A stretch of 64,000 nt of DNA, taken from Thiothrix sp. GTDB lineage: Bacteria > Pseudomonadota > Gammaproteobacteria > Poriferisulfidales > GCA-002705445. Shown piece after piece: positions 1 through 64,000 of the stretch; the first letter of the stretch is position 1; each line of letters starts with the position of its first letter. A program made the translations under genes and the position numbers. The DNA lies in assembly GCA_038141665.1 (NCBI GenBank), contig JAYQIN010000002.1, positions 765,189 through 829,188 of the forward strand, given 5' to 3'. The notes under the pieces are model-generated. The model was not told the origin of the DNA, made no database searches, and saw nothing but the letters and a program-made list of their open reading frames with translations.

Positions 1-275
1 GCCCTAATATCATGTACAGAGCTTATTCCGCCTCCAACGGTTAAAGGTATAAATACTTGCGAGGCAACATTTTCGACAACTTTTAATATTGTTTTTCTGT
101 TGCTTGAGCTTGCAGTGATATCAAGAAATGTTATTTCGTCTGCTCCTTGATCATTGTATCTTTTTGCAACTTCCACAGGATCACCTGCATCCTTTATATC
201 AACAAATTTTATGCCTTTTACAACTCTCCCATTATCAACATCAAGACATGGTATTATTCTTTTAGTTACTGTCAT
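1..275 (-). CDS. hisF: imidazole glycerol phosphate synthase cyclase subunit HisF (N-terminal part, runs off window)
   Basis: Manual minus-strand translation from ATG at 275-273 gives [56 protein letters not shown]..., a typical HisF N-terminus. The start overlaps the hisA stop (ATGA). Not in the ORF track because it is truncated by the window edge. Confidence 0.9.
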
Positions 276-1006
276 TTTTTATTTAAAAATACTCTTTTAG
301 CCTCACTTATGTTAAATTTTTTTTCATACAAAGCTCTTCCAATAATAATCCCAGAAATACCTGATTGTTTATAATCACTTATTTCATGAATATCTTCTAT
401 GCAACTTACTCCCCCTGAGGCAATGACGGGAATATTTATACTTTTTGCTAAACTAACAGTAGCCATAATATTAAGGCCTTGCATCATGCCATCTTTTTCT
501 ATGTCAGTGTAAACAATTTCAGAAACTCCATAATCTTCAAACTCCTTAGCAAGTTCCATAGCGCTCTTACTAGTTATTGATTTCCAGCCTTCAGTTGCAA
601 CTTCACCATTTTTAGCATCTATTCCAACAATAATTTTATGTGGAAATTTTTTACAAAGCTGTTTAATAAAATTAGGCTCCTCAACAGCTTTCGTTCCAAT
701 AATTATGTAGCTTGCCCCAGCATCAAGATACTGTTCTGCTGTTTTAAAATTCCTTATGCCTCCGCCAATTTGTATGGGTACTTCTGGAAATTTTTTACAT
801 ATTTTTGAGAAAATTTCAATATTTATAGGATTTCCAAGTCTTGCCCCATCGAGGTCAACTAAGTGCAGCCTCTCTGCACCATCATTTATCCATTTTTGGG
901 CCATTTCTAATGGGCTTTTATGAAAAATTGTTTCTCTACTAAAATCGCCTTGTTTTAGTCTGACGCAATTTCCATTTTGTATATCTATTGCTGGTATTAT
1001 TTTCAT
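272..1006 (-). CDS. hisA: ProFAR isomerase HisA
   Basis: 244 aa, [22 protein letters not shown]... and GGGIR motifs; sits in a hisB-H-A-F operon. Confidence 0.93.
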
Positions 1007-1626
1007 ACGTGACCTATAAAATTCTTTATAAATTGGAGCCCAGCAGATGAGCTTTTTTCAGGGTGCCCTTGTATAGCTATAATTTTATCTTTTGTAACTA
1101 CAGAAGAAAACGTATTCCCATATTTTGTTTTACCGATGACAATAGATTCATCCTCGGGATCAATATAATAGCTATGCACAAAATAAAAGTATGCATTATT
1201 ATCTATTTTATGCCATATAGGATGATCATTTTTCATTAATACTTTGTTCCACCCCATATGGGGAATTTTTATTTTTTTATTTTCTTCTGATTCAAATTTC
1301 TTTACTTTACCCTTTATTATTCCTAAACAATTTGTCCCTTCGTTCTCTTCACTGTAATCCATTAATATTTGCATCCCCATGCAAATTCCTAGAAAAGGTT
1401 TTTCTTGCGAGTTTTTTATAATAATTTCATTTAGATTTTTGTCATAGATAGATTTCATACATCTTTTTGCTGCACCTTGCCCAGGAAAAATTATTTTATC
1501 GGCGCTATTAATTACATTTGGGTCTGAGGAAACTATAACACTGTCGTTAGGCGCAACATAATTTACAGCTTTTAATACAGAACTTAAATTGCCCATTCCA
1601 TAATCTATGATAGCAATAGTATTCAA
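1003..1626 (-). CDS. hisH: imidazole glycerol phosphate synthase glutaminase subunit HisH
   Basis: 207 aa, class-I amidotransferase (GICMGMQ catalytic Cys, HSY..., GHPEKS); 4-nt overlap with hisA. Confidence 0.93.
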   Translation of the reverse strand: MNTIAIIDYGMGNLSSVLKAVNYVAPNDSVIVSSDPNVINSADKIIFPGQGAAKRCMKSIYDKNLNEIIIKNSQEKPFLGICMGMQILMDYSEENEGTNCLGIIKGKVKKFESEENKKIKIPHMGWNKVLMKNDHPIWHKIDNNAYFYFVHSYYIDPEDESIVIGKTKYGNTFSSVVTKDKIIAIQGHPEKSSSAGLQFIKNFIGHV

Positions 1627-1644
1627 TTTTTATCGCCTATAAAT

Positions 1645-2241
1645 TTAGAGAACACCTTTTGTAGAAGGTGGTTTATTTCCATTATTTATAAAATCTATTT
1701 CTTTTGCATACCTAAAAGCCCGACCAAAAGCTTTAAATATGGTTTCAGCTATATGGTGGCCATTCTCTCCTTTTATATTGTCTATGTGAAGAGTTACCAT
1801 CGCATGATTGCAAAAACCTTGGAAAAACTCATGTATTAAATCAACATCAAAATCATTAATGTATTGTCTAGGATATGAAGCTGAATATTCTACTCCTGGC
1901 CTACCCGAAAAATCTATTACAACTCTGGATAAGGCCTCATCTAAAGGCACATACGCATGCCCATATCTGTTAATACCCTCTTTGCCGCCAATAGCTTTAT
2001 CGAAAGCTTGCCCAAAACAAATTCCAATATCCTCTACCGTGTGATGTGCATCTACTTCTAAATCACCTTTTGCTTTAATTATGAGGTCAATTTGTCCATG
2101 TCTACATATTTGCTCTATCATATGCTCAAAAAAGGGCATGCCAGTCTCTACTTTACAAATACCAGTACCGTCAATATTGAGGTTTAGCTCAATATCTGTT
2201 TCATTTGTTTTACGCTTTATTTCTGCCTGTCTTTTGCTCAT
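1645..2241 (-). CDS. hisB: imidazoleglycerol-phosphate dehydratase HisB
   Basis: 198 aa with [19 protein letters not shown] and GENGHHIAE motifs typical of IGPD. Confidence 0.93.
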
Positions 2242-2304
2242 ATTCTTTAAAAAATTTCTAAAAGTTGAGTATAATTAATATTACGCACAATATACACTAA
2301 AATA

Positions 2305-3189
2305 ATGATAATTAGCACATTCCAAAAATTATGCCTTTTATTACTAAGCCATTGTAGTTTGTCAATTGCGCACCGCTTAGCAAAAATATTGTCTATTTTT
2401 TTTTCAAGTAATAGCAAAAAATATCGCGTGGCGTACAAGAATTTAAAAATCTGCTTTCCAGATAAAGCAGAATATTGGCTTCAAAAAACAGCAAGAGAAA
2501 GTGTAAATGAATATTTAAAATCATTACTTGAATCTCCTTGTTTATATAGAATATCTAAAAAAAATATAAATTCCCTGATAAATAAAGTTAATAATGAGGA
2601 AGTTATCAAAGAATGTGTTAATAAAAATAAGGGCGTTATATTTATGACACCACACCATGGCTCATGGGAACTTAGTGGATTATTTGTTGCAAGCAAAATC
2701 AAAACATATACTATGTTTAAACCTTTGCGCAATAAAGTTTTAAATGATTTTGTTTTCAAAGGAAGGGAGTCGCAGGGCGCCTCCCTTGTAGAAACAGATA
2801 ACATAGGTGTAAAAAAATTATTAAAAGCTTTGAGAAATAATTTTGGGATAGGCATCTTGCCAGACCATACTCCGAAAATAAATCAAGGCGTGATGTCCAG
2901 CTTTTATGGTGTACCTGTAAATACTGCAACACTAATTCATAAGCTGGGAAAGAAGAACAAGGTTCCCATAATATATATATTTTCTGAGCGCTTGCCAAAA
3001 AGCGCTGGGTTCGATCTTCATCTTGGAGTAATTGAGGAAGAGTTCTATAGTCTTGATGAAAAATCATCTGCAGATTTTTTGAATAAAAAAATCGAATACT
3101 TAGTCAATAAAAATATTTCGCAGTACCTTTGGTCCTATGAAAGGTTCAGAAATAGATCTGGCGTAAAAGAAAATATATATAACACGTAA
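2305..3189 (+). CDS. lpxL: lipid A biosynthesis late acyltransferase (LpxL/LpxM/LpxP, HtrB family)
   Basis: 294 aa, HHGSWE (HX4E acyltransferase motif), overall HtrB/MsbB-like layout. The exact paralog cannot be assigned. Confidence 0.65.
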   Translation: MIISTFQKLCLLLLSHCSLSIAHRLAKILSIFFSSNSKKYRVAYKNLKICFPDKAEYWLQKTARESVNEYLKSLLESPCLYRISKKNINSLINKVNNEEVIKECVNKNKGVIFMTPHHGSWELSGLFVASKIKTYTMFKPLRNKVLNDFVFKGRESQGASLVETDNIGVKKLLKALRNNFGIGILPDHTPKINQGVMSSFYGVPVNTATLIHKLGKKNKVPIIYIFSERLPKSAGFDLHLGVIEEEFYSLDEKSSADFLNKKIEYLVNKNISQYLWSYERFRNRSGVKENIYNT

Positions 3190-3190
3190 A

Positions 3191-4636
3191 TTATTTCTTC
3201 CAAAAATCAGGTATGAAAATAACTAATAGTGTAAATATTTCCAGTCGACCAACAATCATACTAAAAGACAGCACCCATTTATTTATATCTGATATATTTG
3301 CATAGTTATATAAGACATCACCTTGTCCTGGTCCGAGATTATTTATAGTTGCTGCTACAGCTGAGAATGATGTTAAAAAATCTAATCCTGATGACATCAA
3401 TAAAAGTAAAACAGTCAAAAATACAATTACATATATTGCAAAAAATCCCCATATCGTTTCTAGAGTTCTTTCATTAATTACATTATTTCCAATTTTCACT
3501 TTAATTTTTGAATTTGGGTGGACTAATCTCACAAGCTCTCTATACCCTTGTTTTAGTAGAAGCATCACTCTAATCACTTTCATGCCACCAGCAGTTGAAC
3601 CTGCACAACCGCCTATAAAGCTAAAAAGTATTAGGAGTAGTGGAAGAAAACCTATGTAACTATAATAACTAGAATTTGTAAAACCTGTCGTTGTAGAAAT
3701 AGAAACAGCATAAAAAATATTTTTTATCATTTCTTCAATATTTTTTTCTGATGAGGAGCCAAATGTATAAAAGATAGTAAGAGATGATATTAAAAATATT
3801 AAAAATATGAAAAAATATGCTTCATTATCTTTTTTGTATGGCGTAATCGATTTACTTTTGAAAGCTAAGTAATGTAAGCTAAAATTTAAGCATGCTGCAA
3901 TCATAAATACTATTGCTACTAATTCTATCCAATGATTATTATAGTATCCAAAACTTTCGTTATGCGTTGAAAACCCTCCAATCGCTATAGTTGAAAAACT
4001 ATGACAAATAGAATCAAATAAATCCATTCCTGCAACATAATAACTTAAGCCACAAAGAAAAGTCATAATTAAATAAACTACCCACAACCATTTTGCAGTC
4101 TCAGTAATTCTAGGTGTTATTTTATTTTTTATTGGTCCTGCGACCTCTGCTTTATAAAGTTGCATTCCACCAACTCCTAGCATTGGTAAAACTGCTACTG
4201 CCAGTACAATAATTCCAAGGCCACCTAACCATTGCAGATACTGTCTATAGAATAATATTGATTTTGGCAGCTCATCAATATTACTAATTATAGTTGCTCC
4301 AGTAGTCGTTAAGCCTGAAACTGATTCAAATATTGCATTTGTTATAGATATATTAAGCGACTCACTTAATAGCATTGGTAGCGATGCAAACGTACTTAAT
4401 ACAAACCAGAATAAAACTACTATTATAAAACCATCACGTAATTTTAGATCAGTTTTGGCTTGCATTGCTGGCAGCCAGAGCAGAAGACCTGAAACAAAAA
4501 TTAAAATTAAAGCATAAAAAAATGACCAAGTTTCGCCATCATCGTAAATAATACTTACAATAATGGGAGGGATAATTGCCAGACTGAACAACATTAAGAG
4601 CAAGCCAAGTATTCTAATAACAGATTTTATTTGCAT
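3191..4636 (-). CDS. trkH: Trk-type K+ uptake membrane subunit TrkH
   Basis: 481 aa polytopic protein with repeated TTTGF/GLTTTG/GGFS pore-loop-like motifs; adjacent to trkA. Confidence 0.9.
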   Translation of the reverse strand: MQIKSVIRILGLLLMLFSLAIIPPIIVSIIYDDGETWSFFYALILIFVSGLLLWLPAMQAKTDLKLRDGFIIVVLFWFVLSTFASLPMLLSESLNISITNAIFESVSGLTTTGATIISNIDELPKSILFYRQYLQWLGGLGIIVLAVAVLPMLGVGGMQLYKAEVAGPIKNKITPRITETAKWLWVVYLIMTFLCGLSYYVAGMDLFDSICHSFSTIAIGGFSTHNESFGYYNNHWIELVAIVFMIAACLNFSLHYLAFKSKSITPYKKDNEAYFFIFLIFLISSLTIFYTFGSSSEKNIEEMIKNIFYAVSISTTTGFTNSSYYSYIGFLPLLLILFSFIGGCAGSTAGGMKVIRVMLLLKQGYRELVRLVHPNSKIKVKIGNNVINERTLETIWGFFAIYVIVFLTVLLLLMSSGLDFLTSFSAVAATINNLGPGQGDVLYNYANISDINKWVLSFSMIVGRLEIFTLLVIFIPDFWKK

Positions 4637-4641
4637 TGTTT

Positions 4642-5985
4642 TTACTCAAATAGTTCTTCTATTTGTTTGATATCTTTTTTATTTACAAGACAGACTAAGT
4701 GATCACCTTGCTCAAAAATTGTATTAGATGTATTAAAAATCAATTCATCATTTCGAATAATACAGCAGAAAATGATATTTTCCGAAAAGTTTACTTGTCC
4801 TATATTTTTACCTATGATTTTTGATTTCAAATTATCTCTTACTTCAATTTCTAATAATTCTAGAGATCCATGCATAAGCGAATGTGCTTTTAAGACACTA
4901 GCTTTTCTAATATGAGTTAAAAGTGCTCCCATGGTTAAATCTTCAGGTGAAATCGTTATATCAATTTCTTGTTTCTCAACTAAGTCTGAGTAACTAATCT
5001 TATTAATTATTGAAATTACAGTTTTTGCCCCAAGTTTTTTTGCAAGCATAGCAGATAGAATATTTGCTTCATCGTCATTTGTTAATGCACAAAAAACATC
5101 CATATGCTCGATATTTTCTTCTAGAAGTATATCTTCGTTAGATGAATCAGCATTTATAATTGTCACATCATCCAAGACTTCAGATAAATATTCTGCTCTA
5201 GGCTCATCAGATTCAATTACTTTTACTTGAAAGTTTTCGCTCATTTTATCTGAAAGATGTTTTCCAATGTTGCCACCACCAGCAATCATTATTCTTTTAT
5301 TTTCTTTATTTTTTCTAAAAATTTTTGCGATTTCTTTAATATTTTCCTCTTTACATATAAATAATAGTTCATCACCATCCTCAACAGTATCACCATCTTC
5401 TATAGAAAATATCTTATCGTTCCTTATAAAAGCACATATTTGAGCATTTAGTTTACTGCATGCAGACTGATAAAATTTAATCGAGTTTTCTTCATTGTCT
5501 TCTTCTTTAAATATTATATTAACGAAACAATTCTCATTATTTTCAAAGTTAAATATCTGATGTATTCCTGAATAAGATATAAGTTTTTTTATATAATTTG
5601 ATGCTATTAGGTCTGGACTAATTGTAAAGTCAATTGGGGTGGATTCGTCAGCAAATAAACTTTCATAATTTAAATATTCTAAATCTCTTATACGAGCTAT
5701 CTTTTTTTCGACACCAAAGACAGTATATGCAACTTGGCATGCAATCATATTTGTTTCGTCACTTTTAGAGACAGCAACAATCATATCTGCTTTGTGCGCA
5801 CCCGCTGATTCTAATATTCTTGGATGAGCACCGTTGCCGTGAATAGTCTGAAGGTCAACTTTATCTGCTATGTTTTCAAGTAAATCTGAACTTTTATCAA
5901 TTAAGGTTACATCATTACCTTCTTTGACTAAATTAATTGATAATGAGCTACCGACTTGTCCAGCTCCTACGATTATAATTTTCAT
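4642..5985 (-). CDS. trkA: Trk system NAD-binding subunit TrkA
   Basis: 447 aa with two Rossmann GxGxxG modules (IIVGAGQVG, IAGGGNIG) and RCK_C-like halves. Confidence 0.9.
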   Translation of the reverse strand: MKIIIVGAGQVGSSLSINLVKEGNDVTLIDKSSDLLENIADKVDLQTIHGNGAHPRILESAGAHKADMIVAVSKSDETNMIACQVAYTVFGVEKKIARIRDLEYLNYESLFADESTPIDFTISPDLIASNYIKKLISYSGIHQIFNFENNENCFVNIIFKEEDNEENSIKFYQSACSKLNAQICAFIRNDKIFSIEDGDTVEDGDELLFICKEENIKEIAKIFRKNKENKRIMIAGGGNIGKHLSDKMSENFQVKVIESDEPRAEYLSEVLDDVTIINADSSNEDILLEENIEHMDVFCALTNDDEANILSAMLAKKLGAKTVISIINKISYSDLVEKQEIDITISPEDLTMGALLTHIRKASVLKAHSLMHGSLELLEIEVRDNLKSKIIGKNIGQVNFSENIIFCCIIRNDELIFNTSNTIFEQGDHLVCLVNKKDIKQIEELFE

Positions 5986-6033
5986 AATATATAAGTATTA
6001 TAGGATAAATTAAGTAGATTTTTAATTATTTGT

Positions 6034-6966
6034 TTATTCAAATCTTTTCCCCTTTAAATCTGTAGAATTAATAAAATCAGCAGAATCTAAAATTTTCGAA
6101 CTATCTTTTTGCAATTTTTTTATAATTAATAGCCCATCTTTTGTAAATACCTCAATTAAATTATTATTTAAGGATTTTATATTTCCAGGAATTCCATTAA
6201 CTTCTAATTCTTTGTATTCGCTATCATGAATTCTTACTCTCTCACCAGATAACATTGTTTCTGCTACAGGCCAAGAGTTGAAAGCCATAATTTTTTTATG
6301 AATTACTTCAGCAGGCATGTACCAATTAATTTTTGCTTCTTCTTTTTTAATTTTTTTTGCATATGTTGCTAAGTTCTCGTCTTGAGGATGCATCATAAAG
6401 TTATTCTCTAATATTGAATCTAGAGTTAACAATAAACAGTCTATGCCAATTTTTCTACATTTTTCATGTAAAGTTGCAGATGAATCATTATCACTAATTT
6501 TTATCGGTTCTTGATAAATTATATCTCCAGCATCAAGTCGTTCTTCCATTTTCATTATTGTAATACCTGTAAGTTTATCACCTGATTCAATTGCTCTTTG
6601 AATAGGAGCAGCTCCTCTCCACCTAGGTAGAAGTGAAGGATGAATATTTATGCATCCATATTTAGGTACAGACATAAACTCTTTAGTTAACATCAGACCA
6701 TATGCTACTACAATTACGATATCCGGCTTAACTTCTGCAAGAGCATCTGTTTCCATAATTGTTATCTTCTCTGGCTGTCTTATATCAATTTTATGCTCAG
6801 CTGCAGTAATCCTTACAGGGCTATGATTAAATTTTAATCCTCTGCCAGACCTCTTGCTAGGCTGAGTAAAAACACCAACAATATCATGTTTAGAATTTAT
6901 CAATGAAGACAAATAGCTCTCTGCAAATTTTGGTGTTCCTGCGAACACGATCTTAAGCTTATTCAT
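6034..6966 (-). CDS. fmt: methionyl-tRNA formyltransferase
   Basis: 310 aa, KIVFAGTP..., HPSLLPRWRGAAPIQRAI motif; downstream of def. Confidence 0.93.
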   Translation of the reverse strand: MNKLKIVFAGTPKFAESYLSSLINSKHDIVGVFTQPSKRSGRGLKFNHSPVRITAAEHKIDIRQPEKITIMETDALAEVKPDIVIVVAYGLMLTKEFMSVPKYGCINIHPSLLPRWRGAAPIQRAIESGDKLTGITIMKMEERLDAGDIIYQEPIKISDNDSSATLHEKCRKIGIDCLLLTLDSILENNFMMHPQDENLATYAKKIKKEEAKINWYMPAEVIHKKIMAFNSWPVAETMLSGERVRIHDSEYKELEVNGIPGNIKSLNNNLIEVFTKDGLLIIKKLQKDSSKILDSADFINSTDLKGKRFE

Positions 6967-6979
6967 TTAATTTTCTAGG

Positions 6980-7528
6980 TTATATTGCTGATTTATAATT
7001 TGGAGTGCTCTTTCTGCTCAAAAGAATACCTTCTTTCTTCAACTTATTAATTTTTTTTTCAATTCTATCTCTTTTTAAAGCTGAAATATGATCTACAAAT
7101 AATTTTCCATTCAAGTGATCAATCTCATGTTGAATACATGTAGCTAAAAGACCTTCTGCTTCAAATTCTATTTGTTTTCCATCAATATCTAATGAGGAAA
7201 CTTTAATCGTTTTAGGTCTAGAAACAGATTCATAAAAACCAGGTACTGATAAACACCCTTCTTCCATTGTATCTAGATCCTTTGATAGTGAAATTATTTG
7301 TGGGTTAATGAGAAAAATTTTTTCATTTTTATTTTCAGATACGTCTATCACAATTATTCTTTTGTGAATATTAACCTGAGTTGCTGCTAGGCCTATACCT
7401 TTCTCTTCATACATCGTAAAAAACATTTGTTCGATAATATTTTTAATTTCTCTATCCACTTTTTCAACTGGTTGAGCCACTTTTCTCAACCTTTTGTCAG
7501 GAAAGTGAAGTACTTCAAGTTTATTCAT
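6980..7528 (-). CDS. def: peptide deformylase
   Basis: 182 aa with GIGLAATQV, EGCLS and QHEIDHLNG metal-binding motifs. Confidence 0.95.
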   Translation of the reverse strand: MNKLEVLHFPDKRLRKVAQPVEKVDREIKNIIEQMFFTMYEEKGIGLAATQVNIHKRIIVIDVSENKNEKIFLINPQIISLSKDLDTMEEGCLSVPGFYESVSRPKTIKVSSLDIDGKQIEFEAEGLLATCIQHEIDHLNGKLFVDHISALKRDRIEKKINKLKKEGILLSRKSTPNYKSAI

Positions 7529-7730
7529 TATATAAATTATTAATTTTAATTAATTATAATTATACTATTCTGGATATAATTTGTGCAAAAATTAAAAGTT
7601 TGAGGGTTCTTAACCAACAACTACTTTTGACTAAATACAAACAATGTATTAATGTTAAAAAACATAGCATTATTTATAAAAGATAAAATTTATTTTTTTA
7701 ATATAAATCAATTACTTAAGGATAAGCTCT

Positions 7731-8207
7731 ATGAAAGAAACCATTTTAGATGTATTAATGTTCATGTTTCAAAGCTACGTAGAAGATAATGAAGAAGTGG
7801 AGCTAGACAAAGAATCTTTACATAAAAACCTATCAGATGCAGGATTTGCAGATCAAAATATTGAAAGAGCTTTTGAATGGCTTGAAGGTCTTCCTGGTGT
7901 AGATGATAGTACATTATTGAATAAACCTACAAAAAATAGCTTCAGACTTTTTAGTGATATTGAACATAGAAAGATTGGCGAAGAGGGCCTAAGCTTTTTA
8001 ATGTTCTTGGAAAGGCTTGGAATTTTTCATGGAGAAATTAGAGAGCATGTTATTGATAGGATCATGGCATTAGATACACAAAGTGTTGATTTAAGTCAGA
8101 TTAGATGGGTTGTATTAATGATTTTATTTAATACACCAGGCAATGAAAGTAATTACACTTGGCTGCAAAATTTAAATTCAGATAAGACATTACCTTATAT
8201 TCATTAG
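7731..8207 (+). CDS. smg: Smg protein (DUF494)
   Basis: 158 aa, MKETILDVLMFMFQ...FEWLEGL pattern; canonical position upstream of topA and opposite def. Confidence 0.85.
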   Translation: MKETILDVLMFMFQSYVEDNEEVELDKESLHKNLSDAGFADQNIERAFEWLEGLPGVDDSTLLNKPTKNSFRLFSDIEHRKIGEEGLSFLMFLERLGIFHGEIREHVIDRIMALDTQSVDLSQIRWVVLMILFNTPGNESNYTWLQNLNSDKTLPYIH

Positions 8208-8243
8208 TTGATGACATATAATTTATAAAAGTTGGATTAAATC

Positions 8244-10634
8244 ATGAGTGAGAATTTAGTAATTGTTGAGTCCCCAGCAAAATCAAAAACTATAGAAAAA
8301 TACCTTGGTCAAAATTATCGTGTAATTTCTACTGTTGGTCATTTGAGAAATTTGCCATCTAAAGAAGGAATAGATGTTAAAAATAATTATCAAATGAATT
8401 ATGAGCTTATAGATAGAGATCATAACAAGCCTCAGCAAATTATAAACGACATCAAAAAAGCTTTAAAAAAAGCAAAAAAACTTTACTTAGCAACTGACCA
8501 AGATAGAGAAGGTGAAGTAATTGCTTGGCATTTAATTGACATATTAGAAAAAGAAAATTGTTTGTCTGGAGTTGAGATTGTAAGAATAGTTTTTAACGAA
8601 ATTACAAAAAAAGCTATATTGGAATCAATTGAAAATCCTAGACAACTTTCACATGATTTAATTAATGCTCAATTTGCACGAAGATCTATTGATTATTTAT
8701 TTGGCATGGGTATATCTCCATTACTTTGGGGTATTGGTATAAGAAAAGGATCTGCTGGCAGAGTTCAGAGTCCTGCACTGAAAATGATTGTTGAGAGAGA
8801 AGAATCTATTAGGAAATTTATTCCAAAAGAATATTGGACGTTAAATGCAATTTTTTTGAAAGACGATAAGCCATTCGATAGTTTTTTGCATATTAATAAT
8901 AGTAAAAGATTGTCAAAATTTGATATAGATAATGAAAATTATGCTAACAAAATCAAAGAAGAGATATTGAGCTCTTCAGCTAAGGGTTTTGAAGTATTAA
9001 AAGTAACAAAAAAAGAGAGAAAAAGGCAGCCTGCGAAACCTTTTATAACATCAACACTTCAACAAGAAGCATCTAGAAAGCTAAGATTTGCCGCCAGAAG
9101 AACAATGGGAATAGCACAAGAATTATACACAGGTATCGATCTTGGTGATGGGCCTGTTGGATTAATAACTTACATGAGAACCGATTCAATTAATTTAGCA
9201 AAAGAAGCAACAGATGAGATGAGAGAAATTATTCCTAAGTTATTTGGCAAAGATGCATTACCAGATGATGTTAGAGAGTATACAAATACATCAAAAAACG
9301 CTCAAGAAGCTCATGAAGCCATAAGGCCAACATCATTGTCAAGAACACCAGAGGATGTAAAAAAATATTTGAATAAGGATCAGCTTGATTTATACACTTT
9401 GATATGGAAAAGAACCATTGCCTCACAAATGAATGATGCTATTTTGGACTCAGTCTCAGTAGATTTAGGGACAAGTGATAAAACTTTCAGAGCAACTGGT
9501 CAATCAATAAAATATCCGGGTTTTATGCAGGTTTATCTAGAAGGTACCGATGAAGAAGACTTAGAAGCAGAGTCTAAAATATTACCAAATATGCAGGAAG
9601 GCGACAAAGTGCAACTAGAAAAATTAGATGCTATTCAACATTTTACTCAGCCACCAGGAAGATATACAGAAGCTAGTTTAATAAAAAATTTAGAAAAAGA
9701 GGGAATTGGCAGACCTTCAACATATGCAGCTATTATCGAAACTCTTAGATTTAAGGAATATGTCGAAATTGAAAATAGAACTTTAACACCAACAGGTAAA
9801 GGAGCTTCCGCATGTGCTTTCTTAGACAAAAATTTTAATGATTTTATTAAGTATAATTATACGGCAGAGCTTGAGGAAACATTAGATAAAATTGCAAGAG
9901 GAGAAGTTGAATGGATACCTACAACTGATTCTTTCTATAAGTATCTGACAAAAATGGTAAAAGAGACTGAAAAATTATCTCCAGAGGAAAGAAAGCAGGA
10001 GAGAGTTTTAGGTGTAGATCCGAAAAGTGGAAGAACCGTTAGTGTAAGACACGGCCCTTTTGGCCCACATGCAATGATTGGTACAAAAGATGATCCAAAA
10101 GAAATTGGAAAACCAAAATCTGCTTCTTTAAAAAAAGGGCAAGATATTTTATCTATAACTTTAGAAGAAGCTTTAGATCTCTTTGTACTTCCAAGATTAT
10201 TGGGTGAAACTCCAGATGGCGAACATATAACTGCATGCCTCGGAAGGTTTGGGCCATATTTAAATTACGGAGAAAAGAAAAATTTATCATTAAAAGGTTT
10301 GGAAGAAAAAGGCCAAGAACCATATGATCCATACACCATTACTTTTGAACAAGCTTTGCCGTTAGTAGAACAGAAAAAAATTATTGAAGCTAATAAGGTA
10401 ATTCAAGACTTTGAGGAAAAAGGTATTCAAGTACTGAACGGAAGATGGGGTCCATATGTTACAGATGGAAGCAAAAATGTTAAGGTCCCAAAAGATCAGG
10501 ATCCAAAAGATTTATCTTTAGCTGAGTGTGAAGAGATGATAGAGAACGCACCGGTTAGAAGAGGAAGATTTGGCGCAAAGAAAAAGGTAGTAGCAAAGAA
10601 AAAAGTAGTAGCAAAAAAAGAAAAGCAAGTCTAA
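8244..10634 (+). CDS. topA: DNA topoisomerase I
   Basis: 796 aa: TOPRIM (LVIVESPAKSKTIEKYLG, DQDREGE), active-site region (ITYMRTDS). The C-terminus has cysteine-poor GPY-type repeats (RFGPYL, RWGPYV) and a Lys-rich tail. Confidence 0.95.
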   Translation: MSENLVIVESPAKSKTIEKYLGQNYRVISTVGHLRNLPSKEGIDVKNNYQMNYELIDRDHNKPQQIINDIKKALKKAKKLYLATDQDREGEVIAWHLIDILEKENCLSGVEIVRIVFNEITKKAILESIENPRQLSHDLINAQFARRSIDYLFGMGISPLLWGIGIRKGSAGRVQSPALKMIVEREESIRKFIPKEYWTLNAIFLKDDKPFDSFLHINNSKRLSKFDIDNENYANKIKEEILSSSAKGFEVLKVTKKERKRQPAKPFITSTLQQEASRKLRFAARRTMGIAQELYTGIDLGDGPVGLITYMRTDSINLAKEATDEMREIIPKLFGKDALPDDVREYTNTSKNAQEAHEAIRPTSLSRTPEDVKKYLNKDQLDLYTLIWKRTIASQMNDAILDSVSVDLGTSDKTFRATGQSIKYPGFMQVYLEGTDEEDLEAESKILPNMQEGDKVQLEKLDAIQHFTQPPGRYTEASLIKNLEKEGIGRPSTYAAIIETLRFKEYVEIENRTLTPTGKGASACAFLDKNFNDFIKYNYTAELEETLDKIARGEVEWIPTTDSFYKYLTKMVKETEKLSPEERKQERVLGVDPKSGRTVSVRHGPFGPHAMIGTKDDPKEIGKPKSASLKKGQDILSITLEEALDLFVLPRLLGETPDGEHITACLGRFGPYLNYGEKKNLSLKGLEEKGQEPYDPYTITFEQALPLVEQKKIIEANKVIQDFEEKGIQVLNGRWGPYVTDGSKNVKVPKDQDPKDLSLAECEEMIENAPVRRGRFGAKKKVVAKKKVVAKKEKQV

Positions 10635-10693
10635 AGCAAAGCCTTCAGAAAAAAAATCGCAAGATAGTAATATCGAAAATACTTTATAGTTAT

Positions 10694-11272
10694 ATGGCAA
10701 AAATTTTATACCTAAATGACAAAAAAAGTTGTGAAGTATTCATAAGAGATGTGAGAAGTGTAGCAATATTTGCATATCCAACTGAGGCTGTATTTGGCCT
10801 TGGATGTGATATTCAAAATAAGAATGCAATAAGAAAAATATTAGATATAAAGAAAAGAGATGAAGGAAAAGGATTAATAGTATTATCTGACAATCTTGAG
10901 AAAATCAGAAACCTTATCAATGACAATTATTATAAAGTTCTAGCAGAACAAAGTAGTAATGGAAAACCAACAACATGGCTATGTCCCGCAAGTGATATGG
11001 TATTATCTGAGATAACAGGAAAAAGTAAAAAAATAGCTATAAGAATTACTACACACCAAACTTCACGCGAATTATGTAAATTATTAGATTTGCCAATTAT
11101 ATCAACAAGTGCAAATAAATCTGGTGAAGATGCAATAACAAAAGTAAACGAATTCGATAATTATTTTCATAATAACGTTGACTATATAGTTCACGGGGAA
11201 GTTGGTAATAGCATGAAACCATCTAGAATTTTGGATTTAATTACAAAAGAAGTTCTAAGGGCAGGAGATTAA
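10694..11272 (+). CDS. tsaC: threonylcarbamoyl-AMP synthase (YrdC/Sua5 family)
   Basis: 192 aa, YPTEAVFGLGCD and ISTSANKSGE motifs of YrdC/TsaC. Confidence 0.8.
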   Translation: MAKILYLNDKKSCEVFIRDVRSVAIFAYPTEAVFGLGCDIQNKNAIRKILDIKKRDEGKGLIVLSDNLEKIRNLINDNYYKVLAEQSSNGKPTTWLCPASDMVLSEITGKSKKIAIRITTHQTSRELCKLLDLPIISTSANKSGEDAITKVNEFDNYFHNNVDYIVHGEVGNSMKPSRILDLITKEVLRAGD

Positions 11273-12187
11273 ATGCAGAAAATAACAGAAGACAATATCC
11301 TGAAAGTTAGAAGGTATTTATTGGATTTACAAGAAAATATTATTTCAATGATCAATAACTATGACAAAAAAGAATTTCTCAGAGACGAGTGGACAAGAAA
11401 AGAAGGAGGTGGTGGTATAACTTGTGTTCTCCAGAATGGTGATACTTTTGACAAAGTTGGCGTTAACTTTTCAGACATTCTTGGCGATCATTTACCAGTG
11501 GCAGCAACAAATCTGAGGCCTGAATTACAAGGGAAAAGTTACCAGGCGATGGGTGTCTCCGTAGTCTGCCATCCTACAAATCCACATTTACCAACATCTC
11601 ATTTAAATGTACGTCTATTTACTGCATATGAAAAGGACTCAGAGCCAATATGGTGGTTTGGAGGTGGGTTTGATATGACACCGTATTATGGTTATGAGGA
11701 GGATGCAATACATTGGCACAAAACTGCTAAAGATCTATGTTTGCCTTATGGGAAAGAAATTTATGATGTATATAAAAAGAATTGTGATGAATATTTTTAT
11801 ATAAAACATAGGAGTGAAGCAAGAGGAATTGGGGGAATTTTTTTCGACGATCTTAATGTGTGGGATTTTAAAACATGTTTTGAATTCATTAAGTCTGTAG
11901 GAAATGGTTTTATCAAAGCATATGAGCCAATAGTAAAAAAAAGAATTAATAAATCTTATAATAAACAACAGAAGGATTTTCAGCTTTTTCGAAGGGGAAG
12001 GTATGCAGAATTTAATCTTGTTTATGATAGAGGAACATTATTTGGACTTCAGTCAAACGGCAGAACAGAATCAATATTAATGTCAATGCCGCCATTAGTA
12101 AAATGGAGTTATAAATATAATATTGAAAAAAATAGTGAAGAAGAAAAGCTTTATAAAGTTTTTTTAGTTCCAAAAAAATGGATTTAG
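11273..12187 (+). CDS. hemF: oxygen-dependent coproporphyrinogen-III oxidase
   Basis: 304 aa, WTRKEGGGG, NVRLF..., WWFGGGFDMTPYY, RRGRYAEFNLVYDRGT motifs. Confidence 0.92.
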   Translation: MQKITEDNILKVRRYLLDLQENIISMINNYDKKEFLRDEWTRKEGGGGITCVLQNGDTFDKVGVNFSDILGDHLPVAATNLRPELQGKSYQAMGVSVVCHPTNPHLPTSHLNVRLFTAYEKDSEPIWWFGGGFDMTPYYGYEEDAIHWHKTAKDLCLPYGKEIYDVYKKNCDEYFYIKHRSEARGIGGIFFDDLNVWDFKTCFEFIKSVGNGFIKAYEPIVKKRINKSYNKQQKDFQLFRRGRYAEFNLVYDRGTLFGLQSNGRTESILMSMPPLVKWSYKYNIEKNSEEEKLYKVFLVPKKWI

Positions 12188-12987
12188 TTATTCATAGAAT
12201 TTGGAAAGAATAACTGTTCTCCATTGACCTTATATTCTGAAATATAGGCCTGCCCTTCTTCACTTATTAACCACTTAGAAAAATTATCTGCTAATTTAAA
12301 TTTTACGTGTGGATGTTTTTTTGGATTAATTAATATAACGCTATATTGATTATTAAGCGGGGGCACCCCTGAGAAAACAATGCCTAAATCTTGCTTATTA
12401 TTAAAACTTAGCCACGTGCCTCTATCTGTTATGGTGTAAGCATCCATGCTTGCAGCCATATTTAGAGTTGCACCCATGCCTCTTCCAGCATCTATATAGT
12501 TCTTTGGATTTAAATTTTTTGTATTAATTTCTGCATTTTTCCATAATGAAACTTCTTTTTTATGCGTTCCACTATTATCACCTCTAGTTAAAAAGGGTAA
12601 TTTTTTTTCTTTAATTATTTGAAATACTTCTTTAATGCTAGATTTTTCTTTTAATTTTTCAGGGTCTTTTTTTGGCCCAATTATTATAAAGTCATTGTAC
12701 ATCAATTTTCTTCTTTCAACTCCATAACCATTTGAAATAAATCTTTTTTCATCTTCTTCGGAATGAACTATAAGAAGGTCGCCGTCACCATTCATTGCAT
12801 TTTTTATAGCCTGCCCGGTTCCTACAGCAACTACTCTTATATCAATGCCAAATTTTTTTTCGTAAATTGGCAATATAAAGTCATAGAATCCAGAGTCAGA
12901 TGTTGATGTTGTTGATTGGATAACTAGAAATTCAGAGGCACTAGAAAAATTTGATATTAAAAATACAAGTATGATTTTTTTAAACAT
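12184..12987 (-). CDS. periplasmic substrate-binding protein, PBP-like (TupA/tungstate-type family); no permease or ATPase adjacent
   Basis: 267 aa with signal peptide; QSTTSTSDSGFYDFILP...VVAVGTGQAIKNAMNGDGDLLIVH resembles anion-binding PBP_like_2/TupA proteins. Confidence 0.55.
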   Translation of the reverse strand: MFKKIILVFLISNFSSASEFLVIQSTTSTSDSGFYDFILPIYEKKFGIDIRVVAVGTGQAIKNAMNGDGDLLIVHSEEDEKRFISNGYGVERRKLMYNDFIIIGPKKDPEKLKEKSSIKEVFQIIKEKKLPFLTRGDNSGTHKKEVSLWKNAEINTKNLNPKNYIDAGRGMGATLNMAASMDAYTITDRGTWLSFNNKQDLGIVFSGVPPLNNQYSVILINPKKHPHVKFKLADNFSKWLISEEGQAYISEYKVNGEQLFFPNSMNN

Positions 12988-13007
12988 TCGGCCTTTCCTT
13001 AGTTTCC

Positions 13008-13424
13008 CTATTTAATAAAAAAAGTGAATTTCTCTGACAATAAGGGAACTTTATGAGGTGTATGACTATAGTCTGCAAACAATAATTGTATTTTATATGT
13101 ACCAGGTTTTAATTGAAGAGAAACAGATTCTTGTCCTTTGCCAAAATGCATTATATTTTCAGTCATTGGAAGAGGTTTGGTCATGTCCGGGAGCTCATCT
13201 AAATTTATAAGTAAGTGATGATGTCCGCTATTTTCTTCTTTTACTCCTGCTTTACGTACTTTAATATTTTTAACAATAAAATTTAATTCAATAGGCGATG
13301 TGTATGTTTTTCCGTTTTCAACTCCTTCTAATTTAATAGATGGTTTTTGTTGCGCATCACCATGCGAGGAAGTAAATATAAAAAAAAGTAAAATCAAATA
13401 AAAATTTTTTTTGGTTTTAATCAT
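13008..13424 (-). CDS. DUF4399 domain protein (secreted)
   Basis: 138 aa, signal peptide, GHHHLLI...MHFGKGQ...LQLLFADYSHTPH pattern characteristic of DUF4399. Confidence 0.75.
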   Translation of the reverse strand: MIKTKKNFYLILLFFIFTSSHGDAQQKPSIKLEGVENGKTYTSPIELNFIVKNIKVRKAGVKEENSGHHHLLINLDELPDMTKPLPMTENIMHFGKGQESVSLQLKPGTYKIQLLFADYSHTPHKVPLLSEKFTFFIK

Positions 13425-13917
13425 ATTTTGTTTCTCGAATAATATAAATATTTATTATAATTAAAATAACAAATAAAATAAATGTGTACATAGGTATTGA
13501 TAAACCAAAAAGTTGCCATTTTATATCGTTGCATGGTGTTGGGTTATCAAATATATTTGAAATAGCATCTAAAATTGGCAGTGTGGAGATGTAATAAAAA
13601 AAATCGCCCCCACAGCCAAAACCATCTATTGTATCTTTATCTTGAAATTTTTGTAACCAAATATGCCTAATAGTACTGACAATTCCTATTACGCACAAAA
13701 TAATATTCAGTGAATATAGTGTTTTAAAAAAATAAGCTCTTCTCGTTAAAAAAGAAATAGCAAATAAAAATGCAATACCAATTAGTAGAAATCTGTCCAA
13801 AACACATAGTGTGCAAGCTGCCAGTTCTTTAACTATATCAAAATATACATAGGCAATTAATAAAGATATTGCGCATAGAATAAAACGGGTTGCTTCTAAT
13901 TTGATTACTTTGAACAT
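13417..13917 (-). CDS. dsbB: disulfide bond formation protein B
   Basis: 166 aa, four TM segments, CTLCVLDR first periplasmic-loop CxxC, second Cys pair in loop 2. Confidence 0.7.
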   Translation of the reverse strand: MFKVIKLEATRFILCAISLLIAYVYFDIVKELAACTLCVLDRFLLIGIAFLFAISFLTRRAYFFKTLYSLNIILCVIGIVSTIRHIWLQKFQDKDTIDGFGCGGDFFYYISTLPILDAISNIFDNPTPCNDIKWQLFGLSIPMYTFILFVILIIINIYIIRETKYD

Positions 13918-13962
13918 ATCTATATTATAGGCTTATTAATATTTAATTTCAGCTTAAACGCT

Positions 13963-14961
13963 ATGAATAAGAGCTATCCAAATACAAGAATGAGAAGAAA
14001 CAGATCTGCTAAATTTATACGAAATTTAGTTAGGGAAACTTCATTTTCTATAGATGATTTAATTTATCCAATTTTTATACTTCCTGGAAAAAACAAAGAA
14101 GAGCCAATAAAATCAATGCCTGGGAAAAAAAGATACTCGATTGATATATTATTACCAATAATTGGAAAACTCCACAAAAAAGGATTAAATGCAATAGCTA
14201 TATTTCCTGTAATAGGGAAAGAAAAAAAATCTAAAGATGCAAAAGAGGCTTATAATCCTAGGGGCTTGATACAATCGGCGGTGAAAAAAATCAAAAAAGA
14301 GTACCCTGATTTAGGAGTAATAACCGATATTGCTTTAGATCCGTATACACTAAGTGGACATGACGGAATAGTAAATAGTAAAGGTTACGTACTTAATGAC
14401 AAAACTGTAAAAATTTTAACTAAGCAAGCATTATCTCATGCGGAAGCTGGCGCAGATATTGTAGCTCCCTCTGATATGATGGATGGTAGAGTATTAGAAA
14501 TTAGAAAAGCTTTTGAAAAAAATAAATTTTATAATACTAAAATTTTATCTTACGCTGCAAAATACGCTTCAAATTTTTACGGGCCTTTTAGAGATGCGGT
14601 TGACTCTTCTAAAAATTTAAATGACTCCTCAAAAGAAACCTATCAAATGGACTTCGCAAATATAACTGAGGCATCTTTAGAAATTAATTTAGATATTAAT
14701 GAGGGTGCAGATATGATAATAATAAAACCTGGCTTGCCTTATTTAGACATAGTTACAAAAATCAAAAATAAATTTTCAATCCCAATATTTTCTTATCACG
14801 TAAGCGGTGAATATTCTATGATAAAAACAGCTGCTTTAAATAATTATATAGATGAAAAAGAATCAGTCATTGAGGCAATGTATTGTTTTAAAAGAGCTGG
14901 TTGTAATGCGGTTTTAACATATTATACTCCTGAAATAATAAAATGGTTAGATGGTAACTAA
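13963..14961 (+). CDS. hemB: porphobilinogen synthase (delta-aminolevulinate dehydratase)
   Basis: 332 aa, RMRRNR, VAPSDMMDGRV, active-site Lys context (IIKPGLPYLDI), SGEYSM. Confidence 0.93.
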   Translation: MNKSYPNTRMRRNRSAKFIRNLVRETSFSIDDLIYPIFILPGKNKEEPIKSMPGKKRYSIDILLPIIGKLHKKGLNAIAIFPVIGKEKKSKDAKEAYNPRGLIQSAVKKIKKEYPDLGVITDIALDPYTLSGHDGIVNSKGYVLNDKTVKILTKQALSHAEAGADIVAPSDMMDGRVLEIRKAFEKNKFYNTKILSYAAKYASNFYGPFRDAVDSSKNLNDSSKETYQMDFANITEASLEINLDINEGADMIIIKPGLPYLDIVTKIKNKFSIPIFSYHVSGEYSMIKTAALNNYIDEKESVIEAMYCFKRAGCNAVLTYYTPEIIKWLDGN

Positions 14962-15778
14962 TGAAAAAGTATGCTGTTTTTGGAAATCCTATTAAGCATA
15001 GTATGTCGCCAGTAATACATGCATATTTTGCAAAAAATTTAGGAATTGAATTATCTTATGAGCCTATTTTAGGAACCTTAGGAAAATTTGAGAATGAAGC
15101 AAAAGATTTTTTAAAAAAAGGAGGCTCAGGCTTTAATGTTACACTACCATTTAAACAAGAAGCTTATAACATAGCTGATATAAAATCAGATGTTGCAGAG
15201 CTTACAGGCTCTGTAAATACTATTTCAGTTAGTCAGGGTCGTATACATGGTGACAATACAGATGGATCTGGATTTATAAAAGATATTAAAAATAATATTG
15301 GCTATGATCTGAAAGAGGAAAGAAAGTTCTTCTACTTGGTGCTGGTGGTGCAGGAATGGGCATTGTGCCTAATATAATATATGAAAATCCTTTGGAATTT
15401 AAAATTTATAACAGAACATTTAAAAAAGCAGAAAGATTATGTAATAAATTTTCAGAGATTGGATATATAAATGCTATATCAGCAGATGAATTAAAAAAAA
15501 ATAAATTTGATATTATCATTAATTCAACATCTGCTGGCATGAGTAATTCAGATTTTTATCTACCAGATAATATTATTCGGAATGATGGTATTTTTTATGA
15601 TTTATCATACGGAACTGCAACAAATTTTTTTAGAAATTGGGCGAGGAAAAATAAGTCATTGTTTTTTGATGGATTAGGAATGTTACTTGAACAAGCGGCA
15701 GATTCTTTTTATATTTGGGAATCAAAAAGACCTTTGATAACTGATGAATTAAAAAGTATTTTATTAAAAAAATTATGA
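14961..15778 (+). pseudogene. aroE: shikimate dehydrogenase AroE, interrupted by a 1-nt frameshift (or sequencing error)
   Basis: Track ORFs 14961-15377 and 15356-15778 are the two halves. Frame 1 ends ...GYDLKEERK. The GxGGxG motif (KVLLLGAGGAGMG) continues one base out of frame after agaaag at 15321-15326. Total length is 818 nt, one short of 273 codons. Confidence 0.85.
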
Positions 15779-16411
15779 TCCATATTTTTTCTTGTAATTT
15801 ACTATGCTATCTTTAAATTTTTCAAACTCTTTGGTATTTTCAACATAATTTATTATATCTGAAATATTTATTAAGCTATAAACGTCAATGTTAAATTTTT
15901 TTTTGATTTCTTCCGAAGCAGAAATATTATCGCTACCTTTTTCTTGCCTATCAAGAAGAACAATTAGTGAAGTTATTTGAAGATTATATTTTTTTAACTT
16001 TTTGATGGTATTTTTTATGGCAGTTCCAGCTGTTATAACGTCATCTATGATTACAGTATTTCCATCTTCAAAAGATCCTACAATATCACCTTTCTCTCCA
16101 TGAAGCTTTTGATCTTTTCTATCATATATAAAAAATGTTTCTCTTAAATTATTTGATGCCATAAAAGCAGATAAAGCTGATGCTAAGGAGATACCTTTAT
16201 ACGCAGGACCAAATAAATTAGTAAATTCTATATTCTTTTCTTTTATTAATTCTATAAATAAATTGCTAATGATAGAGAGTGATTTTCCATCTGAGAATAC
16301 TCCACTATTAAAAAAATATGGGCTTACACGTTCGGATTTAAGCTTAAAGCTTCCAAATTTTAAAGCATCTTTTCTTATAGCAAGCTCAATAAATGTTTTC
16401 TTATAATCCAT
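15773..16411 (-). CDS. pyrE: orotate phosphoribosyltransferase
   Basis: 212 aa, FGPAYKGI and VIIDDVITAGTA PRPP-binding motif. Confidence 0.93.
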   Translation of the reverse strand: MDYKKTFIELAIRKDALKFGSFKLKSERVSPYFFNSGVFSDGKSLSIISNLFIELIKEKNIEFTNLFGPAYKGISLASALSAFMASNNLRETFFIYDRKDQKLHGEKGDIVGSFEDGNTVIIDDVITAGTAIKNTIKKLKKYNLQITSLIVLLDRQEKGSDNISASEEIKKKFNIDVYSLINISDIINYVENTKEFEKFKDSIVNYKKKYGS

Positions 16412-16469
16412 TGTTTTTTGCCGAAGTTATAATAGACTGACTATATTATATATTAAAAAAGCCAATTAT

Positions 16470-17237
16470 ATGAAAATAGTATCTTGTAACGTCAACGGAA
16501 TAAGAAGTGCTCACAAAAAAGGATTTTTTGAATGGTATCGTAAACAGAAATCAGATGTTCTTTGTTTGCAAGAGCTTAAAGCTCATGAGGATCAAATTGA
16601 TATTAATTCAATGCTTCCAAAAAAATATATTTTCTTATTTTAAGTGTGCAGAAAAAAAGGATATAGTGGTGTTTCAATCCATTCAAAAGTAAAGCCAGAT
16701 AAGATAATTTATGAATATGGCAATAAAGAATTTGATAATGAAGGCAGATATATAGAAGCACAATTTGGGAATTTATCAATAATATCTTTATACGCACCAT
16801 CTGGCTCATCTGGAGATAAAAGACAGGAAGCAAAGTTTAGATTTCTTAAATCATTTAGAAAGCATTTATTAAAAATTTTGAAATCAAAAAGAAAATATAT
16901 TATTTGTGGGGACTGGAATATCGCTCATAAAGAAATAGATTTAAAAAATTGGAAAAGCAATAAGAAAAATTCGGGCTTTCTTCCAGAGGAGAGAGAATGG
17001 TTAGATAATTTATTTCAAGATGAAAAGTATATAGATGCATTTAGAGTTCTTAATAATAAAACCGATCAATATACTTGGTGGTCAAATAGAGGAAACGCAA
17101 GAGAAAATAATGTAGGTTGGCGAATAGATTATCAGATAGTCTCAGGGAATTTAAAAAATAAAATAAAAAATGAAAGTATTTATAAAAACAAATTATTTTC
17201 TGATCATGCGCCACTAATAATCTCTTATAAAATATAA
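16470..17237 (+). pseudogene. xthA: exodeoxyribonuclease III, interrupted (apparent in-frame TAA caused by a +1/-1 indel pair in two A7 runs)
   Basis: ATG at 16470 gives MKIVSCNVNGIRSAHKKGFFEWYRKQKSDVLCLQELKAHEDQ... ending at TAA 16641-16643. ORF 16644-17237 continues in the same frame (..KKGYSGVSIH...SDHAPL). Between the A7 runs 16619-16625 and 16652-16658, the +1 frame reads NIFSYFKCAEKK, the conserved ExoIII sequence. Confidence 0.85.
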
Positions 17238-18514
17238 TGGAAAATTCATCAAAAAAATTATCTTGGAAAAATACTTTATTTGAATTATTAAATAAAAAAG
17301 TACTTATATTATTAGCATTGGGTTTTTCAGCAGGATTACCTTTTTTATTAGTTTTCTCTACTTTGCAAGCTTGGATGAAAGAGGCAAACATTGAAAATGT
17401 GACTATTGGATTTATTAGTTGGGTTGCAATTACTTACACTTTAAAATTTTCATGGGCACCTTTTTTAGACCGTTTTGACTTACCTCTTTTTAATATTTAT
17501 TTAGGCAGAAGAAGAAGTTGGTTAATTTTTTCTCAGGTTATGACTGGAGTATCTATATTTATGCTTGCAAATATAACTCCGAATTCTGAAAATTTATTAT
17601 TATTTTCTTTTTTTGCTTTTCTAGTTGCTCTTTTTTCTGCCACACAAGATGTTGCATTAGATGCGTATAGAATTGAAATTGGAAAAAAAGAAGAACAAGG
17701 AATGTTGGGAGCTTCTTATCAGCTCGGCTATAGAATTGCATTGATTGTTTCAGGCGCAATGGCTTTAGTAATCGCGGATAATTATTCTTTTGAAGTCTCA
17801 TATAAGTTTATGGCTGCATTAATGATGATTGGAGTATTTTCAACATTACTAGCACCCGAACCAAACAAAACGGAAAAAAGAAAAAATATTAAGGGCAACC
17901 TATTTCTTGCACTATATGTTGAGCCACTTAGAGATTTATTATCAAGGCATCAGAATGCAGTTTTAATAATAATATTAATTTTGCTTTACAGGGCTAGCGA
18001 CTTGTCTATGGCACCAATGGCAATGCCTTTTTATAAAGATATAGGCTTTACATTGACGGAAATAGCATATGTTGCAAAAACATTCGGTGTAGTAATGTCA
18101 ATTATAGGTGTAATAGTTGGGGGAATACTTTGGAAAAAGCTTGGCGGCATTAGGGCGCTGTTTTTTGGCTCTATAATGATAGCTTCAACAACATTGATGT
18201 TTTTTTTAATGTCAATATATGAAAAAAATATGGATTTATTTATAGCAACAATTGCTTTAGATAATTTCACTTCAGGTTTCGCTGGAACATTGATGATAGC
18301 TTATTTATCGTCTCTTACAAATAAAGCATATGCAGGACTTCAGTATGCTGCTTTATTTGGATTATTATTAATACCTGGAAAAATATTAGCTGGATTCTCA
18401 GGACTTTTTCAACAGGCTTTTGGCTATTCTGGTTTATTTTTAGCGTCAGCCGCAATTGGTATACCCGCAATCATAATTTCATACTATTTTTATAAAAACA
18501 ACATTACGGCTTAA
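17237..18514 (+). CDS. ampG: AmpG-family muropeptide MFS permease
   Basis: 425 aa, 12-14 TM, LGFSAGLPFLLVFSTLQAWM N-terminal signature of AmpG. Confidence 0.8.
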   Translation: MENSSKKLSWKNTLFELLNKKVLILLALGFSAGLPFLLVFSTLQAWMKEANIENVTIGFISWVAITYTLKFSWAPFLDRFDLPLFNIYLGRRRSWLIFSQVMTGVSIFMLANITPNSENLLLFSFFAFLVALFSATQDVALDAYRIEIGKKEEQGMLGASYQLGYRIALIVSGAMALVIADNYSFEVSYKFMAALMMIGVFSTLLAPEPNKTEKRKNIKGNLFLALYVEPLRDLLSRHQNAVLIIILILLYRASDLSMAPMAMPFYKDIGFTLTEIAYVAKTFGVVMSIIGVIVGGILWKKLGGIRALFFGSIMIASTTLMFFLMSIYEKNMDLFIATIALDNFTSGFAGTLMIAYLSSLTNKAYAGLQYAALFGLLLIPGKILAGFSGLFQQAFGYSGLFLASAAIGIPAIIISYYFYKNNITA

Positions 18515-18986
18515 TTAAAATCTGTACACCTTCTTCCGTCATATCCCACAACTCCTTCATGTCATTATTATTTAAAGCTATGCATCCATCAGTCCAATCT
18601 GGGCCATTATACAAGTATTGAGACAGTATTGATAAGGAAGGTAAACCATGGATAGCGATATGACTCCCAGGATTAATATTTTTTTTTTCCGCAACTCTTT
18701 TATCATGAAAATTTGGATAGGAGGTGTGCAATGATAGAAAAAACTTACTTTTTGCATTTTTGCCATCTATGAAGTAATAGCCTTCAGGCGTTTTTTTATC
18801 GCCTTCTTTTTTTTTGTGACCTATTGGATTTCTTCCTAAGGCAACATTGTATTTTTTTATAATATTGTCATCTTTTACAGCATATAAAGTTCTCTCTGAT
18901 TTTTTTATAATGATTATATCTATCGTGTCTTGAGAATAAGAGAAAGATGAAATAATGAATAGACATATTAGGAGAATAATTTTCAT
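18504..18986 (-). CDS. L,D-transpeptidase (YkuD/ErfK family)
   Basis: 160 aa, signal peptide, HIAIHG...TDGCIAL catalytic His/Cys motif. Confidence 0.8.
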   Translation of the reverse strand: MKIILLICLFIISSFSYSQDTIDIIIIKKSERTLYAVKDDNIIKKYNVALGRNPIGHKKKEGDKKTPEGYYFIDGKNAKSKFFLSLHTSYPNFHDKRVAEKKNINPGSHIAIHGLPSLSILSQYLYNGPDWTDGCIALNNNDMKELWDMTEEGVQILIKP

Positions 18987-19801
18987 TTTGATATTGTAAG
19001 AAGTAGCTCAGGATTAATTCTAATTTTGTTCCAATAAATATTCCAATGAAGATGTGGGCCAGTTGATCTTCCAGTAGATCCCACAGTGCCTATTACCTGC
19101 CCCTGTTTAACAAAATCACCTTTCATAACATTTATATCTTGCATATGTATATACATTGACTGAAGGTCATATCCATGATCAATAATTACAATATTGCCTG
19201 TATAGTATAGGCCTTTAGCAGCAAGAAGAACTTTACCTCCTGTTGTAGCTTTAATAGGAGTTCCTAAAGGGGCAGCTATATCAAGCCCACCATGAGGATT
19301 TTTTTTTACACCATTCAAAATCCTTTGGCTTCCATAAATACCAGAAATTCTTCCCTCAGCGGGCTGTATAAATGATAGTGGAAATTTATCAATAATATAT
19401 TTTTCATTCATACTATTTTTTATTAATGTTCTGTCTTCATTTATCTTTTTATAAAACTCTGGACCTGGGGTAACCATTTTTTTTGGCAAACCATCTATTT
19501 TTTCAATTTTATAAATGCTTTTATCTATCTTAAAATTATATGTTAGAACATCGTCTGTTGTAGTTTTAACAATTTTTAAAATTGATGATGCTTTATGATT
19601 TCTACCGAAACCAAATATAAAGTATCCATCCTTGCTAACTTTTAAGTTCTTATTATTAAAATAAACTTCTTTAGCAAACTTATTTTGACCAATTACTATT
19701 CCACCTTGAACAAATTTACCGTTAAAAGAAGTTTCATTTGAAAAGGCAACTGATGTGCCAAATAAAATAATTATGATAAGGGTGATGTATTTGTAGAACA
19801 T
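18983..19801 (-). CDS. M23 family metallopeptidase
   Basis: 272 aa, HGGLDIAAPLGTPI and GPHLHW zinc-ligand motifs. Confidence 0.85.
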   Translation of the reverse strand: MFYKYITLIIIILFGTSVAFSNETSFNGKFVQGGIVIGQNKFAKEVYFNNKNLKVSKDGYFIFGFGRNHKASSILKIVKTTTDDVLTYNFKIDKSIYKIEKIDGLPKKMVTPGPEFYKKINEDRTLIKNSMNEKYIIDKFPLSFIQPAEGRISGIYGSQRILNGVKKNPHGGLDIAAPLGTPIKATTGGKVLLAAKGLYYTGNIVIIDHGYDLQSMYIHMQDINVMKGDFVKQGQVIGTVGSTGRSTGPHLHWNIYWNKIRINPELLLTISK

Positions 19802-20328
19802 AATACATGTTTTTCCAATTCTTCTATAATTTCTGCAGCATGTTTACTAGGATCTACCTTTTTATATATCTTATGAATTTTCCCTGATGGATTAATTATA
19901 AATGTATGTCTACTTGCATATTTGAATCCAACAAAAGAACTAAAACTGTCATATTTCTCTGCAACTTTACCATTTATGTCAGCTAAGATTGGAAATGGCA
20001 ATGAGTATTTTTCAGAAAATTCTTTATGACTTTCTTGAGAATCAACACTCACACCTAAAATACTTGTATTCAACTTGTTAATTATTTCTATATTATCTCT
20101 AAAAGAACAAGCCTCTTTTGTGCAGCCAGGCGTGTCATCTTTAGGATAAAAGTAAAGAACTACCCACTTATCTTTGTAATCGGCCAATGATCTTTCAATA
20201 TTATCCTGATCAACTAATTTAAAATCAGGTGCATCCATTCCTACTGTTAATTCTTTGCTAGCATTTGTATTGAAAACCATAACTAAAAATATTAAGGTGG
20301 TATAAATTATTTTATTTTTTAAAAACAT
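19771..20328 (-). CDS. bcp: peroxiredoxin (Bcp-type) with N-terminal signal/anchor
   Basis: 185 aa, FYPKDDTPGCTKEAC peroxidatic Cys motif. Confidence 0.85.
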   Translation of the reverse strand: MFLKNKIIYTTLIFLVMVFNTNASKELTVGMDAPDFKLVDQDNIERSLADYKDKWVVLYFYPKDDTPGCTKEACSFRDNIEIINKLNTSILGVSVDSQESHKEFSEKYSLPFPILADINGKVAEKYDSFSSFVGFKYASRHTFIINPSGKIHKIYKKVDPSKHAAEIIEELEKHVLCSTNTSPLS

Positions 20329-20334
20329 ATACTT

Positions 20335-20837
20335 ATGATATCAAAAATTATTAAAACCTGCTTAATTTTTTTTATATGTTTAATAAATGTACATTGCTTA
20401 GCTAGCAGCATTACTTCGGACAAATTGCATGCAAAAGTAATTAAAGTAGTTGATGGAGATACTGTTTACTTGAAGCATAAAGAATTTGGAAAATTAAAAG
20501 TTAGGTTAGCAGATATTGACGCGCCTGAGAAAAACCAACCATATGGTAGCGAGTCGACAAATATACTTAAGATTTAATTGACCAAAAAATAGTTGAGCTT
20601 AAAAAAATTACCGTTGATAGATACAAAAGAATAGTCGGGATAATTTATTATGAAAACATTGAAATCAATTATTATTTAGTAAGAAAGGGATATGCATGGT
20701 GTTATGATAGATATAATAATAGGTTAAAAATAAAAAATGCTGAAAATTTTGCTAGACAAGAAAAATTAGGGATCTGGTCAAGTCAGGATGAAGCCCCAAT
20801 AGCCCCATGGGATTGGAGAAAGAACAAAGGTAAATAA
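20335..20837 (+). pseudogene. secreted thermonuclease (SNase family), 1-nt frameshift
   Basis: ORF 20335-20577 (VIKVVDGDTV...VRLADIDAPEKNQPYG) stops at TAA 20575-20577. The next frame continues DLIDQKIVELKKITVDRYKRIVG...GYAWCYDRY...ARQEKLGIWS...PWDWRK to TAA 20835-20837. Length is 503 nt, one short of 168 codons. The indel lies at cttaagattta (20566-20576). Confidence 0.8.
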
Positions 20838-20838
20838 A

Positions 20839-21501
20839 ATGAGTAAAACTGAAAAAGCATACAGTATTTTTTTAGTTATTTTTATAACTATGATAGTTTT
20901 GACAAATATTATTGGAGTTAAATTATTTGAAATTTATTCTATTACCTTAACAACAGGTATCATAACTTACCCACTAACCTTTCTCATAACTGATATAGTA
21001 TGTGAAGTCTTTGGAAAGAAAAAAGCAAGTTTAATGGTGTTATTAGGATTTTTTGCAAGTATCTTATCTTTAATCTTTATTAATTTAGCAGTAATACTTC
21101 CGGGTTCTGAAGTATGGGTTAATAATTCTCTTGGATATAATTCTATAGAAGACATGCAGAATGCATATGAGTCTGTTTTTACACTACCAGGATTTTTAAT
21201 AACAGCGTCAATGCTTGCTTATCTAGTAGCACAATTAATAGATGTTAGTATTTTTCATTATTTGAAAAAACTTACTAGCGGAAAGAAGCTATGGCTTAGA
21301 AATAATATTTCTACAATTTTTTCTCAGTTGGTAGACACAATAATAGTAAATTCAATTTTTTTATATTTTGGTTTAAATTTAAGCTGGGATATTATCTTAA
21401 AAATTATTATTGCTAGTTATATATTTAAAATTTTAATCGCCATTTTTGATACACCATTTGTTTATATTGGAGTACATCTCACAAAAAAGTATATTAGATA
21501 G
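20839..21501 (+). CDS. yhhQ: queuosine-precursor transporter (YhhQ/DUF165, VUT family)
   Basis: 220 aa, 6 TM, YPLTFLITDIVCEVFGKK signature. Confidence 0.8.
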   Translation: MSKTEKAYSIFLVIFITMIVLTNIIGVKLFEIYSITLTTGIITYPLTFLITDIVCEVFGKKKASLMVLLGFFASILSLIFINLAVILPGSEVWVNNSLGYNSIEDMQNAYESVFTLPGFLITASMLAYLVAQLIDVSIFHYLKKLTSGKKLWLRNNISTIFSQLVDTIIVNSIFLYFGLNLSWDIILKIIIASYIFKILIAIFDTPFVYIGVHLTKKYIR

Positions 21502-22252
21502 TTTTTTTAAGCTTTCTTTTTACTTTCAAATCAACATACTTCATAACGGTCGTTTGGTGTCTTAATATTGCTAAAGTTAATCCTGTTGTTCCATCTAAAA
21601 ACCCCAACTTAAAAAAATACATTTTAAAAAAAGCCCAATAACCTCTTAACGTTCCAATTAAAATACCACCTACTTTTTTATCAACATTTTGTGAGCTCCA
21701 TGCATCAATATATAAGTTCATTTTAAGATAATAATCTTTCATAGTTTTATAAGTTTCATGGTGAAGATAACCCGAAATCCTTGCAGGTTTATGGTTATCT
21801 GGAATTATTAAAGTTTCGTGAACCAAGGCATCATTATAAGTGGTTAGATTATTTGGATATAGTCTATTTATCCAGTCTGGAAACCAACCTGAATATTTTA
21901 CTTCATGTCCAAAAGCTTTGCTCAATCTATTAACCTGGTAAATTTGTGGCTCTCCATTAATTGCTTTTTTTATAGACTCTTGTAAGTTAGAGCTGATTTC
22001 CTCGTCTGCATCAAGCATAAATATCCAATCTGACTTTGAGAGTTTTTGAGCATTTTGACGTTGCATTCCAAAACCAGGCCAGAAATTAGTTGTGTGAATA
22101 TTTTTGGTATATTTTTTGGCAATGCTAAGAGTTTTATCTGTGCTTCCAGAATCAAGAATAATAATTTCATCTGCCCAAGTTGAACTTTTAAGAGCTTTTT
22201 CAATAAACTCCTCACCATTCTTAACAATTATTATTATGCTTATAGTCTTCAT
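21494..22252 (-). CDS. family 2 glycosyltransferase (LPS core type)
   Basis: 252 aa, ISIIIIVKNGEEFI...ILDSGSTDKT...LDADE (DxD) motifs. Confidence 0.8.
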   Translation of the reverse strand: MKTISIIIIVKNGEEFIEKALKSSTWADEIIILDSGSTDKTLSIAKKYTKNIHTTNFWPGFGMQRQNAQKLSKSDWIFMLDADEEISSNLQESIKKAINGEPQIYQVNRLSKAFGHEVKYSGWFPDWINRLYPNNLTTYNDALVHETLIIPDNHKPARISGYLHHETYKTMKDYYLKMNLYIDAWSSQNVDKKVGGILIGTLRGYWAFFKMYFFKLGFLDGTTGLTLAILRHQTTVMKYVDLKVKRKLKKTI

Positions 22253-22275
22253 TAGGATTGAAATTGTAGCATATA

Positions 22276-22352
22276 TGGTGGCCCCGGTAGGACTCGAACC
22301 TACGACAAATGGATTATGAGTCCACTGCTCTAACCAACTGAGCTACAGGGCC
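22276..22352 (-). tRNA. tRNA with CAT anticodon (elongator Met or, more likely, lysidine-modified Ile2)
   Basis: Reverse complement GGCCCTGTAGCTCAGTTGGTTAGAGCAGTGGACTCATAATCCATTTGTCGTAGGTTCGAGTCCTACCGGGGCCACCA folds as a 77-nt cloverleaf (7-bp acceptor, D and T arms, CTCATAA anticodon loop, encoded CCA). The GGCCC.../...GGGGCC acceptor stem resembles E. coli ileX. Confidence 0.9.
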
Positions 22353-22433
22353 TTTTAGAATAAAAATTTAAGATTTTATATTTATATTGTATCACAATTA
22401 TTCTTAATAATAATTTGAAAGAATTTATATTAT

Positions 22434-22467
22434 ATAAAGAAAACCCACTACTCAATGAGTTAGTGGG
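22434..22467 (-). terminator. rho-independent terminator downstream of the His-rich OMP gene
   Basis: Minus-strand RNA CCCACUAACUCAUUGAGUAGUGGG (7-bp stem from 22444-22450 and 22461-22467) followed by UUUUCUUUAUAU. Confidence 0.5.
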
Positions 22468-22506
22468 CTATTACTAGGAGAAACTAAAATTTTTTTTATG
22501 GCTCTT

Positions 22507-23685
22507 TTAAAGCTCAAACATATACCTTAAGCCAAATCCAAATCTTTCAGTTACTTCATCTTCTTCGTCTGTGCGCTTAAATCCAAAATCAATATTTAAA
22601 TCTGGGGATACCGCATAACCAATAGAGATTTGAAGTAGTTTTGCATCCTCGCCCTCTGCTTCTGAGTGCTCATGCCCTTCCTCTTCCTCTTCTTCTGCCT
22701 TATTATTATCAACAAATGTGTAAGTTGTAGCAAAGTTCCAAGGGTACATTTTTAATCCTAGGGATGCTGAGAAATATGATCTATCATGGCCAGTTTCACC
22801 ACCATAGTGTTCTATGTCCATGTATTCAAATATTAAGGTTTTGCTAATTCCTTTAGAAAAGTTTTCTTTGTACCCAAATGAGACAGAATATCTATCTTCA
22901 TCGCTTTCGTTACCTATTCCAGCTTTCTGATGAGCGTAGCCTAATCTATAAAAAACTCTTTCTGCTATGTTGTTATTCAATGAATAAAAATCTTTACCAC
23001 CAATAGATATAGCATATGAATCAAAGTCTTCTGTATTTGCTAACCCCCCATCAGATTTACTTGTATGTCCTCTTTTATCTAGTATGGAATCGCTCAAAAA
23101 TGTCGTATCAGCATGAAAACTACTAATGTTTAATTTGTGCGTTCCAAAGTCATCGAAATTTGCTCCAAATTTAACTCCAGCACCAATACGTTCAGCAATT
23201 TTATATTCTTCGATCATTGAGTATGAATAAAGTCCAGGAAAGCTGTGATAATCAAGACCGACTTTAGGATTAAACTTGCCTAGATAAAGCGAAAAATCTT
23301 CATGACTATATGTAAGAGTAAGTGATTCAACCAATAACGGATGATCTTCAAAAACTCTGGTTGAGCCATCATGAGTTCTACTAACCCCTCCATGTGCGTG
23401 TCCGCCTGGTTCCCCTTCTACCTTAATATTTGTATCAATATTAAAACCTTCTGCAATTTTAGATCCAAGCTCAATATGGGAATGTGTATACCATTCATTG
23501 ACTTCTTTTGTTCCCGATGCGGCATCATTTATATGATCTGCATGAACGCGGATTCCCACATGTCCGTAAAAAGGTTCATCTGAATGCGCGGCATGATCAT
23601 GATCGTGCTCGTCCTCAGCATAAGAATTGCTTTGAAAAATAAAGGTTAAGATTACAAAAAGCTTAAAAAAGTAAGTAAATCTCAT
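22507..23685 (-). CDS. Zur-box-controlled putative outer-membrane beta-barrel protein with His-rich and Glu-rich tracts
   Basis: 392 aa, signal peptide (..QSNSYA/EDEHDHDHAAH), alternating beta-strand-like sequence, GGHAHGG and EEEEEEGHEHSEAEGED tracts. A perfect Zur palindrome lies 33 nt upstream of the start. Confidence 0.5.
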   Translation of the reverse strand: MRFTYFFKLFVILTFIFQSNSYAEDEHDHDHAAHSDEPFYGHVGIRVHADHINDAASGTKEVNEWYTHSHIELGSKIAEGFNIDTNIKVEGEPGGHAHGGVSRTHDGSTRVFEDHPLLVESLTLTYSHEDFSLYLGKFNPKVGLDYHSFPGLYSYSMIEEYKIAERIGAGVKFGANFDDFGTHKLNISSFHADTTFLSDSILDKRGHTSKSDGGLANTEDFDSYAISIGGKDFYSLNNNIAERVFYRLGYAHQKAGIGNESDEDRYSVSFGYKENFSKGISKTLIFEYMDIEHYGGETGHDRSYFSASLGLKMYPWNFATTYTFVDNNKAEEEEEEGHEHSEAEGEDAKLLQISIGYAVSPDLNIDFGFKRTDEEDEVTERFGFGLRYMFEL

Positions 23686-23717
23686 ATTTGTTCCACCCCA
23701 ATTAAAATTATAAAAAC

Positions 23718-23740
23718 GTAATGTTATATTATAACATTAC
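23718..23740. promoter_or_regulatory. Zur box (operator) upstream of the His-rich OMP gene
   Basis: GTAATGTTATA-T-TATAACATTAC is a perfect 11-1-11 palindrome matching the gammaproteobacterial Zur consensus (GAAATGTTATANTATAACATTTC). Confidence 0.8.
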
Positions 23741-23780
23741 TTAATTCCAGTGTTTTATAATTATATTATTAAGTTCTTAA

Positions 23781-24575
23781 TTATTTTGTTTTTACGATGA
23801 AAGATAATAGAGAAATAGTTACAAATATTAAAGCCGACGCGACTACAATTGACGGACCTGATGGCGTATCAAGATACAAAGAGCTAAATATTCCAATTAT
23901 TACTGCAAAAACAGCAAGAGCGGATGAAATAATTGCCATTATTTCTGGAGAATAAGCTAATTGTCTTGCAGATGCAGCAGGAATTATTAGTAATGATGTG
24001 ATTAAAAGTAAACCAACAATTTTAAAAGACACTGCAACAACAATCGTCATTAATAACATAATTAATAATTGATTAACCAAAACGTTAATACCTTCAGCCC
24101 TTGCTAATTTTTCATCTATTGTCATTAGAACAAATGATGCCCAATTGAAATATAAAAAAATTAATACAAAGATGCCTCCGAATATTATGAAATATATTTC
24201 TAATGAATTAACTGCCAATATGTCGCCAAACAAGTAGGAGTGAAGGTCAACACTTCTATCAAGAAGGCTCAATACAACCATTCCAACAGAAAGAGCTGAA
24301 TGTGCGAGAATACCTAAAAGCGTATCTGTAGCCAAAATTTTTTTCTGCTGTAACCATATTAATATTATTGTAAAAAAAGAGCATATGATTATAGTTCCTA
24401 TATTTGTACTAATTCCCAGAACAAGCCCAAGAGCAACACCTAGTAAGGCACTATGTGCCAGTGAATCTCCAAAGTAAGCCATTTTTCTCCAAACAACAAA
24501 ACAACCAATTGCTCCAGCAATAATAGCAACTCCAATACCGGCAATAATTGCTCTAATTAAAAATGGTTCAATCAT
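23781..24575 (-). CDS. znuB: zinc ABC transporter permease ZnuB
   Basis: 264 aa polytopic, ABC-3 family (FGDSLAHSALLGVALG). Confidence 0.9.
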   Translation of the reverse strand: MIEPFLIRAIIAGIGVAIIAGAIGCFVVWRKMAYFGDSLAHSALLGVALGLVLGISTNIGTIIICSFFTIILIWLQQKKILATDTLLGILAHSALSVGMVVLSLLDRSVDLHSYLFGDILAVNSLEIYFIIFGGIFVLIFLYFNWASFVLMTIDEKLARAEGINVLVNQLLIMLLMTIVVAVSFKIVGLLLITSLLIIPAASARQLAYSPEIMAIISSALAVFAVIIGIFSSLYLDTPSGPSIVVASALIFVTISLLSFIVKTK

Positions 24576-25317
24576 TAAGAATCTCTTTATGTGAATGATT
24601 ATGAGTATGTTGATAAACTGACATCATTTCGGCCATATCATTTCCAAAAAGCGAAATAAATTCAGGGTCTTTTGCAACTGTTTGAGGTTCGCCAGAGCAA
24701 CAAACATGATGATATAAGCATACAACTTGTTTTGTTGACGACATAACCATATGGAGATCATGAGAAACCATTAAAATACTTAAATTTCTATTTTTATAAA
24801 TACTATTAAGTAAATTATAAAAATTTAATTGGTTTTTAATATCAAGATTTTGAGCAGGCTCATCTAAAATTAATAATTCAGGCTCATCCAATAAGCTTCT
24901 TGTCAAAAGTACTTTTTGGAGTTCGCCACCTGAGAGATTAGATAAATTCTTGTTAAGAATTTCTGTGATATTGGTTTCTTTAGATAAGTTAATTAATTCT
25001 GAAGTTGAAAATTTTTTATTTAATTTTAGGAATCTTTCTACACTTATAGGCATAGAATTTTCCGGGATAAAGTTTTGCGGTATATAACCTATAGACAGAT
25101 TGCTTTTCTTAATTATTTTTCCGCTATCTGGGATGAAAGAACCCATTAAACAATCAAGAAGGACTGATTTTCCTGCCCCATTAGGACCTATAATGGTTAT
25201 AAAATCTTTCTTCTTTATATTTAAGCTTACGTTCTCAAGAATATTTTTATTTTGTCTTGATACACTCAAATTCTCAGCTTGAATTAAAAAAGACATTTTT
25301 TTAAGTACATTCTCCAC
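24568..25317 (-). CDS. znuC: zinc ABC transporter ATPase ZnuC
   Basis: 249 aa, Walker A GPNGAGKS, LSGGELQ signature, ILDEP Walker B. Confidence 0.9.
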   Translation of the reverse strand: MENVLKKMSFLIQAENLSVSRQNKNILENVSLNIKKKDFITIIGPNGAGKSVLLDCLMGSFIPDSGKIIKKSNLSIGYIPQNFIPENSMPISVERFLKLNKKFSTSELINLSKETNITEILNKNLSNLSGGELQKVLLTRSLLDEPELLILDEPAQNLDIKNQLNFYNLLNSIYKNRNLSILMVSHDLHMVMSSTKQVVCLYHHVCCSGEPQTVAKDPEFISLFGNDMAEMMSVYQHTHNHSHKEILND

Positions 25318-25756
25318 AAACTCCTGATATTTCCAAAGTCACTTGATTTGGTAAAAAACTTTTTCTCCCGGAATTATTTTTGACAATATCATTTATGTTT
25401 ATTGAGCAATGTTCTTCAATATTTTGACATTCGTTACATATTAAAAAATAGCATGAATCATGTGCGTCTGGGTGGGAGCATCCTACGTAAGCATTTAAAC
25501 TTTGTATTTTATGAATAAGCCCATGTTCCATTAAGAAATCTAATGATCTATATACTGTTGGAGGTTTAGCAGAATTATCAATTCTTTGTAAGTCTTCCAA
25601 AAGATCATAAGCTTTCACATAGGAATGACTTTTCCAAATTAATTTAAGTACAGTTTCTCGAAGTTTAGTTAACTTCACACCTTTTTTTTTGCAAACCATC
25701 TTAGCATTTTTCAATGCTTCATTTGTACATGTTTTATGATTTTTGCATGAGCTCAT
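25301..25756 (-). CDS. zur: zinc uptake regulator Zur (Fur family)
   Basis: 151 aa, KPPTVYRSLDFLMEHGLIHK winged helix and CxxC...CxxC pairs; heads the zur-znuC-znuB operon. Confidence 0.85.
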   Translation of the reverse strand: MSSCKNHKTCTNEALKNAKMVCKKKGVKLTKLRETVLKLIWKSHSYVKAYDLLEDLQRIDNSAKPPTVYRSLDFLMEHGLIHKIQSLNAYVGCSHPDAHDSCYFLICNECQNIEEHCSININDIVKNNSGRKSFLPNQVTLEISGVCGECT

Positions 25757-25789
25757 TTTTTTTATCTCTAAACGTTATTGAAAACATAT

Positions 25790-25806
25790 ATGTTATAATA
25801 TAACAT
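25790..25806. promoter_or_regulatory. Zur box in the divergent zur-znuCB / znuA intergenic region
   Basis: ATGTTATA-A-TATAACAT, a perfect 8-1-8 palindrome between zur (start 25756) and znuA (start 25838). Confidence 0.8.
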
Positions 25807-25837
25807 TATTTTAAATTAATATTAAATAATTATAATT

Positions 25838-26740
25838 ATGTCAAAAAAAATACTATTAATCATTTTTAGTTTGTTCGTAAGTACAAATGCAATATCAAGC
25901 GAAATTGTTGCTAGTATTAAACCACTTCATTCTTTAGTTAGTGCAGTTACTCAGGGAAGTAATTCAGTTTCTTTATTAATAAAGGGAAGTATGTCCCCAC
26001 ATAATTTCGCACTAAAGCCATCGCACGCAAAACTACTAAATAATGCAAAAATAGTTTTTTATATAGATAACCACCTTGAATCTGCTTTAAAAAGAACAGT
26101 TATAGGATTACCTACAAGCGTAAGAGTTGTGAAGGTATCAGGCACCAAACAATTAAAACTTCTGCCAACTAGATCAGTAGATAATTGGGAAGAAGATGGT
26201 CATGACCATCACCATCATGATCATGGTTCGCATGATCTTCATTTTTGGCTAGATCCGAATAATGCCATTCAAATTGTAAAAGGAATTGTTCGACAGCTAA
26301 GTATTGTTTACCCAGAAAATATCAATCTCTACAAAAAAAATGCAAAAAATATTATTAAAGAAATTAAAGCTACAGATCTTTCATTACAATCAATGCTGGA
26401 GCCAATAAAAAATAAACCTTTTATTGTTTTTCATGATGCTTATCAGTATTTTGAAAATATGTACGGGCTAAACGCTGTAGGATCAATTTTATTAGATCCT
26501 GAAATACCTCCTTCACCTAAAAGGATCATTCAAATTAGATCAAAAATTAAGACCTCAAATCCAAACTGTGTTTTCAAGGAGCCGCAATTCAGAGCAAAAA
26601 TTGTAAATACTGTTATTGAAGATACAAATGTAAAAGTTGGCATCTTAGATCCTCTGGGTGCTGATTTAGAAGAAGGACCAAACATGTACTCAAATCTTTT
26701 AAAACAAATTGCAGGCAATTTAAAAAAATGTCTTGAATAA
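25838..26740 (+). CDS. znuA: periplasmic zinc-binding protein ZnuA
   Basis: 300 aa, signal peptide, cluster A-I SBP with His-rich loop EEDGHDHHHHDHGSHDLHFW. Confidence 0.9.
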   Translation: MSKKILLIIFSLFVSTNAISSEIVASIKPLHSLVSAVTQGSNSVSLLIKGSMSPHNFALKPSHAKLLNNAKIVFYIDNHLESALKRTVIGLPTSVRVVKVSGTKQLKLLPTRSVDNWEEDGHDHHHHDHGSHDLHFWLDPNNAIQIVKGIVRQLSIVYPENINLYKKNAKNIIKEIKATDLSLQSMLEPIKNKPFIVFHDAYQYFENMYGLNAVGSILLDPEIPPSPKRIIQIRSKIKTSNPNCVFKEPQFRAKIVNTVIEDTNVKVGILDPLGADLEEGPNMYSNLLKQIAGNLKKCLE

Positions 26741-26814
26741 AAAGAATTTTTGTTTTTCTAGTTATAATATATGTGTAAATGTTTTTTTTATAAAAATGTA
26801 TTAAAGTAATACTT

Positions 26815-27912
26815 ATGAAAATAAGATTGCTAATAATTCTATTTATTTTAAATAACTCAGTAATTGCTGACACATCTAATTATGGCTCTTCAAAAGAAAA
26901 AGTTAATCAAAGCGACATTAACTGGTTGTTAGACAGACATAATATTCAAGAAGCACGAGGTGGAACAACAAACGGCTTAGAGCCAAATATTGATAAAAGT
27001 CCTTCAAACTATTTCGTAAAGCTACAAAATTCAAAAAAGAAAAAAGAAAAAGATAGGCTTGCCATATTGTCAATGGCTGGGGACTACAGAGCAAATTTTG
27101 AGTTCACTGAAATATTTGGCAGTGACCCAAATTATAATCTTGATAATCCCTATAAGTCTTGGGGAACAGAAACAATCATGGTTATTCAAAATAGTGAAAA
27201 CTTTATTTCACTTCAACATATTCTCGTGATGTTCATGAAGGATAAAGATGGAAATGTAAAAGGACCATATGTGCAAAAACATTGGCGACAAGATTGGTCC
27301 TTCGAAGATAAAAAAATTTTAAAATTTCTGGGAAAAAATAAATGGGCTGTTCAAAGACAAGGAGATGTTATAAAAACATGGAGTCAGGCTGTATATCAGG
27401 TAGATGATTCTCCTAGATATGAGTCCTATGGTATATGGGTTCATGAACAAGGCGTTTCAAGATGGACCAGTAAGACTACAAATAGGCCATTGCCAAGAAG
27501 AGAGCACAGTGTTAGAAACGATTATGATTTGTTAATGGGAGTTAATAAAATATCAGTTTTACCATGGGGTTGGGTAATGGAAGAAAATAATGACAAGATT
27601 AAAACCCCAAATAACTATATTGGCACAGAGTATGGATTAGCTAGATATCAAAAAGTTGTAAACTATGATTTTACCCCGGCTTTAAAATATTGGCAGTCTT
27701 CAAAAGGTTACTGGGACTTAGTCAGAGATAAGTGGGATAGGATAATATCTTATGATGCAAGCTTTTGTATGAAAAAACATTATAATGATAAGCCATTATT
27801 TAATTATCATTTTTCACAGGCAGAAAAATATAAGAAAGAAAAGGATATATTGAAAGCAAAAAGGGATGTTGATCAAACAATAAACAATTTTATAATAAAT
27901 AATTGTATGTAG
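26815..27912 (+). CDS. secreted hypothetical protein (Trp-rich)
   Basis: 365 aa ORF with signal peptide (MKIRLLIILFILNNSVIA); no family recognised. Confidence 0.5.
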   Translation: MKIRLLIILFILNNSVIADTSNYGSSKEKVNQSDINWLLDRHNIQEARGGTTNGLEPNIDKSPSNYFVKLQNSKKKKEKDRLAILSMAGDYRANFEFTEIFGSDPNYNLDNPYKSWGTETIMVIQNSENFISLQHILVMFMKDKDGNVKGPYVQKHWRQDWSFEDKKILKFLGKNKWAVQRQGDVIKTWSQAVYQVDDSPRYESYGIWVHEQGVSRWTSKTTNRPLPRREHSVRNDYDLLMGVNKISVLPWGWVMEENNDKIKTPNNYIGTEYGLARYQKVVNYDFTPALKYWQSSKGYWDLVRDKWDRIISYDASFCMKKHYNDKPLFNYHFSQAEKYKKEKDILKAKRDVDQTINNFIINNCM

Positions 27913-28025
27913 CAGTAATAAAGCAGAGGCAAAAACAAGCTTTAAATATTAATAAGAACTATTTGCATTTATAAATGATTTGCATTATTATTCAAAACAA
28001 TATTAATTATATAAATGGTGAAAAA

Positions 28026-28391
28026 ATGAGAAAAATAATGAGCTTTATTATTTTGATAATACTATCGCAAAATGTACTAGCAGGACCTTATATTACAACC
28101 AAGCATGAATTTAAATTGAAAGACTCAGATTATAATAAAACGGTAAATCAAATAAGATTTGGATATGATAAAAAAATAAAAAATTCAACATACTACATAG
28201 AAATAGGTGGTGGAGAAACTTTACCAAATGGCAATAGTCTTGGAAGCGGCCAAAGTATAATATCGTATGAACTGGGTTTTAAAAAGAAAGTTAATGATAG
28301 ATTTTCATTCAAGATCCAATATGAGGGAAAAAATTATACAGATACATATTTAGATCACGAGTTTGAGTTTGAAACAAAATATCGATTTTAA
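28026..28391 (+). CDS. small putative outer-membrane beta-barrel protein
   Basis: Likely start is ATG 28026 (MRKIMSFIILIILSQNVLAG signal peptide). Alternating strands and a C-terminal ...ETKYRF aromatic terminus. The track ORF starts further upstream at 27975. Confidence 0.45.
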   Translation: MRKIMSFIILIILSQNVLAGPYITTKHEFKLKDSDYNKTVNQIRFGYDKKIKNSTYYIEIGGGETLPNGNSLGSGQSIISYELGFKKKVNDRFSFKIQYEGKNYTDTYLDHEFEFETKYRF

Positions 28392-28417
28392 AAGAAATAA
28401 AGTGTAACATTAATTTT

Positions 28418-28975
28418 GTGAATAATAAAAATGAAAACATTTCAGATATTGAATTATCATTAATTTCAGTTATTTCTGCATTAGAAAATAAACTTGAAGA
28501 GCTAGATCACAACATATCTTTGCTATCAAAAGAAAATAAGAGTTCGTCAGTAAACTTATCTAGTGACTCAGAGTTGTATAAAAGAGTTAAAGAGCTTGAG
28601 GAAAAAAGTCTAAAATTAGATAGTGAAAATAGTTGTGATTTTACGAAAAAATATTTGAACACTTTGCCAGCAAAAGGCAGATTCTCAAATTCAAGAAAAG
28701 GTTATATTGTAGCTGAAAATTTACGATTAAAAAGGATTGAATCAATTGAAAAATCTCTAAATGAGATTCATAAAAAATTTGATGAATATAGTTTGCAAAC
28801 TAATAAAATAAAAGAAGTGAATTTTGATAGTGGTAAAAAAGATAATGATTCAGATAATATTATGCCAGATGGATTCTATCCAAGATCGGAAGGAATATTT
28901 TTTGGTTTTATCTTTTCTCTCGTGCTTGTTTTTCTTTTAATAATAGTATCTAGTGGAATAAATATTTTTATATAG
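28418..28975 (+). CDS. hypothetical coiled-coil protein with C-terminal TM anchor
   Basis: 185 aa ORF (GTG start as called in the track), heptad-like acidic/Lys-rich body, terminal hydrophobic helix FFGFIFSLVLVFLLIIV. Confidence 0.4.
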   Translation: MNNKNENISDIELSLISVISALENKLEELDHNISLLSKENKSSSVNLSSDSELYKRVKELEEKSLKLDSENSCDFTKKYLNTLPAKGRFSNSRKGYIVAENLRLKRIESIEKSLNEIHKKFDEYSLQTNKIKEVNFDSGKKDNDSDNIMPDGFYPRSEGIFFGFIFSLVLVFLLIIVSSGINIFI

Positions 28976-28993
28976 TAACTAAGGTTAATAATT

Positions 28994-29182
28994 TTGAGTT
29001 TTATTTTAAATTTTTTATTATTTTTTATAGGACTATTTGTAAAAATGTTTTCTTATACGCTTTTAACATTCGTATTTATCTTTTTTACTTTAATGTTTTT
29101 AGTTTATATATATTTTGGTAATGAGATAACTTTTATAATAGAAAAATTTCATGAAACTATACCTCATGCTATACCTATTTAA
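28994..29182 (+). CDS. possible small membrane protein
   Basis: 62 aa ORF, non-ATG start, two hydrophobic helices. Supported only by ORF existence and hydrophobicity. Confidence 0.2.
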   Translation: MSFILNFLLFFIGLFVKMFSYTLLTFVFIFFTLMFLVYIYFGNEITFIIEKFHETIPHAIPI

Positions 29183-29183
29183 G

Positions 29184-31022
29184 TTATTCTAAATCTAGAA
29201 AACTTTTTAATTGTTCTGAACGACTTGGATGTCTTAGCTTTCTTAAAGCTTTAGCCTCTATTTGTCTAATTCTTTCTCTAGTGACATCAAATTGTTTTCC
29301 TACTTCTTCTAAAGTATGGTCTGTATTCATATCAATTCCAAACCTCATTCTCAGTACTTTTGCTTCTCTTGGCGTTAGTGAGCCAAGTATGCTTCTTGTA
29401 GCCTCACCAAGACTTTCATTTGCCGCTGATTCCATAGGAGTCAATATATTTGCGTCTTCAATAAAATCACCTAAATGAGAATCTTCATCATCACCTATAG
29501 GTGTTTCCATAGAAATAGGCTCTTTTGCAATTTTAAGAACTTTTCTTATTTTGTCTTCAGGCATTGCCATTTTTAATGAAAGCTCTTCTGGTGTAGGTTC
29601 TTTCCCATTCTCTTGTGTCATTTGTCGAGAGATTCTATTTAATTTATTAATTGTTTCAATCATATGAACCGGAATCCTAATAGTTCTTGCCTGATCGGCT
29701 ATAGACCTTGTAATCGCCTGCCTAATCCACCATGTTGCATAAGTTGAAAATTTGTAACCTCTTCTATATTCAAATTTATCAACAGCTTTCATAAGACCTA
29801 TATTTCCTTCTTGAATAAGATCTAAAAATTGTAATCCTCGATTTGTATATTTTTTTGCTATTGATATTACTAATCTTAAATTCGCCTCAATCATCTCTTT
29901 TTTTGCACGTTTTGATTTTGCTTCACCAATAGACATTTTTCTATTAATTTCTTTAATTTCTGAAACTTTAAGACTTGTTAACTCTTCAATTTTCAAAAGT
30001 TTTTTCTGAATTTTTTTAATCTCATCTTTATTTTTTTTGAGTTTTACGGAATATTTTGGCTTTCCCTTTAGTCTATTCTGAACCCAATCTAGATTAGCAC
30101 TATTATCTGCAAAGCTTTTTATAAATTCTCTTCTTGGCATTCCAGATGAAATTGCAATTTTAGATATTTGCTTTTCATAATCCCTAATTTTGCTAACAAC
30201 TAATTTTAAATCTTCTTTGAGTTCTGTTAGTAAAACGGGAACTATTCTAAATCTCATGAAATAATCAGCTGTTTTTTCTCTGGCTTTCAAAAGCTTTTTA
30301 GGATCTTTTTTTACTGCTGGCTGATTAGTTTTTTTAAAAAGTTTGATTAAGTCATCAAAATGTTTTTTTGCTTCTTCTGGATCAATGCCAGTATCAACTT
30401 CAACTTCTTCTTCATCATCATCATCATCGCTTTTTAAAGCGTGATCTTCAATCACATCATTATCAGCTTCAGGATCAATAAAACCATTTAATAAATCACT
30501 AAGTTTTAATCTTTCAATTTCTTCATCCTCATCTTCATCTTCTTCTGGCTGATTCATAACTAATGCGTAAGAGGTTAATAGCTTCTCAATAGTATTTGGG
30601 TAAAAAGCCAACGCATGTGTAACTTGGTTCAATCCTTCCTCAATTCTTTTAGCAATGCTTATCTCACCTTCTCTGTTAAGCAGGTTAACTGTCCCCATTT
30701 CTCTCATATACATCCTAACAGGATCAGTTGTTCTGCCAAATTCCTGGTCAACAGTAACTTATGCCTGTGCTGCCTCTTCTGCTGCATCTTCGTCAGTAGA
30801 TTGATCATCGTCATTTAAGCTTAATGTATCCTCATCGGGAGGCAATTCCTGAACCACTATCCCCATTTCTGTGATCATATTTATAATATCTTCAATTTGA
30901 TCTGAGTCTACGATGCCTTCAGGAAGATGGTCGTTAACTTCAGCATAGGTAAGGAAACCTTGCTCTTTTCCTTTGGAAATTAGCTCTTTTATTTTGGTTT
31001 GATGATTCTCGTTTATAGCCAT
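29184..31022 (-). CDS. rpoD: RNA polymerase sigma-70 RpoD, interrupted by an in-frame TAA (30759-30761) between region 1.1 and region 1.2
   Basis: ORF 30759-31022 encodes region 1.1 ([35 protein letters not shown]...) ending ...[11 protein letters not shown]. The same frame continues [24 protein letters not shown]..., then regions 2-4 ([49 protein letters not shown]). Confidence 0.9.
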
Positions 31023-31096
31023 TTATATAAAAGTATTTTCTTGAAGAATATATATGTTTTTGGGAGAGAGATTATAACATAAAATATTAATATAAC

Positions 31097-32824
31097 TTAA
31101 TAATTCTTTGATTTTGCTTCTATTTCTCTAATTTCCTCTTGCACAGAAGAATATAGCTTTAGATTCGAAGGATCAATGTCATTTAATTTGGTTTTTAAAA
31201 GATTTCTGATTGTTAAGCAAATACATGCATTAAATTCTTTCTCAGGAAAGTCAAAATTGGTAAGCGTGACTTGGCTGATTTTTTCTAATGCCACATAGGA
31301 GCTCTTATCAGATCTAAAGTTCTCAAGTATGCCACCTAGCTTAATATCCCGATTATTTTTTATTAAATCTACTATAGACTTAAGCAAAATTATCCCCTGG
31401 TTATCTTGGATGCGATTATCATTTATAAGATCTTCGTCAATATCTAAATTAGGGTTATGCATTAAAATTAATATTGCTTTTTGGAGAGGGGAATGTGTTT
31501 TATATTTTTTACTCTGAGAAGTATTAGAAAACTCATTATTAATATCAGGAGATTTATTATTTGTATATTTAGCACCTATTTTTTCTTTCAAAAATTCGTA
31601 AATAATTTCTTTTAATATTTTTGCATTCATATTTTTCAATAGTAAATCTATATTCTGTAAATATTGTGTTTTACCGGCAGCGCTTGTTAAATCAAATTCT
31701 TTAGAAAAATTTTTAAAAATGAATTCCTCAATACTAATTTTTTTATTAACATTTTCATCCCAAAGTTTTTTTCCACCTTTTTCTATTATGCTATCTGGAT
31801 CAAAACTATCTGGAAGGAAAACAAAGCTTATTGCATCACCATCTTTTATAACAGGTATAATATTTTCAACGCCCTTCCACGCAGCTTTTTGTCCTGCTTT
31901 GTCACCATCAAAACAGAATATAATCTCTCTAGTATATTTAAAGCATTGAATTAAATTTTCTTTTGTGACTGCAGTTCCAAGTGTGGCTACACAATTTTTT
32001 ACTCCCGCTTGATGCAGTTTAATGACATCCATATATCCTTCTACAATATAAATAAAATCTTTTGAATTTTTTTCTTTTTTTGCTTGATGGAGATTATATA
32101 AAACCTTTTTTTTGCTAAATAATTTAGTTTCTGGTGAGTTCATATATTTTGCAATTGGTTTATTTTTATCCTCTTTTAATATTCTTCCGCCAAATGCAAT
32201 TGTATGCCCTGTTTGGTCGTGTATTGGGAACATAATTCGATCTCTGAACTTATCGTAAGAGTTATTATTTTTCTTAACTATTAGACCAGCATCTAATAAA
32301 TTGGATTCAGTATACCTACCCTTAAGCGACTCACTAAGTGATTGAAAATCGTTTTTTGCATATCCTATGTCAAATATTTTTGCAGTCTCACCGGTAATAC
32401 TTCTTTCTTTTAAATAAGAAATTGCTTTTTCCGAATTTTTCAATTGGCTCTGATACAATTTTTTTGCATCATTCAATGTGTTTTCAAGAATTTTCTTTTC
32501 TTCAAATAATTTGTTTGCTTCCTTACTTCTTGGTATTTCCATTCCTAAGGAATTAGCAATAGTTTCGATTGCTTCAGGATAAGTTTTATTTGTATGATCC
32601 ATAACAAAGCCGATAACATTTCCGTGTGCACCACAGCCAAAGCAATGAAAAAATTTTTTACTCTCACTTACACTAAACGAAGATGTTTTTTCGTTATGAA
32701 AAGGACATCTTGCCCAATAGTCATTGCCTTTTTTTTCTAGCTTTACATAATTTCCAATTATATCTACGATGTTTGCTTTCTCTATTAAGCTATCTATGAA
32801 GTCTTTTGGGATATTTTGGGCCAT
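31097..32824 (-). CDS. dnaG: DNA primase
   Basis: 575 aa, zinc finger CPFHNEKTSSF...CFGCG, TOPRIM EGYMDV. Confidence 0.93.
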   Translation of the reverse strand: MAQNIPKDFIDSLIEKANIVDIIGNYVKLEKKGNDYWARCPFHNEKTSSFSVSESKKFFHCFGCGAHGNVIGFVMDHTNKTYPEAIETIANSLGMEIPRSKEANKLFEEKKILENTLNDAKKLYQSQLKNSEKAISYLKERSITGETAKIFDIGYAKNDFQSLSESLKGRYTESNLLDAGLIVKKNNNSYDKFRDRIMFPIHDQTGHTIAFGGRILKEDKNKPIAKYMNSPETKLFSKKKVLYNLHQAKKEKNSKDFIYIVEGYMDVIKLHQAGVKNCVATLGTAVTKENLIQCFKYTREIIFCFDGDKAGQKAAWKGVENIIPVIKDGDAISFVFLPDSFDPDSIIEKGGKKLWDENVNKKISIEEFIFKNFSKEFDLTSAAGKTQYLQNIDLLLKNMNAKILKEIIYEFLKEKIGAKYTNNKSPDINNEFSNTSQSKKYKTHSPLQKAILILMHNPNLDIDEDLINDNRIQDNQGIILLKSIVDLIKNNRDIKLGGILENFRSDKSSYVALEKISQVTLTNFDFPEKEFNACICLTIRNLLKTKLNDIDPSNLKLYSSVQEEIREIEAKSKNY

Positions 32825-32826
32825 GC

Positions 32827-35800
32827 TTATGCAGCAACACTATCTTTATTGAATAAATCTTCAATTTTGATGGCTTTAGGTTTGACTAATAAAAATTTAT
32901 TTATATAGCTATCAAAATTATCAAGTATAAATCTGCCCCATTCGCTATTTGTAAGATTCACATAATCTTCTATAGATTTTCTTAGGAAGGTAACTTGATG
33001 AAGATTCTCTTCTTTATTAATTTTTAAAGTTTCCACAAGCTCTGTATTATATTTATCTTTAAAGGTGTTGTTTTCGTCTAAAACAATTGCAAAACCACCT
33101 GACATTCCTGCTCCAAAGTTAACACCTGTTTCTCCAAGAACTATGACAGCACCATTGGTCATATATTCACATCCATGATCTCCAACCCCCTCAACTATTG
33201 CTGTGGCTCCTGAATTTCTTACAGCAAATCTTTCTCCTGCAATTCCAGCAGCATAAAGTTTTCCACCAGTTGCACCATACATGCATGTATTACCTATGAT
33301 AACTGAGTTCTTTGTCTCATAAGTTACATCTTTTGGGGGATATACAACAATCTGTCCCGCAGCCATTCCTTTGCCGACGTAGTCATTAGCATCCCCTTCT
33401 AAAGTTAAATTCAAGCCACCAGCATTCCAAACTCCAAAACTTTGTCCCGCTGTACCTTTAAAATGGATATTTATTGGGTTCTTAGACATTCCATAATTTC
33501 CGTGAAGGCTAGCTATGTAGCCTGATATGCTAGCTCCAACTGATCTATCAGTATTTTTAATAGAATAATTAAAGTTTCCACCAGATTTACTTTGAATTGC
33601 ATCTTTAGTCTCTTCATTAATTTTCTTAGATAGTTCTGCTTTGTCCCAAGGAATATTGCTTTCTAATTCACATGTATGAGAGATATTTTCATCAACATTG
33701 GCATCTGAAATAATTGGATCAATGATTAAATTTTTTAATTTACCATTTTCAAATTTTTTAACTTCAAGAATGTTTGTTTTTCCAATAATATCTGACAACT
33801 TTTTATATCCTAGATTTGCTAATAAGATTCTAGTTTCTTCAGCTATAAATCTAAAATAATTCATCACCATTTCATCTTTACCAATAAAATGATATTTTCT
33901 TAAAACTTGATTTTGAGTCGCAACACCAGTGGCGCAATTATTCAAATGACAAATTCTTAAATATTTGCAGCCCATTGCGATCATTGGTCCTGTTCCGAAA
34001 CCAAAACTTTCAGCTCCTAAAATTGCTGCTTTAACAACATCAATACCAGTTTTTAATCCACCATCTGCTTGTAATCTTACATTTCTTCTTAAGTTATTGG
34101 CTCTTAGTGTTTGGTGAGTTTCTGATAGACCCATTTCCCAAGGTCCGCCAGCATATTTAATACTGGACAGCGGACTCGCTGCAGTTCCTCCATCATAACC
34201 GGATATTGTAATAAAATCTGCATAAGCTTTTGCTACCCCAGCAGCTATAGTTCCAACCCCTGCTTCTGCAACTAATTTAACAGATACAAAAGCTTTTGGA
34301 TTGACCTGTTTTAGGTCAAAAATTAATTGCGCCAAATCTTCTATCGAATATATATCATGATGTGGAGGCGGTGAAATTAGTGTTATGCCAGGATTTGCAT
34401 ATCTTAAAGTAGCAATTAGCTTGTCAACTTTGTCACCGGGAAGCTGTCCTCCTTCACCTGGTTTTGCGCCTTGGGCAATTTTTATTTGAATAACTTCTGC
34501 ATTAACTAAGTAATGAGGAGTGACTCCAAATCTTCCTGATGCTACTTGTTTTATTTTTGAGTTTTTATCTGTGTTAAATCTTTTTTGATCTTCTCCACCC
34601 TCGCCTGAATTAGATCTTCCTCCCATTTTGTTCATAGCTTGAGCTAAAGTTTCGTGAGCATCAGGAGATAGAGCTCCTAAAGACATCCCGGCAGAGTCGA
34701 ATCTTAAAAGTATATTTTCTATTGGCTCGACATCATCTAGTGGAATTGGTTTTCTTGAGCTATTGAAGTCCAGCATGTCTCTAATCACCATTTTCTCTCT
34801 AGAGTGAACTATGTCGCTATATTTTTTATAATCTTCGTAGTCACCACTTTTTACAGCATCTTGAAGTGTTTTCACGACATCAGGATTATAGGCATGAAAC
34901 TCTTCACCATGAACGTATTTTAAAAGACCGCCTTGTTTAATATTCTTTCTTTCACTCCAAGTATTTTTGGCAAGTTTAATTTGATCAATTTGTAAATCAT
35001 TAAATGTTGTTCCTGATAATCTATTAGTAGTATCACAAAAACATAAATCAACTACTTCTTGATTTAATCCAACACATTCAAATAACTGTGATCCTCTATA
35101 ACTTGAAATAGTGGATATTCCCATCTTTGATAGAATTTTATAAAGGCCTTTGTTTATGCCCTGTCTATAATTTCTAGTTGCTTTGAAAAATTCTGAATTG
35201 TCATCAGATTTTTCAATAATCATACTATTTAAGGATTGATAGGCCAAATATGGATAAATTGCAGTTGCACCATATCCAATCAATGTGGCGCAATGATGAG
35301 AGTCTCGAGCTGTCGCTGTTTCTACAATAATGTTTACACTTGTTCTGAGACCACTTTTAATTAAAGCATGATGAACAGCGCCGGTAGCAAGGAGAGCATG
35401 AATTGGTAACTTTCCTTTTTTAATATTTTTATCACTTAAAATAATAAATACTTTATTATTTTTTGCGGCATCAATTGCTTTTTTTGTCAAATTTGTTATT
35501 GCTTTTTCAAGTTCTATTTTTTCATCAAAGTTTAGATCCAGAATTACAAATGTGAATTTCTTATTCTTTAGTTCCTGTAATTGTTTGAATTTTCTATATG
35601 ATAATATAGGAGATTCAATAGTCAGTCTGTGTGCATGTTTCGAGCCCTCCTCAAAGACGTTTAAATCTGGTCCGAGGTAAGTTTCTAAAGACATAACATT
35701 ACTTTCCCTTATTGGGTCTATAGGTGGATTTGTTACTTGAGCAAACTGTTGTCTGAAATAATCATATATTGACCTAATTTCATTTGATAAAACAGGAAAA

Positions 35801-37299
35801 GGAGTATCGTCACCCATAGAGCCAATAGCTTCCTGACTAAGATTTGAAAGTGGTTTCAATATTTGATCTTTCTCTTCATAAGTAACATTAAACATTTTTT
35901 CATATTGCTTAATTTTAGAATCATTAAAAAATTCTACTTCAGGGAATTTGTCGGGAATAATTTTTCGCATTGATTCTGCCCCAGTGTCCATCCATTCTTT
36001 GTAGGGGCATCTTTTTTTAAGAATATTGTCAATGTCATGTGAATATAAAATTTCTCCTTCTTCAGTATCTACAGCAATAATCTGACCAGGGCCAAGCTTT
36101 CCCTTTTCAATAATATCTCTTTCATCGTATTCATAGACTCCAATTTCAGAAGCTACAGTTATATGCCTATCATTAGTTATTACATACCTTGCAGGCCTTA
36201 AGCCGTTTCTATCAGTTACACAAGCTGCAAATCTCCCATCAGTTAAAACTATACCTGCTGGCCCATCCCATGACTCCATATGCTTTGCATTATATTCATA
36301 GAACGCTTTAAGATCTGAATCACTTTCAGGAATACTTTTCCATGCTGGCGGAATTAGAAGTTTAATAGCTTTAAATAAATTAATTCCTCCAACAACTAAA
36401 ACTTCAAGCATGTTATCGAGACTTTTTGAGTCTGACCCATTCATAGAAACAAGAGGTTTCAGATCAGCTAATTCTGGTATTTTAGAAGTTTTAAAAATGC
36501 TGGATCTTGCCTGAGACCAATTTCTATTGGCTCTTATAGTATTAATTTCTCCATTATGCGCTAACATTCTGAATGGCTGTGCAAGGCTCCATTGAGGCGT
36601 TGTATTTGTTGAAAATCTTTGATGAAAAACACATAGAGAAGTTTCAAGTTTTTTATTAGATAGGTCTAAATAAAATTTAGCAAGATGTTTTGGCATTATC
36701 ATGCCCTTATACAATATAACTTTAGAAGATAAACTTGTGATATAAAAAATATCATCATCTGTTTTAGAAATTAATATCTCTATTTTTCTTCTTATAATAA
36801 GTAATTTAGATTCAATATCTCTACTATTAATTTTCTCTGAGGGATTAATGAATGCTTGGCTAATATAAGGTAGAGTTTTTAATGCGTCCTCACCACAAAT
36901 CTTTTCATCGGTTGGAACATCTCTCCAGCCAGCTAAAATAAAATCATGTTCTTTTACCACTTCTTCAACAATTTTCATTGAAGATTTTCTTTTCTTTATA
37001 TCAGTATTTAGAAAAAACATTCCAATAGCAAAATTTTTTGCAACATTAATTTTTTGTTCATTTGCTATAGACCTGAAGAAGAATTCTGGAATTTTAAACA
37101 ATATTCCACAACCATCTCCAGAGGTTCCATCAGCTCCGACGGCGCCTCTATGAGCAAGCCTTTCGAGAGCAGTGATAGCTGTATCAATTAACCAGTGACT
37201 TGGTTTATCATCAATGTTTGAAATTAAACCAAATCCACAGCTGTCTTTTTCAAAGCTTTTATCATATAGACCAGTAATTTCTTTAGTTTTATCTACCAT
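32827..37299 (-). CDS. gltB: glutamate synthase (NADPH) large subunit
   Basis: 1490 aa, N-terminal Ntn Cys (DSCGFG), FMN and 3Fe-4S domains, C-terminal GXGXG beta-helix domain. Confidence 0.95.
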   Translation of the reverse strand: MVDKTKEITGLYDKSFEKDSCGFGLISNIDDKPSHWLIDTAITALERLAHRGAVGADGTSGDGCGILFKIPEFFFRSIANEQKINVAKNFAIGMFFLNTDIKKRKSSMKIVEEVVKEHDFILAGWRDVPTDEKICGEDALKTLPYISQAFINPSEKINSRDIESKLLIIRRKIEILISKTDDDIFYITSLSSKVILYKGMIMPKHLAKFYLDLSNKKLETSLCVFHQRFSTNTTPQWSLAQPFRMLAHNGEINTIRANRNWSQARSSIFKTSKIPELADLKPLVSMNGSDSKSLDNMLEVLVVGGINLFKAIKLLIPPAWKSIPESDSDLKAFYEYNAKHMESWDGPAGIVLTDGRFAACVTDRNGLRPARYVITNDRHITVASEIGVYEYDERDIIEKGKLGPGQIIAVDTEEGEILYSHDIDNILKKRCPYKEWMDTGAESMRKIIPDKFPEVEFFNDSKIKQYEKMFNVTYEEKDQILKPLSNLSQEAIGSMGDDTPFPVLSNEIRSIYDYFRQQFAQVTNPPIDPIRESNVMSLETYLGPDLNVFEEGSKHAHRLTIESPILSYRKFKQLQELKNKKFTFVILDLNFDEKIELEKAITNLTKKAIDAAKNNKVFIILSDKNIKKGKLPIHALLATGAVHHALIKSGLRTSVNIIVETATARDSHHCATLIGYGATAIYPYLAYQSLNSMIIEKSDDNSEFFKATRNYRQGINKGLYKILSKMGISTISSYRGSQLFECVGLNQEVVDLCFCDTTNRLSGTTFNDLQIDQIKLAKNTWSERKNIKQGGLLKYVHGEEFHAYNPDVVKTLQDAVKSGDYEDYKKYSDIVHSREKMVIRDMLDFNSSRKPIPLDDVEPIENILLRFDSAGMSLGALSPDAHETLAQAMNKMGGRSNSGEGGEDQKRFNTDKNSKIKQVASGRFGVTPHYLVNAEVIQIKIAQGAKPGEGGQLPGDKVDKLIATLRYANPGITLISPPPHHDIYSIEDLAQLIFDLKQVNPKAFVSVKLVAEAGVGTIAAGVAKAYADFITISGYDGGTAASPLSSIKYAGGPWEMGLSETHQTLRANNLRRNVRLQADGGLKTGIDVVKAAILGAESFGFGTGPMIAMGCKYLRICHLNNCATGVATQNQVLRKYHFIGKDEMVMNYFRFIAEETRILLANLGYKKLSDIIGKTNILEVKKFENGKLKNLIIDPIISDANVDENISHTCELESNIPWDKAELSKKINEETKDAIQSKSGGNFNYSIKNTDRSVGASISGYIASLHGNYGMSKNPINIHFKGTAGQSFGVWNAGGLNLTLEGDANDYVGKGMAAGQIVVYPPKDVTYETKNSVIIGNTCMYGATGGKLYAAGIAGERFAVRNSGATAIVEGVGDHGCEYMTNGAVIVLGETGVNFGAGMSGGFAIVLDENNTFKDKYNTELVETLKINKEENLHQVTFLRKSIEDYVNLTNSEWGRFILDNFDSYINKFLLVKPKAIKIEDLFNKDSVAA

Positions 37300-37328
37300 A
37301 TCTTAATAAGTCCAGTTAAATGAGCTTA

Positions 37329-37420
37329 CCAGAGTTTGATGATGTCTCACCAAACTCTAGATTTAAAGTTTGGTGCGTTCCTTCGGCTTTATGCCTACTT
37401 CCGTCCTACAAGGATGAACG
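37329..37420 (-). promoter_or_regulatory. glutamine-I (glnA RNA motif)-like riboswitch aptamer plus expression platform in the gltB leader
   Basis: The minus-strand RNA is CGUUCAUCCUUGUAGGACGGAAGUAGGCAUAAAGCCGAAGGAACGCACC (37420 to 37372). It has P1 CGUUC/GAACG, two hairpins and the conserved GGACGGAAGUAGG and GAAGGAACGC strings. It is followed by three mutually exclusive pairing segments. A paralog lies upstream of gltD. Confidence 0.7.
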
Positions 37421-37429
37421 TACATTTAT

Positions 37430-37458
37430 ATTATATGGCTAGGAGCTTATTCGTTCAA
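37430..37458 (-). promoter_or_regulatory. sigma-70 promoter of gltB leader
   Basis: Minus strand TTGAAC (37458-37453), 17-nt spacer, TATAAT (37435-37430), 9 nt before the aptamer P1. Confidence 0.65.
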
Positions 37459-37506
37459 TACATATTAGATATTAATATGTTGAATAAAATCTATATGTTA
37501 AAACAT

Positions 37507-38649
37507 CTAATTAGTCAGCTTTTTATGTTCTTGTTGTGCAAATCTATCTGTCATACCTGCAATATAGTCACATATAACTCTTTCTTTAAAGCCAGAATTA
37601 ATTTTGTTTAGATTGTAGTTATAGAAATCTTTTGGCAGTAAAGTTATGTCGTTGCTATAGGCTGAAAAAAGATCTTTAATGATCGTATTAGCCTCTTCTG
37701 TCATTTTTACAACATCTGGATGTTTATAGAGATTTGCATAAAGAAACCTTTTTAATTTTATGTTCATTTCTTTAACTTCCTTTGAAAAACTTACAATCAA
37801 TTCACTGTGATTTCTAACGTCTTCATATTTTTTTATTAAGCCATTTTCAATATTTGTTTTTGTATTATTTATTAAATCAGTTACTAGTAAATTTATAATT
37901 AATCTAACTGTTTCATTTACAATTTTAGAACCAGAGAGTTTAGGGAATTTGTTTAAAACTAATCTCATTTGATTATAAAATAAAGGTATATCTTCAAGCT
38001 GTTCTATGAAAATTTTTTTTGCCTTTATTCCATCTTGTATATCATGATTGTTGTATGCTATTTCATCACATACATTTGTTAGTTGAGCTTCAAGAGAGGC
38101 TTGTTTTTTTTTAAGAAATCTTTTTCCGACATCGCCAATCTTCTGCGCTCTAGTAAGAGAGCACTTTTTAAGTAAGCCTTCTCTAGTTTCAAAGCATAGA
38201 TTTAAGCCAGGAAAATTAGCGTATCTATTTTCCAGTTTATCAATAATCCTTAAAGATTGAATATTATGTTCGAACCCACCATAATCTTTCATACAAATAT
38301 TTAGAATATCTTGTCCTGCATGACCAAACGGAGTATGACCAAGATCGTGTGCTAATGATATGGCTTCTGTTAAATCTTCATTAATTCTTAAAGCTCTAGA
38401 AGCAGCTCTAGCTATTTGAGCAACCTCTATTGTATGAGTTAATCTTGTCCTATACATGTCTCCTTCATGATTAACAAAAACTTGAGTTTTATATTCTAAC
38501 CTTCTAAATGCAGTTGAATGTATGATTCTTTCTCGGTCCCTCTGGAATTCTGATCTGTATTTGGGATTTTCTTCCGGATACTTTCTTCCAATAGTATCAC
38601 TTGATTTTAGTGCATATGGAGCTAGGTTATATTCAGAATCATTTGACAT
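37507..38649 (-). CDS. dgt: dGTPase-like triphosphohydrolase (HD domain)
   Basis: 380 aa, FQRDRERIIHSTAFRRLEYKTQV, HD motif LAHDLGHTPFGH. Confidence 0.88.
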   Translation of the reverse strand: MSNDSEYNLAPYALKSSDTIGRKYPEENPKYRSEFQRDRERIIHSTAFRRLEYKTQVFVNHEGDMYRTRLTHTIEVAQIARAASRALRINEDLTEAISLAHDLGHTPFGHAGQDILNICMKDYGGFEHNIQSLRIIDKLENRYANFPGLNLCFETREGLLKKCSLTRAQKIGDVGKRFLKKKQASLEAQLTNVCDEIAYNNHDIQDGIKAKKIFIEQLEDIPLFYNQMRLVLNKFPKLSGSKIVNETVRLIINLLVTDLINNTKTNIENGLIKKYEDVRNHSELIVSFSKEVKEMNIKLKRFLYANLYKHPDVVKMTEEANTIIKDLFSAYSNDITLLPKDFYNYNLNKINSGFKERVICDYIAGMTDRFAQQEHKKLTN

Positions 38650-39709
38650 GGTCTTTTAATGATTTAATGATTACGCTTTTGTTAATTTTATCTGTGATAT
38701 AAGCTGAGCCAATTTTATTTGGAAGGACATAAACCATTTTATTATTTTTAACTTTTTTATCTAATAGCATGATTTTGAATAACTTTTCCACATTTGTATT
38801 TTTTGGTAATTCTGTCGGGAGGTTAAACATTTTTAAAAGTAATTTTATTTGATTGTATTCTAATTGGCTCATTGTATTGTTATGTATCGCGACTGATGAA
38901 GCAATAAGAAATCCGCATGCGATGGCTTCTCCATGAAGCCATTTTCCATATCCTAAATAGTTTTCAATCGCATGTCCAAAAGTATGCCCGAGGTTTAATA
39001 GGGCTCTAACATTTTTTTCTTTCTCGTCTTGAGCAACTATTTTTGCTTTAATTTCGCAAGATTTTTTAATAATTTTGATTAGGCTCTCAGAATCCTGGTT
39101 TTTAATTTTCTCAGTATTTTTTACAATCCAATTGAAGAAACCTTTATCTTTTATGATTCCGTATTTTATAACTTCTGACATGCCCGCATTAAATTGTCTT
39201 TTAGATAATGTTTTCAAAACTTCAGTGTCAATAATAACAGCAATGGGTTGATGAAAAGCACCGATCATATTTTTTCCTAAAGGGTGGTTAATGCCGGTTT
39301 TACCACCCACAGAGGAGTCTACCATTGATAATAATGTTGTCGGTATTTGAATAAAATCAATTCCTCTTTGATATGTGGCTGCAGCATAACCGGTCATGTC
39401 GCCAATTACACCACCACCAAATGCCACAAGACATGCGTCTCTAGAATATTTATTTTTTAATAAATGGCCATATATTTTTGAAATACTTTCTTGATTTTTA
39501 TATTTTTCGCCATCGCTTATTAAAATCTGATTTTTTTTAAATAAGGTACTTTTTATTTTAGATATATGTAGTCCTTTTATCTTTCTATTGCTAATCAAGG
39601 CAAAATCTTTTTGTTTAAAATTTTTGTATATACTTTTATTTGATAAAATATTTTTCCCAATAAAAATTGGATAAGATCTTTTTCCTAGCTTAACTATTAT
39701 TTTTTTCAT
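38639..39709 (-). CDS. aroB: 3-dehydroquinate synthase
   Basis: 356 aa, GGGVIGDMTGYAAATYQRGI, LNLGHTFGHAIE, HGEAIA motifs. Confidence 0.93.
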   Translation of the reverse strand: MKKIIVKLGKRSYPIFIGKNILSNKSIYKNFKQKDFALISNRKIKGLHISKIKSTLFKKNQILISDGEKYKNQESISKIYGHLLKNKYSRDACLVAFGGGVIGDMTGYAAATYQRGIDFIQIPTTLLSMVDSSVGGKTGINHPLGKNMIGAFHQPIAVIIDTEVLKTLSKRQFNAGMSEVIKYGIIKDKGFFNWIVKNTEKIKNQDSESLIKIIKKSCEIKAKIVAQDEKEKNVRALLNLGHTFGHAIENYLGYGKWLHGEAIACGFLIASSVAIHNNTMSQLEYNQIKLLLKMFNLPTELPKNTNVEKLFKIMLLDKKVKNNKMVYVLPNKIGSAYITDKINKSVIIKSLKDHVK

Positions 39710-40217
39710 AATCTTTAATAATAATTTTTGATATTTTTACTGTATCATAATTATCAGTACTTATTTTAATATTGGATATATTTTCGTAATATTTTTCTCT
39801 TTGATCAATTAAATCAGCAATAATCTTTTTTGAATTATAGCCTTTAATTAAGGGTCTATTTTTGTCTTGCTCTGTTCTATATACAAGTTCTTCTATACTG
39901 GCAGTGAGATATACTATATAACCTAATTTTTTAATAATTTCTCTATTTTCTTCTGAAATTATTATCCCACCGCCTGTACTAATGACAGTGCTTTCCAACG
40001 AAGATATTTCTCTTAAAATATTACTTTCTCTTTTTCTAAATCCAACTTCTCCTTCATGCTCAAATATTGTTGGGATATCTACACCAGTTTTTTCCTCTAT
40101 AAGATGATCAGTATCTATGAAATTAAATTTCATCATTTTAGATAGTTTTTTTCCGATTGAGGTCTTACCTGAGCCCATAGGGCCAATCAAAATGATATTG
40201 TTTTTATGTTTAGACAA
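39690..40217 (-). CDS. aroK: shikimate kinase
   Basis: 175 aa, P-loop GPMGSGKTSIGK, STGGG motif; aroK-aroB operon. Confidence 0.92.
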   Translation of the reverse strand: MSKHKNNIILIGPMGSGKTSIGKKLSKMMKFNFIDTDHLIEEKTGVDIPTIFEHEGEVGFRKRESNILREISSLESTVISTGGGIIISEENREIIKKLGYIVYLTASIEELVYRTEQDKNRPLIKGYNSKKIIADLIDQREKYYENISNIKISTDNYDTVKISKIIIKDYEKNNS

Positions 40218-40266
40218 GATAAATTTTGTGTTTATAGTATTATATAGATATTAACAAGAATTTTTA

Positions 40267-42738
40267 ATGCTACCAACAAGTATGAGTATATTTTTTAAGA
40301 AAGCAAAAAAACCACTTTACATCGTTATTGGCCTAGTAATTATTGTTCCTTTAGCCTCGTATATTTATTTATCTAGAGGCCTTCCTACCGTAGAAGAAAT
40401 ACAAGATATGAGGATGCAAATTCCAATGCGTGTATATACTCAGGATAAAAAGTTAATTGCAGTTTATGGGGAAAAGAAAAGAATCCCAGTGACTTTTGAG
40501 GAAATACCTGAAAATTTAAAAAATGCTTTTATTGCTGCAGAAGATAACAGGTTTTATAGTCATAGCGGAGTAGATTATTTTGGCTTGTTGAGGGCTTTAA
40601 AAAGTTTTATTTCAACTGGTAAGGTTACACAGGGTGGAAGCACAATCACAATGCAGGTCGCTAGAAATTTCTACTTAAGTAGAGAAAAAAAAATCAGCAG
40701 AAAGTTAAGAGAGATTTTGCTTGCTTATAAAATGGAGAGGAATTTAAGCAAAGAAAGAATATTTGAGTTATATATGAATAAAATATACTTGGGCCATAGA
40801 GCTTATGGTGTTGCTGCCGCCGCACAAGTTTATTATGGGAAGAGATTATCTGAATTAACTTTACCCCAAGCAGCGATGATTGCTGGGCTTCCAAAAGCAC
40901 CTTCAAATTATAATCCAATAGCTAACGAAAAGAGAGCACTTCAAAGAAGGGATTATGTTTTGCGTAGAATGTCTGAAAATAATTTCATCTCTCAAAGCCA
41001 ATACGTCGATGCTTATATTTCTCCTGTTACAGCAAGATTGAGAAGTGCGAATATAGAGTTAAAAGCACCTTATGTATCAGAGATGGCAAGAGTTCAAATG
41101 GAAGAGAGATTTGGAAAGGAAGCCTACACTCTAGGTTATGATGTGTTCACAACAATTAATAGTAAACTTCAAGAAGCCGCTAAAAAATCTCTCAAAAGAC
41201 ATGTGGAAAATTATGATAAACGCCATGGATATAGAGGAGCAGAAGCAAAAATAGGTTATAACCAACTATTGAACTCTAATTTCGAATACGATCTTGAAAT
41301 TTCGATGATCAACATCAATAAATATTTGAAAAATTTCTATGATATAAATAAAAATATTCCGGCTGTGGTACTAAATGTTGATGATAAAAAAATAAAAGTA
41401 TATACAAAACATAATCAATTATTAGATATCAACTTGAATGAAATAATTATAAAAAATCAATACTATGATGTTAACTATCAGAGAAAAATTAAAAATTTTA
41501 ATAAGATTTTAACGATTGGAGATGTAGTTAGAGTTAAGGAAGTAAGAAAAAAATGGCGGCTTTCACAAATTCCGAACGTAAATGGAGCAATAGTTTCTAT
41601 CGATTCAAATAGCGGTGCAATAAATGCTTTGTCAGGAGGCTATGATTATAGAATAAGTAAATTTAATAGAGTAACTCAAGCTAAACGACAACCTGGATCA
41701 AGCTTTAAACCTTTTATATACTCTGCAGCGTTAAACAAGGGTTATACGCCAGCTTCTATAATAAACGATGCTCCTAAAGTTTTTAAAGAAAATACTGTTA
41801 GCGGAGCTTGGAGACCAAAAAACTACGGTGGTAAATTCCATGGGCCTACAAGATTGAGGTATGGTTTGGCTAAATCAAAAAATATGATTTCTATAAGGTT
41901 GCTTGATAATATTGGCATTAAATACACCTTAGGCTTTGCTGAGAAATTTGGTATCTCAACTGATAATTTACCAAAAGATTTGACCTTAGCTTTAGGGAGT
42001 GGAGAAATCACACCTTTAGAATTATCTGAATCATATGCTTATTTTGCAAATGGTGGTCACGGAATAAAACCATATCTTATAGAGCAAGTAAGAACACGAG
42101 ATAATGATATCGTTTATGTTGAAAATCCAGTTAGAGTTTGCAGTAATCCTTGCGATTACGTGAGCATGGATACCTTGCAATTTCCTTCTGCAGAATCTGT
42201 AGAAGAAATTTCTGAACTTAGAAATAAGGCTGGCTTGCCAAGATTTTCTACTCAAACAATTGACCCAAGAAATATTTATCAAATGGTAAGCATGCTAAAA
42301 GATGTTGTAAAATATGGTACTGCTAAAAAAGCAAAAGTGCTTAAACGCTCAGACATTGCAGGCAAAACAGGAACCACAAATGATCAAAAAGATGCGTGGT
42401 TTAGTGGTTTTAATAGAGACGTTGTGACTGTTACTTTTCTTGGTTTCGATGACCACTCATCTTTAGGAAAAAAAGAATTTGGAAGTACTGCAGCTTTACC
42501 AATGTGGATAGATTATATGAAAGTAGCTTTAAAAAATTTACCGATTTCAAATATGGATGAGCCAGAAGGTTTAGTTAGTGCAAAAATAGATAGTAAGAAT
42601 GGTTTACTAGCATCACCAACCTCTAAAAGTTCAATAATTGAGGTATTTAGAAAAGAGAATGTGCCAAAGACTTTTAGTAAAGAAAATAAGTCTAAAGAAA
42701 AAGATCAAAAAGAAATTGAGATTGAAAAAATTTTTTAG
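40267..42738 (+). CDS. mrcA: bifunctional penicillin-binding protein 1A
   Basis: 823 aa, glycosyltransferase 51 motifs (EDNRFYSH, GGSTITMQ), transpeptidase SSFKP, SKN, KTGTT. Confidence 0.92.
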   Translation: MLPTSMSIFFKKAKKPLYIVIGLVIIVPLASYIYLSRGLPTVEEIQDMRMQIPMRVYTQDKKLIAVYGEKKRIPVTFEEIPENLKNAFIAAEDNRFYSHSGVDYFGLLRALKSFISTGKVTQGGSTITMQVARNFYLSREKKISRKLREILLAYKMERNLSKERIFELYMNKIYLGHRAYGVAAAAQVYYGKRLSELTLPQAAMIAGLPKAPSNYNPIANEKRALQRRDYVLRRMSENNFISQSQYVDAYISPVTARLRSANIELKAPYVSEMARVQMEERFGKEAYTLGYDVFTTINSKLQEAAKKSLKRHVENYDKRHGYRGAEAKIGYNQLLNSNFEYDLEISMININKYLKNFYDINKNIPAVVLNVDDKKIKVYTKHNQLLDINLNEIIIKNQYYDVNYQRKIKNFNKILTIGDVVRVKEVRKKWRLSQIPNVNGAIVSIDSNSGAINALSGGYDYRISKFNRVTQAKRQPGSSFKPFIYSAALNKGYTPASIINDAPKVFKENTVSGAWRPKNYGGKFHGPTRLRYGLAKSKNMISIRLLDNIGIKYTLGFAEKFGISTDNLPKDLTLALGSGEITPLELSESYAYFANGGHGIKPYLIEQVRTRDNDIVYVENPVRVCSNPCDYVSMDTLQFPSAESVEEISELRNKAGLPRFSTQTIDPRNIYQMVSMLKDVVKYGTAKKAKVLKRSDIAGKTGTTNDQKDAWFSGFNRDVVTVTFLGFDDHSSLGKKEFGSTAALPMWIDYMKVALKNLPISNMDEPEGLVSAKIDSKNGLLASPTSKSSIIEVFRKENVPKTFSKENKSKEKDQKEIEIEKIF

Positions 42739-43799
42739 TCTCTATGGTACTTAATACTATATTCTTTGATATGTTTAATGAGAATGCCTAGATTTTCTGG
42801 ATCAACGAACTGGTCTATACCATGGCCCAAATTAAAAATGTGTTTATGTCCAAATCCATAGTTATCGATTATTTCTGATGCAGCATCTTTTATAGATTGC
42901 TCTGTACCATGAAGAGCGCAAGGGTCAAGATTTCCTTGTAAGCAAATATTTTCCCCAACAATTTTTCTTGCACTTGCGATGTCTACTGTCCAGTCTAACC
43001 CAATTCCATCGCAGCCGGATTTAGATATTTCATTTAACCAACCACCCCCACCTTTTGTAAATAATATGACGGGTATATTTTTTGTTATTTTATTTTTTTT
43101 TAAATTACTTATTATTTCTTTCATTGGGTTAAGAGAAAAATGAATATAATTATTTGTATTTAATAATCCACCCCAAGAGTCAAAAATCATTAAAATATTT
43201 GCTCCAGCCTTAGCTTGCATAATTAAATATTCTGAAATAGATTTTACAAGTTTTTTTATTAACGTATTAAGCATTTCTGAATCGTTAAAAACAATTGATC
43301 TTACTTTTCGAAATTCTTTTGTTGCTGAGCCTTCAATCATATAAGTTGATAAAGTCCATGGACTTCCTGAAAATCCAATCAAAGGTATTTCGTTATTTAA
43401 TTTTTCTTTTGTATGTTTAATTGCATCAGCCACATACTCTAGAGAATTTATATTTTCATCGGAAAGAGATGACACATCTTTAATATTATTTAGTGGATTA
43501 TCAAAATATGGACCGCGATTATCTTCAAACTTTAACTCAAGACCCATGGCATCAGGAATTGTTAAAATATCTGAAAAAATTATAGCTGCATCCAAATCAA
43601 ATCTTCTAATTGGTTGAACTGTTACTTCAGAAGCTAGTTCTGGTGTTTTACAGAGATTTAAAAAGCTTCCAGCCTCAGCTCTTGTTTTTTTATATTCTGG
43701 CAAATATCTGCCTGCTTGTCGCATTATCCAAACGGGTGTTTTATCTACAGGATTGCCTGCCAAGACATCTAAAATTCTTCTATTTTTAATTGAATTCAT
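42735..43799 (-). CDS. hemE: uroporphyrinogen decarboxylase
   Basis: 354 aa, PVWIMRQAGRYLPEY signature. Confidence 0.93.
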   Translation of the reverse strand: MNSIKNRRILDVLAGNPVDKTPVWIMRQAGRYLPEYKKTRAEAGSFLNLCKTPELASEVTVQPIRRFDLDAAIIFSDILTIPDAMGLELKFEDNRGPYFDNPLNNIKDVSSLSDENINSLEYVADAIKHTKEKLNNEIPLIGFSGSPWTLSTYMIEGSATKEFRKVRSIVFNDSEMLNTLIKKLVKSISEYLIMQAKAGANILMIFDSWGGLLNTNNYIHFSLNPMKEIISNLKKNKITKNIPVILFTKGGGGWLNEISKSGCDGIGLDWTVDIASARKIVGENICLQGNLDPCALHGTEQSIKDAASEIIDNYGFGHKHIFNLGHGIDQFVDPENLGILIKHIKEYSIKYHRD

Positions 43800-43801
43800 A
43801 T

Positions 43802-45214
<1,413 letters not shown>

Positions 45215-45224
45215 TTAAAACTTA

Positions 45225-45316
45225 CTAGAGTTTGATGTTATCTCACCAAACTCTAGATAAAAGTTTGGTGCGTTCCTTCAGCTTTTTGCCTACTTCCGTC
45301 CTTTAAAGGATGAACG
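45225..45316 (-). promoter_or_regulatory. second glutamine-I (glnA motif)-like riboswitch, in the gltD leader
   Basis: Minus-strand RNA CGUUCAUCCUUUAAAGGACGGAAGUAGGCAAAAAGCUGAAGGAACGCACC (45316 to 45267), then CACCAAACU / CUAGAGUUUGGUG / CAAACUCUAG segments. Differences from the gltB copy fall in loops or keep pairing. Confidence 0.7.
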
Positions 45317-45336
45317 TGTATTCTATTACAATATTA

Positions 45337-45365
45337 ATTATAGGACTAACAGGTTAAGCATTCAA
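45337..45365 (-). promoter_or_regulatory. sigma-70 promoter of gltD leader
   Basis: Minus strand TTGAAT (45365-45360), 17-nt spacer, TATAAT (45342-45337), about 20 nt before the aptamer. Confidence 0.65.
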
Positions 45366-45410
45366 TAGAAAGGGCGGATAAATACATTGAAAATAACTTA
45401 TATAGTTTTT

Positions 45411-45878
45411 TTAAGATAGCTTTTCTTTCACAAACTTACTGGCAAAGCCCATATCAGCGCGATTATTTGAACGTTTTTTGAGCTCACCCATTACTTGGCC
45501 TATTTGGCTCATCTCTTGAATGGATTTTTCTTTAATAATATCTTTAATCATTTGTTTCACTTCATCTTGACTCATATCTTCTGGCAGATATTCTTTAAAG
45601 ACAGATAACTCGAATTCTTCTTGCTCTGCAAGATCAGTTCTATTTGCTTCTTTATAGTGTGTGAGAGATTCTTTACTTTTTTTGGAGAGTTTTTTTAAAA
45701 TTTCAAAAATAATTTCATCAGTAAGATTTTCTCTTGTCTCAACTTCTTTGTCTAAAATTGCTGCAAGAATTAATTTAACAGCAGCCAATCTTTTTTTATC
45801 ACCGCTTTTCATCGAAGCTTTCATATCTTCGGTGATTTTATTTTTAAGAGGTGAATTAGTTTCTTGAGGGTTAGACAT
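45411..45878 (-). CDS. yqeY: GatB/YqeY domain protein
   Basis: 155 aa, LKNKITEDMKASMKSGDKKRL...; typical position downstream of rpsU. Confidence 0.8.
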   Translation of the reverse strand: MSNPQETNSPLKNKITEDMKASMKSGDKKRLAAVKLILAAILDKEVETRENLTDEIIFEILKKLSKKSKESLTHYKEANRTDLAEQEEFELSVFKEYLPEDMSQDEVKQMIKDIIKEKSIQEMSQIGQVMGELKKRSNNRADMGFASKFVKEKLS

Positions 45879-46096
45879 TAATAAAGTTTAATTCTTCTTC
45901 CAGTTGCAGTTCTATTAGTTCTTTTGTGAACTCTTTTTACAGCTGCAGCTGCTTTTCTTTTTCTAACAGAGGTTGGTTTCTCGTAAAATTCCCTTTTTCT
46001 AATTTCAGTTAAAACTCCAGCTTTTTCACATGCACGTCTAAATCTTCTGATGGCAATGTCAAATGGCTCGTTTTCTTTTACTTTAATACTTGGCAT
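45878..46096 (-). CDS. rpsU: 30S ribosomal protein S21
   Basis: 72 aa, [29 protein letters not shown]. Confidence 0.95.
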
Positions 46097-46171
46097 AATT
46101 TACCTTTAATTATTTAGTGGTGTGATTATACAGTTGTATGAAGAAAAATCAAAACAAAGTGGTCTTATAAT

Positions 46172-47179
46172 ATGCTAGTTTTGGGCATTGAAACCTCATG
46201 TGATGAGACTGGTTTAGCACTATATGACTCAAAAGATGGGCTATTGGCAGACGAACTCTATAGTCAGATTGATATCCATAAAGACTATGGCGGTGTAGTC
46301 CCAGAATTGGCTTCAAGGGATCACGCTGATAGAATTTTACCTCTGCTGCAAAATTTACTTAAAAATACAGGCAAATCATTAGATGATATAGATCTAATAG
46401 CTTACACGGCTGGACCAGGCCTAAAAGGTTGTTTGTTAGTTGGTTCAACTTTTGCAAGAAGCTTAGCTTACATTACGGACAAACCTATTATTTCAGTCAA
46501 TCATATTGAGGCACATTTACTAGCACCATTTATGGAATATTCTGAGCTATCTTTCCCTTTTTTTGGCTTATTAATATCTGGGGGACATACTATGATTGTT
46601 AATGCCAAAAATATTGGAGAGTATGAAATTATAGGAGAAACTTTAGATGATGCAATTGGCGAGGCATTTGATAAAAGTGCCAAACTGATGGGTCTAGATT
46701 ATCCTGGCGGACCATTAATTGAAAAATTAGCAAAAGAAGGCGTACAAGGAGCATATAAATTTCCAAGGCCAATTTTAAATAAACCTAATTGTGATTTTAG
46801 TTTTAGTGGTTTAAAAACTCATATCATGCTGACATGGAAAACGTCAGAAAAAACTGAAGAAGTACAAAAAAATATTTCTTTAGAGTTACAAAATTCAGTT
46901 ACCGATTGTTTAGTTGGAAAATTAAAACGAGCTCATGATGAAAAAGGTTACCCATCAATAGTTATATCTGGCGGAGTAAGTGCTAATCAATTTATTAGAG
47001 AAAAAATAACTAATTTTGCGCATTCAATAAACGCTGAAGCGTACTACCCAACTAAAAAATTCTGTACTGATAATGGCGCAATGATTGCTTATGCAGGCTA
47101 TAAAAAATTTGAAGCAGGACAAGTTTATGATTTACAGGGTGAAGTTAAACCAAGATGGCCATTAGATCAATTAGCATAA
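46172..47179 (+). CDS. tsaD: tRNA N6-adenosine threonylcarbamoyltransferase
   Basis: 335 aa, LGIETSCDETG, HIEAHL, GGVSAN motifs; divergent from rpsU as in other Gammaproteobacteria. Confidence 0.93.
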   Translation: MLVLGIETSCDETGLALYDSKDGLLADELYSQIDIHKDYGGVVPELASRDHADRILPLLQNLLKNTGKSLDDIDLIAYTAGPGLKGCLLVGSTFARSLAYITDKPIISVNHIEAHLLAPFMEYSELSFPFFGLLISGGHTMIVNAKNIGEYEIIGETLDDAIGEAFDKSAKLMGLDYPGGPLIEKLAKEGVQGAYKFPRPILNKPNCDFSFSGLKTHIMLTWKTSEKTEEVQKNISLELQNSVTDCLVGKLKRAHDEKGYPSIVISGGVSANQFIREKITNFAHSINAEAYYPTKKFCTDNGAMIAYAGYKKFEAGQVYDLQGEVKPRWPLDQLA

Positions 47180-47186
47180 ATCTTAC

Positions 47187-47846
47187 ATGAGCATAAATAG
47201 AGATTTTACAAAACGAGTATGTATTAATTCTGAAAATGAACCTTGGCACAAATCGCCAGCAGACGGAGTAGAGCGTCTATATCTTGAGAGAGATGACGCC
47301 GGAGAATCAGCTATTGCCACAACCATTGTTAAATTTGCGCCAGGTAGTAAATTTGAACAGCATACGCATGACGGTGGTGAAGAATTTTTGGTTTTAGATG
47401 GAGTTTTTTCTGATGAATTTGGTTCTTATCCAAAAGGTACATACATTAGAAATCCAAAAGGCTCGACACATAATCCTTACAGTGAAACAGGATGTATTTT
47501 ATTTGTAAAATTACGGCAGTTTCAAAATGATGATACTCAATCAGTAAAAATTGATACTAATAAACAACCATGGCTTCCAGGTTTGGTAGATGGTCTTTCG
47601 GTTATGCCGCTACATAATTTTGAAACCGAACACGCTGCTTTGGTAAAATGGGAGCCTAATACAGTATTTAATCCACACCAACATTGGGGCGGTGAGGAAA
47701 TTTTAGTTTTAGATGGCACATTTCATGATGAGTTCGGCGTGTATCCAAAAGGCTCATGGTTACGAACCCCGCATTTAAGTCAGCATACCCCTTTCACCAA
47801 AGAGGAAGGTGCACTCATTTTTGTTAAAACAGGGCATTTAAATTAA
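47187..47846 (+). CDS. double cupin protein (ChrR-like cupin_7 domains, no anti-sigma N-domain)
   Basis: 219 aa, two repeats of H.H..GEE.LVLDG.F.DE.G.YPKG. Confidence 0.6.
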   Translation: MSINRDFTKRVCINSENEPWHKSPADGVERLYLERDDAGESAIATTIVKFAPGSKFEQHTHDGGEEFLVLDGVFSDEFGSYPKGTYIRNPKGSTHNPYSETGCILFVKLRQFQNDDTQSVKIDTNKQPWLPGLVDGLSVMPLHNFETEHAALVKWEPNTVFNPHQHWGGEEILVLDGTFHDEFGVYPKGSWLRTPHLSQHTPFTKEEGALIFVKTGHLN

Positions 47847-47881
47847 TTGACATGAGCCAGCATTTAAAGTACTTTTAGATT

Positions 47882-48421
47882 ATGTACGAAATCAAAAGTA
47901 AATCTGTAAAACGTGGTGGCAAAAGATCAGGCGCTGGACGCAAGAGTCTTTATGGCGCACCCACTAAGGCAATTCGTGTTCCAGAAAACATGGTTGCAGA
48001 AATAAAAGATTTTATAGAAGCACAAAATGCAGCTATTTATGAGCTGCCGTTATTCGCTTCCAAAGTAGCTGCCGGCTTCCCATCTCCTGCCGATGATTTC
48101 ATGGATACTAAACTTGACTTAAATACTCACTTAATAAAAACGCCGAGCGCCACTTTTTTTGTTCGTGTTTCTGGTGAGTCAATGATCAATGCAGGAATTC
48201 ATGACGGTGATTTGTTGGTAGTAGACCGAAGTCTTGAGCCGCAAGTTGGAAAAATTGTGATTGCTGCTATTCAACATGAACTTACCGTTAAACGTTATGT
48301 GAAAAAAGATGGTAAAGTTTACTTAGCTCCTGAAAACGACGCTTTTGAACCTATTCTAGTTAGTGAAGAAGATGAGGTTCATATTTGGGGTGTTGTTACC
48401 AATGTAGTGCATGCGGTTTAA
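47882..48421 (+). CDS. umuD: UmuD-like S24 self-cleaving peptidase with basic N-terminal extension
   Basis: 179 aa, cleavage-site context LFASKVAAGFPSPADD, Ser/Lys dyad (VSGESM, TVKRY). The first ~37 residues (KRGGKRSGAGRKSLYGAPTKAIRVPE) are extra relative to 139-aa E. coli UmuD. Confidence 0.85.
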   Translation: MYEIKSKSVKRGGKRSGAGRKSLYGAPTKAIRVPENMVAEIKDFIEAQNAAIYELPLFASKVAAGFPSPADDFMDTKLDLNTHLIKTPSATFFVRVSGESMINAGIHDGDLLVVDRSLEPQVGKIVIAAIQHELTVKRYVKKDGKVYLAPENDAFEPILVSEEDEVHIWGVVTNVVHAV

Positions 48422-48424
48422 CCT

Positions 48425-49702
48425 ATGTCTTCATTGCAGCCAGATCCAATTTACGCATTAGTTGATTGCAATAATTTTTACTGTTCCTGTGAGCGAGTTT
48501 TTAATCCTGCATTAGAAAAAAAACCGATGGCGGTTTTATCTAATAATGATGGATGTATTGTCGCTCGTTCTAACGAAATAAAAGCACTTGGTATTCCGAT
48601 GGGCGCGCCTATGTTTCAATATAAAAATCTACTGGAACAAAAAAAAGCAGTTATATTATCTTCCAATTATCAATTGTATGGGGATATGTCGCAGCGTGTC
48701 ATGACAACTTTACGCCAATTCACACCGGCTATGGAAGTGTATTCAATTGATGAGGCATTTTTACGCTTAGAAGAATTTAGAAGATTAGATTTAGATAAGT
48801 ATTCATTAGAGATTAGAAAAACAGTTAAGCAGTGGACTGGAATTCCGGTTTCAATTGGGATAGCCCCTAATAAAACGCTAGCTAAAGTCGCTAATCATAT
48901 GGCGAAAAAACATACTAATAGCGGAGTTTTTAATATTTGTAAAAAAGTAATACAAAATAAAGTGTTAGCTAACTTTCCAGTCGGTGATCTTTGGGGAGTT
49001 GGTCGCCAACTATCAAAAAGATTAAATGAAATGGGAATTAACACAGCATTAAAGTTAAGAGATGTTGATATTGTTTGGGCACGGAAGCATTTCACGGTAG
49101 TTGGCGAACGTATTGTAAGAGAGTTAAGAGGGGTAAATTGTTTAGAGTTAGAAGAAGTAATGGCAAAAAAAAATATTACCTCCTCTAAGTCTTTCGGAAA
49201 ACTAGTGACTGATAAAAAAGAATTAATGAGCGCAGTAGCTAACTATACAACACGCGCTTGTCACAAATTACGTTTACAAAAAAGTAAAGCGCAAGGTATT
49301 TATGTTTACTTAAGAACGAATCCATTTCGCCGTCAAGACCCACAGTACAACAATGGAATTACGTATGGATTTATGGAACCCAGTGATGACACAACCTATA
49401 TAATTCAAGCGGCACGCAAAAGTTTAGAACAAATTTATTCTAAAGGTTACAAGTATCATAAAGCAGGAATCATGCTACTTGATATAGTGCCTGCATCATA
49501 TAAACAAATGGAAATGTTTGATTCAGAAGAAACCAAAGCGCGCAGTGATTTGATGAAAACAATTGATACGATGAATACCACTATGGGACAAGATACGATT
49601 CGCTTTGCAGCACAAGGCATTGATCATCCATGGGCACGACGATGTGAAAATAGAACGCCAAGGTATACAACTAATTGGGATGAATTGGTAAAAGTAATAT
49701 GA
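48425..49702 (+). CDS. umuC: DNA polymerase V catalytic subunit UmuC (Y-family)
   Basis: 425 aa, YALVDCNNFYCSCERVF, SIDEAFL, GVGR motifs. Confidence 0.9.
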   Translation: MSSLQPDPIYALVDCNNFYCSCERVFNPALEKKPMAVLSNNDGCIVARSNEIKALGIPMGAPMFQYKNLLEQKKAVILSSNYQLYGDMSQRVMTTLRQFTPAMEVYSIDEAFLRLEEFRRLDLDKYSLEIRKTVKQWTGIPVSIGIAPNKTLAKVANHMAKKHTNSGVFNICKKVIQNKVLANFPVGDLWGVGRQLSKRLNEMGINTALKLRDVDIVWARKHFTVVGERIVRELRGVNCLELEEVMAKKNITSSKSFGKLVTDKKELMSAVANYTTRACHKLRLQKSKAQGIYVYLRTNPFRRQDPQYNNGITYGFMEPSDDTTYIIQAARKSLEQIYSKGYKYHKAGIMLLDIVPASYKQMEMFDSEETKARSDLMKTIDTMNTTMGQDTIRFAAQGIDHPWARRCENRTPRYTTNWDELVKVI

Positions 49703-49720
49703 AAATACAGGGGGTGAAAC

Positions 49721-50038
49721 ATGGCTAAAAAAGCAAAAACAAAAGATGAAAAATTACACATGAGAGCAGTTGCAGATTTGGGCTGTATAATATGTCATAA
49801 GATGGGCTACCCAGGCAGTCCTGCAGAATTACATCATATTATTAGTAATACTGGCATGGGTAAAAAAGCAACTAATTATGAGGTGATTCCACTTTGCCCA
49901 CATCATCATCGAAACAGCGAAGAATCCTATCATTATTCTCCAAAAAAATTTGACGATAAATGGGGAACACAAGAAGATTTATTAAAAGAGACATTAGAAA
50001 AGAAAGCATTGCAAGAAGAAATACAAAGGGCATTTTAA
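49721..50038 (+). CDS. Ref-family (phage P1 Ref-like) RecA-dependent HNH nuclease
   Basis: 105 aa. The pattern LGCIIC...AELHHI...IPLCPHHH matches the P1 Ref core (LPCIAC...SLHHI...LPLCRWHH). A strong RBS (GGGGGTGA) precedes the ATG. Confidence 0.65.
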   Translation: MAKKAKTKDEKLHMRAVADLGCIICHKMGYPGSPAELHHIISNTGMGKKATNYEVIPLCPHHHRNSEESYHYSPKKFDDKWGTQEDLLKETLEKKALQEEIQRAF

Positions 50039-50081
50039 GAGTAAGTGAAATTTTAGTTTGATTGTGATTATTAGGTTGAGA

Positions 50082-50633
50082 CTATTTCCATTTAATAGAG
50101 CAGCCAACACTTGGATTTTGTTTGTTAGGACCAGTGCCTGTTTGAGAAATTTCAATCATTGCATTTAATAATTCTGGCTTTAAATCATCACTAGTTACTG
50201 ACATTCTAGTTGCATCTAAGCGACCTCTATACTGAAGTTCCAGAGAATCGTTGTATCCAAAAAAATCTGGAGTGCAAACCGCACCATATTTTTTGGCAAT
50301 TTCTTGCGTTTCGTCATATAAATAAGGAAAAGAAAATTTATTTTTTTTTGCAACCCTATTCATGTTCTCAAAAGAGTCTTCTGGATAATCCTCCACGTCG
50401 TTGGACATAATTCCAACAGAATTTATACCATGATCGATTAAAGTGTTCGTTACTTTGACTAGTTTTGGAATGATAGCTTTTACGAAAGGACAATGATTAC
50501 AAATGAAAAAAAGTAATAAACCACGCTCGCCTTTAAGGCTATCTAAAGTCCAAAATTTATTATTTGTACAAATTAACTTAAAGTCGTATGCATTTTGTCC
50601 ATAGTCACATACAGGTGTTGTTTTTTCAGGCAT
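50082..50633 (-). CDS. thioredoxin-fold protein (AhpC/TSA-like, CxxC)
   Basis: 183 aa, LLFFICNHCPFV redox motif. Confidence 0.65.
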   Translation of the reverse strand: MPEKTTPVCDYGQNAYDFKLICTNNKFWTLDSLKGERGLLLFFICNHCPFVKAIIPKLVKVTNTLIDHGINSVGIMSNDVEDYPEDSFENMNRVAKKNKFSFPYLYDETQEIAKKYGAVCTPDFFGYNDSLELQYRGRLDATRMSVTSDDLKPELLNAMIEISQTGTGPNKQNPSVGCSIKWK

Positions 50634-50771
50634 TATAAATTTTATTTATAGTTAACAAAAATTTTGCTATTAGCATTCTCTAATGCTAGTGGAGTATAGT
50701 ATATAGCATATATAAAGGTGCAGAAAGACATCAAATTAATATAATAAAAATTGGTCATAACAGGAGGGGAT

Positions 50772-51572
50772 ATGCCAACATTTGTTAATATAAATCCGTT
50801 TGTGGAATTGTCAAATTCAGTTCCAACCATAGCCTTACAAGGTTTTCTGATAGCTATGGCAGCTCTAACTATTGGTGGTGTTCTTTTAGATATCAAACAT
50901 AAAAAGAATGTTAAATATTTTTTTGATAATGCAAAAAAAGCAAAAGAAAAAGCAAAAACAAATGTTCCTACAGGGAAAAAAGCCGGAATTATTGTTAAAA
51001 CAGTAGCTCATGATGTTTTAATATCTGGTGAGTTTTGTGGTTGGAAGAGACAAGTAGCTCATTTACTAGGCATGTATGGAACCATTATTTTTTGGGGTGC
51101 ATCAGCAGTATTAGTATTTAAATATGCAACTCCTACATCAGTTACACCAGTAATCATTACAAATTTATGGCACTTAGGCATGGCAATGACATGTCTTGGA
51201 GCATATTGGTTTTGGTTTTTCTTAAGAGTAGACGTAGCAGCTGAAGGACATAAATGGTACCGAGTTGTATTCACTGATTTATTTGTATTATCGTTAGTGA
51301 TTACCTCTACATTTGGTTTGTTATGGTCTTTCTTTCAAGCAGCAGGTTCTGCTTGGAGTAATTTATTTTTAGTATTATTTGTTTTATCAAACATAGTTTT
51401 ATTTGGTGGTGTGTATTGGTCTAAGTTTGCACATATGTTCTATAAGCCAGGTGCTGCAATACAAAAACACTTAGCAGAGGCTGATGGATCAAGAGATAGT
51501 TTGCCAGAACCAGCAGATGCACCAGAACAATTTGGTTTGGGTATTAAACGTGAAGCTCCTAGACATTATTAA
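50772..51572 (+). CDS. aprM: AprM-like membrane anchor of APS reductase (NarI/HdrE-like)
   Basis: Start chosen at ATG 50772 behind AGGAGG. Five predicted TM helices, KFAHMFYKP motif, directly upstream of aprBA. Confidence 0.6.
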   Translation: MPTFVNINPFVELSNSVPTIALQGFLIAMAALTIGGVLLDIKHKKNVKYFFDNAKKAKEKAKTNVPTGKKAGIIVKTVAHDVLISGEFCGWKRQVAHLLGMYGTIIFWGASAVLVFKYATPTSVTPVIITNLWHLGMAMTCLGAYWFWFFLRVDVAAEGHKWYRVVFTDLFVLSLVITSTFGLLWSFFQAAGSAWSNLFLVLFVLSNIVLFGGVYWSKFAHMFYKPGAAIQKHLAEADGSRDSLPEPADAPEQFGLGIKREAPRHY

Positions 51573-51639
51573 TGTGTAGGATATTAAAAGAATTTTTAAT
51601 TAATTAATTTGAGTAAGTATAAGTAATAGGAGAAAAATT

Positions 51640-52140
51640 ATGTCAACTTTTGTATATATGACCCGATGCGATGGATGCGGACACTGCGTAGATATTTGTC
51701 CTTCAGATATCATGCATATCGATCCAAAAATAAGACGTGCTGTAAACATTGAGCCGAACTTTTGTTGGGAATGTTATTCATGCGTAAAAGCTTGCCCACA
51801 AAATGCTATTGATGCTAGGGGTTATGCTGATTTTGCACCTATGGGACACAAAGTACGTGTTTTAAGAGAAGAAGAAAAAGGTACTATCTCATGGAGAATC
51901 ACATTTAGAAATGGAACCGAGAAAAACTTTGTATCACCTATTACTACAAAGCCTTGGGGAAAACATATTCATAAAGTTGCAGACGCTGAAGAGCCAGATC
52001 AAGCAGCTCATGAATCTCAGTTGCTTTTCAATGAGCCAGACTACTTGAAAATTGGTGATAATAGAGAAGCTGAATTAATTAATGAAGATGGGTTACCTTC
52101 ACGTGCTAAAGATACATTTAAGCAAGGAGTTTACTACTAA
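51640..52140 (+). CDS. aprB: adenylylsulfate reductase beta subunit
   Basis: 166 aa, two 4Fe-4S motifs (CDGCGHCVDICP, CWECYSCVKACP) and AprB C-terminal tail. Confidence 0.9.
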   Translation: MSTFVYMTRCDGCGHCVDICPSDIMHIDPKIRRAVNIEPNFCWECYSCVKACPQNAIDARGYADFAPMGHKVRVLREEEKGTISWRITFRNGTEKNFVSPITTKPWGKHIHKVADAEEPDQAAHESQLLFNEPDYLKIGDNREAELINEDGLPSRAKDTFKQGVYY

Positions 52141-53990
52141 TGGCAGATCATAAAACAGTTTACGAGGATTGCGATATTCTTATAGTTGGTGGTGGTATGG
52201 CTGGTACTGGAGCAACATTTGAATCCAGATATTGGGGCCGTGATATGAACATCGTGTGCGTGGAAAAAGCAAACATAGATAGAAGTGGCGCTGTTGCTCA
52301 GGGCCTTTATGCTATTAACTGCTACATGGGTACTCGTTGGAATGAAAACCAACCAGAAGATCATGTACGTTATGCTAGAAATGACTTGATGGGTATGGTC
52401 CGTGAAGACTTAGCATTAGATATGGCAAGACACGTTGATTCATGTGTGCACATGTTTGAAGAATGGGGCTTACCATTGATGAAGAATAAAGAAGGTCGTT
52501 ACCAAAGAGAAGGTAAATGGCAGATTATGATTCATGGTGAAAGTTACAAACCAATTGTGGCAGAAGCTGCAAAGAAATCTGCAAGTAAAATATATAACCG
52601 TGTAATGATTACTCATCTTTTAAAAGATGAAAGTAAAGATAATCGTTGTGGTGGTGCTGTTGGTTTTAATATGAGAACAGGTGATTTCCATGTGTTCCGT
52701 GCTAAAGCTACTATTATATGTGCAGGTGGTGCTTCACATATCTTTAAACCAAGAGCTGTTGGTGAAGGGATGGGAAGAACATGGTATGCACCTTGGAGTA
52801 ATGGTTCATGTTATGCATTACCAATCTTATTGGGCGCAAAAATGACTCAAATGGAAAACAGAATTGTTTTATGTAGATTTAAAGATGGTTATGGTCCAGT
52901 TGGAGCGTACTTCTTACATCTTAAAACTTATACTCAAAACACTTATGGTGAAGAGTATGAATCAAAATGGTATGACCAAACCAAAGAAATGGTTGGAGAG
53001 TACATTGATCATCACCCAACACCTACATGTTTAAGAAACCATGCTTTCTTGGAAGAAGTGAAAGCTGGAAGAGGTCCGATTCATATGGTAACTATGGAAG
53101 CTTTCCAAGATCCACATTTAGAAGTAATTGGATGGGAAAACTTTTTAGGAATGACTGTTGGTCAAGCCGTAGTATGGGCATCACAAGATATTGATCCTAA
53201 GTATCAAAATCCAGAATTAACTACTTCTGAGCCATATGTGATGGGCTCTCATGCTACATGTTCTGGAGCTTGGGTAAGTGGTCCATCTGATTTATCTCCT
53301 AAAGAATATTTCTGGGGATACAATAGAATGATGACTGTTGATGGTGTATTTGGTGCAGGTGATACAGTAGGTGGAACAGCGCACAAATTCTCATCAGGAT
53401 CTTTCACAGAAGGACGTTTAGCCGCTAAAGCTGCTGTTCAATACATAAAAGATATGGAAACAAAACCTAGCGTTACTGAGAAGCAAATAAATAACTTTAA
53501 AGAAGAGGTTTTCAAACCATTAGATAATTACACAATCGGTAGAAATGAAATTACCGCTGGAACAGTTTCACCAAGTTATATTTTGCCAATTCAAGGACTA
53601 CAAAGATTGCAAAAAATTATGGATGAGTACTGTGGTGGAATTACAGTTGGATATCAATGTAATGAAAATCAATTGAAGAAAGGTCTTAAGGATTTAGGTA
53701 TTCTTCAAGAAGATTTAGAAAACATTGGAGCAGAAGATCTTCATCAGTTAATGAGAGCATGGGAATTAAAACATCGTACACTGGTATCGCAATGTGTAAC
53801 AGAGCACACATTGTTTAGAGAGGAAACAAGATGGCCAGGCTATTATTATAGAAGTGACTTTAAAAAGTTAAATGATGATGATTGGCATTGCTTAACATTG
53901 TCTAGAAGAGATCCTGAGACAGGTAAATTTACCATGGAAAAAGCACCGCTTTATCATATAGTAGATGAGGAGCAAAAAAAGGCTGGTTAA
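52140..53990 (+). CDS. aprA: adenylylsulfate reductase alpha subunit
   Basis: 616 aa flavoprotein, DILIVGGGMAGTGA FAD motif, long AprA-specific conserved blocks (YARNDLMG, WQIMIHGESYK, RWPGYYYR). Confidence 0.92.
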   Translation: MADHKTVYEDCDILIVGGGMAGTGATFESRYWGRDMNIVCVEKANIDRSGAVAQGLYAINCYMGTRWNENQPEDHVRYARNDLMGMVREDLALDMARHVDSCVHMFEEWGLPLMKNKEGRYQREGKWQIMIHGESYKPIVAEAAKKSASKIYNRVMITHLLKDESKDNRCGGAVGFNMRTGDFHVFRAKATIICAGGASHIFKPRAVGEGMGRTWYAPWSNGSCYALPILLGAKMTQMENRIVLCRFKDGYGPVGAYFLHLKTYTQNTYGEEYESKWYDQTKEMVGEYIDHHPTPTCLRNHAFLEEVKAGRGPIHMVTMEAFQDPHLEVIGWENFLGMTVGQAVVWASQDIDPKYQNPELTTSEPYVMGSHATCSGAWVSGPSDLSPKEYFWGYNRMMTVDGVFGAGDTVGGTAHKFSSGSFTEGRLAAKAAVQYIKDMETKPSVTEKQINNFKEEVFKPLDNYTIGRNEITAGTVSPSYILPIQGLQRLQKIMDEYCGGITVGYQCNENQLKKGLKDLGILQEDLENIGAEDLHQLMRAWELKHRTLVSQCVTEHTLFREETRWPGYYYRSDFKKLNDDDWHCLTLSRRDPETGKFTMEKAPLYHIVDEEQKKAG

Positions 53991-54341
53991 ATGGATCTTC
54001 TAAATAAAACGGACGATGAAATATACCAAATAGCAAACCCTTTCTGGGTTGATTTAGTCAAAGCTTCCAATCAGCAGGATTATGGAGGCTTTACTAAAAA
54101 CTTTTCAGAAACTATGTTGATGGGTGCTCACGAAGTTGAGATTGGAAAACAGTGGGCGAACAATAAGCTTTTATCTGCATTGACAGAGGAAGCTAATCCA
54201 TTAGGCTGTTTAAAAAGAAATGATCATATTACTGTTCTTTATAAACAGACAAGCACAGAGTTCCCAGGGGATTATTTGGGAAGATTGGTCATTGGTTTAG
54301 AGGATGACGAAGTTAAAGTCTTTGGTGCCACTATTTTCTAA
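53991..54341 (+). CDS. hypothetical protein translationally coupled to aprA
   Basis: 116 aa ORF whose ATG immediately follows the aprA stop (TAAATG); no family recognised. Confidence 0.5.
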   Translation: MDLLNKTDDEIYQIANPFWVDLVKASNQQDYGGFTKNFSETMLMGAHEVEIGKQWANNKLLSALTEEANPLGCLKRNDHITVLYKQTSTEFPGDYLGRLVIGLEDDEVKVFGATIF

Positions 54342-54344
54342 ACA

Positions 54345-54863
54345 ATGAAAGAAATTAGATCTGTTTCAATAATATCAGATACCCACGGCATTATTGATAG
54401 TCACATTATTAATTATTTAAAAAACACAGATGTCATAATTCATGCTGGAGATATATGTAGCACAAAAATTATTTCAGATTTACAAAGATATTGTGATCAA
54501 GTTTATATGGTTGCTGGAAATAATGATATCCCAGAAAAATTTCATGATCACAAAGATAAAGAAATAATTGCTAGCTTAAAAAAATCTCAAACTATAAAAA
54601 TTAATAATAAGTACATTTCAGTTGAGCACGGTGACCGTTTTGGGCATTATGCAGATCACAAAGGTTTGAGAAATTCTTATCCAGATTCAAAATTAATTAT
54701 TTATGGTCATACGCATATTCAAGCATGTGATAAAGAAGAATCTCCATGGGTAGTTAATCCTGGAGCTTGTGGACATACAAGAAATAATGACGGCGGACCT
54801 TGTTTTATGCAAATTGAAATTAATAACAATGACTGGAAAATTATTCCTTATTGTTTTAATTAA
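54345..54863 (+). CDS. metallophosphoesterase (YfcE/MJ0936 family)
   Basis: 172 aa, SDTHG, HAGD, GNND, GHTH motifs. Confidence 0.8.
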   Translation: MKEIRSVSIISDTHGIIDSHIINYLKNTDVIIHAGDICSTKIISDLQRYCDQVYMVAGNNDIPEKFHDHKDKEIIASLKKSQTIKINNKYISVEHGDRFGHYADHKGLRNSYPDSKLIIYGHTHIQACDKEESPWVVNPGACGHTRNNDGGPCFMQIEINNNDWKIIPYCFN

Positions 54864-54950
54864 ATTTATTTAAATTAAAATATAAATAATAAACAGCTTG
54901 CGAATATTTTATTTGTAATATATTTTTAAACTTTAAATTAGAGAAAAATT

Positions 54951-55763
54951 ATGGATGCTAATTCATTTAAATCTGAAGATTATATAATACAAGAAGAACC
55001 TTACTATCACGCAGTTAGAGACGAAATAGAGGTATTCGAAAGCGCTTACAAGAACCAGTTACCGATATTATTAAAAGGCCCTACAGGCTGCGGAAAAACA
55101 AGATTTATGGAGTACATGAGTTGGCGACTCAAAAGACCTTTGATAACAGTATCGTGTCATGATGATTTGACTGCTTCAGATTTAGTTGGGAGATATTTAA
55201 TTTCAGGTAGTGACACAGTTTGGATAGATGGCCCGTTAGCTAGAGCAGTTAGAGCTGGAGCAATATGCTACCTTGACGAAATAGTCGAAGCTAGAAAGGA
55301 TACAACCGTCGTTATCCACCCACTCTGCGATGATAGGCGCGTTCTCCCTATTGAAAAAGTAGGTGAAGTTCTAGAAGCAACCCCAGAATTTTGTATGGCA
55401 ATTTCATATAATCCTGGATATCAAAGTATTCTCAAAGATTTAAAACAAAGTACGAGACAAAGATTTGTAGCTTTAGAATTTGATTATCCTGAGGCTAAAA
55501 TAGAACAATCAATAATCGAGAGCGAAACAGGAATTGATGCTGAGTTAAGTGCGTCGCTAGTCAAATTTGCACACATGACCAGGAATTTAAAAGGAAATGG
55601 TTTGGATGAAGGTGCAAGCACTAGATTATTGGTCCATGCTGCTAAGCTAATTGTTTCTGGCGTAAATCCTAATACTGCTTGTAGATGTTCAATTTCAGAA
55701 GCTATAACAGATGATTTAGAAATGCTTAAAGCTGTGAATGAATTAAGCTCCTCTCTTTTTTAA
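54951..55763 (+). CDS. CbbQ/NirQ/NorQ/GpvN-family MoxR-like AAA+ ATPase
   Basis: 270 aa, Walker A GPTGCGKT, Walker [10 protein letters not shown], length and conserved blocks typical of CbbQ/NorQ. Confidence 0.85.
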
Positions 55764-55845
55764 AAAAAATCGAGATGCTATTTGATTAAGGAGCGAACAA
55801 AATCCCAATAACATCTCAATATAACCTTAACCAAAATATTAAAGT

Positions 55846-56020
55846 TTAAACTCTCAAGTAAGACAAACCTCTATAATTCAATTGAGCACTTAATTTTGTA
55901 GCGCGTTGAGCATTATCTTGCTTATGGGAAATGCCTCTATAAGTAAGGTTTGAATTATTTAGTTTTTTTCGACTTTGTTTGAGCAGCGTATTTTACGCCT
56001 CTATATATTTGATTTTGCAT
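55846..56020 (-). CDS. unannotated small ORF with three YRG motifs (DUF4278-like), split by one extra A in an A7 run
   Basis: Minus-strand ATG at 56020 gives MQNQIYRGVKYAAQTKSKK, then run A7 (55963-55969). The +1 frame continues LNNSNLTYRGISHKQDNAQRATKLSAQLNYRGLSYLRV to TAA at 55846-55848. Removing one A gives a 57-aa protein. Confidence 0.5.
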
Positions 56021-56211
56021 AACCATCTCACTTGTAAATTAAATCAACTTATATAGTGAACTTGTTACGCAGGTTCTTGCGTGGTATAACCAAATTTAAA
56101 TATATCATTTTTTTGTAAATACTCAAGCATTTATGCTGTAGAAATAGGTTTAAAACATGGCTATATTGTGCATGATTAAATTAAAACCTTATTCGAGAAT
56201 AGGAGTTTAGC

Positions 56212-56766
56212 TTGGCCACAACGTTTGAATTAAAAGGAAGTTTTAATGATAGTTTTTGCAAATTAATATCAGAAAAATATTACTTTAAAAATTATAATTG
56301 CTTAGAAATTAGAGAAGATCTAGAAAACACTTTTAGAGATTTTATAATCTTAATTCTTAGTGAAAACAATAGTTATACTATTGAAGAAAGAAATAAATTG
56401 TATAACGAGGCTATTTTTAATCTCCAGCAAACAAGTAAGCTACTTAAAGGTATGCCACACCCTGCAAGTTCAATGAGCTATAAACTATTAAAAATGTCAG
56501 AAACTCTAAAGAAAGTAACGTTCGGCAGTAAAAAAGAAAAATCTAAAGCAAATAGATTTATAGAGAAAAATCTTATTAGAAAATTCATAGTTTTTTGGAA
56601 TAAACATAGCGATACAAAATTTTTAACTCAAGAAAATGAAATAAATTATAAAGTATGTGAATGTTTTATTGATTGCTCAAAAGAATTATATAAAAAATTT
56701 CCAGACATTGAATGGTTTAAAGATTGTGAAACTGAATTCGTAGAAAGTTTATTTGAAAATATTTAA
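56212..56766 (+). CDS. hypothetical protein (orphan, very AT-rich)
   Basis: 184 aa ORF, TTG start preceded by GGAG at suitable spacing; no family recognised. Confidence 0.4.
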   Translation: MATTFELKGSFNDSFCKLISEKYYFKNYNCLEIREDLENTFRDFIILILSENNSYTIEERNKLYNEAIFNLQQTSKLLKGMPHPASSMSYKLLKMSETLKKVTFGSKKEKSKANRFIEKNLIRKFIVFWNKHSDTKFLTQENEINYKVCECFIDCSKELYKKFPDIEWFKDCETEFVESLFENI

Positions 56767-57236
56767 TTTTCAGTTACTTCATTAAGCGCATCTATCTCTG
56801 TTTGCGTAGCATTTCTAATGCTCTTAATATTCACATTAAAATTTATTTTCACATTACTTAAAGGGTGGTTTCCATCAAGCACAATCTTAGAATCTGTAAT
56901 CTCAGTAACTCTAAAGGGCTTAACGTCACCAGAATCATTTTGAAACTCAACTATTTTTCCGAGTTCACGATATTCTTCAGGAACATTTTTAATTTCATCT
57001 TCGAATATTAAGTCTTGGTCAACTTCTCCAAATACTTCACCTGGCTCAAATGTTACATTTATCTGGTCATCTATTTTTTTATTCTCAAGAGCGTCTTCAA
57101 GTTTTGGCCACAGACCCATCTTAACGCCATGAACATAGTTTACAGGCACTTCTACCTGTTCAATTATTTGACCTTCGTCATTTGTTATTGAATATGTGAA
57201 TTCAACATATTTATTTTTTGTTATCTTTTCTGTCAT
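56763..57236 (-). CDS. slyD: FKBP-type peptidyl-prolyl isomerase, SlyD-like (no His tail)
   Basis: 157 aa, KYVEFTYSITNDEGQ..., IF-domain insertion, LDGNHPL motif. Confidence 0.75.
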   Translation of the reverse strand: MTEKITKNKYVEFTYSITNDEGQIIEQVEVPVNYVHGVKMGLWPKLEDALENKKIDDQINVTFEPGEVFGEVDQDLIFEDEIKNVPEEYRELGKIVEFQNDSGDVKPFRVTEITDSKIVLDGNHPLSNVKINFNVNIKSIRNATQTEIDALNEVTEN

Positions 57237-57238
57237 AA

Positions 57239-58504
57239 TTAAAAATATATTTTCATCATTATTCCAGTTAAGCCTAATGTTATTAAAAGTGGTAAAACTC
57301 CTACCTTAGCTTTTAAAAGGGCTAATAAACTTAATACAATTAGAATAAAAAGATGTATGTCAAAGTTTTCAGTTTCGTTATTATCTGTCCATAAAGAGTT
57401 ATAAGCAAGCATATATCCAAGGTTTGCTATTAATCCTACAACAGCTGAGGTTATAAAGTTTAAAGGTATCTCTAAGGCTTTGTTTTTCTTAGTTAATTCA
57501 ATAATGGGAGCACCTATAAATATAAACGCAAAAGAAGGTAAAAATGTAAAAAAAGTTGCTACAGAGGAACATAAAATAGCACCAATTAGCGGAGAGCCTA
57601 GATTTAGAATATCGTTATACCAGCCGACAATAAATCCAACATAGGTAACAATCATTATTAGAGGACCAGGTGTTGATTCTCCCAAAGCCAAGCCATCCAT
57701 CATTTGCTGACTTGTTAACCAGCCATGTGATTCAATTATATTTTGAAAGACATATGGTAATAATGCATAAGCACCCCCAAAAGTAACTAACGCCGCCTTG
57801 CTAAAAAAAAGAGATAAACTGGTTAAAATATTTTCGTCAAAGTAAAGTATTAGCAAAAATACTGCGAGCCAAATAAATAAAAATTTAAAAAAAGTATTAA
57901 AAGAATTCTTTATTATAATTTTATCTATATTATTTTTTCTGTTTTTAGCATTTGAATTTCTAGATTGAGTAATATGAAATATTAGTCCAATTAATCCAGC
58001 TAAAATAATAATAATTGGTAAATTTATGTTTAAAATATTTATTGCAAAGAAAGCTAGGATTGCTGTAATCCAGTAGTAAATTTTATTTAAAACTTTATTA
58101 GCTATTTTAATTGTTGCGGAAAATATTATTGCAATTACAGCAGCTTTTATTCCATAAAGTAGCCCATCTCCCAAAATGTTATCAGAGTAATTAATATAAA
58201 TAAAAGTTAGTATGCTCAAGATGAAAAAAGAAGGGAGTATAAACAAGGTTCCTGCTACCAATCCTCCAATTCTTCCGTGCATCAACCATCCTACGTAAGT
58301 TGCAAGTTGCTGTGCTTCTGGTCCTGGAAGTATCATTGTATAGTTTAAAGCATGAAAGAAGCTTTTTTCAGTTATCCATTTCCTTCTTTCAACTACCTCA
58401 TCATACATCATGCTTATTTGTCCAGCGGGCCCTCCAAAACTTATAAAGCCAAGCTTGAGCCAATATAATATTGCTTCTTTGAAGGATATTTTAGAATTCA
58501 TCAT
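57239..58504 (-). CDS. chrA: chromate ion transporter ChrA (two CHR domains)
   Basis: 421 aa polytopic, LKLGFISFGGPAGQISMM and LVTFGGAYALLPYV repeats. Confidence 0.8.
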   Translation of the reverse strand: MMNSKISFKEAILYWLKLGFISFGGPAGQISMMYDEVVERRKWITEKSFFHALNYTMILPGPEAQQLATYVGWLMHGRIGGLVAGTLFILPSFFILSILTFIYINYSDNILGDGLLYGIKAAVIAIIFSATIKIANKVLNKIYYWITAILAFFAINILNINLPIIIILAGLIGLIFHITQSRNSNAKNRKNNIDKIIIKNSFNTFFKFLFIWLAVFLLILYFDENILTSLSLFFSKAALVTFGGAYALLPYVFQNIIESHGWLTSQQMMDGLALGESTPGPLIMIVTYVGFIVGWYNDILNLGSPLIGAILCSSVATFFTFLPSFAFIFIGAPIIELTKKNKALEIPLNFITSAVVGLIANLGYMLAYNSLWTDNNETENFDIHLFILIVLSLLALLKAKVGVLPLLITLGLTGIMMKIYF

Positions 58505-58569
58505 TAAAATTTATTGAATTGTCGATTTGTTTAATATAGAATACCCACAAATTTAATAAGGGAATTCAT

Positions 58570-58899
58570 ATGTCAAATGATATTGTATCAAAAAACGGTG
58601 ATGTTGTCGGTCAATGGAATGGAGAGGATGTTGCTGATCTTCAAAAAACTCTCGCGGGCCTTAGGCAGACCCTCAGAAAAAATAAAGATAAAGTAGAGCA
58701 TACTGGCATACCACATAGTGATCAATTTCCTGATGATCTTAAAGATTTCACAGCATATATTCTTTGGGCTGTTGATAAAAAGCAACAGGTTTTGGTTGGG
58801 TCTGGAGCAAATAGAACCGAGACTGTAGAAAGCATAAGAGAGTTTTATGCAAATGATGAGGCAAAAGCTTCTTTAGATAGACACAATCTAGAAGAATAA
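58570..58899 (+). CDS. hypothetical protein
   Basis: 109 aa ORF with RBS-like AAGGGA upstream; no family recognised. Confidence 0.4.
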   Translation: MSNDIVSKNGDVVGQWNGEDVADLQKTLAGLRQTLRKNKDKVEHTGIPHSDQFPDDLKDFTAYILWAVDKKQQVLVGSGANRTETVESIREFYANDEAKASLDRHNLEE

Positions 58900-58911
58900 T
58901 TTTTTAGGATA

Positions 58912-59142
58912 TTATTTTTCCCACTCTCTAAGAATTGGCGCATCCCTTTTTTCAAGGATCAACATCTCTGCTTCTAACATGTCTTCAGCATAAACAACCT
59001 TATAAGCATTTGGATTATCTGGAGATTTATTTTTTCGCAAGTCCTTTAAAAGAGCTCTAGCATCTTTATAGACATCAAAAGTATCTATATGTTCTACAGA
59101 TCTAAATTTATTATTTTGATATTTGAATACAAAGTATGGCAT
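58912..59142 (-). CDS. hypothetical small protein
   Basis: 76 aa ORF (MPYFVFKYQNNKF...); no family recognised. Confidence 0.4.
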   Translation of the reverse strand: MPYFVFKYQNNKFRSVEHIDTFDVYKDARALLKDLRKNKSPDNPNAYKVVYAEDMLEAEMLILEKRDAPILREWEK

Positions 59143-59185
59143 ATTAGAATTATAATACAGATTATAAAATTTTAGTGAAAATTTA

Positions 59186-59851
59186 ATGAGTAGTTCAGAT
59201 CAAAAAAAACAGGACGTAGCAAGAGCAGCTATTGACTATGTCGAGTACGATGACATTGTGGGAGTAGGTACAGGCTCGACAGTAGATTATTTTATAGAGT
59301 ATTTAAAACCGCTAAAAAATAAAATATCTGGCGCAGTTGCAAGTTCATTATCAACACAAGAAAAATTAGAGGCTAATGGCATACGTGTACTAGATTTAAA
59401 CGATGTGAGTGAAATACCAATATATATTGATGGGGCAGACGAAGTAAATCCTAATTTTCAATTAATTAAAGGCGGAGGTGGAGCTTTAACTAGAGAGAAA
59501 ATAATTGCAAGTGCCTCCAAAAAATTTTTGTGCATTGTAGACAATTCAAAAATTGTTGATGTTCTTGGAAAATTTCCATTGCCACTAGAAGTTGTTCCTA
59601 TGGCTAGATCATTTGTAGCAAGAGAGGTTATAAAAAAACAAGGTATGCCAATTTGGAGAGAAAATTTTATAACTGACAATGGTAATATTATTTTAGATAT
59701 TAATCATATGGAAATTTTAGAACCAATCCAATTAGAAAAAGATTTAAATAAAATTCCTGGTGTTTTAACTGTTGGTCTTTTTGCTGATAGACCAGCAGAT
59801 AACGTATTGGTTAGCGATGGAAATGAAGTTGTAAAATTACAAAAAAAATAA
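59186..59851 (+). CDS. rpiA: ribose-5-phosphate isomerase A
   Basis: 221 aa, [27 protein letters not shown] motifs. Confidence 0.93.
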
Positions 59852-59853
59852 TG

Positions 59854-60540
59854 TTAAGTTTTTTTTATATTAAGTCTTTTAAATTCACTTAATTTCATTT
59901 TACCTAAAGAATAATCTCCATATTTGGTTCTAATAATCCTATTTACAACAAGACCAAGACTCTCAAAAATTTTTCTAATCTCTCTATTTTTTCCTTCAAT
60001 TAATTCGATTTTGAACCAATTATTTGTTTTTAATTTTTTTATTAAAGAGATTTTCTGAACGCTATGTTTAATACCTTTAATATAAATACCAGATTTAATT
60101 TTTTTAATGTCCGTATTACTTATATTGCCATATACCTTAACATCATATGTTCTTGTAATTTTATTTTTTGGTAGCTCAAAATATCTTTTAAATTCACCAT
60201 TATTTGTAAAAAGCAAAAGACCTTCAGTATTAAAGTCAAGTCTACCGATATTGATTAAATTTTTTTATTATCTGGAAGTAAGTTGTAAACGGTTTTTCGA
60301 TTTAATTCATCTTTTTTTGAAGTTATATATCCTCTGGGTTTATTTAGTGCATACAATTCAATTTCACTTTGTTCTTTTTATGCGTGTTTTTCCAATAAAT
60401 ACTTTATCATTTTCTGTTACTTGATAAGAAAAATCATTGCAAATATTTCCATTAATAATTACTTTGTTACTTTTTATAATTACTTCTGCTTCTCGTCTGG
60501 AGCAATATCCTGAATGCGCTAAGAATTTTGATAGCCTCAT
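59854..60540 (-). pseudogene. RsuA/RluB-family pseudouridine synthase with a compensated +1/-1 frameshift pair in A-runs
   Basis: ATG 60540 gives an S4 domain (MRLSKFLAHSGYCSRREAEVIIKSNKVIINGN...) that hits TGA. The shifted frame reads EIELYALNKPRGYITSKKDELNRKTVYNLLPDNKK. The original frame resumes at NLINIGRLDFNTEGLLLFTNNGEF... (track ORF 59854-60216). The indels are in T5 at 60375-60379 and T7 at 60260-60266 (plus strand). Total length is 687 nt, which is 229 codons. Confidence 0.8.
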
Positions 60541-61547
60541 TAAGGTGAAGGGTTTGGTTGGTTTAAATGAACATTATCTATTTCTTTTAAAATATTTTCA
60601 TCAAGATTAATATTAATGCTTTCAATATTTTCTTTTAGCTGAGTTAAATTCGTTGCGCCGATAATATTACTACATACAAAAGGTTGCTGATTAACGAAAG
60701 ATAAAGCTAATTGAGTAGGTGTTAAATTATATTTCTTTGCTATTTCTACATATTTTAAAGTTGCACTTTTTGAATTCTTATTACTGTACCTATCAAATCT
60801 GTTCCATATAGTAAGCCTTGCATTTTTTGGTTTTTCATTAATGTATTTTCCAGTTAAAATCCCAAATCCTAATGGCGAATATGCAAGTAACTTAACATTC
60901 TCCATTTCTGCTATTTCAGCCATATTTATTTCATATAACCTATTTAATAAGCTATATGGATTCTGGATACTAACAATTTTTGAATATGATTTATCTTTAG
61001 ATAATTCTAGAAATTTCATTGCTCCCCAGGAAGTGTCATTTGATAAGCCAATCGCCCTGATAATTCCAGACTTGACTAAATTATTTAACGTTTCGTAACT
61101 TTCATTTATATTATCTATAACTTCATTAGTATTTTCATTGCTGTAAACGTAGTCTAATTTGCCGAAATAGTTTGTTTGTCTTTGTGGCCAATGAATTTGA
61201 TATAGATCAATATAATCTGTACCAAGTCTTTCTAAATTTTTTAATATTGCAGCTTCTATATTTTTTTTATTAATTTTAAGCGGGTTCCTAATGTATGAAA
61301 AATCTTCTGCAGGTCCAGTTACTTTTGAGGCTATTATGAGGTCTTTTCTTTTTTTATTTTTTTTTAGCCATGAACCTATATATTTTTCAGTCAAACCTTG
61401 TGTTTTTTTATTTGGAGGAACAGGGTACATTTCTGCAGTATCTATAAAGTTAACACCATTCTCTATAGCAAAATTTAATTGTTTGTGCGCCTCTTCTTCA
61501 GTATTTTGTTCGCCATAGGTCATTGTGCCTAAGCATATTTTACTCAC
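60540..61547 (-). CDS. aldo/keto reductase (Tas-like, NADP-dependent)
   Basis: 335 aa, GTMTYGEQ, FIDTAEMY, DLYQIHWP motifs. Confidence 0.85.
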   Translation of the reverse strand: MSKICLGTMTYGEQNTEEEAHKQLNFAIENGVNFIDTAEMYPVPPNKKTQGLTEKYIGSWLKKNKKRKDLIIASKVTGPAEDFSYIRNPLKINKKNIEAAILKNLERLGTDYIDLYQIHWPQRQTNYFGKLDYVYSNENTNEVIDNINESYETLNNLVKSGIIRAIGLSNDTSWGAMKFLELSKDKSYSKIVSIQNPYSLLNRLYEINMAEIAEMENVKLLAYSPLGFGILTGKYINEKPKNARLTIWNRFDRYSNKNSKSATLKYVEIAKKYNLTPTQLALSFVNQQPFVCSNIIGATNLTQLKENIESININLDENILKEIDNVHLNQPNPSP

Positions 61548-61588
61548 CTAAATTTCAGTATTGCCAAGATTTGAATAAATCATATTTA

Positions 61589-61807
61589 TTAAGTTTTAGT
61601 TTTTTTTTCAGGAGATTTTTTTTCTTTAGTTTTAAAATCAGTCTCATACCAACCAGTTCCTTTGAGCTTGAAGCCTGCTGATGTAACCAATTTTTTTAAT
61701 TTATGCTGGTTGCATTTTGGGCACAAAGTGAGCTTATCATCAGATACTTTTTGAATAATATCAAATTGATGTCCACAACTTTCGCATTGATATTCATATA
61801 TAGGCAT
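61589..61807 (-). CDS. FmdB-family zinc-ribbon protein
   Basis: 72 aa, MPIYEYQCESCGHQFD...CPKC. Confidence 0.8.
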   Translation of the reverse strand: MPIYEYQCESCGHQFDIIQKVSDDKLTLCPKCNQHKLKKLVTSAGFKLKGTGWYETDFKTKEKKSPEKKTKT

Positions 61808-61856
61808 AATAATTTCTTCCTTTTAAACAAAAAAATAACAGTTTAGAATTAGTTAT

Positions 61857-62273
61857 ATGACAACCAATCAAAAATACATAAGTAAGACCTCTATCTCCTT
61901 AATGTTATTGGGGCTTATCCCATTTATTTCAGCAATTTATTATTTGCAAACATACGATTTTGTGAAAGGTTTATCAATATTTGTTCATTATAGTGCAATT
62001 ATTTTATCATTTATAGGAGCAATTAATTGGGGTAATAACAGTATTGAAAAATCGCCAAAATTATTTTATCTAAGTGTCACACCTTCAGTAATAGCTTTTT
62101 CTGCTTTCTTTTTTGATTTTCCTGACGTTTTGTATGTTCTAGCGCTTGGCTATCTTATCGCGTGGATTATAGACTTTTCGCTAATGATTAAGAAAAGGGA
62201 ATATTATGGCTACTTAGGAATGCGCTCAATAATAACTACTAGCGTTATATACTTACACATATACCTGATGTAA
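61857..62273 (+). CDS. DUF3429 membrane protein
   Basis: 138 aa, 4 TM, HYSAIILSFIGAINWG motif. Confidence 0.6.
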   Translation: MTTNQKYISKTSISLMLLGLIPFISAIYYLQTYDFVKGLSIFVHYSAIILSFIGAINWGNNSIEKSPKLFYLSVTPSVIAFSAFFFDFPDVLYVLALGYLIAWIIDFSLMIKKREYYGYLGMRSIITTSVIYLHIYLM

Positions 62274-62281
62274 AAGAAGGA

Positions 62282-62671
62282 TTATCTTTTTGAGAATTGA
62301 ACATCTTTTCTTGCTTTACGTAAACCAACTTTCTTTCTTTCTACTACTCTTGAGTCTCTTGTAAGAAATCCATTTTTTTTAAGTAATGGTCTTAAAGTAT
62401 CATCAAATTTTAAAAGTGCTCTAGCAATTCCAAGTTTAATCGCTCCAGCTTGACCTGATGAGCCTCCACCCTTAACAGTGACTCTTACATCTGTTTTATC
62501 AGCAGTTTCTGTTAGGTTTAAAGCCTGTTTAACAACCATAATATTTGTTTTACGACCGAAATATTTTTCTATTGGATTTGAATTAACTGTGATTTTACCT
62601 GTGCCTTTTGAAAGAAAAACTCTTGCAGTTGATTCTTTTCTTCTTCCTGTTGAGTAAAAAATATTATCCAT
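62282..62671 (-). CDS. rpsI: 30S ribosomal protein S9
   Basis: 129 aa, ends ...[14 protein letters not shown]. Confidence 0.95.
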
Positions 62672-62673
62672 TT

Positions 62674-63111
62674 TTAAATTTCCTTAACTATTGGCTTTTG
62701 AGCATGATGGTTATGTTCTGAACCTTTGTAAACATGAAGTTTTTTGATCATTGCACTTCCTAATCTGTTCTTTGGCATCATTCCTTTTACCGCTTTTTCG
62801 ATAATGCTCTCTGGTTTTTTAGCTTGAAGTTTTGCAAAATTGGTTGTTTTTAAATTTCCTATATAACCAGTATGCTTATAATACATTTTATCTTCAAATT
62901 TGTTTCCTGTGACAATAACTTTTTCAGCATTTATAACAACAACATGATCTCCTGTATCGCAGTGAGGAGTATAACAAGGTTTCTTTTTTCCTCTTAACAT
63001 ATCCGCAACTTCAGTAGATAGACGTCCAAGTACTTTATCGGTTGCATCAATTACATACCAATCTCTTTCAACAGTCTCTTTTTTTGCGCTGATTGTTGTT
63101 TTTGTCATCAT
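62674..63111 (-). CDS. rplM: 50S ribosomal protein L13
   Basis: 145 aa, [18 protein letters not shown]... Confidence 0.95.
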
Positions 63112-63193
63112 AATTATTTAAATCCAGTAAGGCAGTGAATAATACCCAAGAATTAGCATATATACAACTTAAAATCTGCCTTAAATGAAGGTT

Positions 63194-63850
63194 TTACCCT
63201 AATTTATCTATATTCGTTAATATTTCAGACTGAATGTCCTCTATACTTCCAATTCCTGCAATTTCAACATATGAGGTTGTAGAAGAGCCATCTGCGGCTT
63301 TTTTATAAAACTCTACCAATGGGTGAGTTTGCTCATGATATATTGATAATCTTTTCTTCACAGTTTCTTCATTATCATCAGGTCTTTGTATCAATTCCTC
63401 TCCAGTCTCATCATCTATATTTTCTTCTTTAGGAGGATTATGTTTAATGTGGTATGTTCTGCCTGAATTGGGATGGACTCTTCTTCCACTCATCCTTTGA
63501 ATAATTTCATCGTCATCAACCACTATTTCAATTACGCAGTCAATATCAACTCCTCTGTCATTCAATGAATTTGCTTGATCTAAAGTTCTTGGAAACCCAT
63601 CAAACAAAAAACCATTATTGCAGTCACTTTGATTAATTCTATTCTTTACCAAATCTAATATTAAGTCATCTGGGACTAACTCACCTTTTTCCATTATATC
63701 TTTTGCTTTTAAACCAAGATCAGATTTATTTGCAACGGCTTCTCTCAACATATCACCAGTTGAGATTTGTGGAATATTAAAACGTTCAGATATAAATTTT
63801 GCTTGCGTGCCTTTTCCCGCCCCTGGAGCACCAAGAAGTATGATTTTCAT
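63194..63850 (-). CDS. adk: adenylate kinase
   Basis: True start taken at ATG 63850 ([17 protein letters not shown]); the track ORF extends upstream to 63913. LID domain without Cys4. Confidence 0.92.
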
Positions 63851-64000
63851 AAAAGATCCCCTAGTTATTATTATTTTTGCGCTAAATATAACCTTGTGCC
63901 AAGTAATTATCAAATAAGTAACATGTATAAACCCATAAAAACTTTATACAAGCTAACTATCATGATCATTTTACTATGCTAGAATAAGTATAGATATTTT

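Follow-up and report, generated by a model that had tools for sequence, protein, structure and literature searches.

The two genes for glutamate synthase (GOGAT), gltB and gltD, are each preceded by a glutamine riboswitch aptamer of type 1 (glnA RNA) in the window, the whole 64,000-nt stretch of DNA analysed here. Glutamine is a substrate of GOGAT, and the sequence suggests that this marine gammaproteobacterium probably senses it directly by RNA to set the output of both subunits. From the folding models presented below we regard it as rather likely that control is translational, that it operates by sequestration of the start codon, and that glutamine switches translation on.

A first-pass annotation of the gltB leader had quoted minus-strand bases 37420-37372 and read them as the glutamine-I riboswitch (glnA RNA). 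The bases are exactly as quoted, and a scan of the whole window with Rfam 15 (cmscan) placed a match to RF01739, "Glutamine riboswitch aptamer (glnA leader)", at 37372-37422 on the minus strand with 60.6 bits (E=6.7e-11), covering model positions 1-53 of 53. The gathering score of this family is 35 bits, so the match is far beyond chance and the covariance model agrees with the proposed identity. At gathering thresholds the scan returned three matches in total, one tRNA and two to RF01739; the glutamine-II family (RF01704) had zero matches at its gathering score within the window, and a canonical P1 is present instead. The closing helix P1, CGUUC/GAACG, lies at 37416-37420 and 37376-37380, the two hairpins are present as UCC(U)-UGU-(A)GGA (P2) and GGC-AUAAA-GCC (P3), and the junction strings ACGGAAGUA and GAAGGAACGC are both found in the gltB leader, all in agreement with the annotation. 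Alignment to the RF01739 consensus showed that every upper-case position is matched (CGUUCA, the P2 stem, ACGGAAGUA, the P3 stem and GAAGGAACGCA) and that P1, P2 and P3 form a three-stem junction with the conserved strings ACGGAAGUA and GAAGGAACG; P2 has 4 bp, compared with 5 bp in the Rfam consensus. Directly 3' of P1, the C at 37375 (minus strand) would by homology be the counterpart of the linchpin C (C60); it is also the first base of the switching helix A described below, as is C 45270 in the gltD leader. Judged from its sequence, the gltB leader element is almost certainly a true glutamine-riboswitch aptamer.

The second RF01739 match, which the first-pass annotation did not contain, lies upstream of gltD at 45267-45318 on the minus strand (62.6 bits, model positions 1-53 of 53). 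Both genes are encoded on the same strand as their aptamers: gltB (32827-37299) specifies the large subunit of glutamate synthase (1490 aa; NF008730, 2433 bits) and gltD (43802-45193) the small subunit (463 aa; TIGR01318, 717 bits). They are non-adjacent and belong to separate transcription units, with hemE, mrcA (on the opposite strand), aroK, aroB and a dGTPase gene between them; dnaG follows 2 nt after gltB and is itself followed by rpoD, and hemE follows 2 nt after gltD. The leaders of gltB and gltD have a mean column identity of 82% over approximately 250 nt, from the promoter through the aptamer to the start codon, and thus represent two paralogous copies of one regulatory cassette. Each aptamer is located in the 5' UTR and on the coding strand of a nitrogen-metabolism gene, with a promoter 9-20 nt before P1; the gltB start lies 72 nt 3' of its aptamer, and this distance is 72-78 nt across both window copies. 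The sigma-70-type promoter of the gltB leader (37430-37458, minus strand) consists of TTGAAC (37458-37453), a 17-nt spacer and TATAAT (37435-37430), matches 10 of 12 consensus positions and has a -10 element that ends 9 nt before P1. Its counterpart in the gltD leader, TTGAAT-17-TATAAT (45337-45365, minus strand), also matches 10 of 12 positions.

The window has a G+C content of about 31%. A GltD-guided scan of one genome per GTDB species recovered three close relatives with 89-94% identity, beyond which the next GltD is 73% identical and all others 62-69%. Two of these relatives are labelled "Gammaproteobacteria bacterium" and the third is a tropical-ocean single-cell genome; an identical GltD is also present in GCA_038143975.1 and in Tara Oceans contigs. 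Rfam detected the aptamer before gltB in all three closest genomes (L001-L003) and before gltD in L001 and L003. In the genome with 73% GltD identity (L004) Rfam gave no aptamer match; the split gene order is kept there, with no leader room before gltD and a different gene directly before gltB. The aptamer core was also missing from 76 more distant gammaproteobacterial loci searched with a regular expression, which together with its absence from L004 indicates that the element is clade-restricted. AprB and AprA are encoded in the window (TIGR02060 and TIGR02061, both above cut-offs), and an aprBA-bearing host would fit a planktonic lineage of sulfur oxidisers better than SAR86, in whose genomes RF01739 matches have been reported by a 2025 long-read study (PMC12379486).

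To these genomes we added one metagenome scan anchored on the aptamer/platform junction GAAGGAACGCACCAAAC, which returned 120 stretches. The full aptamer was present in 38 of them, one was cut by a contig end and two carried a phage-type platform, while the other 79 were chance matches to the 17-mer in unrelated, mostly high-GC contigs. Metagenome and genomes combined gave 33 distinct leaders, 18 before gltB, 15 before gltD and none elsewhere; these, together with the three closest genomes, establish the conservation in relatives that would be expected from the first-pass reading. Across the 33 leaders the P2 stem UCCU/AGGA is constant around a loop of 2 to 15 nt, the outer P3 pair is G-C in 8 leaders, G-U in 18, A-U in 5 and A·C in 2, and the aptamer junctions are invariant. 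Paired stems with variable loops and invariant junctions are the pattern expected of a functional aptamer. By sequence presence, GAACG-C-A and CGGAAG, which contain the conserved C and the junction GG, occur in both window copies and in 33/33 leaders. The promoter arrangement TTGAAY-17-TATAAT is likewise found in all 33 distinct leaders, with a distance from the -10 element to P1 of 7-12 nt in gltB leaders and 18-21 nt in gltD leaders. Promoter-like matches are frequent in AT-rich DNA (3 were found in our scan vs 2.2 expected by chance); conservation in every leader indicates that the near-consensus TTGAAC-17-TATAAT that had been noticed a few nt before P1 is more than such a match, and the transcription start very probably lies shortly before the aptamer.

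Downstream of P1 the minus strand carries four segments in the order S1, S2, S3, S4. S1 (CACCAAACUUUA, 37364-37375) abuts P1, begins with the linchpin C and provides the 5' strand of helix A. S2 (CUAGAGUUUGGUGA, 37347-37360) is a shared decoy strand able to pair with either S1 or S3. S3 (AUCAUCAAACUCUGGUAAG, 37325-37343), which opens with AUCAUCAAACUCUGG, is a near-twin of S1 and can pair with S2 to give helix B or, alternatively, with S4 (CUUAUUAAGAUAUGGUAGAU, 37291-37310), the gltB start region with the AUG at 37299-37297 and the predicted partner of S3 when helix A is formed. The platform of the gltD leader (45225-45270, minus strand) comprises S1 at 45270-45260, S2 at 45256-45244 and S3 at 45237-45225; its S4, AAGAGU-AUG-A (45190-45199, minus strand), includes the AUG at 45193-45191. 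The first-pass annotation had described three of these segments, CACCAAACU, CUAGAGUUUGGUG and CAAACUCUGG, and two mutually exclusive helices of 9 and 10 bp. Segments and exclusive helices are indeed present, but the lengths need correction: helix A has 12 bp, and helix B (CUAGAGUUUGGUGA / UCAUCAAACUCUGG) has 13-14 bp with a 4-nt loop, the excess over 10 bp arising because CAUC also pairs with GGUG. Pairing of the third segment with the start-codon region had not been described.

As isolated hairpins, helix A has an energy of about -13.4 kcal/mol and helix B of about -15 to -17 kcal/mol. The two strands of helix A can pair over 11-12 bp in 33/33 leaders, which were collected with a search pattern that fixed only the 5' strand of this helix and left the 3' strand free. 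For helix B, pairing over 12-13 bp is possible in 27-33 of the 33. Covariation had been named as a check on the aligned leaders; for the helices A and B the 33 leaders yielded one-sided wobble changes only and zero double compensatory changes, so that both helices are supported by conservation and not by covariation.

Folding of the gltD leader pairs UCA-A-ACUCU of S3 with AGAGU-A-UGA of S4 and thereby buries the AUG, in a predicted hairpin (z = -3.7) that is nucleated by an inner stem, UAAGUUU/GGACUUA, and appears in both the MFE and the centroid structure. The corresponding architecture, UCA.ACUC...GAGU.A.UGA, is present in about 27 of the 33 leaders with a mean z of -1.9 vs shuffles, and its inner stem remains paired while its sequence changes from subgroup to subgroup. 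One middle S3:S4 position is C-G in 17 leaders, U-A in 5, U-G in 2 and mismatched in 9, and when the register is held fixed, mismatches affect between a quarter and almost half of the leaders at several positions. Over the leaders as a group, the duplex of S3 with its own start region has an energy of -6.6 kcal/mol, compared with -3.7 kcal/mol for S3 with the start regions of 51 control genes of the window (median rank 0.06), and the accessibility of the start region is 0.34, compared with 0.45 in 53 control genes (Mann-Whitney p = 4e-4). When both full leaders of the window were folded, MFE and centroid structures contained helix A together with the S3:start hairpin (z = -2.3 and -2.7). RNAalifold gave no consensus structure for the S3-to-AUG region of a MAFFT alignment; the variable spacer aligns poorly, and the AUG-covering helix thus gains no formal support from covariation. 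The gltB leader of the window is among the weakest AUG-covering cases (duplex rank 0.75, z = -0.3), and its predicted pairing is more irregular, joining AUCAUCA with UGGU-GAU and UCUGGUAAG with CUUAUU-AGA. A Shine-Dalgarno-like 4-mer precedes 12/53 genes in this genome and 0/33 of the leaders. Since Shine-Dalgarno sequences are rare in this genome, hiding the AUG would be a sensible alternative means of control.

These features can be combined into a model in which gltB and gltD would each be controlled by a conserved promoter, a type-1 glutamine aptamer and a common four-segment platform. Two near-identical "anti" strands, S1 (CACCAAACUUU) and S3 (CAUCAAACUCU), would compete for two similar targets, the decoy S2 (AGAGUUUGGUG) and the start-codon segment S4 (AGAGU-AUG-A or its gltB equivalent). 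In the absence of glutamine, S1 would pair with S2 (helix A) and S3 with S4, burying the AUG and keeping translation low. On glutamine binding, the conserved C of S1 would join the aptamer as part of the G23-C60 linchpin pair and helix A would be weakened; S3 could then take its stronger partner S2, forming the 13-14 bp helix B, and the start codon would be freed. Glutamine would in this way turn on translation of both subunits of the enzyme that consumes it in parallel. The linchpin step is modelled on the crystal and NMR work of Ren et al., as summarised in PMC6212724, and on a 2024 review (PMC11477058), according to which glutamine binding pairs the junction G23 with C60 3' of P1 and melts a short P1-attached helix. 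In Synechocystis, these same accounts state, the ribosome-binding site is held by pairing with C60 and adjacent bases and would be released on binding (Ren et al. in PMC6212724; PMC11477058).

Constrained folding showed that the three platform states are near-isoenergetic: helix A with the sequestering hairpin has -33.2 kcal/mol in the gltB leader and -34.5 kcal/mol in the gltD leader, helix B with free S1 pairing to S4 has -32.8 and -33.3 kcal/mol, and helix B alone has -31.0 and -29.3 kcal/mol, respectively. Blocking the first 3-9 nt of S1 raised the mean accessibility of the start region from 0.34 to 0.48-0.52. The AUG is therefore covered, by way of S3 or by S1 itself, whenever S1 is available and exposed only when S1 is withheld, which argues for a glutamine-ON switch. 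Withholding the linchpin C alone raised accessibility only from 0.34 to 0.38, and with 1-3 nt of S1 withheld the free S1 pairs with S4 in some folds, for example in the gltD leader. Both observations imply that the bound aptamer must disable more of S1 than this one C.

The opposite direction of control can be drawn from the same elements. If the ligand completed P1 and coaxial stacking stabilised helix A, S3 would bury the AUG when glutamine is bound; without glutamine a weaker helix A would give way to helix B and leave the AUG free, and the cell would produce GOGAT, like glutamine synthetase, when nitrogen is limiting. Helix A follows directly on P1, so that the two could stack coaxially, the two states lie only a few kcal/mol apart, and negative regulation has been called reasonable for metagenomic glnA-associated cases (Klahn et al., PMC6212724). 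However, helix A with the sequestering hairpin is computed to be the most stable state even without ligand, so that further stabilisation by glutamine would change little. Moreover, the published structures, as described in the accounts cited above, have the first C of helix A drawn into the aptamer and the P1-attached helix melting, and in viral homologues the equivalent helix overlaps or abuts a Shine-Dalgarno-like motif (see below), implying an ON switch. We therefore consider a glutamine-OFF switch unlikely.

Control by transcription attenuation, with helix B as terminator and helix A as anti-terminator such that glutamine would terminate transcription before gltB and gltD, appears more improbable still. 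A consensus scan did flag helix B of the gltD leader (45256-45225, minus strand; 13-bp stem, tail UAAGUUUUAA) as terminator-like, and the U content after the stem in gltD leaders (3.8/8) is slightly above background, but the U run begins 4 nt past the stem. In the gltB leader no terminator-like site was found in 37200-37600, and gltB leaders have no more U behind helix B (2.6/8) than the background of about 2.8; the first-pass statement that no U tract stands behind either gltB-leader helix is thus correct, and control other than by a terminator is the better reading. Attenuation would also leave the complementarity of S3 to the start codon unexplained. In addition, dnaG, rpoD and hemE are essential genes, and termination would cut off dnaG-rpoD and hemE, located 2 nt downstream of gltB and gltD, an arrangement from which we infer that gene-specific translational control is favoured over termination. 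An intrinsic terminator was accordingly rejected for gltB, which has no site, and is a weak candidate for gltD, in which the U run is displaced. It is very improbable that the conserved leader structure has ceased to bind glutamine or serves another ligand or a protein, its helices acting in mRNA stability. P2 has one pair fewer than the Rfam consensus and glutamine binding is assigned here by homology, but all highly conserved positions of the family consensus, among them the pocket junctions and the linchpin C, are kept in 33/33 leaders and before two different genes, the products of which both use glutamine as substrate. A short upstream ORF starting from a GUG inside S2, the translation of which would open the gltB start by coupling, seems scarcely credible. 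The gltB leader of the window does contain such a frame of 15 codons with its stop 3 nt before the AUG; across the leaders, however, the frame ranges from 2 to 25 codons, with only 2 codons in the gltD leader of the window, shifts between subgroups (VRHHQTL vs VKLSSNS) and stops at points between -44 and +26 with respect to the AUG. As length, frame and end point are all unconserved, this ORF was rejected.

To our knowledge, functional work on glutamine riboswitches has been carried out in cyanobacteria only, where they control glutamine synthetase inactivating factors. The window aptamers have the three-stem fold, the identical junctions and the C after P1 in common with the gifB leader of Synechocystis sp. 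PCC 6803 and with the crystallised Synechococcus aptamer. Like the gifB leader, they are located in the 5' UTR of a nitrogen-assimilation gene and are followed by a switching helix that starts from the C adjoining P1, and the output proposed for the Synechocystis type-1 riboswitch and for the window is in both cases translational activation by glutamine. In contrast to the cyanobacterial hosts of type 1, the window host is a non-cyanobacterial, AT-rich marine gammaproteobacterium; the targets are gltB and gltD instead of gifB and DUF4278, and two paralogous copies serve two split subunit genes. Furthermore, whereas the cyanobacterial P1-adjoining helix pairs directly with the ribosome-binding site, the window has a 12-bp decoy helix followed by a relay predicted to cover the AUG. 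Glutamine-II (the Downstream-peptide motif, RF01704) has the same ligand as type 1 and related junctions (PMC2864571), but a pseudoknot replaces P1 and the motif precedes short ORFs in picocyanobacteria, unlike the window genes of 1490 and 463 aa. The gltD motif (SRC-18-1) of Selenomonadales and Veillonellales is a cis-RNA located directly before gltD, with a hairpin that hides the ribosome-binding site and with glutamine as the suspected ligand (PMC8632094); this motif of Negativicutes is unrelated in sequence and structure, whereas the window contains the established RF01739 fold.

Neither the class of RNA nor its association with glutamate synthase is new. Glutamine riboswitches next to glutamate synthase genes were found in marine data (Weinberg et al. 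2010, PMC2864571), and the association was also reported by Brewer et al. 2021 (PMC8632094); the metagenomic glnA RNAs in these studies lie upstream of glutamate synthase, glnA, amt and PII genes and agree with the window in class and GOGAT association. Leaders of the window type are very probably among those examples, for which no host was named and no platform described. The class was stated to be found "exclusively" in cyanobacterial genomes, with the taxonomy of the metagenomic hosts described as unknown (Klahn et al. 2018, PMC6212724). With the window, one set of orphan metagenomic examples can be attached to an actual organism and its genes; new in comparison with the earlier reports are a specific non-cyanobacterial host lineage, paired leaders for split gltB and gltD, and the relay platform. 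No new ligand, fold or principle is revealed by these riboswitches, and their output domain is possibly a variant. It is tempting to speculate, with a confidence that falls somewhat short of even, that they form the first genome-anchored glutamine-riboswitch regulon in a non-cyanobacterial cell, an uncultured aprBA-bearing gammaproteobacterium, in which duplicated leaders may coordinate split GOGAT genes via an undescribed four-segment "decoy relay" that hides the AUG, as an adaptation to a genome with few Shine-Dalgarno sequences. A streamlined lineage of heterotrophic or sulfur-oxidising plankton would thus place both GOGAT subunits under direct RNA sensing of their substrate, and the compact platform of two competing strand pairs and a decoy could help to explain how riboswitches act where Shine-Dalgarno sequences are scarce.

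Glutamine riboswitches are also carried by phages; a 2022 study reported the class in methylophages and pelagiphages and found it missing from OM43 hosts. Those on pelagiphage, methylophage and cyanophage contigs have the same aptamer core as the window. Among the matches listed, 41 of 125 viral-contig aptamers have a CACC tail after P1, and the usual form of the viral tail is CACC(U)...AGGAGGGUG-N-AUG. Of 110 distinct viral tails among the matches listed, 61 have a CACC...GGUG helix that overlaps a Shine-Dalgarno-like motif or lies directly next to it, a count obtained with a loose pattern and no shuffle control. In this phage platform, CACC pairs with a GGUG about 20 nt downstream and, unlike in the window, there is no S3/S4 relay and the downstream genes are others. 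The two metagenome contigs with the phage-type platform (L236 and L291) have CACCAAACUUUAA in common with S1, and this tail, shared with marine phage-type elements, hints that the element may have been exchanged with phages.

The gene encoding the second glutamate synthase subunit, gltD (43802-45193, minus strand), is preceded by a paralogous copy of the gltB leader, with a promoter, a glutamine aptamer (RF01739, 62.6 bits) and a platform at 45225-45365 on the minus strand of the window. This gltD-side riboswitch copy was absent from the first-pass annotation. In the classical rpsU-dnaG-rpoD operon, tsaD is divergent at the start. Within 29184-47179 of the window, tsaD likewise points away from rpsU (about 45878-46096, minus strand) and from yqeY, and a gltD-hemE-(mrcA)-aroK-aroB-dgt-gltB block stands before dnaG-rpoD as an insertion relative to the classical operon, a gene order that suggests a rearrangement. 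The usual gammaproteobacterial order, as in Pseudomonas, is aroK-aroB-...-gltB-gltD-hemE; compared with this, the block appears to be a circular permutation with its break between gltB and gltD, which would explain why gltD needs a leader copy of its own. The relative L004, with 73% GltD identity, has the same gene order as the window, without the riboswitch. At the position of the riboswitch leader, between the dGTPase gene and gltB, L004 carries a 182-aa ORF (9305-9853), judged by eye as resembling formaldehyde-activating enzyme, and gltB starts 7 nt downstream of it. In the window itself, a TTG-initiated ORF of 91 aa (37336-37611, plus strand) runs antisense to the gltB leader and reaches into the end of the dGTPase gene; it is most likely spurious.

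The general glutamine-aptamer pattern matched more than 120 stretches of IMG/VR viral contigs (L081-L200). Among the viral matches listed, 61 of 110 distinct tails have a CAC[CU] 3' of P1 that is complementary to an [AG]GUG about 20 nt downstream; this [AG]GUG overlaps or lies directly next to a Shine-Dalgarno-like motif, with an AUG after it. A few of the viral contigs listed, such as L097, L109 and L114, carry tandem aptamers. This simple, phage-type platform is also found on two metagenome contigs, L236 (minus strand, near position 448 of its reverse complement) and L291 (5650-5750), where the tail CACCAAACUUUAAC, followed by AAGGGAGGUGACAAUG, is identical to S1, the platform strand abutting P1 in the gltB and gltD leaders. 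The shared CACCAAACUUUAAC tail hints that the phage and cellular versions may have a common origin or have been exchanged.

Clear equivalog matches to aprB and aprA (adenylyl-sulfate reductase; 51640-53990, plus strand) point to a sulfur-oxidising planktonic lineage as the probable host, and their presence argues against SAR86. Intergenic spacers are very short across the window, and a Shine-Dalgarno-like 4-mer no more than 20 nt from the start occurs in only 12 of its 53 long ORFs; the genome is streamlined, with initiation mostly independent of Shine-Dalgarno pairing. The stretch 47882-49702 (plus strand) holds a 179-aa ORF, which may be umuD-like, and after it a gene of the impB/mucB/samB family (UmuC-like, Y-family polymerase).

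Follow-up and report, generated by a model that had tools for sequence, protein, structure and literature searches.

The leader of gltD in the DNA analysed here is a genuine second copy of a known glutamine riboswitch and an ordinary member of Rfam family RF01739. The other copy precedes gltB, the gene for the large subunit of the same enzyme, glutamate synthase. Each of the two genes appears to be equipped with its own module, in which a sigma-70 promoter would be followed by a type 1 glutamine riboswitch aptamer and then by an expression platform of four segments. In silico, both leaders belong to the aptamer family, they have two mutually exclusive and nearly iso-energetic folds, the platform is complementary to the translation start in a specific register, and the module is conserved. 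We lean towards the view that the module acts as a glutamine-activated translational ON switch, for which we infer the binding of glutamine, the sign of the response and the translational output alike.

The analysed stretch of DNA (the window) comprises 64 kb, is AT-rich (31.6% GC) and originates from an uncultured marine gammaproteobacterium. Its relevant features are listed in Table 1. Coordinates and profile identities confirm the statement of an earlier note on this DNA that gltD and gltB are 6.5 kb apart. The region between them contains hemE, a gene for PBP1A (on the other strand), aroK, aroB and a dGTPase gene. Because the gaps between gltD and hemE and between gltB and dnaG are so short (Table 1), hemE and possibly also dnaG-rpoD may be co-transcribed with the riboswitch-controlled genes. 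A short upstream ORF (AUGGACUUAGUAAGAGUAUGA), which overlaps the gltD start, was dropped as a candidate, being conserved neither in the gltB copy nor in the homologs.

Table 1. Genes and leader elements of the gltD and gltB loci (window coordinates).
Feature	Coordinates	Strand	Remarks
gltD, glutamate synthase small subunit (gamma-type), 463 aa	45193..43802	(-)	TIGR01318, 717 bits (cut-off 483)
hemE	43799..42735	(-)	2 nt after gltD; TIGR01464, 419 bits
gltB, glutamate synthase large subunit, 1490 aa	37299..32827	(-)	NF008730, 2433 bits
dnaG	32824..31097	(-)	2 nt after gltB, followed by rpoD; TIGR01391
rpoD	29184-31022	(-)	NF004208
gltD leader promoter, TTGAAT-17-TATAAT	45337..45365	(-)	promoter scan; predicted transcription start about 12 nt before P1
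gltD leader, glutamine riboswitch aptamer (type 1, glnA RNA motif)	45267..45318	(-)	RF01739, 62.6 bits, E 1.8e-11
gltD segment 1, CACCAAACUUU	45260..45270	(-)	adjoins P1 on its 3' side; paired with segment 2 in the MFE fold and the RNAalifold consensus
gltD segment 2, CUAGAGUUUGGUG	45244..45256	(-)	common partner of segments 1 and 3; core GUUUGGUGA invariant in 35 leaders
gltD segment 3, CAUCAAACUCUAG	45225..45237	(-)	13-bp hairpin with segment 2, or predicted pairing with the start-codon region
gltD linker hairpin, UAAGU (45224-45220) / ACUUA (45206-45202)	45202..45224	(-)	predicted in both states; weak
gltD segment 4, AGAGU-AUG-A	45190..45198	(-)	start codon (45193-45191) with the preceding 5 nt; complement of segment 3
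gltB leader promoter, TTGAAC-17-TATAAT	37430..37458	(-)	promoter scan; -10 box ends 9 nt before P1
gltB leader, paralogous glutamine riboswitch aptamer	37372..37422	(-)	RF01739, 60.6 bits, E 6.7e-11
gltB platform	37329..37375	(-)	segment 1 37375-37365, segment 2 37360-37348, segment 3 37341-37329

Homologous leaders were collected from relatives and by a metagenome scan with a pattern made up of the aptamer 3' end, segment 1 and segment 2, which returned 72 loci. Metagenome loci and relatives together provided 35 distinct leaders, with 20 located before gltB, 15 before gltD and none before any other gene. The 544 kb of related metagenome loci contained no copies with another platform.

Both aptamers match the RF01739 model untruncated (positions 1-53 of 53) and are well above its gathering threshold of 35 bits. 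This bears out the proposal of the earlier note that the gltD leader is a second glutamine-riboswitch copy. The 50-nt sequence quoted there is present at 45316..45267 (-), inside the Rfam match (45318..45267). Each aptamer is in a 5' UTR position, with a promoter-like site ahead of it and the gltD or gltB start behind it. In the gltD copy, stem P1 is formed by 45316-45312 with 45275-45271, P2 covers 45309-45300 and P3 45290-45280. The strands ACGGAAGUA and GAAGGAACGCA of the three-stem junction (P1/P2/P3) are complete in both copies and invariant in the 35 homologous leaders. P1 is also invariant in these, and the closing pair of P3 varies (GU in 21, GC in 7 and AU in 5 leaders). C45270 (gltD) and C37375 (gltB) occupy the conserved GCA position of the model, 3' of P1. 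Aligned to the published description of the G23-C60 pair (PMC6212724), they would correspond to C60 and thus to the ligand-dependent "linchpin" C. From their sequence, both aptamers are predicted to bind glutamine. When all Rfam 15 families were scanned (E <= 1), RF01739 was the only family returned at the two loci. Neither locus matched the glutamine-II riboswitch (Downstream-peptide motif, RF01704), and the 64-kb window did not contain a third RF01739 copy.

The likeness of the two loci begins at the -35 box and fades out a few bases after the platform hairpin, the flanks being unrelated. Identity is 0.72 in the promoter, 0.88 in the aptamer and at least 0.79 in the platform. It is 0.55 in the 150 nt upstream (shuffles: 0.56) and 0.63 in the first 150 nt of the coding sequence (shuffles: 0.56). 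Uniform similarity into the flanking DNA, which the earlier note had named as the mark of a simple duplication, was thus not found: the likeness is bounded and drops to shuffle level upstream. As it is confined to promoter, aptamer and platform, we are dealing with a bounded module, not with a segmental duplication.

Between the two copies, the reported differences in the hairpin loops are real (P2 loop: UUUAAA vs UUGUA; P3 loop: AAAAA vs AUAAA). The differences said to keep base pairs are also real and do keep them, but they are one-sided (G-C/G-U and A-U/G-U), not double compensatory. The P3 closing pair is G-U in gltD and G-C in gltB, while one pair of the platform stem is U-A in gltD (CUCUAG) and U-G in gltB (CUCUGG). 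The motif said to be shared just before each ATG fits gltD only (GGACUUAGUAAGAGUAUG); the sequence in gltB (GGACUUAUUAAGAUAUG) is one base shorter. That selection acts on the RNA and that chance is not at work, as had been argued, is backed by the E-values (1.8e-11 and 6.7e-11), by the local nature of the likeness and by the retention of the gltD copy with its promoter in 15 distinct leaders. The comparison of just two copies is, however, a weak argument for selection on structure, because paralogous leaders exchange sequence (see below).

The TTGAAT-17-TATAAT promoter that had been placed ahead of the gltD copy was found at 45365..45337 (-). A promoter module (TATTGAATG...TATAAT) occurs in 35/35 homologous leaders. 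Its -10 box is 17-20 nt away from P1 in gltD-type leaders and 6-11 nt in gltB-type leaders. Because the module is found at a fixed distance in all 35 leaders, it supports independent predicted transcription starts just upstream of each aptamer. In both leader types, conservation extends past the hexamers (TATTGAATG ... TAGYCC-TATAAT; 45337-45369 and 37430-37462 on the (-) strand of the window, and all 35 homologous leaders). This region could harbor a regulator binding site besides the promoter.

The expression platform had been described as consisting of three segments. These are present, but a fourth one, the start-codon region, had been missed, so that the platform has four segments. In the alignment of the 35 leaders, segments 1, 2 and 3 are nearly invariant and the linkers are variable. 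Helix 1:2 has 9-11 bp, with 100% of the alignment cells paired, a count that is biased because the metagenome search pattern fixed 6 of its 9 pairs. Helix 2:3 has 13 bp, with 94.9% of the cells paired. The RNAalifold consensus of the 35 leaders, which was predicted independently, consists of the aptamer and helix 1:2. Double-sided covariation was not found in helices 1:2 or 2:3 across the 35 leaders; only one-sided changes occur, and shuffles match the observed values. With helices that are nearly invariant, this test is uninformative, and the predicted platform helices are based on conservation and pairing potential, not on covariation. The fold z-scores of the complete leaders are -3.08 (gltD) and -2.48 (gltB). 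For the linker hairpin, 75% of the cells are paired and double changes are seen at three pairs, in a part of the 35-leader alignment that is of poor quality.

The fourth segment involves the translation start. Both window leaders have an MFE fold that contains helix 1:2 and in which the translation start is paired with segment 3. In gltD, UCA.AACUCU pairs with AGAGU.A.UGA (45198..45190), which corresponds to the region from -5 to +4. This duplex has an energy of -10.7 kcal/mol, which is in the top 1% of the 2425 ATG contexts in the window. The corresponding value for gltB (-6.2 kcal/mol) ranks only in the top 25% of these contexts. Across the homologs, the median percentile of the duplex is 0.105 for gltD-type and 0.33 for gltB-type leaders. 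When the register is fixed on the AUG, a mean of 7.1 out of 9 positions pair in the 35 leaders, compared to 2.7-4.0 when it is slid by 1-6 nt. The register holds despite a linker between hairpin and AUG that varies from 20 to 37 nt. One pair of duplex 3:4 alternates between C-G (18 leaders) and U-A (6 leaders), with a Fisher p of 0.012 that ignores phylogeny. If helix 1:2 is enforced, the region from -12 to -1 is less accessible than in the 2:3 state in 33/35 leaders, and the AUG is less accessible in 25/35. In these models, sequestration of the start codon is reasonably supported for gltD and less so for gltB, given the ranks of the two duplexes among the ATG contexts.

The two folds are finely balanced. 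For gltD, the fold with helix 1:2 has -34.5 kcal/mol and the one with helix 2:3 has -33.3 kcal/mol (a difference of 1.2); for gltB, the values are -33.2 and -32.8 kcal/mol (a difference of 0.4). If P1 is enforced, 27/35 leaders adopt the 1:2 fold as their MFE structure. It is sufficient to forbid pairing of the first 1-4 nt of segment 1 to flip these leaders to the 2:3 fold. The predicted fold flips even if only the C that follows P1 is blocked, which is the first base of segment 1 and comes after GAACG. The other 8/35 leaders prefer the 2:3 fold with nothing blocked.

This leads to the following proposal. In the absence of glutamine, segment 1 would pair with segment 2. Segment 3, being left free, would pair with segment 4, that is with the 5 nt before the AUG, its UG and the next base, and this would block translation initiation. 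When glutamine is present, the aptamer would capture the C after P1 in a long-range G-C pair, thus destabilizing the helix that is attached to P1. Segment 2 would then move to segment 3, forming the 13-bp hairpin. The start region would be freed and GltD translated, with GltB being produced likewise under the control of its own copy. Glutamine, which is the substrate of the enzyme, would thus turn on both subunits together, resulting in negative feedback on the glutamine pool.

For type 1 glutamine riboswitches in general, the mode of action was stated to be unclear (PMC6212724). Crystal and NMR work summarized in the same paper showed that the long-range G23-C60 pair melts the short helix attached to P1, and it was postulated that this melting frees the ribosome binding site. 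Glutamine was found to enhance expression in vivo through this aptamer class (PMC6212724), and genes located behind these motifs go down upon nitrogen depletion (PMC2864571). The ON direction is favoured because of these data (activation, melting of the helix and the decrease upon nitrogen depletion) and because the tail of phage copies pairs with a Shine-Dalgarno sequence (see below). A point against the ON relay is that, if it just keeps the sign of the simple phage platform, there is no obvious necessity for having a relay.

The same aptamer and the same folds could also operate with opposite polarity. Glutamine would then stabilize P1 and a helix 1:2 stacked on it, the start codon would stay paired, and the translational OFF switch would allow GS-GOGAT to be made only when nitrogen is scarce. 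Helix 1:2 begins at the base right after P1 and could indeed stack on it, and the small energy difference between the two folds would permit either direction. Nitrogen limitation induces gltBD in some bacteria, as such a switch would have it. Against this polarity stands that the sole in vivo data for the aptamer class are of activation by glutamine, and that the reported transition melts the P1-attached helix (PMC6212724). In addition, to repress a glutamine-consuming enzyme when glutamine is high would presumably cause positive feedback on the pool. We thus consider an OFF switch to be unlikely, even though it is the most serious competitor of the ON switch.

Control might also be transcriptional, with the 2:3 hairpin being an intrinsic terminator and helix 1:2 the anti-terminator, and with the binding or the absence of glutamine deciding between them. 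In the terminator scan, the gltD hairpin was classed as terminator-like (13 pairs, tail UAAGUUUUAA), and several gltD-type leaders have U-rich tails. The U run does not adjoin the stem, however, being separated from it by UAAG in the gltD copy. At least 5 U within the 8 nt after the stem are found in only 7/35 leaders, despite the genome having a GC content of just 31.6%; gltB copies have 1-4 U in these 8 nt (the window gltB copy has 2). Termination at the 2:3 hairpin would also oppose the release of the start codon that is predicted for the very same state. As hemE and dnaG-rpoD follow at a distance of 2 nt, essential genes would presumably become glutamine-dependent. Because the U tract is not conserved, we rejected the reading of 2:3 as an intrinsic terminator at the level of the family, and transcriptional control of this type seems improbable.

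Four known systems are related to the gltD and gltB leaders in one way or another. The first is the type 1 glutamine riboswitch as found, e.g., in the 5' UTR of Synechocystis gifB (PMC6212724; PMC2864571). The aptamer is the same, with a full-length match, the conserved junction bases and the GCA 3' of P1. Its location is likewise the 5' UTR of a gene for nitrogen assimilation, the published associations including glutamate synthase, and the sign is probably the same (glutamine activates). The host is, however, a gammaproteobacterium and not a cyanobacterium, and the targets are gltB and gltD instead of GS-inactivating factors. Also, the leaders have a four-segment relay, whereas the tail in Synechocystis is short and pairs directly with the ribosome binding site, and there are two copies for the two subunits of one enzyme.

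The second system is found on marine phage contigs (GCACCUAACUUUAAAAAGGAGGGUG-AUG). These riboswitches have the same aptamer and a nearly identical tail and linker; one viral contig (L198) has CACCAAACUUUAAC, which is exactly the tail and linker of the gammaproteobacterial leaders. In the phage copies, the tail (CACC(U)/GCACCU) pairs with a GGUG-containing segment, the Shine-Dalgarno sequence GGAGGGUG, which precedes the AUG of a small ORF by a few nt. In the gammaproteobacterial leaders, by contrast, the partner is segment 2, which is no ribosome binding site, and the signal would be passed on via segment 3 to a start codon that is 45-65 nt downstream. By analogy, the gammaproteobacterial platform looks like the phage design in which segment 2 has replaced the Shine-Dalgarno partner and two more segments reach out to the start codon. 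Glutamine aptamers with the tail GCACCUAACUUUAAAAAGGAGGGUG were seen on at least 120 viral contigs (L087-L206). They directly precede small basic ORFs, which are of a few recurring types (MNRFDHLHK..., MTYRPFSWK..., MNFKWDLK..., MDRHTRVLE...).

The third system, the gltD motif (SRC-18-1) from Selenomonadales/Veillonellales (PMC8632094), is also a structured leader behind a promoter directly upstream of gltD. Its hairpin was proposed to occlude the ribosome binding site, with glutamine as the proposed ligand. The RNA architecture is unrelated, however, and the phylum is different, the published taxa being Negativicutes without any overlap. The fourth is the trp leader, an attenuator with 1:2, 2:3 and 3:4 pairings. 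It shares four consecutive segments with the middle pairing excluding both outer ones. Unlike in the trp leader, the trigger here is a ligand-binding aptamer, not a translating ribosome, and the output helix is proposed to hide a start codon and is not a terminator.

With respect to distribution, marine metagenome contigs as long as 1.1 Mb encode the exact GltD protein and have their genes arranged as in the window. Among species-representative genomes, close relatives are confined to uncultured marine Gammaproteobacteria, with gltD being 89-94% identical; the next match has 73% identity and the rest 62-69%. The riboswitch is present in three close relatives and was not found in the genome with 73% identity (L010). 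In one related lineage (L008, with a gltD identity of 89%), only gltB is preceded by the riboswitch, and gltD follows a YqeY-like gene after a plain AT-rich spacer of 65 nt (L008:8940-9003). When relatives were searched with the gltB protein, there was a gap between 85-88% and <= 60% identity. The two outgroup gammaproteobacterial gltB loci analyzed (<= 60% identity) contain neither a riboswitch nor an intermediate platform. These loci (L279, L280) have a higher GC content and unrelated leaders of 110-220 nt (L279:2570-2710; L280:2770-3020), which have no Rfam match; the synteny aroK-aroB-(HD/SPOR protein)-gltB is kept. As the outgroup loci retain the synteny but are devoid of the riboswitch, the element appears to be a lineage-specific acquisition.

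The leaders of one genome have lineage-specific substitutions in common. In L007, both leaders have CAAAUUC and the loop GAAAUUAUC, their within-genome identity being 0.958, compared to a mean of about 0.83 to their orthologs. A chimera was found in the gltD leader L237:7726-7857 (-), where a gltB-type aptamer interior (P2 loop UUGUA, P3 GGCAUAAAGCC) is embedded in gltD-type flanks and platform. This strain has the same GltD N-terminus as the window (30 residues compared). Judged from its sequence, the chimera is a gene-conversion tract between paralogous leaders within the species to which the window belongs. The shared substitutions in L007 and the chimera thus indicate that the copies are homogenized by gene conversion, which weakens any argument that is derived from a comparison of the two copies alone.

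Such exchange raises the question of whether the gltD copy was just passively left behind by duplication of the gltB leader, or by gene conversion from it, and has no regulatory role of its own. That leaders recombine, that paralogs within a genome share substitutions and that L008 lacks a riboswitch before gltD would all fit, yet the 15 distinct gltD-type leaders keep all invariant aptamer positions, their own promoter spacing and a gltD-specific complement to the start region, and the Rfam score of the gltD copy exceeds that of the gltB copy, which makes a passive copy highly improbable.

That the motif is associated with glutamate synthase genes has been on record since 2010 (PMC2864571) and was stated again in 2021 (PMC8632094). 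The aptamer class, the ligand and the link to glutamate synthase having been published already, the basic finding is an annotation, not a discovery. Phage copies of the motif are known from the genomes of pelagiphages and OM43 phages (PMC9004378). The RF01739 motif was also reported from SAR86 MAGs (PMC12379486), and SAR86 was described to have gltB1/B2/B3-type genes (PMC11582366). In the open-access literature that was searched, neither the relay platform nor a pair of copies on separate gltB and gltD genes was found to be described.

It is tempting to speculate that we are dealing with an undescribed architecture, a bistable relay that carries the movement of the linchpin over about 75 nt to a start codon. 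One streamlined marine gammaproteobacterial lineage might have acquired it along with the promoter, after which it would have been duplicated onto gltB and gltD and kept uniform by gene conversion. The marine phage pool is a possible origin because the phage copies have the same tail and linker. We propose this scenario tentatively, as a possibility that is somewhat doubtful when taken as a whole. If it is true, the lineage coordinates two subunits by an RNA sensor. With one sensor module per gene, two unlinked genes for the same enzyme would be co-regulated stoichiometrically without an operon. The hosts of glutamine riboswitches from marine metagenomes were said to be unknown in 2018 (PMC6212724). 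These riboswitches would now get a host, an uncultured AT-rich gammaproteobacterial clade, the closest outgroups of which do not have the element. The proposed switching module is more elaborate than what has been described so far for the glutamine riboswitch. With its two finely balanced states, such a relay makes a testable prediction of how the aptamer transmits ligand binding, and the leaders are short (about 130 nt).

A few additional observations were made in the window. The classic operon rpsU-dnaG-rpoD is split (29184-46096, (-)). The order is rpsU (46096..45878), a YqeY-like gene, riboswitch-gltD-hemE, the PBP1A gene (other strand), aroK-aroB-dGTPase, riboswitch-gltB, dnaG and rpoD. 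The rpoD gene itself is split into two in-frame ORFs of 87 aa and 509 aa, which cover positions 20-103 and 122-630 of the RpoD profile. The ORFs are separated by a single in-frame TAA (30761..30759). The stop codon is probably due to a sequencing or assembly error (TTA to TAA), or it is a population variant in an essential gene. A tRNA gene is encoded at 22279-22352 (-) (74.7 bits). Its anticodon loop CUCAUAA results in the anticodon CAU (Met or Ile2). On the opposite strand, this tRNA gives rise to a spurious sub-threshold match to "Plastid-ycf2".

Follow-up and report, generated by a model that had tools for sequence, protein, structure and literature searches.

DUF4278 Peptides and Glutamine Sensing in Bacteria

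In cyanobacteria, glutamine riboswitches usually control genes encoding DUF4278 proteins, and these genes are tied to nitrogen status (PMC6212724), which bears out the preliminary description of the DNA studied here, where such genes had been named as the class most commonly located downstream of these RNAs in marine picocyanobacteria. The picocyanobacterial members of the family (Downstream-peptide/Yfr6 ORF, e.g., PMM1846) are basic PF14105 proteins of about 57–60 aa that repeat the motif (L)(T)YRGxxY. Each of their genes forms a monocistronic unit of its own, whose structured 5' UTR controls translation and contains a glutamine-II (RF01704) or glutamine-I (RF01739) aptamer, and up to nine of these genes occur per genome (PMC6212724). 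According to the same study, glutamine riboswitches and DUF4278 peptides are exclusive to cyanobacterial genomes, and environmental aptamers beside nitrogen genes were left unassigned (PMC6212724). Both elements have previously been treated as a cyanobacterial speciality, and literature searches returned no paper mentioning glutamine riboswitches in SUP05/Thioglobus.

A DUF4278 domain also constitutes the N-terminal moiety of IF17 (gifB, Synechocystis), an arginine-rich, basic glutamine synthetase inactivating factor linked to nitrogen status. IF17 inhibits glutamine synthetase via its C-terminal IF7-like part, whereas its DUF4278 part affects only stability and not inhibition (PMC6316151). 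Moreover, YRGxxY is the motif of the T-loop of PII proteins (GlnB/GlnK), where its tyrosine is the uridylylated residue, and the cyanobacterial peptides have been suggested to act as decoys (PMC2864571, Additional file 1).

The window analysed here, a 64-kb stretch of DNA, places both elements in a sulfur-oxidising marine gammaproteobacterium: classical glutamine aptamers precede two GOGAT genes, and a DUF4278 gene is found with a different leader. The riboswitch-like leaders that had been noticed on gltB and gltD are both glutamine-I riboswitches (RF01739, with 60.6 and 62.6 bits against a threshold of 35), located directly upstream of gltB (1490 aa) and of a gltD-like gene (463 aa). Unlike in picocyanobacteria, the DUF4278 gene is present as one copy at one fixed locus, in the gap after cbbQ (55764–56211). 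The window lacks glnA, and neither a PII (glnB) nor a GlnD gene was found in it. The features of the locus are as follows.

56099..56126, minus strand: sigma-70-like promoter, TTGAGT, 16-nt spacer, TG-n-TATATT (extended -10), from a consensus scan
56054..56092, minus strand: invariant 5'-UTR core UGGUUAUACC-ACGCA-AGAACC-UGCGU-AACAA-GUUC-ACUA, identical across loci
56016..56032, minus strand: predicted translation-initiation region AGUGAG-AUG-GUUAUGCA (SD-like purines and start codon), from folding
55846..56020, minus strand: DUF4278 (YRG-repeat) small-protein CDS, 57 codons and stop after removing one A
56020..55955, minus strand: N-terminal ORF as sequenced, 21 aa
55963..55969, minus strand: A7 homopolymer with a one-base insertion, from alignment with relatives
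55762..55820, minus strand: hairpin of the intrinsic-terminator type, 14-bp stem and U8 run, from RNAfold

A Conserved DUF4278 Gene Downstream of cbbQ

The preliminary description had read the minus strand of the gap in two parts, and the sequence is exactly as it reported. The ATG at 56020 is followed by MQNQIYRGVKYAAQTKSKK and by G-A7-C at 55963–55969, after which the next frame continues as LNNSNLTYRGISHKQDNAQRATKLSAQLNYRGLSYLRV and closes at the TAA 55848–55846. This layout joins an N-terminal part of 19 codons, the A7 run, and a C-terminal part of 38 codons in the next frame, and removal of exactly one A from the run, as had been proposed, makes the ORF continuous. The gene is not intact in this genome, its frame being shifted by the A7 at 55963–55969: frame 0 ends after ...TK at the TAA 55957–55955, and, as judged from the sequence, MQNQIYRGVKYAAQTKSKKTK is the only product that can be made from this allele. 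The C-terminal part has no start codon of its own and is missing from the program-made ORF list, whose sole entry here is a 23-aa fragment (55955..56026). An additional in-frame ATG is located at 56026 (MVMQNQ...), and the one kept in all relatives is that at 56020.

The family assignment, which had been made from the YRG motifs, holds in a profile search. The repaired 57-aa peptide matches Pfam PF14105 (DUF4278) with 37.0 bits (E = 4.3e-9), above the gathering cut-off of 25.3 bits, and its residues 5–54 align to positions 4–57 of the 57 of the profile. The 38 C-terminal residues by themselves reach 25.9 bits, the 23-aa N-terminal fragment gives no PF14105 match, and an NCBIfam search returned no match. 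The three motifs, YRGVKY, YRGISH, and YRGLSY, are spaced by 21–22 residues, and the second reads exactly LTYRG, as in the picocyanobacterial proteins. All three are unchanged in 15 diverse orthologues and in a 42-sequence alignment including outgroups. In the orthologue alignment, the invariant or nearly invariant positions are only M1, the three YRG motifs, and Y54, while the sixth position of motifs 1 and 2 can be Y, H, or F. The peptide is rich in Arg and Lys and very basic (pI about 10–11), and it is probably disordered. An AlphaFold2 model built from 42 sequences (pLDDT 62, pTM 0.20) is too poor for a fold search; this low-confidence model places the two C-terminal YRG motifs at turns of predicted beta-hairpins.

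The six frames of the 64-kb window contain 11 YRG tripeptides, three of them within 139 nt in this ORF, which is the only such cluster in the window. The view that these repeats are too clustered to have arisen by chance agrees with Markov-1 simulations, since none of 300 simulated windows held at least three YRG inside 180 nt. Moreover, an intact ORF of 57, 58, 59, or 61 codons occupies the same position in all 53 related loci scanned. A chance ORF is ruled out by the motif simulation together with these intact relatives. The gene order aprBA, cbbQ, and then DUF4278 is identical in every locus with enough flank, and dN/dS is about 0.35–0.5 between two subclades with 57 codons. An uninterrupted ORF, which the preliminary description had proposed looking for in relatives, is present both in these and in near-identical strains. 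Sequence comparison thus confirms a genuine, conserved gene of 57 codons in the gap after cbbQ. All examples of this DUF4278 gene belong to one clade and lie at one locus. Sampling via orf184 homologues ended at 64% identity within the same clade, with one further match at 38%, and an exact look-up of the orf184 product of the window gave no match.

Expression Signals and the Invariant Leader RNA

The minus strand of the gap 55764–56211 very probably carries a whole small-gene unit with transcription of its own, with its frame broken here and with translational control exerted by its leader. Such a unit would comprise a sigma-70-like promoter, a 5' UTR of about 70–75 nt, the 57-codon DUF4278 ORF, and a terminator formed by a hairpin and a U run. 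This organization resembles the stand-alone units of picocyanobacteria, with translational control being predicted here. In the promoter, TTGA and TGnTATATT are kept across 35 unique loci, and the spacer between them varies. We infer the transcript ends of the DUF4278 unit, with the start near 56095–56090 and the end at the U run (55769–55762), which would give an RNA of about 330–350 nt. The 3' hairpin is stable and GC-containing, with a U run immediately behind it, as is typical of an intrinsic terminator; this run adjoins the stop codon of cbbQ. RNAfold gives it –23.5 kcal/mol (z = –4.45), and none of 200 shuffled sequences was equally stable. It was missed by a simple terminator scan because the loop limit of that scan is 8 nt. 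The loop motif GUUCGCUCCUU (55798–55788) is found in 32 of 32 unique loci; as a more speculative possibility, with this conserved anti-SD-like loop the transcript might additionally function as a dual mRNA/sRNA.

The leader core of about 40 nt (56092–56054) reads UGGUUAUACCACGCAAGAACCUGCGUAACAAGUUCACUA. Its 5' hairpin pairs ACGCA (56082–56078) with UGCGU (56071–56067), and the loop sequence GAAC (56076–56073) is complementary to GUUC (56061–56058). All loci identified through the protein or through synteny have the same core, which remains unchanged while peptide identity drops to ~30% and that of orf184 to 65–80%. In metagenomes, a degenerate pattern with 11 free positions gave 31 matches, in which ten of the 11 positions never varied and 56072 was C or A; the invariance of these loci (L026–L056) is partly imposed by the search pattern, and the unbiased evidence is that of the loci found by protein or synteny. 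The only variable base, 56072 (after AGAAC), is unpaired in every model.

The translation-initiation region is predicted to pair with UUCACU (56060–56055) and with UGCGUAAC (56071–56064) of the leader core. Of five leaders folded, four have this sequestering fold as their MFE or centroid structure, and it is also the RNAalifold consensus. Its energy is –19.6 kcal/mol vs. –6.6 for the 5' hairpins, with an anti-AUG pair probability of 0.87–0.99. No covariation was gained from the 31 matches of the degenerate pattern, and RNAalifold detected no changes on both sides of a pair in the leader alignment. By eye, one compensatory pair was seen, CACC:GGUG replacing CACU:AGUG in L053/L055. Therefore, the alternative folds rest on thermodynamics and complementarity, the leader being almost free of covariation.

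Control of the DUF4278 gene would most likely be translational. Since the 3' half of the leader (UGCGUAAC..GUUCACU) is predicted to pair with the SD region and the AUG, the default state would be OFF. In the ON state, the upstream hairpin ACGCA:UGCGU would form and occupy the same nucleotides, freeing the ribosome-binding site, and this fold might be locked by a GAAC:GUUC pseudoknot. A metabolite, a protein, or an sRNA are candidates for its stabilization. The OFF fold exceeds the ON hairpins in stability by ~13 kcal/mol and, therefore, switching would need a strong effector or kinetic control. Leaders of the rpoS type and H-type pseudoknot riboswitches acting on translation, such as SAM-II and preQ1-II, in which an upstream competitor or a trans factor opens the initiation region, likewise have a long-range helix over SD and AUG that competes with an upstream hairpin or pseudoknot on the same strand. 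However, they show no sequence relationship with the leader of the window, which is far more invariant than usual.

The leader matches none of the 4227 Rfam families. The whole window was scanned at gathering threshold, and 55700–56300 and 56010–56130 at E ≤ 10. The best leader score was 13 bits, which is noise, and the hits at E ≤ 10 on the region and the leader were only noise as well (RUF2, Yfr19, DdR1, CyaR, and plastid 3'UTR, 11–18 bits). Neither glutamine-I (RF01739, in both subregions) nor glutamine-II (RF01704, Downstream-peptide) matched the DUF4278 leader at E ≤ 10, and four related loci (L010, L013, L027, and L035) yielded no Rfam family at gathering threshold. The same scan detected RF01739 before two DUF4278 genes of the control locus L057 (50.7 and 48.7 bits). 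Like the glutamine aptamers, the leader is a small element (about 40–60 nt) in the 5' UTR of a DUF4278 gene, its GAAC/GUUC helix could close a pseudoknot, and an ON mechanism by freeing the ribosome-binding site is plausible. By inspection, however, of the CGUUC:GAACG pseudoknot helix of glutamine-II the leader has only the 4-bp GUUC:GAAC part; it is flanked by an A/C mismatch, and its strand order is inverted, the partner lying 3' of the hairpin and not 5'. Neither the C1:G pair nor the CGC triplex strand is present in the leader, and the E-loop and second hairpin are missing as well. A circular permutation of the glutamine aptamer was considered for the leader and rejected, since GAAC/GUUC is the only common element and the closing C:G pair, the CGC strand, and room for P2/P3 are missing.

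Regulation and Possible Function of the DUF4278 Peptide

The coexistence of RF01739 aptamers and a DUF4278 gene had suggested a cyanobacteria-style glutamine regulon in this gammaproteobacterium. This proposal is best put as a hypothesis: the riboswitch-bearing GOGAT genes and the DUF4278 gene are indeed found together, but the leader of the latter carries no aptamer of either known class. It is unlikely that the peptide is an IF17/IF7-like glutamine synthetase inactivating factor included in a glutamine-riboswitch regulon with gltB and gltD, even though aptamers precede both of these genes, the peptide is a DUF4278 member as rich in Arg/Lys as the inactivating factors, and the main cargo of the cyanobacterial riboswitches is the same domain that IF17 contains (PMC6212724). 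Apart from the absence of glutamine-I and -II aptamers from its own leader, the relationship with inactivating factors, also raised beforehand, stands insofar as IF17 does contain DUF4278, and is weak because glutamine synthetase inactivation does not require this N-terminal part (PMC6316151). The window peptide consists of DUF4278 alone: the profile covers it almost end to end and, thus, no residues are left for an additional C-terminal IF7-like part with its arginine region, as judged from profile coverage rather than from a direct alignment with IF7/IF17. Inhibition by inactivating factors is, moreover, specific even among cyanobacterial glutamine synthetases (PMC6316151), and the peptide has no sequence match among solved structures (PDB search with the family profile, E ≤ 10).

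A somewhat better, still doubtful, possibility is that a new riboswitch class, with the leader core 56092–56054 as its aptamer, controls DUF4278 proteins, an ON switch that would release the SD and AUG and whose ligand, by analogy, might be glutamine or another nitrogen metabolite. This would be consistent with ~40 nt of extreme conservation, including loop and bulge bases, next to a diverging peptide and flanks, with the potential for a compact H-type pseudoknot (5-bp stem, 4-bp loop-to-3' helix, and A-rich linker), with a mutually exclusive helix that sequesters the initiation region, with the riboswitch control of homologous DUF4278 genes elsewhere (L057; PMC6212724), and with the failure of all Rfam families to match. 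On the other hand, the leader lacks covariation, and in a comparison by eye with the glutamine pocket (PMC6698751) its C:G pair, CGC linker, and second hairpin are absent, GAAC/GUUC being all that is shared. The need for a second aptamer class is not obvious either, since a classical one operates at gltB/gltD in the same genome, and the invariance could alternatively result from dual pairing of each base or from a protein or sRNA partner. Less probable still is a reading in which the leader is an upstream ORF, M(I/V/L)YLNLVIPRKNLRNKFT... (ATG 56108, TAA ending 56049), that regulates the main ORF by its own translation. All loci have an ATG before the core (replaced by GTG in two of them), the frame is open through the core, and gene callers joined the leader frame to the main ORF in P0012, P0016, and P0034. 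However, its 13 codons show no synonymous substitution anywhere in the clade, loci differ in where the frame stops and in its register with the main ORF, and the ATG has no preceding SD. Furthermore, this ATG overlaps the TG of the extended -10, which is correctly distanced from the conserved TTGA and, therefore, it would not be transcribed.

If a new riboswitch class were indeed present, it could represent a third, structurally distinct means of sensing glutamine or nitrogen status, serving abundant marine sulfur-oxidising gammaproteobacteria. Taken with the classical glutamine-I aptamers of gltB and gltD, it would mean that RNA-based glutamine signalling with a YRG-peptide effector, thought to be exclusive to cyanobacteria, also occurs in Proteobacteria. 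The leader is small and easily synthesised, it is letter-perfect although the ORF diverges to ~30%, and it is predicted to be able to mask its own SD and AUG. Should it bind a metabolite, the function of DUF4278 peptides would become testable in a second phylum, the one in which the PII/GlnD machinery of the T-loop-decoy idea typically operates.

Judged by its family context only, the protein is probably a small regulator linked to nitrogen status that binds its partner electrostatically. Two candidate modes of action can be considered, namely a PII T-loop decoy via YRGxxY or an IF17-like protein binding glutamine synthetase. YRGVKY and YRGLSY of the peptide have the same spacing as the T-loop hexapeptide, and the nearly invariant Y54 is the tyrosine of the third motif; nevertheless, the peptide does not have the PII fold, and the homology ends at the hexapeptide.

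Origin of the Frame Break

An exact look-up of the CbbQ of the window retrieved near-identical contigs. All 20 contigs with 94.6–99.1% identity to the window keep the frame, 19 with A6 and one (L023) with an in-frame A7 that arises from a synonymous TCG to TCA change, and the A-run is the only indel specific to the window relative to these contigs. The repaired CDS is nucleotide-identical to those of 17 fetched loci. Therefore, as far as can be read from these alignments, the break would be either a very recent mutation of this strain or a homopolymer assembly error, and not a programmed frameshift. An assembly error and a very recent loss-of-function mutation are about equally likely. The window contains 163 A/T runs of at least 7 and no other visibly split gene among its 67 large ORFs, which speaks mildly against a generally error-prone assembly.

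It is highly improbable that the A7 run works as a slippery site at which the full-length peptide is made or switched by transcriptional slippage, +1 ribosomal frameshifting, or phase variation. Lys-tRNA on AAA could re-pair in +1 on A AAA AAA C, and homopolymer length differs between strains both at the A-run and in the nearby terminator tail. Against this, near-identical contigs carry an in-frame A6 in 19 of 20 cases and an in-frame A7 by synonymous change in the remaining one, and no slippery site is conserved, since the site reads AACAGAC or unrelated codons, with no homopolymer, in more distant orthologues. Seven As are also shorter than the run length required for efficient slippage in bacteria. 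Programmed frameshifting or slippage was ruled out, as the orthologues are single-frame and neither the homopolymer nor the two-frame layout is conserved.

The single-base homopolymer difference makes a conserved gene invisible to annotation in this sequence. Some gene callers mistakenly merge leader and ORF, and the intact orthologues of the gene are labelled only 'hypothetical protein' in public records.

Gene organization and frame interruption

The gap after cbbQ contains, on the minus strand, a 57-codon DUF4278 gene (56020..55846) whose reading frame is broken by one extra A, with the following parts:

ATG at 56020, minus strand: start of the N-terminal part, which opens MQNQIYRGVKYAAQTKSKK and runs into G-AAAAAAA-C at 55963-55969
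55957-55955, minus strand: TAA that closes frame 0 after the A7 run, where the frame reads TK and then stops
55848-55846, minus strand: TAA that ends the C-terminal part, read in the next frame as LNNSNLTYRGISHKQDNAQRATKLSAQLNYRGLSYLRV

The mechanical ORF list includes only a 23-aa fragment at this locus (55955..56026); the C-terminal part is absent from it and possesses no start codon of its own. YRG tripeptides occur 11 times over the six frames of the window and three of them fall within 139 nt at this locus, while no second such cluster is found elsewhere in the six frames and none appeared in 300 Markov-1 simulations. Thus, the hidden ORF with three YRG motifs claimed in the preliminary description lies where it had been placed, and chance is ruled out as its origin.

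The need to remove one A from the A7 run, which had also been proposed, is borne out by near-identical strains that carry A6 and an intact frame. The two closest relatives first found display G-A6-C vs the G-A7-C of the window, and more distant relatives carry AACAGAC at this site. Ten contigs encode a CbbQ identical to that of the window (94.6-99.1% nucleotide identity over 2.5-3.8 kb), and all of them keep the 57-codon gene intact, nine with A6; locus L023 has an in-frame A7 because TCG became TCA, a synonymous change. No indel other than the extra A separates the window from all ten. Moreover, a public protein (P0056) matches the repaired peptide letter for letter and is encoded on at least 24 contigs, one of which (801 kb) belongs to NCBI assembly GCA_038143975.1. 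The 10 loci fetched through this protein, several of which come from contigs already sampled by other routes, share about 99.0% identity with the window and carry A6 without exception.

Once the extra A is taken out, the coding sequence matches 17 fetched loci at every nucleotide. The break has thus not been followed by decay, and the insertion must be either very recent or artefactual. The window gives no evident sign of a generally error-prone assembly: among its 67 large ORFs, no further split gene was detected despite 163 A/T runs of 7 or more. An assembly error and a genuine strain-specific null allele are about equally likely. Relatives conserve neither the homopolymer nor the two-frame arrangement, and a programmed frameshift is rejected on that ground. 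Strains differ naturally in homopolymer length at this locus: near-identical ones (L016-L023) have 7, 8 or 9 bases in the A/T run (55762-55769) that separates the cbbQ stop from the terminator stem.

Family membership and evolution

The repaired 57-aa peptide matches the Pfam DUF4278 profile with 37.0 bits (cut-off 25.3 bits; E=4e-9; profile positions 4-57 of 57), which confirms the suspected family. Public proteins provided seven intact homologues (52-59 aa, 62-91% identity), scanning species-representative genomes brought in six more loci, from gammaproteobacterial MAGs/SAGs (34-68% identity), and a metagenome scan contributed 31 further loci. The uninterrupted ORF that the preliminary description had suggested seeking in relatives is present, with 57, 58, 59 or 61 codons, in all 53 related loci scanned.

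Gene order around the seven homologues is that of the window: aprB, aprA, a 116-aa ORF, a metallophosphatase gene and cbbQ converge on the DUF4278 gene, beyond which follow, also in the same order, a divergent unknown 184-aa ORF (orf184) and genes for an FKBP-type isomerase and a chromate transporter. Every relative with sufficient flank shows this syntenic locus, and identity of the neighbours across relatives reaches 90-98% for CbbQ, mostly about 93-98% for AprA and 65-80% for orf184. Within the peptide, M1, the three YRG motifs and Y54, and no other residues, are invariant or nearly so throughout the clade, and dN/dS between the two 57-codon subclades is about 0.35-0.5. Judged from its sequence, the ORF would encode a translated yet fast-evolving peptide. 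With pI values of 9.8-11.0, these peptides are strongly basic, and they are also hydrophilic. An AlphaFold2 model from 42 sequences was poor (pLDDT 62, pTM 0.20) and had no confident tertiary fold; it predicts beta-hairpins whose turns hold the two C-terminal YRG motifs. This composition together with the poor model fits a disordered protein or one that folds only upon partner binding.

DUF4278 is a known family, of which this gene is a new and unstudied member in a phylum where it was not expected. Named public records label its orthologues 'hypothetical protein', and a literature search found no paper tying glutamine riboswitches or DUF4278 to SUP05/Thioglobus-type bacteria. The assignment to a gammaproteobacterial clade rests in part on gene content, aprBA plus cbbQ at 31.6% GC, and we infer 'SUP05/Arctic96BD-19-like' as a narrower clade label. 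Regarding the neighbours, cbbQ (54951-55763, plus strand; AAA_5 plus CbbQ_C) adjoins aprBA, and no RuBisCO gene lies within the neighbouring genes examined around it. In turn, orf184 (56212-56766, plus strand) belongs to no Pfam or NCBIfam family, always adjoins the DUF4278 gene and is limited to the same clade (homologues of at least 64% identity, plus one 38% match).

Leader and terminator

Three elements flank the coding region:

56126-56099, minus strand: sigma-70-type promoter (TTGAGT, 16-nt spacer, TG-n-TATATT)
About 56092 to 56054, minus strand: leader core, UGGUUAUACC ACGCA AGAACC UGCGU AACAA GUUC ACUA
55820-55762, minus strand: terminator downstream of the DUF4278 stop codon, a 14-bp hairpin then a U8 run

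The TTGA and extended -10 of the promoter are kept across 35 unique loci, while the spacer varies. The core, also written UGGUUAUACCACGCAAGAACCUGCGUAACAAGUUCACUA, is identical in every locus found through protein similarity or synteny, even where peptide identity is just 34-46%. In the metagenome scan, whose pattern left 11 core positions free, 10 of these were without variation and the base after AGAAC was C or A; across the clade (L001-L075), the block is invariant except for one C/A position. Next comes an AT-rich linker that varies between loci (about 20-29 nt), and after it (U)AGUG plus purines, followed by GUUAUGCA with the start codon.

By complementarity, the 3' half of the core can base-pair with the SD and AUG of the DUF4278 gene. 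Five leaders were folded, and in four of them the MFE or centroid structure joins UGCGUAAC to GUUAUGCA and UUCACU(A) to (U)AGUGAG, a predicted fold that buries the SD-like purines and the AUG. For the window leader, this sequestering fold reaches -19.6 kcal/mol with a pair probability of 0.99 opposite the AUG, and the upstream hairpins, ACGCA:UGCGU included, amount to just -6.6 kcal/mol. The hairpin and the sequestering helix are mutually exclusive because both use the same UGCGU. Furthermore, pairing is possible between GAAC in the hairpin loop and GUUC further downstream, in an H-type pseudoknot geometry with AACAA as linker. The pairings receive limited support: the sole variable core base is unpaired in all fold models, CACC:GGUG in a subclade (L053, L055) replaces the CACU:AGUG of the others, and A to G changes in codon 2 retain a U-A pair as U-G. 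Translation would be off by default, and might be switched on by a factor that favours the 5' hairpin/pseudoknot or in another way ties up the strand pairing with the initiation region.

Part of this invariance is accounted for without a ligand, since almost all core bases would take part in two alternative pairings and the AUG and SD constrain one of these. A more specific cause is suggested by unpaired bases that vary just as little (AUACC, and the A and the C on either side of GAAC). Read as protein, the core would give a small upstream ORF, M(I/V/L)YLNLVIPRKNLRNKFT..., an unlikely interpretation given zero synonymous changes, a stop and a frame relative to the main ORF that differ between loci, the lack of an SD and an ATG that falls on the TG of the extended -10 element. 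One frame of the leader is open (…LNLVIPRKNLRNKFT…; 56049-56126, minus strand) and, where linker length brings it into phase with the main ORF, gene callers have produced leader plus DUF4278 fusion 'proteins' of 90-101 aa (P0012, P0016, P0034), likely mis-annotations. The core segment ACGCAAGAACCU (56072-56083, minus strand) resembles the region around positions 968-980 of 16S rRNA (AACGCGAAGAACCUUAC), regarded as universally conserved, which could be coincidence or mimicry.

The terminator hairpin is stable (z=-4.45; 0 of 200 shuffles equally stable), and the GUUCGCUCC(UU) of its loop is the same in 32 of 32 unique loci. This loop could act as the seed of an sRNA derived from the 3' UTR or as a cis partner and, together with the sequestering invariant leader, is the feature most deserving experiment. 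The loop motif GUUCGCUCCUU (55788-55798, minus strand) resembles both the leader segment AAGUUCACU and the anti-SD tail of 16S rRNA (CCUCCUUA); read on the plus strand, the loop gives an SD-like AAGGAGCGAAC with no ORF behind it.

Relation to glutamine regulation

Cyanobacterial glutamine-I (glnA motif, RF01739) and glutamine-II (Downstream-peptide, RF01704) riboswitches mainly precede DUF4278 genes (PMC6212724; PMC2864571). RF01739-type aptamers have been reported in cyanobacterial genomes only, environmental cases beside nitrogen genes being left unassigned (PMC6212724). Two of them occur in this gammaproteobacterial window above the 35-bit cut-off:

45318-45267, minus strand: RF01739 aptamer, 62.6 bits, directly upstream of a gltD-like gene (463 aa, 45193..43802)
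37422-37372, minus strand: RF01739 aptamer, 60.6 bits, directly upstream of gltB (1490 aa, 37299..32827)

The DUF4278 leader matched no Rfam family (top score 13 bits, E about 4.5 for the leader alone; noise only in the wider region), and no family reached the gathering threshold on four gammaproteobacterial-clade loci. In the same scan, the outgroup contig L057, used as control, yielded RF01739 (50.7 and 48.7 bits) before two of its three tandem DUF4278 genes. This contig looks cyanobacterial by its neighbouring genes, and the tandem genes (2904-3877; 57-58 aa) are arranged with the first two each behind RF01739. Compared by eye with the glutamine aptamers (PMC6698751), the leader has in common the GAAC/GUUC helix alone, with inverted strand order; the elements that build their glutamine pocket, namely the closing C:G pair, the CGC strand and an additional hairpin, are absent. 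Therefore, the leader belongs to neither glutamine class, although it might act in a similar way, as an ON switch that exposes the ribosome-binding site.

The interpretation offered in the preliminary description, which pointed to a cyanobacteria-style glutamine regulon, is partly right: the family, the frameshift and the coexistence with glutamine riboswitches on gltB and the gltD-like gene hold, whereas control of the DUF4278 gene by a known glutamine riboswitch and a link to glutamine synthetase inactivation are unsupported. The latter inference is weak because the 57-aa peptide is DUF4278 and nothing further, and DUF4278 corresponds to the N-terminal moiety of IF17, which is dispensable for glutamine synthetase inactivation and affects stability only (PMC6316151). 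An older proposal considers that YRGxxY copies a motif of the PII T-loop and that such peptides act as decoys (PMC2864571, Additional file 1). No PII gene is located in the 64-kb window. Two of the three motifs of the peptide show the YRGxxY spacing, and the tyrosine of the third is nearly invariant. Since uridylylation in Proteobacteria takes place on the second T-loop tyrosine (PMC2864571, Additional file 1), a role as PII decoy would be at least as natural here as in cyanobacteria.
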